A DNA stretch of 63,230 nt, counting the filler, from Bipalium vagum (lineage: Eukaryota), in assembly GCA_037834085.1 (NCBI GenBank). It is 3 parts of 3 records of this genome, joined end to end, with 100 filler letters (N's around TTAATTAATTAA, not from the genome) between each part and the next. Parts side by side here need not be neighbours in the genome. Positions count along the whole stretch, not along the records: positions 16,597 to 43,502 come from JBBMKC010118761.1; 2 more parts are not named here. The stretch is one strand, 5' to 3'. Under the pieces are notes generated by a model. It saw nothing but the letters and a program-made list of their open reading frames with translations, made no database searches and was not told the origin of the DNA. Position 1 is the stretch's first letter, and each line of letters starts with the position of its first letter. This document shows positions 1-63,230 of this stretch, one piece after another. A program made the translations under genes and the position numbers.

Positions 1-190
1 GTGCTTTGCAATTACCAAGATTAGATCCTGAAAAATATAATTATTATAAACTATTATTATTAATTAATTATTAATTAATTATTTTTATTATTTTTAATAA
101 TATTATTATTATTTCACCCTTGACCCTTTTGCGGTCTTTAAATTAAATTTTAAAAAGGTTATAAGGGATATGCCCTTGGTTAACCCAACA
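1..190 (-). repeat. Terminal segment of an LTR-like repeat (same family as 60590-60859 and 16120-16204)
   Basis: Ends CCCTTGGTTAACCCAACA versus CCCTTTGGCTAACGCAACA at ~60841-60859 (minus strand starts TGTTG). Shares TGACCC(T/G)TTTGC(G/A)GTC and an (ATT)n tract. CCAAGAT(T/C)AGATC also occurs at ~60586, and inverted at ~16121. Confidence 0.4.
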
Positions 191-199
191 TATTTAAAA

Positions 200-1200
200 A
201 TTCTTACTTTATCTCCAATATGATATTTAGTTTTTAGTTTTAAAATCTCTGAAGTATTGGAAACTTTGTGCACCGAAGGTGCTATTAGAAATATTTTATA
301 ATCTTTTTCTCCAGGAACAAATGTAAGATCTGCAGACCAAATATCATCTTTGTTATTAACTTTAACTATTAAAAAATTTTTTGTTTTTCTAAATTCTTTA
401 TGAAGTTTTTTTGCTAATTGTTTTTTTTTCAGGAGGAAAATTTTTGAATTTTCGAAAAGTTTTTCATTAGCGAGAGTCTTTGACTCCTAGACTCTTTTGG
501 TAAACCTAATCCTAAAGCTATTGGAGACATAATCCTCCTAAACCGAAGGCGACCTTTCCTTTCATTATTAATTTTACAATTGCTCTTTCAAGTTTTTCTC
601 TTGAAGTTGGATTTTGAATATTATTCATTTCATGAATCATTTCTACATCTGCAACATGTCTATCTTTTAAATATGATGACATATATTTTAAATCATGTTT
701 CATTGCTGCTGCATCAACTCGATTTATTGGAATTGAATCAGGTTTTGGAATTGGGAGAATTGATAAATCTTGATTGTCTCAAAATTTTCTAATATTTCTT
801 CATAGTTTTCTAAACGTTTATCAACATAAGTTCCAGGTCCAGTTTTTTTATCTAAAAGATTTAAAGATTTTAAATTCATCTAGATATCTTCCAGTTGTAA
901 ATTTTTATAGAAATTTATTATTTGTAATTTTTGATTGAATGTCTCCTTCTGTTTTTATAAAAAAAGATGGAAATCTTTCTTATATGTTTTGAATATTTAG
1001 ATTTTTATTTTTAGTCTTTGATAAAATCTTTTCAGTCGTTGTTTTTTTTTATTGATATTTTTTTTAATAGTTGTTTTTTTTATTGATGTTTTTTTAATAG
1101 TTGTTTTTTTAGGTCGTTTTTTCGTCGTAGTTGTTTTTACTCGTTGTTTTTTGGTTGAAATCGTTGAATATTTTTTTTTCATGTATGTTTGTATTTTCAC
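200..1200 (-). pseudogene. Decayed Maverick/Polinton (adintovirus-like) PLA2-like ORF followed by the integrase N-terminus
   Basis: Minus strand reads a Lys-rich N-terminus (997-1200), then GPGTYVDKRL...DAAAMKHDLKY...DVEM (parvoviral-type PLA2 motifs), then LAKKLHKEFRK...DDIWSADL (Maverick rve integrase start). It has frameshifts and is homologous to 48310-49657. Confidence 0.75.
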
Positions 1201-1699
1201 GATGACTTTTATTTTTTTTTATTAATAGATTTATCACAAATTTCACAATACCATTATTCAACCATTTTTTATGAAAAAAAATATTATTAAAAAATAATTA
1301 AAATAATAATTTTAAATATTTTAAATATTTTTCTTCTAAATTAAAATTTTTAGCTCTTAAAAATATTTCATAATATTTATTTTGTGGAAATTTATTATCA
1401 ATTTTATTTAATTCTAGACTGGATATTTATATCGTTTCTTTTGGTTTCCACTTTTTAAGAAAAAGTTTGATATTTTCAAGTTTTTAAAAATTAGTAATAT
1501 AAGAATAAAATAAATGAAGTAGTATGTAAAACCAAACTTTGAAGAGAGGAAATATTTTTTATCTATTTTGAGGGAGCCCCTCTCTGGGGGTGAGTAAAAA
1601 TAAAGGTTTGTTTCCTGTCCTCAAAGTCTGGTTTTACATACTACTCTCGACTTATGAAGCCGTAAGCGCAGAGGTGAAAACTTTCGAGAAAAAGTTGCG

Positions 1700-2510
1700 C
1701 AAAGCATTTCAGAAGAAAAGCTCAATGGTTGAAGACGTACAACCAGCTGTCCACTACAAGAGGACAATGAAACACAGGGAAAATACTTTGAAAAAGTAGA
1801 AAAGTTAATGGATAAATGGTTGTCACATACATTGGATAAGGAGTCCTTGGTGGAACTTTTGTTGGTTCATTGTTCAAATGACCCTCAAGTAAAGAGGGAA
1901 TTATGCATGTATGAGGTGAAAGGAGAAGACGAAAAAAAGAAGATAATAAAAAGCTGGATGAATGTAGAGCTGAAGTAGAGAAGATAAAATCAGTTGGAGA
2001 GCGAAGAACACAACAATATTAAAGCTAAAAATCAGCACTAACCAGTAGCACACGCCAAGAGTGGAAACGCTTTTTGAGAAACCACAAATGCGATAAATGA
2101 ACAGAAATGAAGTTAAAAACATAATAGAATGCTGGACATGTCACAAGATGGACACATAAACCGAGAATGTATTATGAGAAAGAAACCAACTTGTTTCGCT
2201 TCCGGAGTAGAATGGCACATATGAAGACAATCCTCTTCAGCGAAGTGTAATCGTTGCGGCTTACATGGGCATTCTAATCGTGTTATATGAATATTGAAAG
2301 AAAACGAGATGACAGGAAGATGCCATGGAGGAACAGAAACGACCAGTACAATCAGTTTCGTAACAACAGGTATCTTAACATAATAGCTGAGGACGACAGA
2401 GAACAAAACAGTGAAAGATATTCAAATGACGATGAAGTTTCAGAGGGCTACGAAATGCACCCAAAAGAAAGAGCTCCGACAGATTGGGGGTTAGTCGTAG
2501 CTGTATACTA
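1700..2510 (+). pseudogene. Gag-like remnant with three CCHC-type zinc knuckles
   Basis: ~2128-2285 reads CWTCHKDGHINREC, TCFASGVEWHI and KCNRCGLHGHS. Stops interrupt the frame. Confidence 0.6.
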
Positions 2511-2959
2511 AAGAATCTCCTCTTATTCCGTATTATAATATCAGTAGTGTATCTCCTATAAAGGTAAGCAAGCATGTTTTGAAAAAATTAAAGGATGTAA
2601 AGGTGTTAGTTTAATATTATAATTATCATTATTATGTGTAATGGTTTCTAAAATATGGTTAAAAGAATTAATAATGGTTCTTTCTGAAATATCTTTCGGA
2701 GAAAAGATTTTAAAGCAATTGAAAATAATATCAAAGTTGTAAATAATGCTATTATAAAAATAATTTTAAATATTTTAATTAAAAGCATTAAAAGAAAATA
2801 TTATCTAAGGAAGAAATTTAATAAGCAAAAATAATAATTAATGAATGTAAAGAAAATATTTTGAAAAAATTAAATTGAAAATGTAAATATGAAAATTAAA
2901 AAAGAATTGAAAATATAACTGAAAAAAGAGTTGTAAAATATTTTTTTTTAATTTTAAAA

Positions 2960-4090
2960 ATGGATGATAATCAAAATTTAATTGACCTAAAAAAAGAAAT
3001 TAGAAAAATTAATCAAACGAAAAAATTTGAAGCTAATCAATTGAATCAATGGAAAACAGAAAGAGGATAAGAACAAGATTTAACATATTTTCACAAACCC
3101 GTTACTAATGATCTAAGCATGAAAACGAAAAAGCTAATAAAGAAAATATAATAGATGCACCACAAAACGGTTTTGAGTTTCATGATAAAAATCCATCAAT
3201 AGATTTTAGTACACAACCTATTTCACCATCTTTAACTTTTGACTTATTTATTTTACATCTTTTATAACATCGATTATTATTCCTTCAATTATAGATAATA
3301 CATTAATAATAAATAAAATTCCACTTTTAATTATTGAAGAAAAAGAAAAAAAAATAAAATATAGTAATCCAAATGATGAAAAATCATTTGAATTAACTGA
3401 AGATTTAGAATTAATAATAGAAGGAAAATTTTATCCAAATAGAGACACACCATTTAAAGTCAAGTTTAAGTAGTATTTAAATGAAAAATATAACATTAAA
3501 ACAAGATGGACAAGGATATAGAATTTATAAACCGAATATCCAGTTGATCAATTTTTAACTTTTAGAAAATGTTTTTCTGCTAAAAAACCTGGTCATAATA
3601 ATGTTGATTATTTAATTTTTTTATAAAAAGTAAAGAGGAATCACTAATGCTTATTGTGAGAAATAATATTTAAATTTCGTCTAGATTAAAATATTGTATT
3701 TTTATTTTTAGAAAATGGAAGAATCTCTACAAGAAATATCAAATTTTTTATCTCAAAAATTCTCAATATCGTTTAATATAGAAAATAGATTTTGGTATAA
3801 CATTTAAGTTAGATACACCACAGAAGGTTGGTACCATTTTTAACTAATTAAATTAGCTTTAATTTATTTTTCAACTTATCATTCTATTTTTAATATTACT
3901 GAAAAAATTAATAGAATAGATGTAACTTTTATAGATTTAAAAGGAAAAAAAATCTCGAAAGATAGAGATTACTCTAGGAACATATGGAATTTCTTATCTT
4001 ATCTGATTATATTGAGAATGGACTTAAAAGTATAAAGATTAGAACCCTTCAAGCCAGAAGAGTATTTTATTTAAAAATTAATGATAATCT
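2960..4090 (+). pseudogene. Decayed Maverick/Polinton ORFs including a penton (minor capsid)-like fragment
   Basis: YFHKPVT and AKKPGHNNV blocks, then KLALIYFSTYHSIFNITEKIN...GT(Y)..LSDYI, resemble Maverick minor capsid motifs. Many stops and frameshifts. Confidence 0.5.
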
Positions 4091-4099
4091 AATTTCTAT

Positions 4100-4560
4100 A
4101 AACTGTGTAATGAGAATATTTAATGGTTGTATTGACACATTATTCATAAGGCTCATCAAATTGTTTTACACAAATGCCAGCTCTTTTTATACTGGTGGCA
4201 ACATCTTTACCCCAATATAACAGTGTGCATAGCGGTTCGTCTTGAGTGTCCGTTAACAATGACACTATTCCCAATTGAAATCAATCCAGTTTTGGAGTTT
4301 GTACACTCCTTACCCAATCCAAGCTTTCTAACCGGTAAATCATAAGTAAAAGTCCTTTCTAACGTGGATGACATAACGCTGATCTCGGACAATGATAAAA
4401 ACCTGCAAAATCTTATCAACAAAACAATTGAGATAACTGATTGGATTGAATTAGAATTTAGACTTGAAAAATGAGCATTTTTGAGCTATCCACAAAATGA
4501 CGTTGATATTAAAATTGACATCTACAATTCCAAGATTAAAAAGATAATGGCCAAGGAATT
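4100..4560 (+). mobile_element. Old non-LTR retrotransposon RT fragment
   Basis: AVRLECPLTMTLF (GVRQGCPLS-like) and VLSNVDDITLI (AYADD-like), then LQNLI...LEFRLEK. It parallels the RT of the array copies. Confidence 0.7.
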
Positions 4561-7500
4561 TTATTAATTGTAATTGTTGATATTTTACTTGATTTCAGGT
4601 AATCTTGGAAAACAATATATCAAAATAAATGGTATTGATTTTCATCACACCAAAATATTTTAAAATTACCTGTTCAATCCTTAATACTTTAAGCTAAATA
4701 CTGGTCCCACTACAAAGAATAATATGAACTAAGACTTTTGTATTAACTTTTTAGTGTCATCTACAGTACCCTACACTGCATAACCAATGATTTTTTGACG
4801 AATTTCTTTTAGAAACAGATTTTAAAATATTTACAATTCTAGTGGGATGGGGATTTAAAATAATTGAGCCAAAACTTAATTTTTTATTAAATCTATCGTT
4901 TGACAGCTTGTTACTCGAACCTTCCAAACCATTCAAAGGTCTGATTTATCAACAGGGCAAAAATCAGAACCGATCAGTTTCGTGTTGTAAAAACCGTCAA
5001 GATAAAACCATTGTGCACATCAGAACACAATTTCAAATATTATAATAGTACAAGAAAAGTAAACAATCGCATCATTAACATATTTTACCAAAATAAATTA
5101 CAAGGAACCCCAACAAAATCGAGACCATCACTCAGACCTGCTGATCGTCCATAACGTTGTACTACCACACTTGTCCTCCCACGGACCGACCACATTTCTG
5201 TTACTACTTGAAAAACTACAACGCGCAGATCACTGACCGCTTTGGTGATCACCATCAACAACAAATTTATTGAAAGAAAAAAAATTAAGATGAGAAATGG
5301 AAAAACTAAAAATATTGATTATTTAACAAAATTTATTGATTTAAAAAATTTACTAGAAAATCGGTTTATTTTATAAACAAATAAAATATTCTGCTTTGTC
5401 TAAAAAACAGAAGGAACCAAAACACAATTATCAATAATACTGAATAAATATAAATTATTAGTAATAATTATAATGTACAAGAGTACCATGAAAAATCAGA
5501 TCGGTTGAAGTAAAAATGACTGAAATGTTGATAATTTAAAAATCATTAAAAAATCACTGAATTCATTTTTCTAATTGGATTTTTACAATAATTTAGTAAT
5601 TTGAGAAATTTACAAAAAATTATTTTACTTACAAATTTGATTTTTATAATTAATCGATTAAACTTATTAGTTAAAACGTTTCAAAAATTATAAATCAAAA
5701 ATAAAAGTAAAATTAGTTCATGATGAAAAATATCTTGAATTATCCGATGTTAGAAAAAAAATTAACAAAATAAAGACCTCCAACTTAATCTCATCAAAAA
5801 CTAATTATTGAAAAAATATTACATTAATTTCAAAAAATCGATTTTACAAAAACACAATTTAAGGAGACCTAATACACAATTCAGTGTTTCTTGTACCAAA
5901 AATTTCGACATATAATCTTAGGAAAACGAGGAGTGGGAGCGAACAGGTTAAAAATAATCATCAAGACACAATATTGAAAGTCACGATACTTTATTTTAAA
6001 TAATAATTTTTTATTGTACAATAGTTGAATACAAATGGAATACAGTAAATATAGAAAACTAAGTCTCTTTGATCTAGACAACAATATTATATTATTTATC
6101 ATTATTCTCAAAATCTTTGCACTCTCAGTCACAATCACAAAACATACACGAAACAGGACCTAATAATCAATCAACCAATTGACTGGTGACCACGTTTTCC
6201 CTGATGGAAAACAACCAGATCAATTCCAATCGTCTTTTGATACACAGAAGGGCTGGTCATCAGATACACTTAATTGCTTTTTCATAACAGTTAATAATAA
6301 ATTCAATAAATCGATTTCTAAATATTTAAAATATTTCTAATCACGGAAACAAAAACGCACACATTCACTCACAAACTCACTGCTCAACCCAGAACGACAC
6401 ATTTATATATTCGAAAATTCAAAATTTGACAAAAAAATCAATATTCAAATAATAATAATTGTGTTGTTGGGAATAGGCTTTTACCTCAATCGATTTTCAA
6501 AAATACAAAGTATAATAAAAAAAATCGATAAAAAAACACGAACTCAGTTCATAAGACTTTTCTAATAATAATAATAATAATATAATACATATTTTATCGA
6601 TTTATTAATTTAGCACGAAAATATTTTCACAAAGATATATGTATATATAACCAATATTAAGAAATGTTTACAACAGTGTTGAACAGCAACCTCTTCGTCA
6701 TCATCATCATCATCATCAGTCGAAGCCGCAGCAGAAGAAACAACATCAAAAGACCAGGAGAGAAATATACGAATTTATAAATGATAATATCGATTATCGT
6801 TCAGTTTATGGTCGGTCAATGGTTGTTAATCGATACAGCTGAATATAAAACGACAGATAGCGAAGGTGCAGGTTATTGGGTGATTTGGTTGGTTATCCTG
6901 GAAACATGGAAAAATGATGACAGAAAGCATCGTCAAATATTTTTGGCCAAGTAACATAAAGATGAATCGATTTTTTATTTTACCAAGTATACATTAAATG
7001 AGTTGTATAAAGAGAGAATGGTGAGTTAATGTGGATCTATGCCTCACAGTGATGATAAAATTTAAAAATTGTATAAAATAAAAATGAGGTGATAAAACAG
7101 ACAATAAATATTAATTAAAAAAAAATTTCAGATCAAATTACCAAATATTAAATTGATTCTTGAGTGAAAATTTAAATCTTAACTCAAAATCGATCAACGG
7201 AAGAAATTAAAAGATTTTTGAATTATTGATTTTATAGATTTTATTTCGCAATAGATTTTTACTGATCATCTAATTTTCAATACTTTTTCAAATATGGAGA
7301 ATTTTTCATGGAATTAAACCATGACACCAGTTTTGGCAGTATTTTAAGGGGAAAATGAATTTTAAATATTTTATGATTTAATAATAATCAATAATGGAAA
7401 ATAATTAACATTGATATTTTTTTAAAAATCTATTTTTAATATATAAAGATTTTCTAATATTATTTAATAAAATCAATAATTTTTAAATTTGAATTTTTTT

Positions 7501-7705
7501 CTAATTTACACAAATGAAAAATTCTCTGATAATTGATTGAGACAGATTAGAAAATATTATTTTTAAAATAAATATCAATCAAAAAAATCGATAATTTTGT
7601 GTTCATAACCCCATTCTCTTCATTTCAAGATTTTTAAAAAATTAAATCAGTCAAAAACAAGATGGAGAAATCAGTGAAAGAACAAAACAATTTTCCCTCA
7701 CCATT

Positions 7706-10700
7706 TCATTTTACAATGGTTCGACTGTTGCTAATGCTGCCATTAGAGATTCCGATTTGATTGGACTGTTTGTCTGGTGGTGCCATTGCAAATGTTTGGG
7801 TGTCAGCCGGAACGATGGTCGGAGGGAGCAAGATCAGATTTGGCACGGATATCAGAGGTTGATGGTAACAGAACTGTGGCACCAATCCTAAAAGAGAACC
7901 GTGAGAATTTTGGGGTAGCTCCACGGGACCCACGAGTTTGGATCCGGGAAACTTGCAGCTGAAATCCGGTCTTTGTGTAAAAGAAATGTCACCAGAAGAT
8001 CCAAAAAGAGACCGCGACGATGAATCGATAGAGTACGATCGATTTCTGACGGCCAGATTCAGGAGACCGTTATCGATCATGTGAAGATCGCTCGGTCTCA
8101 GATCATTGATCAACGAAATCAGTTTCCGTGATGATGATGAGGACGGCGAAGAAGATGTGGCAACGTTCACAAAGCCGAGACTAGCAAGTCGGTCTTCGGA
8201 AAGCGTGTGAAACTCTCCAAAACTCAAATTCTTCAGCAGAAAATGATTTTTTTCCAGACCAAATTGTTTCAACCAATCGTGTAAGTTGCCAATTTGACAG
8301 GAATAAAATGCCCTGAAATTCCTGTTCTCCTCTCTCCTGTCCACCTCCACACCGTCCTCCTCTTCTTCCTGCTCATCATCCCCATCTCCCTGCCCATCGT
8401 TTCGCTCTTCCTGTAAATTGCCGACATGTCCACGGTGTGCAACAAACGTTGCTGGGTTTCCTCCAAATAATTCCCGGTGATCCCGATCTAGGTTCTCGAT
8501 CAATACTTGAGTCTGCGAAATGGTTTTATTTCGATCGATAACGGAATTCGTAGTTTGACACAGCCAGTTTTCCGTTCTGAGATCTAAAAAAGATAGAAAG
8601 AGAAATTTGTGAAATTATCGGAAAACAGAGAAGAATATCAATAACCAGTAAAAATCTTAAAATCATGTGATTATTGATTGTTTAGAATCTAAACTTTAGA
8701 TCAATAAAACTTTACATAGAAAGAAATTTTTAAAATAATCAATAGAACTTATTTGAAACCAATATTATTTTGATTTGTGACTAAAAAAAATCATGTTATC
8801 TGAATCAAATTTATATTAATATCAGTGTCCTTAAAACAATCGACTTCTTAAAAGGTAAATAGAAAAAATTTTTATAAATTGTACAAAAATAATTTGATCA
8901 AAATCAAAATTACATATTTTTAATATTCAAATGAGATCAAAATTGAATATCTCAATCAAAGGGAACAATATCGATTGAAAAATTCGACGCAAATTTTGTG
9001 AAATCATAAAATATATATTTATTGGACACCATATGCATCTAGGAAAGAGCGCGATTTCCCATTTTATATATTTATATTAATTTGTACTTTGAAATCGACT
9101 GACCAATGAAAAATTGTCTGGTTTAATGTTTTTAAACAAACATGTATTATTTTAAACAATTTTTTCGAATTTGAAACGATGGTTTTTATCGATTGCAAAA
9201 AATTATTTCTGAACCTCCTTTTTCATTATAAGACAAAATCATTATTTTTTGAATTGTCATTTATTATTTAAAAAAATTGTTTACTGTTAAGACGAAAAGA
9301 AAAATTTAAATCAAAGTTCGCAGTTTCTTTTTTTACTTGAAAAAGGTCCAAAGTTTGTTTCTTTACCGATTTTTAATTGATAAAAATTAGCACAGGCGGC
9401 TTTTTAAAAAGAAAGTTAGAAATAATTGTATATGGCGAGTGATATAAATATAATGGATAAATAATCGAAGTTTAAGTACAGCTTTCAGAAAATATATTCA
9501 CCAAAACAATTCTAAATATAAATAAAAAAACAAGGATCTTTCAACAAAAACAATACAAATATTTTTGAAATCGATTAATATCGATTTTCGTTATAAACCA
9601 AGGTTCGTAAATTGATTGAGAAATCTCTAATTTATTGATTACTATTTTAAATATTGTTTTTTCAATTGAAATTTGAAAACCGGTCAGAATAAAAATCAAT
9701 AACACAATGGACGAAATTTTTCAGACGAGTTTTCAGCACACATTCAAAATATTTTAAGATTATGATAATAAATCGATAAAGACATTGTAAAAAATAAATC
9801 AAGCTCATTGAGAATAACATTTAGCACAAATAATTAAAAGTTAATAACTATCAAAAATAAATAATTTTTTTTCTGTTAGAAATCATCAAAATCACTTTTG
9901 CTGAACAAAAAAACTGGGTGAAATTTTTTCTCAATATTATTTCATTTTTAAAAAATTCGTAAACTTTAATTTTTTGTAATAAAAAATCAATTTTTTTTCG
10001 CGTAGAATTTTAAAAATCAATATGTAAATAAAATAATCAATATGTACTTTACGTATGCACTCTTTTTTAAAAATTATACACACATATATATAGATATATC
10101 AATATTTTAAATATCACTTTCTTAAACAAAGAGAAATGTTTTATTTAATGAAAATAACAAATGGGAAAACAACTAGTCTTTAGATAGACAATTTTTGTGC
10201 TTTTAAGTGCATTTCATTAAAAAATTTAATTTTTGAGTAAAATAAAAAAATATTTAAAAATCGATACATAAAATTAAAGAAAATTGACTTGATTAAAATT
10301 TTTATTAAATCAATAAAATATTTTTTAATCAATATAAATTCAATATATACATCATAAAAATATTTGTTCTCCGTCGTCCACCTATCGAAGGTCCACCTAT
10401 CATTTAGATTTTTATTTTAGACATGTATCGATTAATTGATCAAAATAGCGAGTTGGTTATTATGACTTGAAAAATAGAAAATCGATACGTTTACATAATC
10501 GGTTTAATCCACCAGAAATTCTTAATGACCCCTAAACCGTTTCCCTATTTTAGAGAGGTTTAATTTTATACGAAACCACCAAATATTAATCAATACGTAC
10601 GGCCTCGTGTTGCAGTTATGTTATGATTAATATTTTACACGTTTCACATAATAAATAATTGTAACAACGGGAAATTTCATAAAGTTAAATAAGCGATTTG

Positions 10701-13700
10701 AAAAAAATTATATAACATTGTTTGTAAATAAAATCGACTTATTAGATTTTCATGAATAAAATAATATCGATATTAATTTAAATTGATTTTTAAACATTTT
10801 ACAAATATTTTGAAATTAATTTGATTATAATTTTTTTATTGATTTATAAACTTAATACTTTAAAAAATCAATACAAAATTAATCATTTTTTGTCGTTTAA
10901 AATTAAAATCTCTAGTTAATAATAATACTTGTTATTCATTATTAATTACAATCTAATTTTATCGATTATTATTAATTTATTATTGATTAGTATTACCTTT
11001 CATAGAAGTGTTTACATCATTCTTCTGAATTCCTTTGCTCAATTGATGATAAATTTCATTACAATGGTATTTTGATGACCCATTCTTTGCACTCAGGTCT
11101 GATTCATCGGAAGGAGTATTAATAGGAGAAGATCCGGAACTGTGAAATATACCTGGAAAGTAGAAAATTTCAATATTCGTTAGTGAGACAAAAAACGAAG
11201 AATACGATTCTTGATTTTCATCGGTTTCAGCGAATTATCGTTGGTGTCGTGATTGATGGAGACTGCCAATGGCAAATTGTTATACGTACAAAGAGAAGAG
11301 AGAGAGAAATTGAAATGAGAAAAAGGTGGACAATCTGTCTTGTTATCAAAGGTCTGGCCACAATCTTCGATATCTGATTGATTATTTGAGCTGCTGAAAT
11401 TGCTCATGTGTTCAAAACTTTGGTTCTGTGCAGTTCCAGCCCAATATATTTTTTTGAAAGTGGTCTGACAAGATTTGCACTCACAGATACACTTGTCACT
11501 GATTCGTGGCATGAAAAACTGCCTGACATAATCACAACGCAAAATGTGTGAAGGAGACTTTAAAAAATCACTAAATTTAAAGATTTATTATTATTAATAA
11601 TTTTTATTATTATAGAATAATATTGAATTCATTTTGATCAATATATTATAATTATGGGTATATGTAATAATTGATAATCGATAAATAAGAAACAATTATT
11701 TATAAATTTATAATTCTGCAAAATATTCAAAGGGGAAAGGGCAAAATTCACTTGATTAAAAATAACAATAAATGATGAAAATGATATAACAAAATGTAAC
11801 ACTTGAATTTTCTTATCCCAATAACTTTAGGTGAAAAAAATAAGTGTCAGAAATCGATAATTTAGAGTATTGATTGATAATTTCTATTTGTTTTTTTGAG
11901 TAGTAAAATAATAATTCTTAAGAATAGAAAATAAATTGATTTCACCAGTAAAATTATTTTATAAAATCGATCAAGCATAATAATTATATTAGTAAATCAA
12001 TAATTTTTAAAAATATTAATCAATAAAAATTAATTACCTCAGAAATCTCACCATTAGGCTTTTGCTGAATTCCAAATTATCGGGAATGAAGCTAAGATAT
12101 AGCGGACAAATTTCACCTTGTCTCGCTTCCAGAGTAAACATTTCATAGATCTGACAAAAACGATTTAAATAAAAAATAGAAATATAATTTAATATCAATA
12201 AAATTAAGTAAAATAAAAAATTTATACCCTTGAATAGAATTTATATACATCCTCCAATGTACGCATGACGCAACATTCAAACAGATTCCAAGTTGCCTGT
12301 AGTTTATTCAAAAATAAATCACTGAGTCGAATTGATCAATACGTTGCCTACCTTTATTACGAAAATATATTGCTGCTGATCGTTCTTGTCGATAGACGTC
12401 ACGTTGAGATCGATAATGAATTCTTGATAAAACAAAAAATTAAATAAACAAAGATCAATCAAAAATTCTCTTTACACAGAACTCATTCATTGAAAATCGA
12501 TAAATGAAAACAAAGCCCGAAACTCAGAAAAAACTCGGTCTTTAAAAAATTCTCTATGTAAAAAGAATCCCAGGACCTCTTTTTTCCTATTTTATAATTT
12601 TTGTTGATCATTGATTTCTCGGACTTTTCGAGATGAGCCTGTAATTATTTAGAGACAATATTACAAAATTTAATCATCGGTCGTCATTGGCGCAACGGTC
12701 ATTGATATGTCACAAATTCGGTGATCTATTTTTAGTTTCTGATTTAAAATCAATAACACTTGTCTAGAAAATTCTCTTCGATGAATAAAAAATCAAATAA
12801 AGACAGTTTGAAAAATAAATTTTTCAAATCAGAAATAATCAATAAAAATGACGCAAAACATTAAGCTATTGAACATTAATGTGCAATTGATCGATAATAT
12901 TATGACTTCAAAAACATGTAATTTATTCATGAGACGTACTACTCGATCATAATTTATTAAGTGTGAAGTTGTTTTTATTTCGTTAAAAAGTACAGATATA
13001 AAAATTAAGGTTACATAACAATCTCAACAACTGTTTTGTTGAGAACATTTTGCCACATTTAGAAAGTGAAACATTGTTTAATCAAATTGGGCAAAGACAA
13101 TTTTTGCCAATTTTAGAAAAAATGAAAATCTTACCACAACAGAAAAGACCATCAAAATTTTTATTATTAAATTAATATATCGATTAATTGTGATCGAAAA
13201 TTAAATCGATTTTATTTAATATTGAGAAGCAGGTTTACTATTAAGAATTGATAAAGTTATCTTTCCAGTAAAAACAGGGAATTGTAGAATTTTCGGTTGA
13301 TTATTTTCGTTTTTGACTATAGGAATTTCTAAATTCCAATTCTGAGGTGGAATAAGTACAAAAATGTATAAAAAGAACAAAAATATTCTCAAACTACACA
13401 CGAAAATTTAGAAGCATAGGGTTAAAATTTTCAATAAAATAGTAAAATACCTACCGTCACTCCCTTGAATTTCCTAAAAGAAATCGTTACATTTATCAAT
13501 TAAATCAAGCCATACTAAAAAGTCTTTGATGAGTGGAACGGCTTCGATTTCTTTCAGATAATCGTAAATCTCTTGACAATGGTTAAAACTAAATGCCGGA
13601 TGGTTGTTTGCTAACTGATAAATGAGAAGAATCTCTTCATGTGTACTCGGATTTGTATGAGCCAATTCTTTAAACTTGTGATAGTTCTTTTTCAAAAACT

Positions 13701-14007
13701 CAAAAATATGAGCTGCTCCTGATATATTGGAAACTTTCAACAATGAGAGAGTTGAAATTAATTGCGCTCTGGTATTAGAATCGATGCAATCGTTATCTTT
13801 CAAAAACAGGATATTATTATCATGGTTTAGCTCGTCTTTTAAAGCTTCAAATGAAATTTTCTGATAACTGAGAATGCTTTCTATGATAGAGGAATAGAAT
13901 TCCAATTCGAATAAATTGGAAAATTTTATTATGTCTGAGATTATATTAATTTTGTCATAACTTTCTAATTTCATAAATGTTTGAAATAGAGCATTTTTGT
14001 TGACCAT
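7706..14007 (-). CDS. ZCCHC14: ZCCHC14/ZCCHC2 (GLS-1)-like multi-exon gene: N-terminal helical domain, PX-like domain and SAM domain
   Basis: Exon 14007-~13516 has FELEF...RAQLISTLSLL...EEILLIYQLANNHPAFSF. Small GT-AG exons at ~12424-12352, 12297-12229, 12151-12039, ~11570-11200 and 11153-10998 give PX-like ATW...MRTLEDV and ILRCDYVRQFF. Exon ~8584-7706 has the SAM motif DWLKQFGLEK...LSEDRL. A terminal exon may lie at ~6897-6826. Confidence 0.75.
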
Positions 14008-14606
14008 CTTTATAGCATAGATATCTAAAACTATATTAATGTTATAAAAAAATTGTAGCTTAAGTGAAAAGTTAACAAAAATAACATGAAAAATTACTAG
14101 ATTTTCAGAAAAGATTTATGATAAAAAAATAGGTCAGATAAACAAAATGATTAAACTTTATTAATACTCATTATTATTTTAAAAAATATCATTAAAATGT
14201 TTATTTTTGAAGAAAATTTAAAATATTGATATTTTTCTAAAAAAGTGAATAGTGTTTTCCTGGATTTTATTGTGTATTTAAGTATTCTTTGACAAATAAA
14301 CTAAAAATAATAATATTAGATAAGGACTAGCTAACCAGTTTGATAGTAAAAGTAAGAATTAGTGAGATATTACTAATTTAATTAATTAATTTTTACTTTA
14401 ACTAATACAAGAACATGACTCATTAAAATTAAACTTATCCAATTATTGTAATATATTCTACAATATATATTATTTCTCTATATTGCAGTCACATTTAAAA
14501 TTAATTATATCTATTTTAAAATAATATTCTTTGTCAAACATTTTTAATTAAAAAAATCGAGTCTACAAGTTTGAATTAATTAAATGTTTCTGTTAGTGAA
14601 AATTAA

Positions 14607-14680
14607 TCGGATATACCGGGATTCGAACCATGGACCTTCACACGCACATCGACTGCTCTGACCGCTGAGCTACATCCCGA
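14607..14680 (-). ncRNA. tRNA-derived element or tRNA pseudogene (SINE-head-like)
   Basis: Minus strand TCGGGATGTAGCTCAGCGGTCAGAGC...GGTTCGAATCCCGGTATATCCGA has A and B boxes, a bulged acceptor stem and no clean anticodon stem. Confidence 0.7.
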
Positions 14681-15499
14681 CTAATTTTCAATTTATCTCA
14701 CAGTTTCACTTAACACTTTAAATACTATATAAGATGTAGTTGTGAAAACAAGAGTATAACAAAAATATTTCAATTTTTCATATTTAACCATTTTTTTAAA
14801 TAAGAATCTTTTAAATAAAATTTCAATGTACATTAAGTCAAACGTATAAAAAAGATTTTTATTCATTTTCTTAGACTGAAACATGTGTGTTAGATATCTA
14901 TGTTCAATAATTATTTCCTTTCATTTACCTTTGATAATAATAATAATATATAACGAACAGTTTCGATCTTATATCTGCCCAGGAGAAAGAGAAGACTTAA
15001 ATCAGTAATAGAAATTTTACTTGATTGTTTGCGGAAGATCTGAAGTTAATTATTAGAAAGAATTTTTTAATTTGGTAAGCCGATGATGTTATTAATGATG
15101 GATAACCAATCGATCCTGTGGAGCTCAGTTGTCTCTAGATGATCGAAATATACCCAGTTGATAGCACAGGGATCGACTAAATCTCGTACTGGTAAGTGGA
15201 TTTAATTAATTTTTTCTTGTGTGATCTTAATAATTAATATATATTTTATAATTATCCTGTTATGAATTCATTAAATTCAGTAATTTAATCGACCTTTACT
15301 GATTGTGATTATTCACTGTTTCATATTACCTAATTCTTGAGCATTGAACTATTTCATTAACATTGATAGGGCTGTGAACAAGTGTGAAAGATCTTGAATT
15401 AATGTAAAATAAAAATTATTGTTGTTCCAACTGATTTTTTTACACAATCCAATTATATTGTAACTTGCATTATATATTGTTACGCTATTATTTTACTGT

Positions 15500-16204
15500 G
15501 AACACTGTCGTAACACTTAGCTCGCAAAGTTTGCTGGCCCCTTCACTTTTGTCAATATGTGTACGCAAATGAATGAATCAAAACAATTATAAACAACACT
15601 TTATTACTAAAATAACAATAACAAACGCAATGTATCAAATAATCATTAAAATGTCTGCAATCAAATGTTCAATAATCAATCACACTAACAATCAATTGAG
15701 TAATAATAATCAAATAATTAAATGTCAGAATTAAATGTTAATTAATTAAAAAAACAAAGAAAAGAAAGTGAATATATTCTCACCAGTTGTGACGATGACA
15801 GGTCCAAAGGGTGATTTGCAGAGCCAAATCCGATTCGCTGAAAAACCCCTTAACAGCACAGGACCAGTCGTGAGTTCCTGACGCTGAGAGGGAATGAAAA
15901 ATGATTACTAACTGCAAGAAAAATTCTTGACTTCTGACGCAAAATGTTGTAACAACGAAATTTTCTCTCAAAGAATGTTATGGCCATCCACTGTGGATTC
16001 CATCTCTTTATATACTATTCTGGTCAGACGATCAACCAATCGTAGACCAGCTTTATCAATGGGTAATGTTTATTCCCTTTTAGCTCGTTAATTCTAAATC
16101 GGTCCCTCCTTGTGGACCATGATCTAATCTTGGCAATTTAGGTTCGTCATTGTCAAGATAAGATCATTTTATAATAATAATTAATTGCTAATTAATTAAT
16201 AATT
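15500..16204 (-). repeat. Probable solo-LTR-like remnant running into a gap
   Basis: Minus-strand TATA (~16010) and AATAAA (~15600). Its end shares GATCATTTTAT plus an ATT tract with 60595 and similar sequence at 24-100. Confidence 0.3.
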
Positions 16205-18632
16205 NNNNNNNNNNNNNNNNNNNNNNNNNNNNNNNNNNNNNNNNNNNNNNNNNNNNNNNNNNNNNNNNNNNNNNNNNNNNNNNNNNNNNNNNNNNNNNNN
16301 NNNNNNNNNNNNNNNNNNNNNNNNNNNNNNNNNNNNNNNNNNCTAAAATTTATTTATTTCAAAAATCTGCTGTTTCAAAAAAATCAATAATTAAAAAAAT
16401 TTTAATTATTGATTTTACCGAATTATAAAGATTACGTAAAATCTTTATAATTCCTTATATCCCCCTTCAAAGAAATCTCTTCAGCTTTTCCACATTNNNN
16501 NNNNNNNNNNNNNNNNNNNNNNNNNNNNNNNNNNNNNNNNTTAATTAATTAANNNNNNNNNNNNNNNNNNNNNNNNNNNNNNNNNNNNNNNNNNNNTAAC
16601 CTTCTTTTAATTTCATTTAATTCAATGTCAATCTGCTTATAGTCAGATGTTAATGACCAAACTCTGTGTATTAGGCCTTTCATTAAACCAGTTTTATATT
16701 TTTCTTCGCAATAGCTATCATTTAATATATTTGTGTATATATGTATTTTTTCCGCATATGTTACTAATATTTACCTAAAAAACGTATATAATACATTACT
16801 AACGACATCTTTGGTCACGAGGACCAAATGTCAAATTATAGCCGATACAAAGATTTTAGGTGTTTTACGCAGGATAAGACAACCCCGTCGTATTCAGAAG
16901 TTCTAACCAAGACTGTTAGGGGGCATGATGGGCGGTTGTACGAGCTAGTCCCCCTGGAACATGTAGGGAAAATTGTAGGAAATCCAAGGCCAAACCCGAC
17001 CCCTGCTGGTCAAAATAAAGGCGCCCAAATGAAGTTAGGCAACTTGAGAGCCAGATTAAAGAAAAATGGAGGATAAAGGAGCATAGCTATAAGGGCCCCA
17101 GCCTTACCATCGAGGCCACCAACGGGGATAGGATTGTAACGACGTCGGGAGAAGAGGGATGGACCGTCGTCAAGAAGAAATTCTGGCAGAAGAAACCGCC
17201 AGTCCAATATCCTGCAAATAACTACCGACAAAACAAGAAAAACCAGCCAATTATAAACAAGAAAAAAGACCAACCATCAACTGATAAAATTGAACAACCA
17301 TCCAATACGAAACATCAACAACCATTGCCTAACGTGACAAATTCTGAACAACAAATCGACGAAACCCGTGGAAAATCAACGGTGAATCCAACTCACAAGC
17401 CGAACAACTCAAAAACGGCGCCAAATTACAACCTGCCACGATATACCAGCCAAAACTGTCCAAGACCCGACCTGATAAGCCAAAGAAGATGGATTTTTTC
17501 CGGATGGCGGCCTCATCTTGGCAGGGACTCTCATATGTATCGGGCCACCTACCGAAAAATTACCGTAAATCGAAGAAATATGCCCCTGCTAATCGATTAT
17601 CGATACAATCCAGATATGGAACCTGGTAAAGTGGTGGGATTTGGCTTCACCCCACCTTCGAAACAACCTCAAATGCAAAACACACCACCAGGCCCACAGC
17701 CAAACATTGAACACGGCCACATGCCACAACAAAGAGGCCCACAGCCACACATCCCAGAAACACTGACTACACCAAACACCGACGCCAATCTACAAATGAA
17801 CCTCTGCCATCACCACCACTTGAGGCTAGAGAAACCGAGGACGTTATCATGGTCGAAGAAATCTTACCGACACCCGAAGAGGATGAGGATGATATTATCC
17901 CACCACCACCGGCATTTCGATCCACCATTGCTACCCAGACCAGCATTGAAACGAGGGAGTTTGGCACCCAAACTAGCGATATAGCAAACACGGAAATCTC
18001 GCCAATTGTCCCTGGAAAGCCGATAAAAAGACGAAAAACCTTTTTTAACCGCACTAACCCAGAGGAGTCTGACGATAACATCTCCGTCATCTCTGTCACC
18101 TCCTCGCGCATGTACACCGCCAGTGCTAGGCCACTAATAGCTGAAATAAGAGCGATTTCAGCCCCACAGATCCAAATTTCAATGCCAGATGTGTGCGACG
18201 CAAATCAACACTGGGACACTCTCCTCAGATAACAATGACTCCGAAGTTGAAGGCCCAACACTCACAACCGAAGAATTAAGCATACTGGAATCCTGCAAAG
18301 CCACCGTGAACCTTGATGTGATCAACTTCTTTGCAGGAGCCCCAACTCAAGACAACAGCATTGCCACCATTGAGTTCCTAACGAAGATGACCTGTAATAT
18401 TTGTCAAAAAGGTGGACTCACAATGACCCAATTCAAACAAATTGGACTCGATAAACATCATAAACAGATCCACAAAATCAATATCACGAAGGACAGCAGA
18501 TACAGATGTTTCTGTGGAATTTCAATCGCAAGAAATTTAATACAACAGCATCTCGAATCTCACACCCAACCAACTACTGAAAATACCACAAACATTACGG
18601 ACATCCCCCTTACATCTTCTGACAAGGAGTCC

Positions 18633-18652
18633 AGCTGACTAGGCAGCCACCA
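18633..18652 (+). promoter_or_regulatory. Putative UGA-CUAG stop-codon readthrough signal (copy A)
   Basis: AGC TGA CTA GGC AGC CAC CA. The frame continues as LGSHHIEEYL (Ulp1 'WL...I..YL'). Confidence 0.7.
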
Positions 18653-19499
18653 TATCGAGGAGTACCTGCGATCGAAAATCCAAGACTCAAACACCATATT
18701 CATAAAGCCCGGACCAGCCATCGCCCTTTCCCAGGGGAAAATCGAATCAACAAAATGGGACTGTGGCAAAAAATCATTTGGCCCATCCATTGAAAGTCCA
18801 ACCACTGGATGGTCTTCCTAGCCGATCGCGATTTTGGCAAATCACTACTCCTCGATCCAGCCTCTCTCACGCTTGACGACAACCAACTTAACCTATTTAA
18901 CCTACTCAATACCGTGATCAATAAAGTATGCTGTCCTCTAGACCCTTCACCAATTGAACCAACTGTCCCTCTACCATTGCAAGGACCTGGCTTTGACTGT
19001 GGATACTATATCGTCCAATATGCAGTGGACTTTACAACAACACGCAGAACTTCACCGCTCCAGATATTGACACAATTAAATCTGAAATCACGAAAATTGT
19101 TGGATACCAGATCAAAGAAGCCTAATAGCAAAACAACTGGACGACAGACCCATTAGCTATTGAAAGAAGCCATACTTCTTCTCACAGACTCCTCGGCCAA
19201 CACAACTGATATACTTAATCGTGCGCAGCAGGCAACAGCAGACCTATTTCCCTCCAGATTCTCAAACAACAAAAAGAAAACGCCGGCCCACCAGGAAATA
19301 GCAAATAACAACAAGTCTGCATATAGCCTGAGACAATATTATGAGAAAAATCCAAAGGATGCCTTCAATTCGATCCTCCCAAATAGCCGTCCTTCATCAT
19401 TTCCAACAATTGATGATATTATCAAACACTTTTCAACGACACTCCTCCGCCAATTGCCAGAGACTTACTCATTAACATCCCATCATATCCAACCAGCTC

Positions 19500-21032
19500 T
19501 TTACTTAACCCAATCAGCCCATCTGAAATCATTGCTGCCATCAAATCAACATCAAAATCTGCCCTAGGCTCCGATGGCATAACATATGAGGACTGGCAGA
19601 ACATCGACCCAGAAGCAGAATTTCTCACGGCCTTTTTCAATTATATCATCATCACTAAAAACATTCCAACACAATGGCAAACCTTTAAAACGACGCTCAT
19701 ACTAAAACCAAGCAAAGATGCATTCTCCCATATGATGCCATCTTGGAGACCAATCGCAGTGCTCAACACCAGTTACCGAATCTTTGCCCTAATTATCAAC
19801 AACAGAATCCTGGACTGGGCCAAAACCGGCCCAGTAGAAACGAAAAAGCATTATTTTCAGACAATGGCTGCTCTGAATATAATGCAATCATCAACGGGAC
19901 TGTTGAATATGCGAAATTCAACAAATAAGAGTTTCATACATGCTTCATGGACATCGCAGAAGCATTTCCATCAATTCCGCACCAATTAAATTGGGAAACT
20001 CTTCGCAAATCTGGACTACCAACAACGGACACTGATTTCATTAAAACAATATACCAACATAACTCTACACATTTTCAATGTCACCATATAACAACGCCGA
20101 CCATTAACATCAATAAAGGTGTCAAACAGGGCTGTCCACTCTCCATGACACTCTTTTGCCTCTGCATCAACTTCCAAATTCGCGCTATGGAGGGAATCAG
20201 CCCAAAACTAAAGATCTTTGACACTGATCTCTCATGCCTTGCGATAGCTGATGATCTTGTCATTTTGGCACCTACTTTCAACGATCTCCAGAACCACCTT
20301 AATATCCTAACACAACTGACGAATGCAATCCATCTAAAGTTCCACCCACACAAATGCCGTTATATCAGCATAAACTCCAACCAATCCAACCAACTCCAGA
20401 TCTATGAAGAATCCCTACCAACTGTCGACTCTGATCACATATATACGTATCTTGGCGTAGTCCATGGGGCGGATCTACGTACTGATACGGACAAAATCCT
20501 GAAGAAAAATACAGAGGACTTTAAATATATTATTAACTCCGACTTACATCCGGCACAAATGATACACGCCTATAAATCTTTTATCCACTCTAGACTACCT
20601 TTCCACCTGGAGAATAGAGTGGTGGATACTCTCACACTCACATCACCTCATGCTAGGCAATCTAGTAGTAGAGAAAAATCCCTCGGATACGATGAGATCC
20701 TGCGGCACATGATCAGAAACATCACTGACTCTCATCGTCTCCAAAGTACATACATCTACGCACCTACAGCTCTCGGAGGACTCCAAATAACAACAGCTTA
20801 CGACGATTATCACATCTGCAGTATCGTCCAAGCACTCCGACTCCTCACTAGCACCGACAACGCTCTAAGGAACTTTGTGAAAAACCACCTTCAACACACC
20901 ATCCACATCCGCAAAGAAACTGACTCCACCGAAATATCTATCAATGAACGGATGCTCATCTGGCTGAGCGATCGATTAATCATCAAGTCTCAACCTGGTG
21001 GTCAAAAGTCAGAAAAAGCTGTAGGAATCTGA
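19500..21032 (+). pseudogene. Reverse transcriptase domain of copy A (frameshifted)
   Basis: Motifs GSDGITY, SWRPIAVLNTSYRIF, DIAEAFPSIPH, GVKQGCPLSMTLF, AIADDL, HKC, YTYLG and LGGL. Confidence 0.93.
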
Positions 21033-21163
21033 GAAAATTGAAGATAGACTGTGATTTCTTCAATCACAATGGATAAATCCACCTCAAAATCGTATACCAA
21101 ACCTCAGACACTAAAACGACTTCTCAAATTTTCAAAAGAGAAAATATTCTTGAAACTACCGGA

Positions 21164-21955
21164 ATGTTACATGAAGCAGTAGCGATGGCCTATTATCGCG
21201 AATGGAAATCTCACAAGTCCCAGGAGTTGTTGGTACCAGTATTCGCACTGAGTATCAAATCCAACTTGATCCTCAACAAATTCCATCTTCCTCCATACAT
21301 CTGGAAATGGCTGTTGAAAGCCAGAAATAACAACCTGGGACTAAATTATCGAACCTTCAATCTGGTCAAATCTGCAAATATTCTCTGTAGGCACTGTAGA
21401 ACATTTCCAGAATCCCAGGCGCATGTCCTGAATCATTGCGCCTTGAGACCATTCATGCCCACCATCAAGCATAATGCCGTTCTCAACAAACTTGTCAGCC
21501 TTTTAAGAAAATATGGCTACGACGTAGATGTGGACGTTGTACCCAAAGAATCCGATTCCAACCTCAGACCAGATATCTTCATCAGACTGCCAAAAGAAAA
21601 GAAAATTCATATAATTGACGTAAAGGTTCCATACGATTCCGCTGAAAACTTCCAAAACTGCAGACACAGCAATGCCGCTAAATACCAACCAATGGTAACG
21701 GAAATCAGTGCCAAAACAAGATTAGAAATATCGTTGGACGTCATCAACGTGGGATCTCTTGGTTCGTGGAACCCAGCCAACGACCTTGCACTCACGAAAA
21801 TAGGCCTCAGCAAGGATCAAATCCAACAGACAGCCCACCAATGTCTCGTTGCAGCAGTCACCGAATCCTATCACTCCTTCCTGGTATATGTCACTGCCCC
21901 ACCAGGCTCTACTATTGTCCATCATCAGCCAACAACAACATCACACACCAAATAA
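21164..21955 (+). CDS. CCHC knuckle plus restriction-like endonuclease (RLE) of copy A
   Basis: CRHC..ESQAHVLNHC, KHNAVL, LRPDI...IIDVKVPY...AKY, and VGSLGSW. Confidence 0.93.
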   Translation: MLHEAVAMAYYREWKSHKSQELLVPVFALSIKSNLILNKFHLPPYIWKWLLKARNNNLGLNYRTFNLVKSANILCRHCRTFPESQAHVLNHCALRPFMPTIKHNAVLNKLVSLLRKYGYDVDVDVVPKESDSNLRPDIFIRLPKEKKIHIIDVKVPYDSAENFQNCRHSNAAKYQPMVTEISAKTRLEISLDVINVGSLGSWNPANDLALTKIGLSKDQIQQTAHQCLVAAVTESYHSFLVYVTAPPGSTIVHHQPTTTSHTK

Positions 21956-22792
21956 CCCGTCTCCGTGTTGTGATGTGTTTTTGAGAGTATTCATATTATC
22001 TTATTGTAATTTTATCTTTATTATAATCCTCTATATTTCATTATTATAATGCCCCATTTATTATACCTTGTATATATCCATCCGTGTACATGTGGTTTTT
22101 CCCATTACACCATGTATATATTTATACATCCAAAATCCATTAAAATCATACTATTTTTACTAATTAATTCCGCAAGTGCATCTGATCCTATCTCTTTTAC
22201 TGATAGGTTTGCCTTGCCTGCATTATGTATATATAAAAAATTGTAATTAATTTTATATAGTGTAAATTTCTGTAAATTATTCTCGACTGTGTATATTCTT
22301 TTTTTAACGATTTGGGTGAACTTTCCCTTATATAACTTTTTAACTTGTAAAAAATCCAGAAATGTCACTCAAAATCCCATTGTATTTATTTTAAATAAAA
22401 AAGAAATTCGCGGTTGTTCCACCGGAATATTCTTTAAATGCCATTATAGTGCCCTTTTTATGTATGGTGTATATTTTTGTATGCTTGCTTTTGAAACTTT
22501 TGTTTGAGTGTGGGGGTTGTCTGAGTTATGCTACTCCAGCCTTCAGCTGTCGTGTTGACACGTTCCAAAATTATTTAATTTATAACGGTTGTTGAGGGAT
22601 CAGCTGAAACTGATACTCACTCCCCGTCCCAGAGTGATTATCTTGCATTTACTTTGTTTAGATTTCACCCTTGGCCCGGAGAGAGGACGGAAGATACGGT
22701 TTTTCTAGAATATGGACTTCAATTTGACATGGGATGCTCTGCACCGTGTTTGTAATGTCATAAAATTGAATAAAATTTTTCAAAACCAAAAA

Positions 22793-22818
22793 CCGCTCTT
22801 CTCAGTGGATACACCGAT
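22793..22818 (+). ncRNA. U2: Degenerate U2 snRNA fragment (nt ~41 onward) at the 3' junction of copy A
   Basis: CCGCTCTTCTCAGTGGAT follows the same AATTTTT-AAAACCAAAA element end that precedes the better U2 match at 25291. Confidence 0.55.
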
Positions 22819-23369
22819 CAATTCCGAACCGAAATGAACTTCGATCTTCGAAATCGCTCCGAAGACTCCCGAACAACGTGTGCATGGAAACAGTCCTCTT
22901 TAGGACTAATTTCGATTGTTGAACAAAAAATGGGTGCTGTGGTCTGTCCTCTGATGACTGGAAGTTTACGCAGTACTAAATCTGGTACAGTTTCTCATTT
23001 TCTATCGGATGAAACTGTTTCCAGATTTTCTCGCAAGAGGTTCGCCGCCGTGGATGGGTGCCAAGATGGCGCCAAACTACCGAAATTGATGTCAGAGACT
23101 TCGACTCCGACAATGCTGTGCCAGGTACCATTGGGTGCCTTTCCCAAAGCTGGTCGAATCGATACGCTAAAGACTCCAATCCGGCGAGAACCAAAGTCCC
23201 TGGAAGACTTTAAACTCCTCAGACAATTCAACCGCATTTCCATATGCGGAAATTCGGACACTTCCAATGGCGACAAAACATTGAATTCGACTCCGACCAC
23301 GAAAAATGTCACAGCACTTTGTAGATCTCGCCTAGATCTTTCAAATGCTGTTACGGAATCTGGATAATG

Positions 23370-25290
23370 CACCTTCTGAACAACGAATGGACAAAGAGCA
23401 AGAAAAATCTATATCACCAAAACAACAACCAACCAATCCAAAGCCAAATCAAAGTCCAAAACCATCCCACAAGCCGGACAATCGTAAATATGCTCCGAAC
23501 TACAACGTACCAAAATACACCAAGGCGAATTGTCCCAGACCGGACCTCATTGGTCAAGAAAGATTTATTTTCGCAGGATGGCCACCTCTCAATGGGCAAA
23601 ATTCGAGCATGTTCAGAGCCACATATAGAAAAATTTCAGTCAACAAGAAAAACATGCCACTCCTAATCGACTACCGATACAATCCGGACATGGAGAAACG
23701 AAAAATAATTGAATTTGGCTTCGCACCGCCCAAAACAACCATCGTGAATTCAAACAAGAAACAACCTGAAAACCAACCAATCTCAAACTCGGTCACCGTT
23801 CCAGAACCTCTATCGCAACAATTACTACCACCACAGCCAATGGAGGTTGATCTGGAGCCATTTCCGCTTCCACCTGAACAGCAAGACGACATCATCATTA
23901 TTGAAGACTCCACGACAGCACCAGAAGAAAAAGATGATGACGATATAATTCCTCCTCCGCCAGCATTTAGATCCACCATTGTTACCCAGACCAGCATTGA
24001 AACGAGAGAAATTGGCACACAAACTGATGAAGACAAAAACACGGAAATCTCGCCAATAACCCATCGAAAACCTATAAAAAGAAGAAAGACTTTCTTCAAT
24101 CGCACCAACCCGGAAGAATCAGAAGATAATATCTCCGTCATTTCCATCGCCTCATCCAGATTATCAACCGACAGTGCGAGGCCCCTAATGATGGAAATTA
24201 GATCCATGCCACTTCCACCGGCTCTTCCACAATATCAACCTGAAGCTAACACCGACTATGACTTCACCTCAATAAATGACAATGATATCGAGCTAGGCAT
24301 TCCAAGACCATCCACCGAGCTACCAGAATCCTGCAACACCACCATCAACCTAGATACAATAAATTTCTTTGCTGGCGCACTGGATAACACTCAAGATGAA
24401 ACCCTTGCAACATTCACCTCAATCGATCGAATCGCCTGCAATGTATGCAAAAAAGTTTTTTTCTCACGTGTAAATAATTGACCGTTGATAGTCTGGAAAA
24501 AAAAACCGACTATCAACTTGTATATATTACCACTTTTAATTCTATTGTACAAATCTTGGTTGTACACTCCATTCCTCACTTATACATTTTCCTTACTGTT
24601 TTTCTTTCCTCTGTATAAAAAATCAAACTCCCTATAGTTTTATATCGTCTTTCCTGGTATAAAACCCTAGGACCATCTAAAATCAAATCTCCTTTAAATT
24701 GTTTATATAGTTTCAATATCACCTTTTGTACATTTTTATATATTGTATTTATTGTATATATTCTTCCTTTTTAACACTTTGGGACCACACTACAAATATT
24801 AATCTCATCCAACAACCTTCAATTTTCAAACCTAAAGCCACTCAAAATCACTTTTTCACACCATTAAACTTAGTAACCTTAAAGATGTTTCACTGAAGGT
24901 TTACTAATAAGACCTAGTGCGCTTTTTATTGGGTTGTATTTGTACATTTTTATCCATCCGTATTATGATTGATGCCTTGTGTACTACGCGTCTCATAATA
25001 TCAAATGTTACTGTCGTGTTTTCACCCCGTTTCTAAAATCACCACCAACTTTACACATGAAACCAGTACTCTCTCTGCCGATAGTAAGCAACAATGTGCT
25101 TTGTCCTAGAGCCTTATAAATATGAATTTATTCAATTTAGACGGACTTCTGTGGACCTGCCTTTGCCTTGGGATTTGACGAGTGGAACAGTCAAAATGTT
25201 GCAGAAAATTGTGTATATAACTTGTGTAATATGCCTCTGGCATCTTTGTACTGCGTGTTATATTCTAAATACAATTTTTGAAAACCAAAA
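23370..25290 (+). mobile_element. Utopia-like copy B: N-terminal ORF part joined to a 3' UTR (internal deletion)
   Basis: ORF 23345-24481 is homologous to copies A/C/D/E and stops at the first finger (CNVC). 24900-25290 shares TAGTGC..TTTTAT, CTGTCGTGTT, GGACTTC and AATTTTT-AAAACCAAAA with the 3' UTR of A. Confidence 0.85.
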
Positions 25291-25318
25291 CTGTTCTTCT
25301 CAGTTTAATCTCTGGGAC
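25291..25318 (+). ncRNA. U2: U2 snRNA fragment (3' of the branch-point recognition sequence, stem IIa) at an element 3' junction
   Basis: CTGTTCTTCTCAGTTTAATCTCTGGGAC versus canonical U2 CTGTTCTTATCAGTTTAATATCTGATAC. The changes keep stem IIa pairing (TCTCAG/CTGGGA). Confidence 0.85.
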
Positions 25319-25437
25319 AAAGCACAAAAAAGAAAAGTCTTGGGCGTCCGTCTACTACAGGTCGTCTTAGCCGCGAAATCAGTGGCCCTCCGGGGGTTAA
25401 AGTATCGGGTCGTAGGGGCCAGTTCTCAGCGGAAGTG

Positions 25438-26100
25438 TAGCTATGATCAAAAAAAGGTAAAATGATCAAAATGTGGTAAAACTATTCGTTATGTCAGCAT
25501 TTTGCCCTTTCTACGCTTAGTGAAGGGTCACCCCTCGATATCTCCTGCTGCTCGGCGACTCCCGACCGACCTACCATGTTTGACCGACAATCCTATGATC
25601 CTGTGGCACAGCCTGCTGAAGGTCTCTGATGTCCTGGACGCATTGGATGCCCTATGGACCCCGCCTAGGGCCAGAGGTGACATTTATCCAAATTTTTGCA
25701 ACTTTATTACTATTGACATTGATGGTGACCTTTTAATTGTAAATATTTATATGTTAACCACTTTTGTGTATTTGAATGTTGTATTTCCTTCCCCTAAACT
25801 CGGCCCTTCTGGCCAAAATTTCCACTTTTATCTATATTATACGGTATATAAGGCTCACTACCAAAATTCTGCCCATATTTTTACTCCACTGCCTACATCA
25901 CCCGTTTCTTGACCGCTCTCCCTTCTTCTGCATCCTTCTAAAATATCACCTTCCATCTCTCTGTCCTTTTCCTATTCTAAATACCAATGTATAAGAGTCT
26001 TTTTCGCCCTTAAAAATCTAAAAATTTATATATATTATTTTCTTTATGTAATTTTTTACCAAAATAAAAAGTCTCAGATCCCGGCCCAAATTTGTACAAT
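25438..26100 (+). mobile_element. U2 5' fragment followed by the 5' end of a Utopia-like copy
   Basis: TAGCTATGATCAAAA at 25438. ORF 25502-25912 aligns with 42601-43293 (WHSL..V...LDAL.ALWT.PRA.GD; PS.KLGP.GQN). Confidence 0.75.
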
Positions 26101-26244
26101 TATAAAAAATATTTAAAATTCTGATTACTATGGTACAAAAATTATTAAAATCCATGGCCGACGTCAAAAGATATGAGGCTTTTAATTTTCGAATATTTAC
26201 TAATTATAATCTAAATAACTCTAAGATTATACTTATTTCTTACG

Positions 26245-26655
26245 TCTCGTGAATTTATCCCCACCTGGTTTCCGCAGTCTTCGGCCCCTTCTCCTTCATC
26301 TGTAACCCGGCCTTCCACGCCTGTTAATCCTTTTCCTACTCCCTGTAAGAAACATGTATCCTTTAAGGAGTTTGTCCTGAAAGGCCCTGGGAAGAGCAAC
26401 TCTCCTGTTGCGCCACGACCCTCGGAACCAACAAGAACACCACAACCGAAGGGTCCGAGTCCAATAACTGGAAAACGGATTTTACCAGTTCATGACAAAG
26501 TACAACGGTCAATGGAACAGGAGAGGGCCCTCCCTGCTGAGGACTATTTAGCAAAATTTGCCCTCAGCCCTCCTAGGAGATGAGTGAAACGTCTCCACCC
26601 TAATGACATTGCCTTAACCGCAAATCCTGGCCGCATTGTTTGCAAAGGCTTTACA
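26245..26655 (+). repeat. ~410-bp near-identical duplicate of 38430-38840
   Basis: Direct alignment shows only scattered substitutions. Confidence 0.95.
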
Positions 26656-29600
26656 AAAACCTTCGGGAAAAATATAGTTTATGTTCAAATTATGAGCGGG
26701 GGGTAATAGTGGAGCGAGCACTCCCCATGGAAGCTGGCACTAATCCCCAGCTCTCCATTGGCCCGATTTTGTATCTCATTTTTAATAAGTGTATAAAAGT
26801 AGTTCTCAATATAATTATATATATGTATATTTCTTGTATATATATTACCAACATACACTTAAACAACGTGTACAATGCGTTGTCCTTGGCATCTCTGGTC
26901 ACAAGGACCAAATGTCAAATTATTGCCGATGGGGCTGCCAAGAATTATTTAGTTAACTAGTTTAGTTAACTAGCCTTACTAAAAGTTATACCACTTCAAA
27001 ATAAATGCCTTTTGCCATATCTGAGACAAAAAACTCTATCCTTTTTAACAACATATTAATAAATGACCGCCGCAATTGCAATCTTAATAATGTATTATAT
27101 ATTTTTAATTATAATATTACCCAGATGGACTGCACTGACTCCCAGCCATCTGTTCCAGGGCCACACCCCCAAAATTTCACGAAATTTCTCCCGATTTTAA
27201 TGACTTTTTTTACCAAAACCTACAGGAAAAATCGAATTCCCTGTTATAATTATTCGCGGGGGGGTGAAATGGAGCGCGATCTCCCCATGGGAGCTGGCAC
27301 TTATCCCCAGCTTCCCATTGGCCCATGTTATATTGTAATGCTTCAATGTATAAAAGTAGTTATTCATATATTTATTTATATTATAACCTACTATATTAAT
27401 ATACATTTAAACAACGCGTATAATGCGTTGTACATGGCATCATTGGTCACGAGGACCAAATGTCAGATAGTAGCCGATGGGGCGAACAAAGACTTTAGGT
27501 GTTACGTACAGGATAAGTCGACCCTATCGTATTTAGAGGTTTTAACAAAAACGGTAAGGGGATATGATAGGCGGCTTTATGAATTAGTCCCAATCGAACC
27601 AGTAGGGGCCACCAACCAACAACCACGGCCAACTCCGACCCCTACTGGCAAAAATAATGGCGCCATTAAGCACACAGGCCCAAAAAATTGGCTTAAAAAT
27701 CAAAAAAGTCACTCAAAATCGGCCACCATCAAAGACTTGATAGGAATGATTGAGGACTTACGGAGCGATATTAAGCGAGGAAAAGAAGAAGGCGATAGGC
27801 AAAGCGAGACGGTAGAGATAAAAGAAAAAGTTAAGTTAACGAAGGATAAGTATAAGGGCCCCAGCCTTACCATCGAGGCCACCAACGGGGATAGGAAGGT
27901 GACGGTTACAGGAGAAGAAGGATGGACCGTCGTTGGCAGAAGAAACCGCCAGCAAATCACCATCAGAACCAGCACAAACGGCAAGATCAACAACCGCCGA
28001 ATATAATCCAAAGGCCGAAGAATCCTCAACAGCCAGGCAAAAGAAATACTAAGAAAAAGACCACAAACCTGCTCGAATCCAACAAGAACAAAACAGACAA
28101 GAAAGTTTCAAACCAACTACCGTCCAACATTGAGCAACCACAATTGCCATCAAATACCAAGCAAATAACCGAAAACACGAAGCCAGATCCAACGCATAAG
28201 CCGAACAATTCCAAAACGGCTCCAAATTATAACATCCCCAAATACAATCACGAAAACTGCCCAAGACCGGACTTAATTGGGCAGAAGAGATGGATCTTTG
28301 CCGGCTGGCGCCCAATACACGGGCAAAACTCCAATATGTTCCGGGCAACATATCGGGAGATAAAGGTAAATCGTGTAAACATGCCCCTCCTGGTGGACTA
28401 CCGGTACAATCCGGATATGGAAAAACGTAAAGTAATCGGTTTTGGCTTTGCCCCGCCTGCAAAACCCATTGTACAGAAAAACCAAGTGGAACCAAATCAG
28501 TCAACCACCACTATCATCGAACAAACAACACAAACACAACCACTTGACACAATCATTGGATCACCACAAGAAACAATCACAGAGCAGCAATTGATGGAGG
28601 TCGACCTCGATGCCGAACCTACCTACACTATCGAGGATGAATATTTCCCGCCTCCGCCGGCTGAGGAAGATGAAGTCACAATCCTTGACGAACCAATGCC
28701 ACAAGATGACGAGGATGATGAAATCAATCCTCCTCCGCCAATGTTCAGATCCACCATTGCAACACAAACAATGATTGAAACGAGAGATTTCGGCACCCAG
28801 ACTATCCAAATGAACACCATCGAAATATCTCCACATGTCACCAGAAAGCCTCTTAAACGCCGAAAAACAATGATAACCCAATTCAATGAAAATAACTCTG
28901 ATGATGATGCATCTATTATATCAGTCGCGTTCTCCAGGAACTCATCATCAAACAACGCTCGACCGCTAATCCAAACAACACTCAAAACCATCAATCCACC
29001 TGCCTCAACATCAAACAATGTCTACGCTACCAATCCCGGCTGTGATTCACTCTCAGACCTTGATTCTGAAATTGAATTAAATGAAACGATATCACAACCA
29101 ACCACCAACGTTGAAGACATAGCGGAATCCTGTAATGGCTCCATGGATTTGAATGCCATTAATTATTTTGCAGGGGCAATTGACAATACGGACACAATTG
29201 CAACCTTTAAAGCCTACAATTCCCTAACGTGTAACTATTGTAACAACAAATACACCTTCAACAATGGCAAATCCTGTGGTTTCGACGCCCACCTTCTCAA
29301 CAACCACCAAATAAAACAAACACCGGATTCCATGTACCGATGCATCTGTGGCCAGGCAATTAGTAGGAAAAACTTGCCCTCGCACATCAGCTCACACATC
29401 AGAGCCACAATGCCAACATCCACCGACGTCTGCGACATTCCGCAGACTTGGAGCAAAGCTGACTAGGCAGCCACCAGATAGAGGCCTATCTCAGGACCAA
29501 AATTACCATCAAGAACCATATTTATATCAGACCCGGTCCTGCGATAGCCCTATCTCAAGGAAAGATTAAAGATTTTTATGAAATCTTTCCTTTTCATCTA

Positions 29601-29930
29601 CTTGGCGAATGGCAGAAAATCATGTGGCCAATACATTGGAAATCACATCACTGGCTCATCTTCCTTGCCGACCGTACCACCAGAAGAACATTTTTACTCG
29701 ATCCACAACAACCAAACCTTGATGAAGCCCAATTGGACCTTTTTTGCCTCCTCACAAACATCGTAAACAAAATTGGCGCACCGCTTGACCCAGATCCACT
29801 TGAAATGACCAAACCAGACTACCAGCCAATTCAAACAACACTCAACGACTGTGGATATTTCATCCTGCAATACGCCATTAAATTAGTCCTAAAAAACCAT
29901 CTTTTGCTGTTTTTTCCATGACAGAGAAGA
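26655..29930 (+). mobile_element. Short 5' fragment (26655-26940) plus Utopia-like copy C (N-terminal ORF, fingers, Ulp1; no RT)
   Basis: ORFs 27005-28006 and 27922-29466 are joined by a deletion frameshift. TGA-CTAG at 29460, then WPIHWKSHHW...QTTLNDCGYF. Confidence 0.9.
29457..29476 (+). promoter_or_regulatory. Putative UGA-CUAG readthrough signal (copy C)
   Basis: AGCTGACTAGGCAGCCACCA. A 10-nt deletion upstream relative to copy E shifts the ORF-track frame. Confidence 0.65.
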
Positions 29931-29932
29931 TG

Positions 29933-30173
29933 GTTCTTACCAGATTTCCCGGAGAAGATCTTATACAACCAACCAATCAAAATCGACTACCCTTTGGAAG
30001 AACATCTTCGAATTCCAACTCTGCGAATCCTGGTCGGATTCCAACGCCCGACCCATCTCCGGAAAGCCCTCGTCGAGACGATTCCGAGGCAATGCCCAGA
30101 TCCGCGGTACCACTCGCGGAACCGTGGGTCAAAACTGCTCCAGAAGATCCCGAGTGCCACAGTGTCGATGCCA
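29933..30173 (+). repeat. ~240-bp near-identical duplicate of 34407-34647
   Basis: Direct alignment shows one visible mismatch. It spans a Ulp1-truncation/GC-rich filler junction. Confidence 0.95.
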
Positions 30174-33100
30174 TAGCTATGATCAAAAGTGAACCAGCCA
30201 ATCAGCTTCAAGCTATTGATTTTATCGATTTCCTATTGGCTCACATAGGAGCCAACCAGACACCGATTTCAATTAGAAGATACAAATTCAACCAAATGCT
30301 GAATATTGAAATTTTGGACTTCCAATTCTCCGTGGATATGCCCCAGATCTCCGGAAGATTTTTGCTGCCCGACGATTGGGCTATGCCCCAGCGTAGCGTG
30401 GAAGAAATTTCTCTAAATTTTGAGAAATTTTTTGGAAGCCGAAAAATATGTTGCATGTGGCTTTTATCCCTTGCTAAGGGAGTTTTGCCACATGTCAAAT
30501 GTGGTAATGTTATTCAATTTGCAACCCGCCCTCCGCTTTGCTATTCAGGACCCGACAACGCCATAAATGCAGGAAATTCACCATGTCAATCCCGACCGAC
30601 ATTCCCGGAACATCAATCTTGCTCACCCCGGCTTCCCTGTAAGGAAGCGTCTGGGGAGTCCTATGGTCGTCTCGACGGCCGTGGGCAAGCCGAGTTGACC
30701 GGTGGAAAGTCAACAGAAGGTGATTTGAATAACTTTTTGCTGAATAATCGTGTTTTCCAATATTGTAATAGAATTTCTTATTTTAATACCCCCCTTAATA
30801 ATTTAATCGTTGATTTATATAGATTTGACACCAACGAATTCATCTACGATGAATTCATCACAAAATTTAAGCTAAACTCTAAGCTTTTCATTAAAGTTCT
30901 TAAATTTATTAATTACAAAATAGTAAAAATTTTAAACTGCGAATTTTTAATTATTTTCAACGTTCTTGGTGTCAAATCAAAGCAAAATTTCCAGACTATT
31001 TATTGTACTATTAAAGACTGTAATGCGTGCGGTCTTTCTTATATAAATCTAATTTTTAACGCATATTTAAATTCTTACTTAAACAATAAATTTTACGGTT
31101 TTTTAATTCTCGATTTTAGCCCTAAATTTTTACTCTATATAATAGAGAATTTTTTTCTCTATTATACGATAATTTTAAATAATTTATTGAGTGATTTTAC
31201 CCAGAGATATTACGTCTCAAAAATTCAACAAAATCTACTTAAACAAAATCAAGTAATATCTCTGGGTGAATTACTCCATTTTGAACTTTATACTGAGGCG
31301 TCCACCGTTATCCTGGAGACCGGAATTGTGCTATTTAGTACAATTTCAACGGTGGACTTTCTTTTAAGACCATCCCGAGCTAATTCCATCGCTCAGATAA
31401 ATAGTTATTTAATACCTAAAATTGCCAGTTTAGTTAGAAATTTACCAAAATTTCTAACTAAGTTATTTTCAAATTTTTTCCATTTTCTGCCTGCCTTCAG
31501 TATTTCTATTTCTCTTAGCCCAGGGCTTATGTTACATCATTTTAAAGGCCGGACGATCCCCTTTTATAAAAATATAACATCTAAAATTGATCGCCGCCTG
31601 ATAAAATGTTCTTCAATTTCAAAAATTATCTGTTTTGACACTCCTAGACCTAAATATTCCAAAACTTTAAACACTCTTTTAGTTAATGACCGCCGCATTT
31701 ACAGTTTTAATACTTTATTATATAATTCTAATTATTATAATTACCAGATGGTCTGCACTAACCTCCAGCCATCTTCTCCAGGGCCAAACCCCCGTATTTT
31801 CAATGTTTTTTCCCTGAATTTAACACCTCTTTTCACCAAAACCTTCGGGAAAAATCCTATTTATTGTTTCAATAATGCGCGGGGGGGGTGAATTGGAGAA
31901 TGATCTCCCCATGGGAACTGGCACTTATCCCCAGCTTCCCATTGGCCCATTTTATTTTATCATCTCTCAATGTATAAAAGTATTCTTCCATTTATTTATG
32001 AATGTTATCGCTTATTATACTAAAATACATTTACACAACGCGTATAATGCGTTGTACATGACATCTTTAGCCACCAGGGCTAAATGTCAGATAATAGCCG
32101 ATGGGGCAAATAAAGATTTTAGATGCTACGTTCAGGATAAGTTGACCCCATCGTATTCTGAAGTGTTAACGAAGACTGTTAGGGGGTTTGATGGGCGGCT
32201 CTATGAGTTAGTCCCAATTGAACCAGTAGGGGCCACCATCCAACAATCACGGCCAACTCCGACCCCTACTGGCAAAAATAAAGGCGCCGTTAAGAACATA
32301 GGCCCAAAACATTCATCTAAAAAATTTAATAGTCACTCAAAATCGGCCACTATCCAAGACCTGATAGGGATGATTGAGGACTTAAGAAAAGAGCTTAAGA
32401 AAGGGAAAGAAGAAAAAGGCGCTAGGCAGAGCGAGATGTTAGGAAATAAAGAAACAGTTAAGGTATCGGAGAGTAAGTATAAGGGCCCCAGCCTTACCAT
32501 CGAGGCCACCAACGGGGGTAGGAAAGTGACGGCCTCGGGCGAGGAGGGATGGACCGTCGTTCGTGGACAGAAGAAAAGCTGGCAGAAGAAGCCGCCAGCC
32601 AACTACCACCAGAGCCAAAACAAAAGGCAGAATCAAAGACTGAAATATCCTCCAATACCACCAAATAAAAACAAGGACCATCAATCAAACAAAACCCAGC
32701 AGAAGATCAAAACCAATCCAATTCAAAAGAACAAAGTATCCGAAAAAGATTTGAATCAAAAACCTCCAATTATCGAACAGAAGAAACCAACAACTAATAA
32801 AAATTTGCTAACTGACAACACCATAAAGGAGCCAACGCATAAGCCGAATAACTCAAAAACGGCTCCAAACTACAATTTCCCAAAGTATAACCGGGAAAAC
32901 TGTCCAAGGCCGGATCTAATTGGACAGAAAAGATGGATTTTCGCTGGCTGGCGCCAAATACACGGGCAAAAATCGAACATGTTCCGGGCGACGTACCGAG
33001 AAATAAAAGTTAATCGTCGCAATATGCCCCTCCTCGTGGACTACCGGTACAACCCGGACATGGAAAAACGAGGTATTATCGGCTTCGGTTTTGCTCCGCC

Positions 33101-34465
33101 CGTAAAATCAAACACCACCAAAAATCAAGAAAATCCTGCGGAGCCCACCATCAATCCTGGCAAGAAAACAATGTCAACACTACCACTCGAAACAATAATG
33201 GAGCCGGAAACACAACTAATGGAAGTCGATCTCGACGCCGAGCCGACTTGCTCCATTGAAGAGGACTATTTCCCACCTCCACCGGCTGAAGAGGATGATA
33301 TCATTGTCCTTGACGAATCCATACCTGAAGAAGACAATGAAAATGACGATGATGACATCATTCCTCCTCCACCGATGTTCCGCTCCAACATCGCAACGCA
33401 GACTGACAGAAACGAGGGAGATGGCCACACAAACTGGCGATATACTAACCGAAATCTCACCGATCGCCCCTCGCAAACCAATCAAACGGCGAAAAACCTT
33501 TTTCAACCGGACCAATCCAGACGAGTCCGACGACAATATTTCTATCATATCAGTCGCCTCCTCTCGCATATCCACAGCGAGTGCACGACCTCTCATGGCG
33601 GAAATTAGATCGATTGCACAACCACAACCACCAACTCATAACCCCTACGAAGACAATATCCACTGTGACTCTCTGGATGAAGAGGAAACACTAATCACTA
33701 ATGATGATAACATTCCGGAACTAATTTTCCCACCTGTTGAACCAGGAAATCCTAATGATAATTGTGGGGGCCGGATCAATCTAGACTCAATCACTTTCTT
33801 TGCCGCTGCAAACAACGAGACGTCAATTGCCACTGCCGAATCCTGGACCAAAATGATTTGTAACTTATGCGATTCAAAACCCTCCTTCACCATGAAAGAT
33901 TTCAAGCACAAGGGCCTAGATCAACATCACAAAAAGGCACATGGGTTACAACCAAATAAGCAATCCAGATACCGATGTTTTTGCGGGATCACCCTCACAC
34001 GTGACCTGTTCTATAGTCATCTCCAATCACATGGCAATGAACCAACTACAAACTCAAACGACATCACGGACATCCCTATCACATCGAGTGACAGGGAGGC
34101 CAGCTGACTAGGCAGCCACCACCTAGAAGCATACTTGCGGGCCAACATCAATAACCCATCAACCATATACATTCGGCCCGGACCCGCAGTTGCGCTCACA
34201 CAAGGCCGTATTGACCATTTCTTCGAAATTTTCCCATTCAACAAGCTTGGAGGATGGGAAAAAATCATCTGGCCCATCCACTGGAAGTCCAACCACTGGA
34301 TGGTCTTCCTAGCCAATCGAAAACGAGGCATCTGTTTCCTCTTGGACCCGGCGAATAAGAATCTCAATGAGGAACAAATGCAACTTTTCCTCCTTCTGCA
34401 CACCATGTTCTTACCAGATTTCCAGGAGAAGATCTTATACAACCAACCAATCAAAATCGACTACC
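30172..34465 (+). mobile_element. Utopia-like copy D: complete 5' half from the U2-derived leader to a truncated Ulp1
   Basis: CATAGCTATGATCAAAAGTG (U2-like) at 30172 opens a 570-codon frame. It continues via 31875-33608 and 33256-34107 (two small frameshifts), TGA-CTAG at 34105, then in-frame Ulp1 at 34108-34460. Confidence 0.9.
34102..34121 (+). promoter_or_regulatory. Putative UGA-CUAG readthrough signal (copy D)
   Basis: ORFs 33256-34107 and 34135-34662 are in the same frame and separated only by this TGA. Confidence 0.75.
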
Positions 34466-34659
34466 CTTTGGAAGAACATCTTCGAATTCCAACTCTGCGA
34501 ATCCTGGTCGGATTCCAACGCCCGACCCATCTCCGGAAAGCCCTCGTCGAGACGATTCCGAGGCAATGCCCAGATCCGCGGTACCACTCGCGGAACCGTG
34601 GGTCAAAACTGCTCCAGAAGATCCCGAGTGCCACAGTGTCGATGCCAGTCGACAATTTA

Positions 34660-37600
34660 TGAAGATCAATGTTGCTCACCCCGGCTTCTCTGTAAGGAAG
34701 CGTCTGTGGAGTCCTGCGGTCGTCTCGGCGGCCGTGGGCAAGCCGAGTTGGCCGGTGGAAAGCCAACCGGAGGTGATTTTGCTAAATTTACTAATTATAA
34801 TGGAATTATTCAATTTTCAAGTTATAATTATATTTTAAATGCCCCCCAATCTAATTTTATCACCAATCTATATCAATTTGGCACCAAGGAATTCATCTAT
34901 GATGAATTTACCACCACATATGGCCCAATTCTTAAGATTTTATTTAAAATAACTAAGTTTTTTAATTCTAAAATAGCAAAAAATTTATTTTGTCAGTTTT
35001 CGTCAGAATTTAACGTTCTTGGTGCCAAATTGAAGATAAAGTTTGGCATTATTTATATTATAATAGAAGGCTGTAATGCGTGCGGTCTTTATTATATTAA
35101 AATGAATTTTTATTTAGGCCATTTTAACCGATTTGAATGTGCGCCTAACAACGCATATTTAAAATCGGATTATAACAAACACAAGACCAAGCCAGAACCA
35201 ACGCACAAGCCGAATAATTCAAAAACGGCCCCGAATTATAATTTTCCTAAATATAAACGGGAAAACTGTCCAAGGCCAGATTTAATTGGGCAGAAGAGAT
35301 GGATCTTCGCCGGATGGCGCCCAATACACGGGCAGAACTCGAATATGTTCCGGGCGACATATCGGGAGATAAAAGTAAATCGGCGCAACATGCCCCTCCT
35401 GGTTGACTACCGCTACAACCGGGACATGGAGAAAGGGAAAATTATAGGCTTCGGTTTTGCTCCGCCCGCAAAATCCATTAACAACAAAAATCAAGAAGAA
35501 TCTAATCAGCCAACCATTAATCTCGTTGAGCAGACAATTCCAACGCAACCGCTCGACACGATCCAAGAAATACCGCAAGAAACAATCACGGAGCCGCAAT
35601 TGATGGAGGTCGACCTCGATGCCGAACCGACTTGCTCTATCGAGGACGAATGTTTCCCACCTCCACCGGATGAGGAGGAGGATGTCATACTCCTTAACGA
35701 GCCTCCACCAGAAGAAGACAACGATGATGATGATATCATTCCTCCTCCACCAATGTTCCGATCCACCATAGCAACACAAACGACCATTGAAACAAGAGAT
35801 TTCGGAACACAGACTATGGTAATGAATACAATCGAAATATCTCCACATGTCACCAGAAAGCCCATTAAACGCCGAAAGACAATGCTAACCCAATTCCATG
35901 AAAATAACTCCGATGATGATGTCTCTATTATATCAGTTGCGTCCTCAAGGAATTCATCATCAAACTACGCTCGACCTCTCATCCAAACAACAATCAAGAC
36001 CATCAATCCGCCAGCCTCAACATCAAACAATATCTACGAAACCAATCTCAGACCTTGACTCCGAAAACGATTGAACGAAACAATATCACAACCAACCATC
36101 AACGTCGAAGACATTGCGGAATCCTGTAATGGTTCCATGGATTTGAATACCATTAATTATTTTGCAGGGGCAATCGATAACACCAACACGATTGCCACCT
36201 TCAAGACCTACAACTCATTGTCATGTAACTACTGCAATAAAATTTATACCTTTAACAATGGAAAATCCTGTGGGTTTGACGCCCACCTCCTGAATAACCA
36301 TCAAATGAAACACACCCCAGAATCAATGTACCGGTGTATATGTGGGCAAGCAATAGCCAGAAAAAACCTACCATCACACATTAGCTCCCACATCAGAGCC
36401 ACGATGCCCACATCAACAGAAATCTGCGACATTCCACTCACTGCCGCAGATATCCATCCCAGCTGACTAGGCAGCCACCAGATAGAGGCCTATCTCAGGA
36501 CCAAAATTCCGAACAAAAACCACGTCTACATTAGACCCGGTCCTGCGGTAGCCCTATCACAGGGGTAATCAACACATTCTATGAGATTTTCCCCTTCCAT
36601 AGCCTTGGAGAATGGCAGAAAATAATATGGCCAATACACTGGCAATCCCAGCATTGGCTGATATTCCTTGCAGATCGAACATCCAGACGCGCTTTTCTGC
36701 TCGAACCAATGAAAACGAACCTAGACGAAATGCAGTTAAACCAACAAAATATGCGCTCCTCTCGACCCAGATCCAATTGAGCCAGCAAAACCAGATATTC
36801 AACCACTACAAGGATCTGCACCAGATTGTGGATATTTTATCTCAAAATACGCCATCAACTTCAGCGAGAATAAGGAATTTGAAAACCCAAATGTTGAAGC
36901 CATTCGGGATGAAATTGCACAAATTACAAAGGCCATCTTAAGCACCAGGATCCTAAAGCCAGACAACAAAGAAGAGGCAAAATCAACGCCCCCTATACTG
37001 GCAGAGGCCATCATCAGACTGGACAACCCGAATGACAACATCACAGATATCCTTGACATAGCAAGAAGAGCAACAGCTGACCTATTTCCAGCAAAATATG
37101 CAAAGGCGGCGAAGAAAACACCAGTTCATCAATATATTGAAAAAGAAACAGCCTCGGCCTTTAAACTCAGAGCCCAATATGAGAAAAACCCTAAAGACGT
37201 TTTTCTATCGCTCTTACCAACGAGCAATCCATCAACTCTACCAACTACTGAGGATATTGTGACGCACTTCACCACAACAGCACCGCCACCAATCGACCAA
37301 AATTTTCTACACAATATTCCTAGGCATTCCATTTCCACCATCACAGAGCCAATTCTACCATCAGATGTCGAAACAGCGATCAAAAATACCAACAAATCGG
37401 CACCAGGCCTGGATGGCTTCACATACGCTGATTGGAAGAAAATCGATCCGGAGTTCACGTTTCTTTCCAAACTATTCAACAGAATCATAACGACGAAAAC
37501 CATCCCGGAACAGTGGAAAAATTTCAAAACCACTCTCCTCCTAAAACCGGGAAAAGATGAAAATTCCCATCTCCTATCATCATGGAGACCAATAGCTGTA

Positions 37601-38215
37601 TTAACAACATCATAAAGACTATTCGCTTTGATATTAAACAAGCGTATGCTTGAGTGGATTAAACATCACCAACTTATAAATCGCAATCAAAAGGCCCTTC
37701 TCTCAGACAATGGATGTGCAGAACACAATGCCACCATTAACGGCATTACCAAAGCAGCAAAGCAGGAGAAAAAAGAATATCACATCTGCTTCTTGGACAT
37801 TGCCAAGGCCTTTCCAAGCGTACCTTACCAACTATTATGGCAAACTCTGAACCGATTAGGCGTTTCCGCAGACACGATTACACTCTTCAAAAAGATCTAT
37901 GAAGACAACAAGACCTCCTACGCATGCCAACATTTAACAACAACACCCATCACGATAAACCAGGGAGTCAAATAGGGTTGTCCTCTATCGATAACCCTAT
38001 TTTGCCTCAGCATAAATTTTATGCTTAACAATATCGAACAGACCACGCCAAAACTCACAGCCTTTGGCACTGAATGGAACATCCTCGCGTACGCGGATGA
38101 TATTGCCATCATCGCGCCAACAAACAAATCTCTACAAGCGAAAATTAACACCATCGTAGCCCTTGCAAAAGGAATCAGCCTAAAATTTAGACTCAGCAAA
38201 TGCGGCTATTTCTCC
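34660..38215 (+). mobile_element. Utopia-like copy E (internally deleted N-terminus, fingers, Ulp1, RT; 3'-truncated)
   Basis: Homologous N-terminal blocks, TGA-CTAG at 36464, QGSAPDCGYF, SAPGLDG, SSWRPIA, DIAKAFPSVP, GVK*GCPLS and LAYADD. Confidence 0.9.
36461..36480 (+). promoter_or_regulatory. Putative UGA-CUAG readthrough signal (copy E)
   Basis: CCC AGC TGA CTA GGC AGC CAC CAG ATA GAG GCC TAT CTC (HPS*LGSHQIEAYL). Confidence 0.7.
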
Positions 38216-40820
38216 GATTGTTTCCTCTGAGTCCCATTCTGCTACCCAACAACACCTTCGACGTAACCGACGCCGCTGTAAGGGTAAGAGACGTGATGCC
38301 CAGTCAAAACCTCCTATGCATACGACCTCGTCTAATCTTGAGTCTCTACTTATCTCCTGTCCAAATGGCTCTTCCTCCGGCCGCACGGTGACTATCAGAA
38401 GCGGCCCTAAAAACTCTCCGAAGAGTGCATCTCGTGAATTTATCCCCACCTGGTTTCCGCTGTCTTCGGCCCCTTCTCCTTCATCTGTAACTCGGCCTTC
38501 CACGCCTGTTAATCCTTTTCCTATTCCCTGTAAGAAACATGTATCCTTTAAGGAGTTTGTCCTGAAAGGCCCTGGGAAGCGCAACTCTCCTGTAGCGCCA
38601 CGACCCTCGGAACCAACAAGAACACCACAACCGAAGGGTCCGACTCCAACAACTGGAAAACGGATTTTACCAGTTCATGACAAAGTACAACGGTCAATGG
38701 AACAGGAGAGGGCCCTCCCTGCTGAGGACTATTTAGCAAAATTTGCCCTCAGCCCTCCTAGGAGATGGGTGAAACGTCCCCACCCTAATGACATTGCCTT
38801 AACCGCAAATCCTGGCCGCATTGTTTGCAAAGGCTTTACATGCCTCTGCGGACGGGATCCGTCACTCCACTGGCCTTCTCCGCAATCCAGTATCAATGCG
38901 GCCACGGATTTCTGATAAGAACAGTACCACTCTTTTTCCAACAAATATCTAATGTCAAATCCTTCTTCATTCCTCAATTTACGTATATTAATTATTTTGA
39001 ATGATTGAATTTAAGGAAACATATATACTCAAAATCAGCTTTGTCTAAACTTAATTTTAATTTTTAAATAATTTCGTTTTTATTTTAATTCAATTTTTGT
39101 TTTTAAAAGTTTATTAGATATAAAAAATGATTATGAGGAAAATTTATTAGATGTAAATTTTTATTATTGGTGTATTTACATAAATTTTTATTTAAATTTC
39201 ATTTTAATTTTAATTAACAATTAAATTTTATATTAATCTAAAATTTTATTTATTTGATTTCAAGTAAATATATTTATAGTTTTTTAAATAACTGTAATTT
39301 AGTATTTATTAAAAAAATCAAACACCGCAACAAATGGCACAATCTTTAATCGTTCAAGAAATCATTAAATTATATAAAGATTACAACGATTTAAAACTTA
39401 AATGCGAGAAATTGGAAAAGTAAACGGTTTCTATTTTAGTTACTTTATTATTTATTTAGTAACCAATCTTCTATTAAGTCCTTCCTTGATCGTTGCGAAT
39501 TAACTATCACTGATATTGAAAATAAAAATATCTACATCCATAAAATTTTGAAAGAACAAATTGACGAAATAAGAGTATGGCTAAACACCATAAAGAAAAT
39601 TGTGGAGGAACAAGACGAAAAAAGAGAAGACGAACAAGGAGAAACCAACAATAGGACAAGACGTAGTTAAATGTAGTTTTTAAAAACAAAAAGTTTTTGT
39701 TACTTTTTAGATTAGTACATTTTAGATTTTGTACTATATTTAAAATGTACGTTTGTTTTTACATGTTTACTTTTATTATATTTTAAAATGTACTTTTCAC
39801 AAAATATTTTTTCAACCACTTTTTAGTTTTAAAATTGAGAAAATTCATTTTTATTAAAAAAGTGGCTCAAAAGTGTGTTTTGAAAAATGAAATTTTTTTT
39901 GACTTTTTAAAATGAGAAAAATTTTGACTTTTGATTTTTTAAATTTTTGTTGTTATTTATATGTAGTTATATAAACCAGACTTTGAGGAAAGACCCCGTA
40001 TCATTAAATTTGAAAAAAATATTATTTAGAATTTTTTAGTAGTTTTTAGTACTTTTCTTGTTTTTGCGGGTAAGTAATTGTTTAAATTGATTTACTAAAA
40101 TTTCGTTTTCCATTTTTAAAGGAAAAATTTAACTTTTTAGACTTTTAAAAAATTTACTGAAAGAAAATGAAAAAACTAAAGACAACATAAATTCCACAAT
40201 ATCAATTCGATATAACGCCGAAATATCAAGACATCAATTAGATAACAATAATTCAACGTAACGCAACAACAACAGAACAATATAATAGAAAGCAGAAACG
40301 CTGTATCCTACGAATACGCACAGAAGTAATAACTAAAGTCGTAAAAACTTTCTCAAAAGAACAACGAAATTAAAACAAAATTTTATATTACATCCATTGA
40401 CAACGATAGACCTCCTACGGAATTCCAGACTCAATTGTATTTCCGCAATTAGACATTTAGTAGCAATTATAAGATAATTGACTACCACCCAAGTCGTAGT
40501 TTCATTCAGCAATTATCATCAAAGTGATATACAAATATATATAAAAGATCATAAACTGACAAAAAAGGAAAAGAAGAGAAATCAAGAGATAGATAATTCT
40601 GAGCGCGAAATTCCAGTACGAACAGAATAAAGAACTACCATCGGGACCGAATATTCAAAGCCTACTTGCAGAATTTTTATGCCCTTATTTGTAAAAGTAA
40701 ACCTTTCGTTGTTTTTTGACTTGTTACAATATTTGTAACAAAGTTTAAATAAATTATTTTACTGTTTATCATTAATATTTGTCTTAAAGTTGTAAAGTTA
40801 TATAAGTAGTTGTGAAATAA

Positions 40821-40930
40821 TTGATTAACATTATTATAGTTTTATTTAAATACTCTCCTAGCTTGATTAACATTATTGTAGTTTTATTTAAATACTCTCC
40901 TAGCTTATAACCGAAGGTCTATAAGACTAG
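40821..40930. repeat. 42-bp tandem duplication followed by an imperfect hairpin
   Basis: Units are 40821-40862 and 40863-40904. CTAGCTTATAACCGAAGGTCTATAAGACTAG lies at 40900-40930. Confidence 0.85.
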
Positions 40931-41379
40931 AATCGATTTCAAAATTAATTAATATATATTTTTTATATCTATATAATAAAGGTCAGGACCTGAGGATCAT
41001 TTAATTTTTTTATTCCTGTCCCTTATACTTTTTATTTTTTTTACTGTTCATATTTCACACTCTAAGTAAGGCGGTGAGATATAATTTTATTCTTTATTGA
41101 GGACCTCTGAGCCTAAGTGCGAGAGGATTTTTCGTAATTAATAATTATAATTAATAAACTTATCTACTATCAGTCAAAGTCGATATCACGCATCGTTATT
41201 CATTTTTTTAACTTTATTCGATTCAATAAAAGTATTAAAATTGATATCGTTTTCTCAGTTGATATAATTAATTACCACATCGAACACAGACTAAAGCAAC
41301 CTTCAACCATTAGGACCTAAGATATTGCTAAGCTCCAACCTTATCATCATTTATTCACCCAATTTAGGATCTTAACAGA

Positions 41380-42117
41380 AGTTAAGAAAAATGGAGTAGA
41401 CTATAAGGGCTTTCCATCGAGGCCACCAAATAGGGTAGGAAGGTTACGGCAGTAAACGAAGAAGGATGGACTGTCGTAGGCCCCAATGGAATAAAAAGAA
41501 AAATTCCAAATTCTCAACCAATGATCAACAATTCAAAAGGAAAAACACCGCCAGATCTACTCAAAAACCGAAGGAAAACCCAAAGCCGAATAATATCACT
41601 GAAAAACATCCAACTCATTTCCAGCCATACTCTACTCCAATTGTACCAAATTCAGAACCGACTGTGCCACCTCCAACCTAAAATACTAAGTGTTCCAACT
41701 CACAAACCAAATAATAGCAAGACGGCACCAAATTACAACATTCCAAAATATAGCCGTTTAAATTGTCCAAGGCCAGATCTCATTGGACAAAAACGTTGGA
41801 TCTCTGCAGCGGGGAAACCGATCCATGGCAAAAATTCACACATGTATTGGGCCACCTACCGAGAAGTCACTGTCACCAGAAAGAACATGCCCCTCCTCGT
41901 TCATTACCGATACAACCCCGATATGGAATCCGGCAAAATAGTGGACTTTGTCTTCACCCCACCGCAAAAAATTGAAAATAAGTCAACTGAAAATTCTAAC
42001 ACACTTCATGGCCCACAGCCAAATACAAAACAAGGCCACAAGCCACCACAGAAAGGCCCACAGCCACACACAGCTCCGAACCCATCAGACTCAATTACTC
42101 AACCAAACTCTTTATAA
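41380..42117 (+). mobile_element. Utopia-like copy F fragment (N-terminal conserved domain)
   Basis: EEGWTVV and PTHKPNNSKTAPNYN...CPRPDLIGQKRW...YRYNPDME. The GPQP repeats match copy A. Confidence 0.88.
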
Positions 42118-42418
42118 ACGCAAATTTCCACGTTTTCCTGTTTTTTGAACATGTATGCATAACACTTTCGTCGACGTCATCTGAAAATCGATAAATATCA
42201 CTATATATGGAATTTTTTGGATAAAAAAGGTTTTCTTATTCTTATTTCGAAAACAAATGTCAATCTGGTTGCAGAAAATGATTTTTCTAAATACAACAAT
42301 AAAAACGTCACTTTTTCACTTTTTTTCGTCAAATATTCATTTTTCAAATGTGAAATAAAAAACCCCTAAACATGGCTATGTCCACGGCATGTTCCGCGCT
42401 AGCACCCTCCTCTTTTTT

Positions 42419-42453
42419 ATCGCTTCTTCTTCATAGCTATGATCAAAAGTGTA
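42419..42453 (+). ncRNA. U2: U2 snRNA 5' end (to the branch-point recognition sequence), interrupted by the element
   Basis: ATCGCTTCTTCTTCATAGCTATGATCAAAAGTGTA versus U2 ATCGCTTCT...GCTAAGATCAA(A)GTGTAG. Stem I has a small deletion. Confidence 0.85.
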
Positions 42454-43293
42454 AGATCCCAATAAAGCCAATGAATTTCGTTTTGCTGCTATGAAATACA
42501 AATTAGCCAAACTTGAAAATATGGAAATTTTCAACTGCTAATCCAACCAAGATTATGCCCCAATCAGTGGATCTTTTTTTTACCGCCCGATGACTGGGCT
42601 ATGCCCCAGCATAGCTGGGATGGAAAATTTTCCGAAAATTCTCGATCCGGAAAAATCATCCACATGTGGGTTTTATCCATTGCTAAGGGAGTTTTACCAC
42701 ATGTAAAATATGGTAATTGTCTTAAATTTGCCAGCATTACGCCGTTTCCTTGCTTAAGGATGGAAAGCATCTCACCAATTCCTGTGGCTCGGCCACTCCC
42801 ATCCGACCCGATGTGTCTGATGATCAATTCCAAGATTCCGTGGCACAGTCTGCGACGCGTTCCCAATGCCCTTGATGCACTGGTTGCCCTATGGACCTCA
42901 CCTAGGGCCAAAGGTGACTTTTCCACAAACTTTTTCATTATTACTGAACTTGACAATGATTATAACCTATTATTTGTGTATATTGGTATATTGTATGCTT
43001 TGGTATTTAAGTGTATTGCCTTTCCGTCTCATAAACTCGGCCCTTTTGGTCAAAATCTCAAATTTTATCCTTATTATAAGTTTTATGAGGCTCCCCACCC
43101 AACTTCTACTTATCTTTTTTACTCCTTTATCTCCACCACCCATTTTTTGGCTGCTGACTCCCTTGTATTACCCCAACATCCTCCTAAAATAACATCGTCC
43201 ATCTCTTCTTCCTTTTCTTATTCTGAATATCAACTTTTTTATATCTTTAAAAATTTGCCGGCAATGGGGAGCCTCAATACATTTGATTTTTAA
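42454..43293 (+). mobile_element. 5' end of Utopia-like copy G
   Basis: ISG.F..PDDWAMPQ.S and MW.LS.AKGVLPHVK.GN are shared with the 5' ORF of copy D. Confidence 0.85.
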
Positions 43294-43602
43294 AATCAAT
43301 GTATATCTTTATTATTACTTTTTAAATTACAATTATAAAGAGCTTTTGAGATGAGAACCCTGTACGTTTTTGTTTAAATCCTTCAAAGGAATAAAGCAAG
43401 TACTTATAATACTTATAAAAAAACAGAAAACCATAATCAATAGAGCAATGAAATTTAATAGGAAAAGATCGATTTTGTATCGCCTTTCTTTCCAATAATA
43501 TANNNNNNNNNNNNNNNNNNNNNNNNNNNNNNNNNNNNNNNNNNNNTTAATTAATTAANNNNNNNNNNNNNNNNNNNNNNNNNNNNNNNNNNNNNNNNNN
43601 NN

Positions 43603-46600
43603 TGGCGCCCCGGCCGACGACCGAGGTGATCTCCACCCCGCCCCTCTCGATATTCCCTGACGACTGAACTCGTCCTCCTGTTTTTCTACCCCTTCATTAG
43701 TAGAGAGAACCAGGGATCGATCGAAAATGACAAAACTGTCCTGCTCGTCTGCCGCTCCTCTCGAGAATATTATGTCATTTTCGTCTTCGTCATCGTCTTC
43801 CTTGACAATGGCAGCGGCGGAATTCTCTTCAGAAATCGACACGGAACAATCAGCCGATTTTTCCGTACAATCACTTTGGTCGTTATTGCTCTCGTCGTCG
43901 TCGAAGTCGTCATAGCCGTATTCGTTTCCAAGGAGACACAATCCGATCTGGTGGTCCCGGTCTTCCTGCCACCCCGGCGGCGGATGTTCGAACCAGGCCT
44001 GGTAGTATCTGACAATTCCGGGGTGCTCCAGGTGCGCGAACGACTGCACTTCCTTCAGCAGCCGCGCTCGGTTCTCCTCGCTATAGCGGACCCGCACTCG
44101 CTTCACCGCGTACCGGTACTGGTCCACCCGGTGCCGAGCCTCAAACACAACCCCGAACGCCCCTCGGCCCAGGCACCGCACATGCTCAAAGTCCGTCGCG
44201 TACCGAGACTCGTAATGACAATCCGGTCGACGATCGATATCATTATTGTTACTTTCATTGGCACTTGGCTCTTTGACAAATAGAGCTCTCTTTTCTGTTT
44301 CACCGTTGGTCACGGAAAGTGAAGGATGATCGGGAGACAACGATGATGCCGCCGGCGTGTGAAAGAGAGATGGCTGCTGTGGAGAGGAGCAAGCGTCGGA
44401 AAGAGATGAGGTGGATGTCGTAGTCGTCGTTGTGGAGTCTTTGAGGTAATAGGGCAGGTAAAGGTTGGAGACGATCAAATGACTGACGACCATGACCAGA
44501 CAGCCGAGTACGATCTTCTGGAACAGGAACGAGCCGTACCGGACGACGAGGGGCTCACTCGAGGGTGGGGGAAAATACTCTTCTCCCTCTGCGTCTCTCC
44601 GGTCTCCCAGACCAAACCCACCGCTGTCTCCGTTGTCTTTTCCCACAAACCACGAGTCGCTGATCGGCACCATTTCCTGTTGGAATGATAATCAATAATA
44701 ACAGATGATAATAAAAACCTTTGTTGGAGCACGGAAGAAGCCGCGCTGATGAGCTGTCAGTTCGTGACGAGTCACTCTGGACACTCTCTGTCTCTTACCG
44801 CTGAACTGGGAATCGATAACAATTCGATTGGACGACGGTGATGCAGCCGCTCCGTCTCCCTCTCTTCCGTCGTTTGTCGTTGTCAAGGGAACATAACGTG
44901 GTCTTGGTGCTCCGTAGGCACTGCCGTCTTCCAGTTGGACATACATTTGGCCTTGAAATGCACCCAGGTAAAGCGACCGCCGCACCGGACATCCCATCTC
45001 GTAAGAGATGCCGTCTCGCACTCTTCGTCCTTTGGCATCCCCTAGGCAAAACAGAAAAAGATTGAGAGAGAGATGAACCGGAATGAGAATTATGAAGAGA
45101 CGAAAGAAAGAGTGCGAGGGGAAAAGTCACTGGTGAGAGAAGAGAAGAAGAGGAGAAAAAGAATTAGAACAAGTCTCACCGAGAAAAAGTCCCAATTGCC
45201 TAACGGTTCCGCCTTCCACGAGCCAAACGCGACTAAGACTAGACGCAAATCGCTGCTTCCATAGCACCCGATTGAAAGGGGGTTTCATAATAGCCTCTAC
45301 CTCCCCGGCCTCCACTTGAAATTGCCAACGAATCGAAAGCGATGAAGACGACGCTCCTCCTTCTCCGGCGCCTCTAAAACCACCTCCACCTCTTGATCTG
45401 CCTCCATTATCGTTGCTGCTGCCATCATTGTACCCTTGATACCCATAACCGTCATCCTTGACGACCACACAACCTCTATTGGTGACCATTCCATTTCGAT
45501 TTCCGTTGCTGTTGTCATTGTCACTGTCATTATCATTGCCCTTGTTACTATTACTATTGGTCCTCGGATACGGTGACTGATGCTGCTCATGGTGATAGTA
45601 GTTGGACTGGTGTTGTTGCTGCTGGCCCTGTGATTCTCCATGGCCTTTTCCTACTCCCCCTAGTCCTCCATCGTTGTCTAAAGAAATGACTTCGTCCTGA
45701 CCAACAGAGAAGTTCCACTGCTCTAGCCCCGTATCCAGATCAACGGCACGCACAACATGGCTCATCCGACGACAAACCAAAAGTTCACATCGACCGTGAC
45801 TGTTGCCTGTAAATGAGCTTTCCTGCTGGCAACCGTCCTTTCCGCACTGATACTTGACCTGCCACAGAAATTTCGTTGTCATGACCCAGCCATACGGACA
45901 CAAACACCAGGGGGCAGAGCGTGGTCCAATAAAGAGACCAGCACAACAGTCCCAGTGACAAAAATAATTAATTGATTGATAAAAATAATTATAAAAATTT
46001 ATAATAATAAAAATAATAATAATTGATAACAATCATAGGTAATAAGACCCAGTGTGATGTTGATACTATTTTTAGTAGCACGTAAAAATCGATAATGTCT
46101 TTGGAGGTTAAGACAAAACAAGCGCCACCTATGATCAATGAAGACAGGAAATCAATCTTGCAATCGATATTGGCCAAAGGGGTTGTCGATTCAATCACGA
46201 CACCAACGACAAGAGAAAGGTAAAAGGACACACAAACACAGTGAGAGAAAGACAAACCTCGCCCGTATAAGGATTGAAACCGAAGACGCGCTGGTCCTTG
46301 CCACCGACAAGAAGAGCGTCCGAGGAGAGCTGGAACGTGGACGTGAACAGGGCGTCAGCCGTGATGGGCAGCGCTCGGAGTCCGTTGTCGTGACCATCGA
46401 TCTCGAGCATGTACAGCTGTCCTTCCAGCGACGGGATAAGGCGGAACTTCTTGTTGTCTTTGACGAACTGAAACCAAAAGTAAAAATTAGAAAATTCTTT
46501 TTTCTCTCTCTCTCTCTCTTTCGTCGACCCACCTCTAATTTACTCAAGCTCTGTGACACCAAAGGGGGGTTCTTTATCGACCAGATAACTTCTCCAGTTT

Positions 46601-46828
46601 CAACATTCACTCCCTGCAGCCGTCCGTCCACTGTGCTCACGACCAGAACTGAACTGAACGTATGTAACAAGTCCAAAACATTTATTTAGTCCAAAACATT
46701 TACTGATCATCTAACGAGATTTGCTGCTGAAGATAGTGGGTTCCACCGCAGTCCGTGCACAGCCTGAAAACCGGCACCGTAACACATAGGATGAAGAAAA
46801 AGTATGGCAAAAATTGATTCCGAGTCAT
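43603..46828 (-). CDS. EIF2AK3: PERK (eIF2-alpha kinase 3); multi-exon, kinase C-lobe missing at the assembly gap
   Basis: Signal peptide MTRNQFLPYFFFILCV. Luminal motifs VSTVDGRL, IPSLEGQLY, VRAVDLDTGLEQWNFSVG and LYLGAFQGQMYVQ. A TM segment, then SRYATDFE..CLGRGAFGVVFEA...YAVKR...LEHPGIVRYYQAWFEHPPPGWQ and an acidic insert. Confidence 0.95.
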
Positions 46829-48309
46829 GGTTTGGCTGGAAATGAAATTTGCAATGTTAATTAAAAATTAAATTCAACGTCATTTTTGGTGACCTAGAGA
46901 AAATTTAAACAACGCTGTCCTTTTTATAATTCTTTGTTTATTAAAATTGTCAAGATCGGTAATTCAATATCCATTTTTTTTGTAAAAAATTTCTTTTTTC
47001 CATTTTAAAATTAGCTCAAATAGTTTTCTTCATTGAAAAATTAACATTCCTCTACTTATTTATAAGAAACCAAAAGTTAATTATACAAACTGATTACTTC
47101 ATTCTTTTGTTCTCTGTAACATGTTTAAACTAACAAATTTTTTTATATTTATGTAAAAAAACAAACCCTTTTCAATTATTTCTAAAACACGTATAGAATC
47201 TATTATTCATGATTAATTAATTTGAAAATAATTTTTCAAAATAAAGTTAATTCAATGATTTTAATATTTATGGACTGTAAAGTTTAGTTTTAAAAAAAGT
47301 TAAAATTTTAATAAACATGTTAAGAAAGCGAACTTCAAGTTCTGTCACATACATTTTTTCAACGTTAATACATTTTATAAGAAAAACTTTTTAAGTTAAA
47401 TTATAGTAAGTTATACAATTAAAAAATTTATTTTTCATTGTATTTTAAATTGATTTTTCTCTGACACATCCAATTCATATACCATATATTTAACCATTAC
47501 TGATATTTGACTTATATTATTAAGAGATACAACCCCAATAATTTCGTTGTATTGACCTAATGACTCTTGAATGTCTTTTATGTTGATGTTGTGGACAACA
47601 TGATCCCTCTGGTCTAACATCTCCAGGTCATATCCTTTTTCATAATACACTGGTTTACAGTCAGAGAAATATATAACATTATTGTGCTATCATTTGTCTT
47701 TATTTTATCAAAAGATTTTTCTATTCATAGACACTGGGATAATGAGATAACAACCTGGATCATGCTCCTTTGATCGATTTGTAGAGGTTTGATTAAAAAT
47801 GACCCGGGGATGAATGATGTGACATTAAATCAGTGACTCAGAAAAGATTTTTGTTCTGATATACTGTGTCATAAAACCTTTCGGTGGACACCTCCATAAA
47901 ATGGGACTATTAACGAAATAACATACATCATTCTTGTATGCCAGATGGTTCTCAATTTGCACGATGATTTGATGTTGTTAGAAATGCATAAAACTATTTA
48001 AGTAAATATTTTATTAGTAGTGTATAAATGCATAAAATAGACTAACACGGAATCCTTAAAATATAAATTTAAAAGCATCATTTTTGTCCGAAATTAATAG
48101 GATGAAAATGGTGTTTTTTATTTATTTCTTAAAGCTTGGATCTCAATTTATTTCATTCATTTCTACACTAATATAGTATTTTTATAATTTTTGATTTAAC
48201 CACATAGTTTTTCATTGACAATAACAATTTTTATTTTATAAAATATATTAAAAAAAATGTCTAAATCATATTTTTGTGAGGTTTATAATAAAAGTATTTC
48301 AAAATATAA

Positions 48310-49657
48310 GAGTAAACACTTAAATACAAACATACATTTTAAAAAAGTACAAAAAAAAATTATGAAAAAATAAAATAAAAATGTCCAAAATATTTATAAA
48401 AGCAGGTAATGATATTCAATCATCAATTAAAAAAATAATTTTTAAATAAATTTACAACAGGGAAATATCCAGGAGAATTACATTTTAAATCTTTAAAACC
48501 TTTTAATAAAACAAATGCAGCAATTTACCGAACTAGGAACAAATATTGATAAATGTTTATAAAACAATAATGAAATAGTAAAAAATCCAAATATATATCC
48601 AATTCCAAAACCTAGTTTAATTCTAATATATAGAGTTGATCAAACTGCAATGAAACATGATGTTCAATAAATTAAAAGATTTACAAAATACACAAATTGC
48701 CGATGCTGAAATAATACATGAAATGAACAATATTCAAAATCCAACTCCAAGAGAGAAACTAGAAAGAGCTTTAGTAAAATTGATTATTAAGGTTAAAGTT
48801 TTATTTGGTTAGGGTTTACTAAGAACTTCTAAAACAATTGCTAACAAACCAATTTGAAAGCAAAGAAGAATTGAAACCAGAGAATAAAAACAATTAGCAA
48901 ATGAGCTTCATAAAGAGTTTAGAAAACTTAAGCAGTACCTTAAAGTTAAAGTTTTTAATAAAAATGGTATTTGGAGTGCAGACTTAAAATTTGTATCAAG
49001 AGAAAGAGAATATAAAATCATTCTAACAGTAATTGATTTATACATAAGATAAGATTTTGCTGTACCTTTAAAAAGTAAAACAGGACAATCTATAACAGAT
49101 ATATTTGATACAATATTTGGAGATTACCAAAAAAACCAGAAAAACTTTGAGTTGATAAAGGTACAGAATTTTACAAAAAAATATTTTAAGATTTTTGTGA
49201 TGATAATGAAATAGAAATTTATTCAACAGAGAATGAAAGAAAAGCTGTTATAATAGAAAGATTTAATAAAACTTTGAAGAATATGATGTTTAAAAAATTT
49301 ACGGAAAAAGGTAACAGAAAATGGTTAGCATTATTACCAAATTTATTAAATATTTATAATAATACAATTCATAGTTCAATTGGTATTTCTCCTAATTAAG
49401 CATCCAAAAACCCTGAAAAATTAAAAATTAAAAATAATGAAAATGAAACTAAAACCAAAATATCATATTAAAGATAAAGTAAGAATTTTTAAATAGAAAA
49501 ATAAATTCGAAAAATGATGTACAGCAAAATGGATTAACGAAATTATTATTATTAATGAAATTTATTTTACAAATGCAATTGTATATGGAATTTTAGATAA
49601 AAATTGGAGTATATCAGGTAGATTGATGAAAATAAATTACAAAAAACATCTTTTTAG
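48310..49657 (+). pseudogene. Decayed Maverick/Polinton PLA2-like ORF plus retroviral-type integrase
   Basis: GTNIDK...VDQTAMKHD. Then LANELHKEF...IWSADL...LTVIDLYT...VPLKSKTG...DKGTEF...KAVIIERFNKTLK...YNNTIHSSIGISP...KLQKT. Many stops. Confidence 0.88.
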
Positions 49658-50197
49658 AAAGAAAATTATTTTTTTATTCTTAACTTTCATGTTAAGTTGA
49701 TAAGATTCAAGTTCAAAATATATTTTTAATTATTTATTAATGAGTTTAACCCTCCATCTTAACAATTGATCTTTTCAAATAGTAGATTTAATTATTTTTT
49801 TAATTACATAATATTAAACTTTAGACACTATTATTGAAGAAAATTTAAGGAAGAAAAGCGTTAGAAACAATTTTTGAAAATGAAAACCAATCATGTGAAT
49901 GTTATTGAAAAAGAATAGCCCAAAATATAAAAAAGAGAAGAATTATTTGAGGAAAGGGACATTTTTGAAGTAAATGAAGAATTCAGAAATTTGAAAATAA
50001 GAGGTAACCAACCAAAAAACTCTCAAGGGAACATTGAAGACACTAATTAATTAAGAATTTATTACTAAAAGATCTTTATTGACCCTTTTAGTTAATAAAT
50101 AGATTTAAGTTTTTTAAATAAAAATATAACATTATGATACCCAATTACTTTTGGACACTATTTCCAAAGGGTGTGTTCAATAGATAAAAGTATAGAG

Positions 50198-50463
50198 CAG
50201 TGGTCTTCAACCTGGACGATATCGCCCACTAGTGGGCATTTTGAGATATTGGGTGGGCGTTAGGAAGAAGTCTTTGTCATCGAAACATCAAGCACAGGAG
50301 TCTTTCAACTACTATACTAGTTGTAGATAATGCATTCTCTTTTGCAAATAAACATTATTTGGATTTTAATAAGTTTTTAAAAGTTTGGATGAGCGATAGA
50401 TTTTTTTATAGATTGGAATGTAGCAAAAGTGGGTGTTAGGCTAAAAAAGGTTGAATACCACTG
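50198..50463. mobile_element. hAT (Charlie-type) non-autonomous element / MITE
   Basis: 16-bp TIRs CAGTGGTCTTCAACCT / AGGTTGAATACCACTG (1 mismatch) and an 8-bp TSD GTATAGAG / ATATAGAG. Confidence 0.9.
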
Positions 50464-51289
50464 ATATAGAGCATAAACAAGATTTTCTGTTGATGCCCTA
50501 TATTTTTCTCAAACTGTTTCAACTGTTGTCTAAATGAAAACAATTTCACAACTTTAAATAAAAATATTAAACAATAATAATTAATAAGTTCATCAAACAT
50601 TTTAAACTCTAAGGTAATTAAGTCTGAGAACATATTCAAAACACATTTACACACAGAAATCTTCACCTAGAAAAATCATTACCACCCAATCATAATTTTA
50701 AAATTTTATTTCTTTAAAAATATTCAGAATTAAACTCTTTATCTGCTGATACCATTTTCATCCTGATTCGATCAATATTTCTGATCCTATCATTGATTTT
50801 TAGTAATATATATTAGTAATATTTTATTTTATGCAAATTATCTACACAGTATTCTCCATCGCATTGAAGGAAATATTTAATATCTGTGTACGTTTTAAAA
50901 TGTTCTATCAGATAGAAGTAAAATAAATTACAAAATTATTTTAGTTTCGAATACACGATGATTATTCAAATTGTACATGTAGCTTAATTTAAAACAAACT
51001 AAAGTACTTGTTAAAATTTTTTGAAGAAATATTAAACTACATACAAAGATATATCAGAAAAATAATATTTGGTTCGAAAAAGTTAAAAATATTCTGTTTT
51101 ATAATTATTCAAACCTTAATATCTCTTAAACGAAGATATATATAACAAATCTGTATAAACATTGTTACAGTAAATCAACTACAATCTATCCAACGGTGTC
51201 ACCATCTTTCTTGTATGGTACGTTCTTCATTATGAAATTAAGTTATTTGATAATACAAATTTAAAAAATCTTAAATTTTTTCTATAAAA

Positions 51290-52140
51290 ATGGTTGAACT
51301 AATTGAACAAATATTACAAAACATTATTGAACTTGGTACAACAAAATAAATTACTTTTAATAGAGAAAAATATTATCTATCTAAAAAAATAATTAAAGAA
51401 CTTAGAAATAAAGTTGAAGAAACTTAGGAACAAAAAGGAGGTTGTGCACTTCTATCAATTCCAATTCTTGGAGCAATCTTTGCAGGTTTAGGTGCAGCTG
51501 GTAGAGTTGCTGAAAGAGCTGCTACATCTTTTAAAAATTGCAAAAATTTTTTTTTAAAAAACCAAAAAGTTCACAAAAAACAGATTTAGAAAAAAGAAAA
51601 TTGAAATGAATATTCATAAACTTAAATCTAAAACAGAAGTACAACTGGAGCTGGAATTTATTATGACCCTTCTTTTGGAAAAGAATTAAGAGATTCAAAT
51701 TTAAATAGTTTAGAATGTGATAAATTAGATAATTCTAAAATAAGAATTATTACAAAAACTTTGTAAAAATAAAATTAAAATAATGAAAAAAGGAAATGGT
51801 TTATACTTCTACCATTATGAAAACACTAAATTTTATTTCTAAAACTGATTTTAAATTATATTGACTTTTTATGTAAATATATAATTAATACAACTTCAAA
51901 TTTTGATTTAAAAGATATAGCTGAAGATTTAGAGATGCAAGACAGAGTCTCTAATATCAAAGATATGCCTTTAAAAGTTTTAATGAAAGATAAACTCAAA
52001 GAAAATACTTTTAATCAGAAAGTCAATCCGGAGGATTAAGCAACATAGCAGTGCCTTTAATTATTAATTATCAAAATCAACTCAAAAAGGAATTCATTGG
52101 GTTGGATATTACAATGGTTATTACTTTGATTCTTTTCAAT
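51290..52140 (+). pseudogene. Decayed Maverick/adintovirus core-protein-like ORF and adenain-like cysteine protease
   Basis: QKGG..LSIPILGAIFAGLGAAG and KKGNGLYL, followed by TSNFDL...LIINY...KGIHWVGYYNGYYFDSF (adenain His/Asp region). Confidence 0.75.
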
Positions 52141-53190
52141 GTTTTGCTGAGAACTTTTCGTTAAACCAATTAGACAAAAGTCGGATTGTTTTTTTCTATT
52201 TTTTCTATTTTTGAAGTGTTAATATCCTAGAGTCAAGTCCAAAGCTTCTTTGGATTGATCAATACCAAACATAAAGAGATTTGTTTCGTTCAATAAAGTC
52301 CACTGCCCACTCCGATTTCCAGAGCAACCATATTCTCAGTTTCATCTGTGTATTTCTTAACTAAATCGATTAGCTTTTCAGTTTCGGTCGATGAATGAAA
52401 ACAAGTGATCTCAGTTTGAGTTTTAAATTTTTAAATGGCCCTTTATCGATTATGTATTGAATTGGTTCACTGAACATATGTACTAAAATGGATACTTCCT
52501 GATTGAAACATTAATAATACTGATGTTCTCTACCAAAGATTATTTTTAGAGTTTTTGGACTTGAATCAATAACCAATCAGATTAGAGGTAAAATTTAATA
52601 AGAATATTTATTATATTATTCTTTTAATTATTGTTAGGGTTAGGGCTGAAAATTCTGAAAAATATTGTTAGGGTTAAAATTCTTAAATTATTGTTAGAAT
52701 TGGGGTTGAGATTTGTTTTTTACGTTTAAAAATCTTTAAATTTTATTTAAAAAGTATAATTTTTTAAAAAATCTTCACTAATGTATTGTTTAGTTTTATT
52801 ATTTTTTTAGGTAACTATGGTTACCACGTCAAATTTGATTTTTTTCACGTTTTTATTTATTTGGTTTTTTAATTACTTTTTATTCAAAAAATTAATTAGA
52901 AAAAAATTTCAGTTTCATAATAAAAATTTATTCTCTTTCCGATGATTTATTGATATTTCAATTATCGAATGGGAATATACTGTAACCGTACTTTATCATA
53001 AACAATTTCAATAATTGTTATCATTTTGCCCATTTCCTCAATAAAAGTTAATTCTTAGAAAGGATTAGCTGAATTATAATAAATAATTACATTGAAAATT
53101 TTCAAGCAATTGTAACAAAGAGAAAATAAAAAACTTCCGTAATTAAAATTGAGTAAATGATATAAAAGGAATGGTCAATCAAAGACCCCT

Positions 53191-56100
53191 TTCATTTTAG
53201 AATCATGTTCTACCAATTATGTTACTTAAGTTTCCATATACCGAGTTCGACTTAAATATTTTTTTTACAATGTGTACTTTTATTCTTCCTCTGTAGTTCT
53301 CCTGTTCTGCCAGTCGAGACTCGTTTTGGTGTACCTGCTGCTCGTTTACAACATTCCCTTGTGCAATTACTTGTGGAAAAGAAAGCTTAAGGGTAATAGT
53401 AACTATCTCTAGTGATCAATATTATTTTCATTTAGTCCGCATGTTTCTATACCTGATTTTGTTACTGCTGGTGTCCGTTGGGCTGTTCTGTGCACACATT
53501 TACTTCTTCATTCATGACAACATAAATAAGAACCCCACAGGTATTTAGACATTTTATTCGTTAACCTCACCTTCGTTATTAGCAGATTTATCATCACCAG
53601 TGCAGACGACGTAAGACCATCTTGGATACTTTGATCACAACATTACTAATGGTTCTAGATTGTACTTTATATACCCGGGCTTAGTTTGTCTGTCAAATGT
53701 GTTTGGATTGTATCTGCAGGTCTCACAATTTTTCAATGCCAAGTCACGAATTTATAGACCTAGGCTTCAATCCTTATCGTTATCGTCATCGGAATCCATT
53801 TTGTCAACGTTATTCAGACCTTTCAAGTGGCAAACCCATATGGGAAACATGCTGATGAAAAGAGGACTGTGTGACTTTTTCGCCATTATTCTCACCGGAC
53901 TGGGGGCCGTTTCCAATCCATCGATTTTCAGCGCATTCTACCTCTTGATATTCTTCTATCGAGCCTTCGTTTGGAGGTCTCGAAAGAGTTTGGTGCCTGA
54001 ACATAAAGTCACACTGGTTTTCTTGTTGTCCGCCTTGCTCGCAATTCACATAGCTCTCATTTTCATTACGAAGGATGTCATCTGTGAAGGAGCCGACGAA
54101 GGTATACTTTGGTGGTTACAGATCATAGGTCTGTCCTTCCCGATGGGACAGATCAGCAGTTGCAAGTCCCTCACGTACTGGACTCACTTCGCGTACCCTG
54201 TCGTGTCGTACATAGTTCTCTACATCCTGTACTGCAACTACTTGATCAATTTGATCAGAAAGCAGAAACAAGAAATTTGTCACGAGGTTTTCGTTTTGAA
54301 GCTCTTGAAACCTCATTATAATTGGTCTTTTGTTCAGGGTTTGAAAACTGCTCATGATTCTCTCAGCGACGAGGAATCCTTCCAGGAAAATGTATCTGAG
54401 CCCTTAGACGTCCCAGACCAAGCAGGAAGAAAGTGGGCGAATATGAAATATTACCTTTTTGGTCGTCTTTCCAACTGGAGCTTTGAAGTGAGACAATTGG
54501 AATAATGTTACCTTTACTTTCTTTTCCTCAGATAAGCGCAATCTGTACAACCTGCCTAACGACCGTTATCCACGTCAACGTCTTCACTTTCGTTCACATA
54601 TTCATCATGGCTCTGTACGCCATCTTCAGGAAACATAACAAAAAACTGTTCTCCACGATTTACCTGGCTGTCCTGATGTTGGGATTTTCTGTCCAGTACT
54701 TCTTGCACATCTTTGGAAATGGTAAGCTTATGCTATTCTTGTTGACGTCATCACCTTATAAACTTTCCAGTCTTCTATCTCAAAGCGGGAACCACAATGA
54801 CTCCAAGCGCGATTCTGACAACCAATTCGTTGCTCTTCATAGGTAAGTTGCTTTCATCGTGCTTTGCATCTGACAGCACCCTTCAGCCGACATCCTACAT
54901 ATAGCAGCCGTGTCCTACCATTACCAAGTGGAAAAGTACAAGGCCAATCGAAAAATGACAGATTGGGCGGAGACCGACCAAGAAAAGATGGGCCAAGACT
55001 TTATAACGTACAGATCGTAAGCCTTTTGTGTTCGCATCTCATTACTAAGCCGGTCAAAACATTTTTAGAACCTTCGGTGAATACCTTAGGTACTTCATAT
55101 TCGCCTGGTTTCACTGGGTATCCCTGTCGTTCATCTTCATCACCGGACTGGTCAACTTCAATCTCATTGGTGTTCTTTACCTGGTCTTTGCCTTCACGTT
55201 CTTCGTCAATTATTCAAAAATCGTCATCAAACACCAAAAGCTGCTTAAGACGTCAGTACCAACATTGAATTTGACTTGAGACCTTTTACCGTTCTGTATT
55301 GCAGGTGGAATTTTATGTGGCTCGTGACCCTTGCCTCTATTTTGGTGAAGATATTCCCCACAGTCTTCAAAGGTTACACTAGCCAAGGTAAGCTGACATT
55401 TTGGTCTTCCTCCACCTGCTGGTCTGAATTATTGTCATTTGAACCTCTTTTTTCAGAACCCCTCTCTTGTGGACAGATCTGCAGTGATCCAATATTCGAT
55501 GTCATTTGCCTGTGCCTGATCACTCTGCAGATCAAGATCTTCAAGGGCAAGTCCTTCTGCTACGTCGTTCTACACTTGATCATTCAAAAATCGCTGGAAA
55601 CAAAGTAGGAAACAGAACTATAAACCTTTTTAAACAATTATCAACGTCGAATTTTACAGGGGCAGCCAAATCTTTCACTCTCAAATGATGGAAAGGATCC
55701 AGAATTTAGAGAGACAGGAGAAAGAAATCAAAGACAAACTGAACAAAAAGATGCAGAAGATCAAGAACGCCAAAAAGGCGTGCCACTATTCGGTGGACAA
55801 CTTGGAAATATGTAAGGGTTTTCTACGATAGTTCTCAATTTTGTTTCATGGGAAAATCTTCTAGTCAAGAGGTCTGCGTATGTGTATGGTCACATGTTGG
55901 ACCCGAAGGATGACGAGGAGAATCTGATGGACATCCTGGCCAGTCAAGTAATTAAGCCTTCGGTTGTTGAGTAACAGTTTTGACCGACCTATCGTAGAAC
56001 AATTGGGAGGATCGATCCAGTCAAGTAAGTCCGGCACCACCGCTGCTCAAGTCGAAGGGTCTGTTTCCAATGAAGAAGAATTCTGGTTTTAAGGAAGCCG

Positions 56101-59100
56101 AGGTTCAGGAGCTGAATCTGAAAGAATCCTGTGACAGAGCTCTGCCAATGCCAGGTACAAAGCCTTACCCTTATTTTATTAATATAAAAATAAAACTTAT
56201 AAATGATTTTTTGTGTTGATTAATTCTTTCTGGTTGGTTTTTAGGTCCAAGTATGAAGGCGAGGACCATGGAATTGGTCAGGACCGGCTTGATTTATCTG
56301 AGCACTAAGATCGACAGATTTACGAAGACGCACAGAAAAGTACTTCACGACCTGGAATCCGTGAAGAGTGAAGCGAAGAACCTCATTCTAATGGATTTCG
56401 ACCGGTTGAATACAAAGTGGGTCGTCGGTTAAAGTTTCGGTTTATGACGACTTTTCTCTTTTCAGGCTATACTCGTACGACCATAGTCAAAGACATCTTT
56501 CAACCCATTTCACGGGAACCTTTTCCAACACCATGAAAAACTGTGGTCCAACTCCTAGGAGACCTTGTAGTGCATTAAAATCCATTCTCAACCTCTTGCT
56601 TGCCAACCTGGATTACGCTTGCTACTTTTGGGTCATCTTCAACTGCGCCTTGGCCTCCAGTGCTCTGATGCTATTTTTTCCCTTCATTATTTTCTTGTGG
56701 GCGATGCTCTCCGTCCCAAGACCTTCGAAGAAGCTTTGGATTATATTGAAATATTACACAATGGTAATTTTGGTTCTGACTTTTCTCCACTACATTTGAT
56801 GGCTCTCGCTCAGGTTATGATCTTCATCAACTTCATATGTCACTGGCCAGAGATCCAGTTGAACGAACAATTCAAGATATTGAAAATCCTGGGGTTCAAG
56901 AGGTCATACGGTTACGCCGTTCTGGACAGCATTCAGCTGCTGCTGATCCTGCTCAATTGTGAATACCTGAAATACACCTGTCAGTGGGGAGACTACCATC
57001 AATTTGGTCAGAGGGCGGCTGACGCGGTGGACGTTAATGACCGTGGGCCCTTTAGGTCAACTACGAGAGGTCGGGTTTTCCGAGCAATTGTCTTAAGAGC
57101 GAAAAAGTTCTGGTACAGGACGGGAGTGCCAAAGTACCCACTGCCCATTGACGTCTACACCTGCGCGGTCGTCTGCGAGATTATTTCGTTGCTCATCTTT
57201 ATGGTCGACTACAGGTCGTTTGTTCCGGTAATCTTTTGGCGATTTCAATTTAATTAATTATTCGATTCCCTGACCCTCAGGTCTATACTGGCAGCAACAT
57301 CCTAATCGTCTTGCTCAAAAAGGTAAGGATATCTCGTACAAAGAAACCCTGACCCTCTAATTTTGCAGGTACCCCGTCCCATGATGTGTATGATGATTGC
57401 CCAGTTCATTGCGATCGTTATCGACTACATCATCATGCTGAGGAAAAGCGTGAGGATAAAGTTCTTCTTCCAGATCGTCCACGTTTTTGTCATCCAATTC
57501 TGGCTGACCGTCAGCTTTCAACAGATCACAAACAAGTACGTACGTGCTGATTTATATCTTCCTTAAAATGGAAGGTTTCCCGAAGTTTTCTTGAACTTTG
57601 GAAAGCTTGTTAATCTCTATTTACATAAAATTAATTTGTTCTACAGGAACCTTCGAAACATGATAGGGCCAACCTTGTTTTACTTTTTCAAGTACCTCTA
57701 TTTTATCCTGTCGGTCCTTCAAATCAGGTATGGCTACCCGATGATGAGGAAGGGTAGCTCGTTCACTTGCTATTACAACTGGTTCCACTATTTCCTCCTC
57801 GTAATGTTCGTAGTTCGTTCATTCTGTTTGCTGTGCTGACCTCTTCCGATTTTCAGATCCATGAACATTCGCCATTGCAGACGCACGTTGATCGATTGGA
57901 TCTTCTCGAAGACTGCACTTGGTCTAACAGACTGGATCTACGTTGAGAGTGCGTTCACAGACATTTACCTTACCTCTTTTTCGAGAAATATCGATCCAAA
58001 GAACCCCAATCCCATCGGAGTCCGTTTAGCAGCAAAATTCAAAATTGGATTCGGAGTGCTCATCTTCATCTTAACTGTGGTTGTTTTCTGGGGCCCTCCA
58101 ATTGCTACGACGGCCATAGACGCAGCAAAACGTCCCACGCCCGTGGACAATTGTGACCTGACCCTTTCCATAGGGGATTTCAAGGTAAGCGCGATTTATT
58201 TTTAAATGGCATTTGGGCATTCATTTATCTCTGAGAAAGGGAAACCCTTCTAAACCCTTCTAAATCATTATTCACCTTTTCTTCTTTCAGCCCATATTTA
58301 CCTACTCGAGTAAGGGGGACAGTCTGTTGAATGTTCCGAAGAACTTCGTAGAAAGATTGCCTTCGTGTTTCCCCAACGACTTGGTACTTGATTTTGGTTT
58401 TCCCTTTCCTTTACCAAGCTTTTTTCACAGGAATCCCTCAACTATCTGGAAAACTTTCAGCAGGCAGACATCAAGCAGATCACCATCAACCGATTTCTGA
58501 CCGAATATTGGAACCCGTCGACAGATGAATCGAAAAAGCTGGAACCCCTTCTTAAGGATCCTGAATTCAAGATAAGTCTTCACTTTCAAATCGAATGTCA
58601 AAGGTACGAGGAGTACTCTACTATTGGTCTTAGAATTTCCTTTTGACTATTTCCTTACTTAGATCAAGACTGACGAAGTCGAAGAAGATAATTTATGAAA
58701 ACCGAATCTACTTATCGAAAGAAGAAAGGGCTACGTTTAGCAATGTAATTTTTGGGATTAACGAGACAGGTCTTCCACTAAGACGCTTAGTTCCAAAGTT
58801 TCTGACAGCCTACAAACAGTCCTTGGTACATACGGAAATATTTCAAGATAAGTTCCAGAGTGTCCTTCTGAAAGCGGTGCCACGGAAGGCCTCGCCGGAG
58901 AAAATGTGGCAGCTGGAAGACACCAAGGATGAAAGCGAATTCTGCATCCGAGAGTTGGAGGTGAAGAAACGAGATGATCTCTGGTCAATTTTTATCTTCA
59001 ACAAACGTCTGTCCCAGAGTCCAATAGGCAGGTTCATTACCAACCAAATGTACGTTTTCTATTTCTTGGTCGATTTTTTAGTTGAAACTGTCCTCTCTAT

Positions 59101-59420
59101 TTACGATCGCTTAAGCTTAATTTTAATTCAGGTTTCCTTTAATAAGCCTCTACATGACGATCTCGGGTTTGGTTTTCAAATTCATGTTCAGCTTCATAAA
59201 GAAACAGCCCTTCAACATCTTCCATCGAGAAAATCCCCAGGTTTACCGAATCCTCAACATCCTAAACGACATCTATTTGGCACGAGAATATGACATGTAC
59301 GACATGGAACTGGAAAGCTTGGCAAAATTCATTTACATTTACCAGTCTCCGGAGCACCTTCTCCGATGGACGACCGAAAAGAGTAGCAACCTTGAGAGAT
59401 TCGCAGTGGTAATTAAATAA
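53191..59420 (+). CDS. PIEZO: Piezo-family mechanosensitive channel, divergent and shortened, with many ~50-60-bp introns (start uncertain)
   Basis: FLWAMLSVPRPSKKLW, VIDYIIMLRKS, LQIRYGYP, LIDWIFSKTALGLTDW.YVE, a beam coiled coil, and C-terminal RILNILNDIYLARE...LAKFIYIYQSPEHLLRWT. Stop TAA at 59418-59420. Confidence 0.93.
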
Positions 59421-59939
59421 AGCATTAGTGACCCTTCATTCATTTATCATTCCCTTTTATTCGACAAAATTTTCTTTACATTTCCTCTACTTAATAATAG
59501 TGAATGAGAGAGTCAAAACCCTTGAAGATCCTCAATATCCAAAGTTCTGTCCTTCAGACCATGTAGATTCATGGGGATACTCAATTTTCACTAGAGAACC
59601 TCCTTTGTTTTCCAATGAACGCTTTCTTCACGAATACCCTCGCCGGCCATGGTCTTCAAAAGTAAAAGTGAAGTGAGAGCAGACTTGAAACAAAGGATAA
59701 AGAAGGATTATAAAATATTATTTTTATTTTTACTCAAAATTTAAATAAGATTTTATATTATTAAAAATTGGTGATATTAATGAATGTGATACACATTTGA
59801 CATAAAGTTCGACACGAGGAAAATAATTCTGAATGGGAAGGTAAAAGAAATATTATAATTAATAAAACGATTTGGTGATGAATTAAAAATAATATTCCCT
59901 CAAAATAGGTATGTAAATAGGCGTATTGTATGCATCCCC

Positions 59940-60621
59940 AATACCGGCTCTCGACACAGCTGTTCCTTTAATTGTTCAAAGGCCTTCTGTTGCTCTTCAC
60001 CCATACGAATATCTCAGCTTGTTTCTCTATTATGTTTATCCGCTTCTCTTGCTCGGCTTTTATTTTCACTGTTTCCTCTGAGGGAATATTTGCCTATTTA
60101 CTCTGATTATGTCCCTTGGAATCAACTTCTTGGTTAATTCTGTAACAACTTCGGCCCAACTCTTATTATTAACATTAATATCATAATAATCACTCCGCGC
60201 CATTCCACTCAAATGAATTGGCAATCTTTTCACCATTCGAGCCTCATATATCCCAATGCTTCTGCTACCTGTCTATACTCAGGCATGAAATCCTCAAACT
60301 CTCCACTAAATACAGGATAGTCAAACCTGTTTCACTAAGTTGTCGATGGTTCTAAGAGAGGAGTAAGTTTTTTGCATAGAAACTTTGAATCTATTCTCAA
60401 TTGTTCCGTATGGATGGTTTTAAAGGCCCTATTTATTTTAAAAGGTCTCTGACTGACTTGACTTTGTTTGAATTTTTCTGTTTGCCCGCGAGTGGGCCTG
60501 TCTAGGGGCTTGCAGATGTCCACTGATATCCACACATAGACATCCAATTCCATTCTTGATTTTTCTGTAGCTTCTTTATCACCTCCAAGATCAGATCATT
60601 TATTAAAAAATAATAATAATA

Positions 60622-60659
<38 letters not shown>

Positions 60660-60859
60660 TTGTACTTTATCATTAATTATAATTATACTTTAATTATTAT
60701 TAGTTGTATTATGATTATAATTATATTTATTCTCTTTTTGACCCGTTTGCAGTCCTTCTAATTAATTTATTAATATTATAATTTCTCCTAGACCCTTTAG
60801 TGTCTTCAAAAAATAACCTAAAGGGGTCAAATAGGTGTGCCCCTTTGGCTAACGCAACA
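59940..60859 (-). mobile_element. LTR-retrotransposon remnant: LTR-like end plus a decayed gag-like ORF
   Basis: Minus strand starts TGTTG (shared with 1-190). Downstream reads PVFSGEFEDF...RLPIHLSGMARSDY...SWAEVVTELTKKL (Ty3-like capsid pattern) with stops. Confidence 0.5.
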
Positions 60860-61289
60860 CGTTGTTTAATAAAAGAATGATGAAGATTTTCGAGATAAAA
60901 TATTGACTAGTTTTTGTAATGACTCTTCCATGTGTATATTTATTAATTTATGAAATAAAGTCTTCAACTAATTTATTTTGATTATTTTCTCCACTGTGAC
61001 TTTTGGATCAATATGACAAAAAAATAAATCGTGTATTTTAAATTCTTCACCACACACCATTTTGGAATATTATGTGGACGACTATCAGGTTGTGCAGGAT
61101 GAAGTGCCCGTTTTAATGACACATTTTTTTGAAAACGTGTAACTCAAGATAAATAAATTAAAATATTTTATATATATATATTGATCATTTTAAAACCCAA
61201 AATTTATTGGATCATTTAATACTTAATCAATATATAAATATCGATTTTATATTCAAATTTTGGAGATGGCATAACCTGATAAACCTATC

Positions 61290-62180
61290 TTTCCTGTCCT
61301 TTCTATGAGAGGAAAAATAACCTCAGAAAGTTGCTCGGAACATTATTATTCATCTGGCAAGGATTCTGTCAATGAAAATGGCACACGTCGTTGGTTTGAC
61401 AAATTTAAACCCATTGATGAAGCACTTATTATTATTAAAAATAACAAAACAAGAAAATAATAATAATTATTACTAATAATAATAAATGATAATGACTAAT
61501 TCCATCTTCATCTTCTCTCTGGATGTCGCATTTTCGGTCGATCAATAATTACGCTGTTTCAAAGTTGCTCCACCAACAAGCCCAATGAATTGGTTTCTGA
61601 CTCTAAAATATAATAACAATTACTCCATTCTTTCGCAAATATGACTGAAAAAGAGAAATCCTTTTGTAATTGAACCGTTCCGGTTTCAAAGAGTATAAAG
61701 ACAAAATGATAATAATTTCCAAAAAAANNNNNNNNNNNNNNNNNNNNNNNNNNNNNNNNNNNNNNNNNNNNNNNNNNNNNNNNNNNNNNNNNNNNNNNNN
61801 NNNNNNNNNNNNNNNNNNNNNNNNNNNNNNNNNNNNNNNNNNNNNNNNNNNNNNNNNNNNNNGTTTTTGTGAATAAGATCGAGTTGATTTAAATGTCAGG
61901 ACAGTTGTTTGATGTACACCAACATTTACGGGTAAATCACGTGAACTTAAAGAAGGATTATCTTTCAAGGCTGTAATCAATTCATCATCCACTGGCATTG
62001 AAGGTCTACCTAAGCGTGACTCTCAAGGTTTAAATCTCCATTATTGATGAGCTTGAATCATTTATCGTGAATTCCTCCATCTTCCAACTCACATATGTTT
62101 TGACAAGCATCCGTCGTTTTTATGAATACCGAATGTGAAATTTGGAATCCCAACGAAGTAAGCAATTCTCACACTAATAT
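61290..62180. mobile_element. Mariner transposase remnants on both sides of a gap
   Basis: Plus strand: GKDSVNENGTRRWFDKFK, and SLDVAFS (YSPDLAPSD-like). Minus strand: RLGRPSMPVDDELITALKDNPSLSSRDL..VGVHQTTV (mariner HTH). Confidence 0.7.
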
Positions 62181-63230
62181 TTTTTTAAAAATTTTAATTG
62201 ATTTTTCATTTTGGGATTTGAAATGTGGTACATTTTCTTTTCAATTATTAATTTTTTTGATTTTGAGAAATACCATTTGTAAAACATGTTGGGATCCATA
62301 GAAAAAGAGGTCCCAGCACCAATCAACTAAAATTTAAAGCCCGCAAAGAAGCCGAAACCTCTACAACCAGAGCAAGAGCTTATGGAGGATGATTCTCCAA
62401 AGCTCATTATTGACAATTAATAAACATTTCGATTACATTTTGATTTTAAACATGTGCATGGAAAAGCCTTGTTAGGCTTACTTTCTTTTATATTTTGACT
62501 CTTTTTATGTCATTTTATTTTATATTTTATAAAAAATAATAATAATTTAATTATATATTCGTTTTTAAATAATATAAATAAATAAAATAATAATAATATA
62601 AATTGTGGGTTGAAGTTAACTAAAACTTAACCCACAAAATTGATAAAAATAATTATAATGAGTAATAATGAATAATAATAAGAACTTTCCTAAAATAGCA
62701 AAAACCTCATTATTCTATTAATGGAAAGTTTTATTTTGCACCAATCAAGAGATCAGGAATGTGAAAATCAGGAGTATATAAGCTCTTGGTTTTCTCATTC
62801 AAATCTCAATTAACTTCGCTCCGACAAGTTAAGCTGATAAAACGTAATAAATACGCTTCGGCTATTTGAAACATCGATCTCTTTTGAGAAAAATAACATT
62901 AATTAAATAATCATTAACGTGTTCACAGCAAATACTCTGCAATACGTTCTTTTTATTAAATCTTCTTATTTCTTTTGTTTGTTTTCTTGGCAATTCGATT
63001 CTGCTTCGCTCTAGGCGACAGAATACGCATTTAAACATCAGGGCTTCTTCGGTTATCATAAAACCAAAAAGACTTTAATTAATTAATATTATAATTGTAA
63101 TAAGAAAGATTTGTATTTGTTTTACAAAATATATTTTTGTAACAAAAGACGTATCATCTTAGTTAATTTAATTATACTTAGTTCGTATCTTAGAACACCT
63201 ATTTGTTACACTACCTTTGACGTAGTTGGT

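What the first reader, a model, noticed from the sequence alone, without database searches (positions are those of the whole stretch)
18633..36480. Conserved UGA-CUAG readthrough splits the element into a gag/pol-like two-protein system
Seen: all four copies covering the site (TGA at 18636, 29460, 34105, 36464) share the invariant 20-mer AGCTGACTAGGCAGCCACCA, including synonymous positions. Adjacent codons differ (KES/LEQ/REA/IHP before; HIEEY/QIEAY/HLEAY after). The other stops I noted are copy-specific. The TGA sits where Ulp1 proteases have Trp (W-L-x-x-x-x-I-x-x-Y), and in copy D both sides are open in one frame. Known: UGA-CUA(G) is the readthrough context of alphaviruses and several animal genes, Trp is a common insertion, and R2/NeSL/Utopia normally have one continuous ORF. 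Inference: an abundant ~1300-aa zinc-finger protein plus a minor ~2400-aa protease-RT-RLE fusion. I know of no such recoding described for this clade.
Basis: partly seen in the sequence, partly recalled or inferred. Interest (0 to 1): 0.92.

Follow-up and report, generated by a model that had tools for sequence, protein, structure and literature searches.

The report
Conserved leaky UGA in a retrotransposon
A family of jumping genes keeps one in-frame UGA stop codon, in a known "leaky" sequence context, exactly where its protease domain should have a tryptophan; this most likely lets ribosomes make much zinc-finger protein and a little full-length protease-reverse transcriptase-endonuclease fusion, a strategy I could not find described for this class of element.

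Summary
The 20-mer AGCTGACTAGGCAGCCACCA is exact at all four window sites, and the TGA is in frame in three of four copies; copy B has a 10-nt deletion just upstream.

The TGA is not an inherited defect.
- About 90 further copies in the same genome carry TGA at this codon, and none has TGG.
- Lineages only 41-59% identical in protein keep TGA followed by CTN.
- Two sub-families show dN about 0.35 with saturated dS on both sides of the stop.
- Host tubulin genes and the element's 26 other Trp codons (all TGG) indicate a standard genetic code.
- Twelve of twelve related elements from other public samples also have a single in-frame TGA between ORF1 and the Ulp1-RT-endonuclease ORF. Six have it at this same codon. 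Six have it 30-70 codons upstream and keep TGG at the Trp site.
- The base after the stop is C in 12 of 13 lineages. The true ORF2 terminators are mostly TAA.

No SECIS element, no conserved downstream RNA structure and no plausible intron were found. No RNA data exist for this organism.

Best reading: programmed UGA readthrough (UGA-CUAG/CUN/CGG type), confidence about 0.75, giving a gag/gag-pol-like ratio. Readthrough itself is not demonstrated. The full 20-mer is conserved only in one sub-clade. All four window copies are degraded.

The parts
18633..18652 (+). Invariant 20-mer with in-frame TGA (18636-18638), copy A
   Evidence: Exact match. The TGA ends ORF 18189..18638. Downstream reads LGSHHIEEY in the same frame.
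29457..29476 (+). Invariant 20-mer with TGA (29460-29462), copy B. A 10-nt deletion just upstream shifts the upstream frame.
   Evidence: The mechanical ORF 27922..29466 ends at the overlapping TAG.
34102..34121 (+). Invariant 20-mer with in-frame TGA (34105-34107), copy C
   Evidence: There are 295 open codons before and 184 after the stop (L008), but homology to ORF2 ends after 97 aa.
36461..36480 (+). Invariant 20-mer with in-frame TGA (36464-36466), copy D
17043..18635 (+). Copy A: C-terminal part of ORF1 (aa 449-1022 of the reference copy L036), including the two C2H2-like zinc fingers. It contains frameshifts.
   Evidence: tblastn of L036 ORF1. Zinc-finger motifs at ORF1 aa 943 and 980.
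18639..21955 (+). Copy A: ORF2 (Ulp1-like protease, reverse transcriptase, CCHC + restriction-like endonuclease), broken by several frameshifts, ending at TAA 21953
   Evidence: tblastn ORF2 aa 1-1017 at 18639-21628. C-terminal RLE region at 21323-21892. TAA terminator. Pfam PF02902 and PF00078 on the reference copy.
27812..29897 (+). Copy B: ORF1 aa 451-1015 and ORF2 aa 1-145, then cut off by unrelated repeat sequence
   Evidence: 93% aa identity to L036 in ORF2.
32448..34398 (+). Copy C: ORF1 aa 454-1022 and ORF2 aa 1-97, then cut off by the same unrelated repeat
   Evidence: The 241-nt repeat D12 is 100% identical at 29933-30173 and 34407-34647.
35144..38224 (+). Copy D: ORF1 aa 579-1020 and ORF2 aa 1-596, with frameshifts
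23447..24460 (+). Isolated ORF1 fragment (aa 589-950) of the same family
26251..26673 (+). Isolated ORF1 5' fragment (aa 107-243)
   Evidence: 98% identical to 38430-38729 (D4).
38241..38912 (+). Isolated ORF1 5' fragment (aa 42-261)
41695..41994 (+). Isolated ORF1 fragment (aa 594-694)

Best explanation
The window holds degraded copies of an R2-superfamily (restriction-like-endonuclease) non-LTR retrotransposon of the NeSL/Utopia type. Its coding region is one long frame interrupted by a single UGA.

Most ribosomes terminate at this UGA and release ORF1, about 1000 aa with two C2H2-like zinc fingers at its C-terminus. A minority read the UGA as a sense codon because it sits in the leaky context UGA-CUAG (more generally UGA-C). 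They continue into the Ulp1-like cysteine protease, reverse transcriptase and endonuclease, producing an ORF1-ORF2 fusion of about 2100-2300 aa. The protease may then process this fusion.

In this lineage the UGA replaces the conserved Trp codon of the Ulp1 N-terminal motif (W-L-x-x-x-x-I-x-x-Y). Insertion of Trp by near-cognate tRNA-Trp, the commonest outcome of UGA readthrough, would restore a canonical protease.

Shown here:
- conservation and position of the stop;
- the frame relationship of the two ORFs;
- purifying selection on both sides;
- the leaky context;
- a standard host genetic code.

Inferred: that ribosomes read through, which residue is inserted, the product ratio, and protease processing.
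For: (1) The TGA is exact and in frame, within an invariant 20-mer, in four copies whose flanks are 72% identical.

(2) Genome-wide counts. 48 places match the 20-mer at up to 2 mismatches. 96 places match the 14-mer TGACTAGGCAGCCA at up to 1 mismatch. Of those 96, 90 have TGA, 3 AGA, 1 GGA, 1 CGA, 1 TAA and none TGG.

(3) Copy C206376 has ATG, 1022 codons, TGA and 1018 codons in one frame. Three further copies have open ORF2 frames of 1106-1122 aa beginning at the exact 14-mer.

(4) Between two sub-families at 58% aa identity, dN is about 0.35 and dS is saturated, both upstream and downstream of the stop.

(5) Of ten deeper lineages in the same genome (41-50% aa identity), nine have TGA at the same codon, followed by CTA, CTC or CTT. 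Their following codons vary synonymously.

(6) All 12 related elements from 12 other public samples have a single in-frame TGA between ORF1 and the protease ORF. Six have it at the same codon (next codon CTA, CTC, CTT, CTT, CTG, CAA). Six have it 30-70 codons upstream (next codon CGG, CGG, CGA, CTA, CTA, AGA) and keep TGG at the Trp site. The two groups are separate sides of a tree (SH-aLRT 99 and 96).

(7) The base at +4 is C in 12 of 13 lineages, against a codon-first-base C frequency of 0.19. The inter-ORF stop is TGA in 13 of 13. True ORF2 terminators are TAA in 10 of 16 checked.

(8) The stop column aligns with W in group B.

(9) Standard code. Most of the >150 tubulin matches have no in-frame stop. 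The element has 26 TGG codons and no other TGA.

(10) The first Met after the stop lies 54 residues into the protease, yet the residues between are conserved. They must therefore be translated from upstream.

(11) From established knowledge, not tested here: UGA-CUAG and UGA-CGG/CUA are recognised high-readthrough contexts in animals, fungi and viruses.
Against: - No RNA-seq, ribosome profiling or proteomics exists for this organism, so readthrough is not demonstrated.
- No conserved stimulatory RNA structure was found within 130 nt downstream.
- The extended 20-mer is conserved only in one sub-clade. Its synonymous invariance is explained by readthrough only by inference; another RNA- or DNA-level role is possible.
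- No copy that I could inspect base by base is complete. The best one (L036) has its endonuclease cut about 100 aa early.
- Counts across lineages are not phylogenetically independent.
- The genomic copy set was ascertained with the motif itself. The protein-based survey and remove that bias only in part.
Confidence: 0.75

Rival explanations
1. A-to-I RNA editing converts UGA to UGG (Trp) in part of the transcripts, as at the hepatitis delta amber/W site. The genomic stop would then be removed at the RNA level rather than read through.
For: The stop lies exactly at a Trp codon, one A-to-G change away. No RNA data are available to exclude it.
Against: - No conserved duplex surrounds the site. 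alifold finds only an invariant 4-bp mini-hairpin.
- The edited A would have a 5' G, the least favoured ADAR neighbour (established knowledge, not tested here).
- The six group-B elements have an equally conserved in-frame TGA that is not at a Trp position. Editing to Trp does not explain those.
- The conserved feature across lineages is the base after the stop (C), which is a termination-context signal.
Confidence: 0.05
2. ORF2 is translated separately from ORF1, by termination-reinitiation or by non-AUG or internal initiation just after the UGA, as in SART1 or LINE-1. No fusion protein would be made.
For: Bicistronic translation without readthrough is the known solution in other non-LTR elements (PMC5972666). 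The data do not show a fusion protein.
Against: - The ORFs are always in the same frame, which reinitiation does not require.
- There is no AUG at or near the stop. The first Met comes at residue 33-64 or never.
- The stop is always UGA with C at +4, the leakiest combination, not a stop-start overlap.
- In group A the stop occupies a residue position inside a folded domain's conserved motif.
Confidence: 0.08
3. The UGA encodes selenocysteine, or UGA is a sense codon in this organism.
For: UGA is the codon used for Sec, and for Trp in some variant codes.
Against: - No SECIS or any other Rfam family was found in the window or in five element loci.
- Most tubulin genes of the genome have no in-frame TGA.
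- The element encodes its 26 other Trp residues with TGG and has no other TGA.
- The stop is conserved across samples with GC of 30-43%, presumably different hosts.
Confidence: 0.02
4. The stop is a shared inactivating mutation of dead copies, or a chance-conserved block, with no role in expression.
For: All four window copies are degraded, with frameshifts and truncations.
Against: - dN/dS is far below 1 on both sides of the stop between sub-families.
- The stop is retained across a clade with terminal branches of about 1 substitution per site.
- 13 of 13 lineages use TGA, and 12 of 13 have C next.
- Copy-specific stops elsewhere are scattered.
Confidence: 0.02

Closest known systems
NeSL and Utopia-1_TSP non-LTR retrotransposons (nematodes), R2 superfamily
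   Same: The domain order matches: N-terminal zinc fingers, Ulp1-like cysteine protease, reverse transcriptase, CCHC zinc finger and restriction-like endonuclease (PMC4640811). The RT is nearest to solved R2 proteins.
   Different: Those families are described as generally encoding one protein (PMC4640811). Here, and in 12 relatives, the frame is split by one conserved UGA. No spliced-leader or U2 snRNA gene was detected beside the copies inspected. Placement against reference NeSL/Utopia sequences could not be tested.
Gag-pol expression by stop-codon readthrough in gammaretroviruses (murine leukaemia virus) and nsP3-nsP4 readthrough in alphaviruses
   Same: A single in-frame leaky stop separates an abundant upstream product from a rare fusion that carries the protease and polymerase. 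Alphaviruses use UGA followed by C (established knowledge).
   Different: MLV uses UAG plus a downstream pseudoknot. No conserved downstream structure was found here. The element is a non-LTR retrotransposon. In group A the stop sits inside the protease domain at a conserved Trp, not in a linker.
Cellular UGA-CUAG readthrough genes (for example OPRL1, OPRK1, MAPK10, AQP4, peroxisomal LDHB/MDH1 extensions)
   Same: The short motif is identical, UGA CUAG, with no need for a distal structure (established knowledge; the motif is seen, and in L066).
   Different: Those genes add short C-terminal extensions. Here the extension is more than 1000 aa and carries all the enzymatic domains. Conservation extends 10 nt further (GCAGCCACCA) in one sub-clade.
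Bicistronic non-LTR elements (LINE-1 ORF1/ORF2 unconventional reinitiation; SART1 UAAUG coupling)
   Same: There are two products from one RNA: an upstream nucleic-acid-binding protein and a downstream RT-endonuclease (PMC5972666).
   Different: Those use separate or overlapping frames and a restart at AUG. Here the ORFs are in the same frame, there is no AUG, and the stop is a conserved UGA-C.

Membership tests
RLE-type (R2 superfamily) non-LTR retrotransposon, NeSL/Utopia group | Reverse transcriptase domain of the non-LTR type | tested here: met
   PF00078, E=2.6e-26. The best PDB matches are R2 retrotransposon proteins at E=9e-41, ahead of LINE-1 ORF2p at about 3e-20.
RLE-type (R2 superfamily) non-LTR retrotransposon, NeSL/Utopia group | C-terminal CCHC zinc finger followed by a restriction-like endonuclease (PD...(D/E)xK) | tested here: met
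   CRHCRTQPESQAHVLNHC, then RPDIII...ILDVKV in L036. The complete C-terminus in window copy A (21323-21892) is homologous to that of P0001. This rests on sequence motifs only; there is no structural test.
RLE-type (R2 superfamily) non-LTR retrotransposon, NeSL/Utopia group | Ulp1-like cysteine protease upstream of RT (NeSL, Utopia-1_TSP) | tested here: met
   PF02902, E=3.4e-5. A profile of five elements hits yeast Ulp1 (1euv) at E=2.3e-10 with the H, D and Q...DCG catalytic residues aligned.
RLE-type (R2 superfamily) non-LTR retrotransposon, NeSL/Utopia group | Site-specific insertion in spliced-leader (NeSL) or U2 snRNA (Utopia) genes | tested here: inconclusive
   No Rfam family was found in the window or in L035, L036 or L042-L044. 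The 3' ends are too diverged to define junctions. Target specificity is therefore unknown.
RLE-type (R2 superfamily) non-LTR retrotransposon, NeSL/Utopia group | Phylogenetic placement of the RT with reference NeSL/Utopia sequences | not testable with these tools
   No Repbase or reference NeSL/Utopia sequences were available. The tree contains only unnamed database proteins.
Programmed stop-codon readthrough (UGA-CUA/CGG type) | Two ORFs in the same frame separated by one stop, both under purifying selection | tested here: met
   The same arrangement is seen in 12 of 12 relatives.
Programmed stop-codon readthrough (UGA-CUA/CGG type) | Stop codon identity and 3' context conserved beyond coding need (UGA, then C at +4; CUAG, CUN or CGG) | tested here: met
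   13 of 13 lineages use TGA, and 12 of 13 have C at +4. Codons +1 to +4 are synonymously invariant in the sub-clade, while neighbouring conserved residues use 2-4 codons each. The caveat is shared ancestry.
Programmed stop-codon readthrough (UGA-CUA/CGG type) | Stimulatory downstream RNA structure (needed only by some classes) | tested here: not met
   alifold on 141 nt from six copies found no covarying structure. This feature is not required for the short-motif class.
Programmed stop-codon readthrough (UGA-CUA/CGG type) | Direct evidence of the readthrough product (reporter assay, Ribo-seq or junction peptide) | not testable with these tools
   No RNA run exists for this organism, and no proteomics tool was available.
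Selenoprotein mRNA | SECIS element in the 3' UTR | tested here: not met
   There were no Rfam hits at gathering threshold in five element loci or in the window.

The most novel reading that the evidence does not exclude
An ancient clade of protease-bearing R2-superfamily retrotransposons, found in at least 13 public samples, expresses its enzymes only through programmed UGA readthrough. In one branch the leaky stop has replaced a structural Trp codon inside the Ulp1 protease. Only the near-cognate Trp-inserting event would then give an active protease, so the recoding signal doubles as a fidelity and stoichiometry switch. The invariant 20-mer would be a compact, structure-free, high-efficiency readthrough cassette.
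Probability: 0.45. Interest if true: 0.85.

Novelty: new variant of a known kind. Interest (0 to 1): 0.78.

Why it matters
Non-LTR retrotransposons are known to balance ORF1 and ORF2 output in several ways:
- reinitiation;
- stop-start coupling;
- 2A peptides;
- frameshifting.

I found no report of programmed readthrough for them in the library searched. The one review of this clade describes a single protein.

If confirmed, this would extend the retroviral gag/gag-pol logic to the R2/NeSL superfamily. It would explain why these elements carry a protease. It would also give a natural example of a stop codon standing in for a conserved Trp inside an enzyme fold. The short 20-nt cassette could be useful as a readthrough reporter or tool.

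The finding also matters for annotation. Gene callers split these elements into two genes at the UGA, as seen in every database contig examined.

Tried and rejected
- Variant genetic code: rejected on tubulin genes and the element's own TGG usage.
- Selenocysteine: no SECIS found.
- Splicing across the stop: there is no GT within 30 nt upstream in the reference copy, and the coding motif DIP[LV]T is conserved up to about 8 codons before the stop in deep lineages.
- Downstream stimulatory structure: none conserved.
- Expression, editing or splicing evidence from RNA reads: no RNA run exists. The only run is DNA-like contigs, probably the assembly's own source. Laying it showed no well-supported alternative letter inside the 20-mer, which is not independent evidence.
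Only 321-nt pieces around the site could be taken. The 1106-1144-aa open ORF2 frames are therefore known only from the search table.
- Defining the 3' junction and target site: the 3' UTRs are too diverged.
- Malik & Eickbush 2000 (NeSL-1) is not held. I could not check whether an in-frame stop was noted there.
- The Leu(+1) CTN-versus-TTR argument alone is weak (p about 0.1).
- The organism's identity is coded, so I could not name the host.


Full report
OBSERVATION

The 20-mer AGCTGACTAGGCAGCCACCA occurs exactly four times in the piece, at 18633, 29457, 34102 and 36461, all on the + strand. No near-matches appear at up to 3 mismatches, and none are expected by chance. An alignment of 520 nt around the four sites has 72% mean column identity, with variation mostly at every third base, yet the 20 columns are invariant.

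The TGA closes the upstream ORF in copies A, C and D. Copy B has a 10-nt deletion shortly upstream that shifts the frame.

ANATOMY OF THE WINDOW

tblastn with the best genomic copy shows that the piece is a cluster of fragments of one family, all on the + strand.
- Copy A (17043-21955) holds ORF1 aa 449-1022 plus a frameshifted but complete ORF2.
- Copies B (27812-29897) and C (32448-34398) are cut off after ORF2 aa 145 and 97 by another repeat.
- Copy D (35144-38224) reaches ORF2 aa 596.
- Four isolated ORF1 fragments are also present.

None of these copies is intact.

The reference copy L036 (contig C206376) has an ATG, 1022 codons, the TGA, then 1018 codons in the same frame. ORF1 has no Pfam hit but carries two C2H2-like zinc fingers near its C-terminus. 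ORF2 carries Peptidase_C48 (Ulp1) and RVT_1, then a CCHC finger and a PD...DxK endonuclease motif.

The L036 endonuclease is cut about 100 aa early by unrelated sequence. Complete C-termini exist in window copy A and elsewhere. The RT is nearest to solved R2 proteins. A profile of the protease hits yeast Ulp1 at E=2e-10 with the catalytic residues aligned.

IS THE STOP AN INHERITED DEFECT?

No.
- In the same 440-Mb genome, 48 places match the 20-mer at up to 2 mismatches. 96 places match the 14-mer TGACTAGGCAGCCA at up to 1 mismatch. Of those 96, 90 have TGA and none has TGG. The few exceptions are AGA, GGA, CGA and TAA.
- A protein-based survey, which is not biased by the motif, found more than 150 protease-domain matches. 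Every copy with at least 53% aa identity that includes the domain start also appears in the 14-mer list. Three of these copies have open ORF2 frames of 1106-1122 aa beginning right at the motif.
- Between two sub-families at 58% aa identity, dN is about 0.35 while dS is saturated. This holds for both the last 384 codons of ORF1 and the first 792 codons of ORF2. Both sides therefore evolved under purifying selection while the stop was kept.
- I fetched 321-nt pieces around the site from ten deeper lineages (41-50% aa identity). Nine have TGA at exactly this codon, followed by CTA, CTC or CTT, and one has CGA. The following Gly and Ser codons vary freely.

The deep signal is therefore TGA + CTN. 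The full 20-mer is a sub-clade feature. Within that sub-clade, codons +1 to +4 use a single codon each. Neighbouring conserved residues (E, A, Y, P, G) use two to four codons each.

OTHER ORGANISMS

Database searches gave related proteins from 12 other public samples. I fetched their contigs. In all 12, the gene caller had split the element at a single in-frame TGA.

Six elements (group A) have the TGA at the same codon as here. The next codon is CTA, CTC, CTT, CTT, CTG or CAA.

Six elements (group B) keep a real Trp (TGG) at that position, in the motif xW-F-[TDA]-x-x-D-I. They have the in-frame TGA 30-70 codons upstream. The next codon is CGG, CGG, CGA, CTA, CTA (once as CTAG) or AGA.

In an alignment, the group-A stop column coincides with the group-B Trp. 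In a quick maximum-likelihood tree the two groups form separate sides of a branch, with SH-aLRT 99 and 96 and terminal branches of about 1 substitution per site. This is consistent with one TGG-to-TGA change retained for a very long time.

Across 13 lineages the inter-ORF stop is always TGA. The next base is C in 12 of them, against a first-codon-base C frequency of 0.19. These lineages are not fully independent. The real ORF2 terminators are mostly TAA.

ALTERNATIVES

A variant genetic code is excluded.
- Most of the genome's many tubulin matches have no in-frame stop.
- The element uses TGG for its 26 other Trp residues and has no other TGA.

Selenocysteine is unlikely. No SECIS or any other Rfam family was detected.

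Splicing is unlikely.
- There is no GT within 30 nt upstream in the reference copy.
- Coding conservation runs up to the stop.

Independent initiation of ORF2 is unlikely.
- The first Met lies 33-64 residues into the protease domain, or is absent.
- The residues directly after the stop are conserved.
- The two ORFs are always in the same frame.

A-to-I editing of UGA to UGG cannot be excluded without RNA data. Three points argue against it.
- There is no conserved duplex.
- The 5' G neighbour is unfavourable for ADAR (established knowledge, not tested here).
- The group-B stops do not lie at Trp positions.

No RNA run exists for this organism. Laying the single DNA-like run showed no well-supported alternative letter within the 20-mer, but that run is probably the assembly's own source.

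MECHANISM

The best-supported reading is programmed UGA readthrough of the short-motif class. UGA-CUAG, UGA-CUA and UGA-CGG are recognised leaky contexts in animals, fungi and viruses; this is my own knowledge and was not tested here. It would yield abundant ORF1 and a rare ORF1-protease-RT-endonuclease fusion, analogous to retroviral gag/gag-pol.

In group A, near-cognate decoding of UGA by tRNA-Trp would restore the canonical Ulp1 motif. The extra 10 invariant bases in the sub-clade may tune readthrough within the ribosomal mRNA channel, or may serve another function. This is open.

COMPARISON AND NOVELTY

The domain architecture matches NeSL and Utopia-1_TSP, which are described as generally encoding one protein (PMC4640811). 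Reviews of non-LTR translation list reinitiation, stop-start coupling, 2A peptides and frameshifting, but not readthrough. Six literature searches found no report of readthrough in these elements. The original NeSL-1 paper is not held, so prior notice of an in-frame stop there cannot be ruled out.

I class this as a new variant of a known kind: a known recoding mechanism in a class of elements, and at a position inside an enzyme domain, where it has apparently not been described.

VERDICT

Confidence that this is programmed readthrough is about 0.75. Experimental proof is lacking.

Noticed in passing
window 16597-43502: At least eight fragments of the same retrotransposon family lie in 27 kb, all on the + strand. 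None is intact and they belong to different sub-families (38-93% aa identity to the reference). This looks like a nested or clustered insertion site or a transposon graveyard. No target gene was recognised.
   Followed up: partly
window 29933-30173 and 34407-34647; also L036:7989 onward: A second, unrelated repeat cuts off ORF2 of copies B and C at different residues (aa 145 and 97); it is 100% identical over 241 nt between the two window sites. A second, different stretch of unrelated sequence, seen further downstream of copy B (translation EPTRHRFQLEDT...), also follows the truncated endonuclease of the otherwise open copy on contig C206376. These may be parts of another mobile element that inserts into this family, or a recombination product.
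   Followed up: no
L054 (G000:C194808:11550-11870, minus strand): One deep-lineage copy has CGA (Arg) in place of the TGA, with the frame otherwise conserved. It is a natural stop-less variant. A few decayed copies have AGA, GGA or TAA.
   Followed up: partly
L010 (G000:C119550, minus strand): This copy has an internal ORF1 deletion. It joins the KYKGPSLTIEATNG region, normally about 400 aa upstream, to within a few codons of AGC-TGA, and the 20-mer is retained.
   Followed up: no
G000 genome-wide: The genome gives more than 150 tubulin-domain matches. There are roughly 70 two-exon genes with an intron after about residue 57-63 of the Pfam model. This points to an unusually large tubulin family, uncollapsed haplotypes or polyploidy.
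   Followed up: no
P0018, P0024, P0030, P0033, P0051 (group-B relatives): Several group-B elements match the protease profile in two or three separate stretches. This suggests tandem Ulp1-like domains upstream of the RT.
   Followed up: no
window 18634-18647 and the equivalent in the other three copies: Within the 20-mer, GCUG and CAGC can pair as a 4-bp stem around the loop ACUAGG, placing the stop codon in the stem-loop. All bases are invariant, so there is no covariation for or against it.
   Followed up: partly

Follow-up and report, generated by a model that had tools for sequence, protein, structure and literature searches.

The retrotransposon fragments at this locus raise the question of where translation of the element begins and how it is carried into the enzymatic part of the element. 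The fragments lie in a window of 63,230 nucleotides (filler included) from Bipalium vagum, composed of three joined parts of assembly GCA_037834085.1, of which positions 16,597 to 43,502 come from JBBMKC010118761.1. A preliminary description had proposed that the element borrows both promoter and start codon from its U2 snRNA target, so that only in-frame, on-target insertions are expressed. With moderate confidence the locus is read here as a decayed cluster of a U2-targeting Utopia/NeSL element in which transcription would begin at the U2 start site, translation would begin near the 5' end of the element and cross a long open spacer, and readthrough of a UGA would lead into the enzymatic part.

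Between 16724 and 43293, eight fragments of one retrotransposon family were delimited, all on the + strand and designated copies A to H. Pairwise identity is mostly 63-80%, with copies D and F ~80% alike; all eight are broken, and no full-length intact copy was found within the window. Copy A (16724-21955) runs from the middle of ORF1 through zinc fingers, a UGA at 18636, a protease and a reverse transcriptase (RT, 19417-21032) to a C-terminal CCHC and restriction-like endonuclease (RLE)-type region (21077-21955), with several frameshifts. Copy B (23336-25290) is an ORF1 fragment followed by AT-rich, 3' UTR-like sequence resembling that of copy A. Copy C (25462-25987) is homologous to copy G and lacks ~300 nt of the 5' end. 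Copy D (26650-29884) extends from the end of the N-terminal frame through the protease, in which His, Asp and Cys motifs are present, with a UGA at 29460. Copy E comprises an AT-rich N-terminal frame of 570 codons (30179-31891), the remaining ORF1 (31824-34107) with a conserved THKP..YRYNP block, an acidic tract and two CCHH-type zinc-finger motifs identified by eye, a UGA-CUAG motif (34102-34121, with an in-frame TGA at 34105) and a Ulp1-like protease (34108-34406) cut off at 34406. It carries two frameshifts, one at a G-run near 31880 and one near 33410, lies outside any U2 gene and is flanked by a 241-bp direct repeat, R, whose two + strand copies (29933-30173 and 34407-34647, the latter directly after the truncation point) are 99.6% identical. 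Copy F (34658-38200) retains part of the N-terminal frame, ORF1, a UGA at 36464, the protease and part of the RT, copy H (41410-42117) is an ORF1 fragment, and the 5' region of copy G (42454-43293) contains an ATG of its own, at 42491, in the frame of a segment homologous to copy E, with one stop and one frameshift. When the copies are combined, the domain order is AT-rich N-terminal frame, THKP..YRYNP block, acidic tract, two CCHH-type fingers, Ulp1-like protease, RT and CCHC plus RLE-type end. A PERK gene located near the copies grouped with Macrostomum (97/93 support, 91 columns), and its luminal part was closest to trematodes among the named matches, which points to a flatworm as the probable host.

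Domain searches identified the copy D protease as Pfam Peptidase_C48 (24.2 bits against a cut-off of 20.7; Atlas 0.95), and its HW, LLDP and DCG motifs align with the His-Asp-Cys catalytic motifs of yeast Ulp1 (E 0.77). The RT matched RVT_1 (E 1.8e-18), with R2 proteins as the best PDB matches. In the C-terminal region of copy A, CxxC..H..C and RPD..D motifs recognized by eye correspond to a CCHC finger and an endonuclease of the restriction-like type; the sole Pfam match there was RmuC (E 3.8e-5, below cut-off), and no endonuclease of the APE family was found in the ORFs scanned. The query upstream of the RT returned a single weak match among longer proteins (36% over a third of the query) and none in viral contigs, the N-terminal protein returned no homologues with queries of 130 and 190 aa, and the THKP block gave no usable Atlas match. 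A phmmer search of the read-through protease against PDB yielded chance matches only, and its single-sequence fold was unusable (pLDDT 37.9). By target and predicted domains, the element is of the Utopia/NeSL type.

Utopia elements and their U2 site are already known (Kojima and Jurka 2015, PMC4640811), and the comparisons that follow refer to the accessible parts of that paper. As in Utopia-1_TSP of Trichinella (S1 Fig of PMC4640811), U2 is the target and the 3' junction falls near U2 nucleotide 39; a variable 5' junction, tandem and off-target copies, and an order of N-terminal zinc fingers, Ulp1 protease, RT, C-terminal zinc finger and RLE are likewise shared with Utopia (PMC4640811). Utopia generally encodes one protein, and the protease is reported there from nematode families only (PMC4640811). 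The present element differs from those described in PMC4640811 in its flatworm host, in the length of ORF1 (~1,300 aa), which includes an unconstrained spacer of 570 codons, and in a frame split by a conserved UGA; the single ORF typical of Utopia would be present here only if that UGA, in frame in all four copies that cover the site, is recoded.

Pieces of U2 are found at both junctions of the element. The most complete 5' piece is at copy G (42419-42453, + strand) and covers U2 from +1 to ~35; the preliminary description had reported that U2 +1 is retained there. In an alignment to the Rfam U2 model, 42419 did fall on position 1, as a weak match (12.2 bits; E 2.6 when 241 nt were scanned) that leaves a gap of 2 nt in stem I and places two additional A residues ahead of the branch-pairing sequence; no U2 form with 3 or 4 A was present among the 131 matches listed in a pattern search for U2. 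The flank upstream of +1 (42370-42418, + strand) is a candidate snRNA promoter, judged from sequence alone. Copy E carries a 20-nt tag (30172-30191, + strand) that is identical to 42432-42451, holds the ATG at 30179 and has non-U2 DNA upstream, and a shorter tag precedes copy C (25438-25452, + strand). The ATG is embedded in the 11-mer GCTATGATCAA, of which the window contains exactly three occurrences (25440, 30176 and 42436), in agreement with the earlier statement that the same ATG is present at 25443 and 42439; at those two sites the ATG opens only 5 and 8 codons, respectively. On the 3' side, a U2 piece corresponding to model positions ~40 to 65 (25291-25318, + strand), with stem IIa intact, stands immediately after the A-rich end of the element and forms a Utopia-type 3' junction; this is the one 3' junction observed, and its match to model positions 38-84 is weak (17.4 bits, E 0.13).

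An Rfam scan of the whole window detected neither U2 nor any other snRNA gene, and with a U2 profile made from 16 loci of metagenomes, the U2 pieces of the window gave E values of only 1.3 to 36. The next 150 nt beyond the 3' piece folded no better than shuffled sequence (z -0.36) and contained no Sm-like U-run, and so are not a normal U2 3' half. The copy G junction locus was recovered without differences in a contig from run X1, possibly a run of the source sample, and a contig from the same run links a G-type 5' end to the U2-bearing 3' end (42705 to 25256). Contigs of high depth (1900 and 2600, against 21-31 for long exact pieces) span 42427-42428 with a one-base insertion, which indicates that the host contains a U2-like sequence in many copies. 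The derivation of the tags from U2 and the targeting of U2 by the element are supported.

The 570-codon frame of copy E opens at 30176-30190 with GCT ATG ATC AAA AGT and continues from the ATG at 30179 to a stop at 31889-31891, so that the reading frame given in the preliminary description holds. In dinucleotide shuffles the mean was 32.8 stops and none of 300 sequences was stop-free, which excludes a chance ORF. The other forward frames of the region contain 37 and 60 stops and the reverse frames 23-55, the latter excluding an antisense shadow of another gene. Upstream of the ATG the frame stays open as far as 29882, across repeat R, which is without a stop in any forward frame. Only a frameshift absent from copy D, at the G-run near 31880, brings it to an end; past this frameshift it continues into constrained ORF1. 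As read from these frames, the 570-codon ORF is just the N-terminal part of a longer predicted frame interrupted by the conserved UGA, a feature that the preliminary description had missed.

This N-terminal part is a spacer that avoids stops without amino-acid constraint. Among 444 aligned codon pairs from copies C, D, E, F and G a single stop was found where the observed divergence predicts 12.8, and none of 2000 simulations gave a count as low. In five segments of five copies the reading frame had 0 stops against 4.9-32.8 expected, a count in which the G, C and D segments are bounded by their own ORF limits and are not independent tests. In the spacer dN/dS is 0.59-1.85 and third positions show no excess, whereas downstream dN/dS is 0.03-0.35, and an ordinary conserved protein domain was rejected on these values; amino-acid constraint begins ~40 codons after the G-run. 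Synonymous divergence in the same pairs is lower in the spacer (pS 0.10-0.41) than downstream (0.56-0.70), pointing to RNA-level constraint or mosaic ancestry as additional influences. Selection on the first 570 codons against stops, and not for protein sequence, is supported by this pattern. A frame that is open yet unconserved suggests that ribosomes cross the spacer from a start near the 5' end, and translation of the element probably starts there.

The second signal in the frame, which lay outside the preliminary description, is the UGA. On the + strand TGACTAG occurs five times in the window; four of these occurrences share one site (18636 in copy A, 29460 in copy D, 34105 in copy E and 36464 in copy F) and the fifth is unrelated. 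The 20 nt around the UGA are identical in these four copies. The codons flanking it are identical in 5 of 5 cases, against 14 of 77 conserved residues elsewhere that share one codon (P ~2e-4, in a post hoc test on four related, non-independent copies). ORF1 ahead of the UGA is under purifying selection, as is the sequence directly downstream of it (pN 0.215, pS 0.85). In S5 Fig of PMC4640811, the Ulp1 domains open with a starred Trp in the motif W-L-x-D-x-x-I-x-x-Y-L/I. The corresponding motif of the element is X-L-G-S-H-x-I/L-E-x-Y-L, in which X is the UGA and appears to fall on the starred first Trp; against W-L-x-D-x-x-I-x-x-Y, the L, I/L, Y and L keep register and the Asp is not kept. The catalytic His lies 63 residues after the UGA, compared with 58 in NeSL-1 and 66 in yeast Ulp1 (counted on S5 Fig of PMC4640811). 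The sequence UGA CUAG is itself a known readthrough consensus.

From these features, UGA is very probably recoded at this one site, by whatever mechanism, and ribosomal readthrough is the likely mechanism. Adenosine-to-inosine editing, by which UGA would be read as UGG (Trp), appears quite improbable. The stop is one A away from a Trp codon at a Trp position, three of the four predicted folds turn the invariant 20 nt into a small hairpin whose loop has the relevant A at its edge, and fungi and hepatitis delta virus are known examples of stop-restoring editing; the 3' context, however, is exactly the CUAG readthrough consensus, and the hairpin, of 4 bp, falls short of the length of a typical ADAR substrate. 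Beyond this hairpin, no strong shared RNA structure was found downstream of the UGA. A little less improbable, though still unlikely, is that UGA is a true stop with ORF2 made separately by reinitiation, splicing or trans-splicing, or that it encodes Trp throughout the genome. Other non-LTR elements translate ORF2 by reinitiation, but no Met occurs here between the UGA and residue 55 (copy D) or 66 (copy E), so that a downstream start would drop the constrained N-terminus of the protease, and the frame runs on across the stop in all four copies. For a genome-wide reassignment, one further TGA at a Trp position in copy A can be set against Trp codons counted in 13 coding segments (41 TGG and one TGA, the latter ending a host ORF), a weak comparison as the segments were chosen as open frames. 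Readthrough is preferred to these readings, and the signal at the UGA is better supported than the U2 AUG as start codon.

The case for the U2 AUG is less uniform. In copy E, the AUG at 30179 is the first after U2 +1, it is in frame, and the spacer behind it is open; the next ATG, at 30296, lies 39 codons on and is not conserved in copy G, and sequence homologous to the coding frame of copy G lies between the two. The U2 AUG is nevertheless in frame at only one of three junctions, and decay or 5' shortening affects the copies at the other two. At copy C the ATG at 25443 is out of frame. Copy G, alone in keeping U2 +1 and its flank, has the U2 ATG at 42439 one base out of frame. Because copy G has suffered one frameshift and one stop besides the junction in ~850 nt, later decay of its junction frame is possible but not likely. 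Part of the argument for a borrowed start codon was that canonical U2 has AAG at this position. This is correct for human, fly and C. elegans genes; AUG at the U2-tag position was found, however, in at least 131 pattern matches in at least 124 loci, and 17 of 20 loci tested passed the Rfam U2 cut-off. AUG is therefore a natural letter of many intact U2 genes, and its presence in the tags is no sign of selection by the element.

An incidental U2 AUG is accordingly a substantial competing explanation, though not the one we hold to be the more probable. In this case the AUG would be a host letter, the element would start inside its own 5' end (at ATG 42491 in copy G; at ATG 30296 or a near-cognate codon in copy E), and copy E would be in frame by chance. 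The U2 AUG would mostly give a short upstream ORF, passed by leaky scanning or reinitiation, and the U2 leader would be kept for another purpose, such as target annealing in second-strand priming, as for the 28S nucleotides retained by R2. The abundance of AUG in U2 loci agrees with such a reading, as do the out-of-frame junctions of copies G and C and the ATG of copy G itself, which stands in an identical GCT-ATG-A context. The chance that copy E is both in frame and open is ~1/3 x 0.18, the latter being the probability that the 36 codons after its tag are stop-free by chance. Retained target nucleotides have a role in R2 (PMC13580325). Against an incidental AUG, a ribosome scanning from U2 +1 would encounter the U2 AUG first, and the second ATG of copy E would, as noted above, omit sequence homologous to the copy G frame. 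A different objection is that the arrangement around 30173 is an assembly chimera at repeat R and the tag-ORF context of copy E unreal. Near-identical repeats (99.6% and 97.8%) border fragments, the scaffold contains N gaps, and none of the 8 contig pieces listed bridges 30173 or the 5' junction of copy E. A chimera at R would alter the DNA upstream of the tag and not the tag-ORF junction, copies E and G share the 20 nt of tag followed by homologous sequence, and parts of copy E were matched by contigs with 0 differences; this explanation is considered improbable. On balance, use of the U2 AUG as the start of the element is slightly more likely than not. The stricter rule that only in-frame, on-target insertions are expressed is doubtful; if the RNA keeps its U2 leader and anneals to the target, as described for R2 and 28S, junction frames would be inherited and not filtered.

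The expression model that follows would begin with a capped RNA from U2 +1, driven by the U2 promoter. A ribosome would scan until it meets a usable AUG, which in copy E is most likely the one within the U2 piece, and would translate through the open spacer into the zinc-finger ORF1, yielding an abundant ORF1 protein that ends at the UGA. Readthrough at UGA-CUAG would produce a rarer fusion of ~2,400 aa with protease, RT and endonuclease, and the inserted residue, likely Trp, would complete the N-terminal motif of the protease. The protease may in turn process the fusion. Copies E and D, two copies only, have in common an Arg-Gly-Gly at the spacer end, near 31880 in the window, and because Ulp1 enzymes cut after Gly-Gly, a speculative cut near the spacer end is proposed that would remove the spacer.

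Parts of this model have counterparts in other systems. The layout points to a retrovirus-like arrangement of ORF1 and ORF1-PR-RT with programmed readthrough. Murine leukemia virus (MLV) gag-pol is expressed by stop readthrough. In Candida Tca2 a UGA stands between gag and pol (PMC2194720). As in MLV and Tca2, the in-frame stop here divides an ORF for nucleic-acid binding from the protease and RT and lies where the protease begins; those are LTR elements with aspartic proteases, whereas the present element is non-LTR and RLE-type, its protease is a cysteine enzyme (Ulp1), and its stop has a CUAG context. A start codon supplied by a short, capped leader resembling an snRNA would recall the flatworm spliced leader, whose AUG is used for the initiator Met (Cheng et al. 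2006, cited in PMC9851317 and PMC12582326); the spliced leader is added to many mRNAs by trans-splicing, whereas here the leader would come from insertion into a U2 gene. With the 28S-targeting R2 the element shares its closest solved RT, co-transcription with the target (predicted here) and target nucleotides retained at the 5' end. For R2, a Met start is not required and the translation mechanism is unknown, according to a 2026 review (PMC13580325); a U2-driven RNA would carry a cap and could be scanned. The accessible text of PMC4640811 makes no mention of a U2-derived start codon or of readthrough. In the open-access literature, with Repbase entries outside the search, no report of a U2-derived start codon or stop readthrough was found for RLE-type non-LTR elements, and the ORF1 / ORF1-PR-RT readthrough layout was not found described for the Utopia/NeSL clade.

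Tentatively, these elements may be seen as a flatworm Utopia lineage that converged on the retroviral plan, taking promoter, cap and start codon from U2, turning a former 5' UTR into the spacer and placing readthrough at the protease Trp, such that only the fusion would have an active SUMO-type protease, RT and endonuclease, with the spacer perhaps cut at RGG. Programmed stop readthrough as a switch between ORF1 and ORF2 is known from retroviruses and LTR elements, and the apparent position of the stop on the conserved Trp of the protease makes readthrough directly assayable. A long frame selected merely to stay open would be a good marker for true start sites in such elements. To the question of how R2-group retrotransposons start translation, a capped U2 leader with its AUG, if used, would give a clean, testable answer for one lineage.

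Two host genes with small introns were annotated in the window, a PERK-like eIF2-alpha kinase on the minus strand (43555-46540) and a very divergent Piezo on the plus strand (53615-59293). Two further minus-strand segments (7706-8614 and 13474-14115) are probably parts of a Smaug/Vts1-like gene, as judged from a weak Vts1 match in Pfam (E 0.003) and from visual recognition of a SAM-like motif. A tRNA-like sequence on the minus strand (14612-14681) was likewise recognized by eye, was not called by ARAGORN, and is possibly a SINE or a pseudogene.

Copy E of the U2-targeting retrotransposon is bordered on both sides by a 241-bp direct repeat (29933-30173 and 34407-34647, 99.6% identity) lacking stop codons in all forward frames. 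Copies D to F are bounded by a 411-bp repeat (26245-26655 and 38430-38840, 97.8% identity), the source of which is a 243-aa Pro/Ser-rich ORF (38184-38915) with no match in the Pfam scan. The segment at 40982-41588, adjoining fragment H, is a repeat of very high copy number, covered by a contig of depth 55,722.

In the U2 3' piece at 25291-25320, stem IIa is retained through compensating changes, and the piece is strongly similar to the U2_sat satellite of Ciona savignyi as presented in S1 Fig of PMC4640811. The 120 nt that follow are GC-rich, not U2-like, and run directly into the short U2 5' piece of copy C (25438-25452). A repeat derived from U2 may form part of the target of the element. 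Two further degenerate U2 3'-like stretches, one recognized by eye at 22180-22215 within copy A's 3' UTR and the other on the minus strand at 38912-38928 (E 1), may be chance resemblances.

At 42471-42494 in copy G, the TGA closing a second upstream ORF shares bases with the ATG that belongs to the element itself (42491), a stop-start overlap that may be due to chance. Window positions 34756 and 42429 were joined in one contig, which carries element N-terminal sequence and a further 23-nt U2 5' tag and thus indicates additional tagged junctions in the genome.

Outside the window, in two near-identical loci (L014:934-1290 and L035:99-455), a U2 stretch of ~42 nt, covering roughly positions 9-50, is embedded in non-U2 sequence, and a Cys-rich ORF of 118 aa begins at the U2 AUG. 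The median ORF length from the U2 AUG was 13 codons among the 131 matches listed. The 118-aa ORF is possibly a separate instance, in another eukaryote, of a start codon derived from U2.
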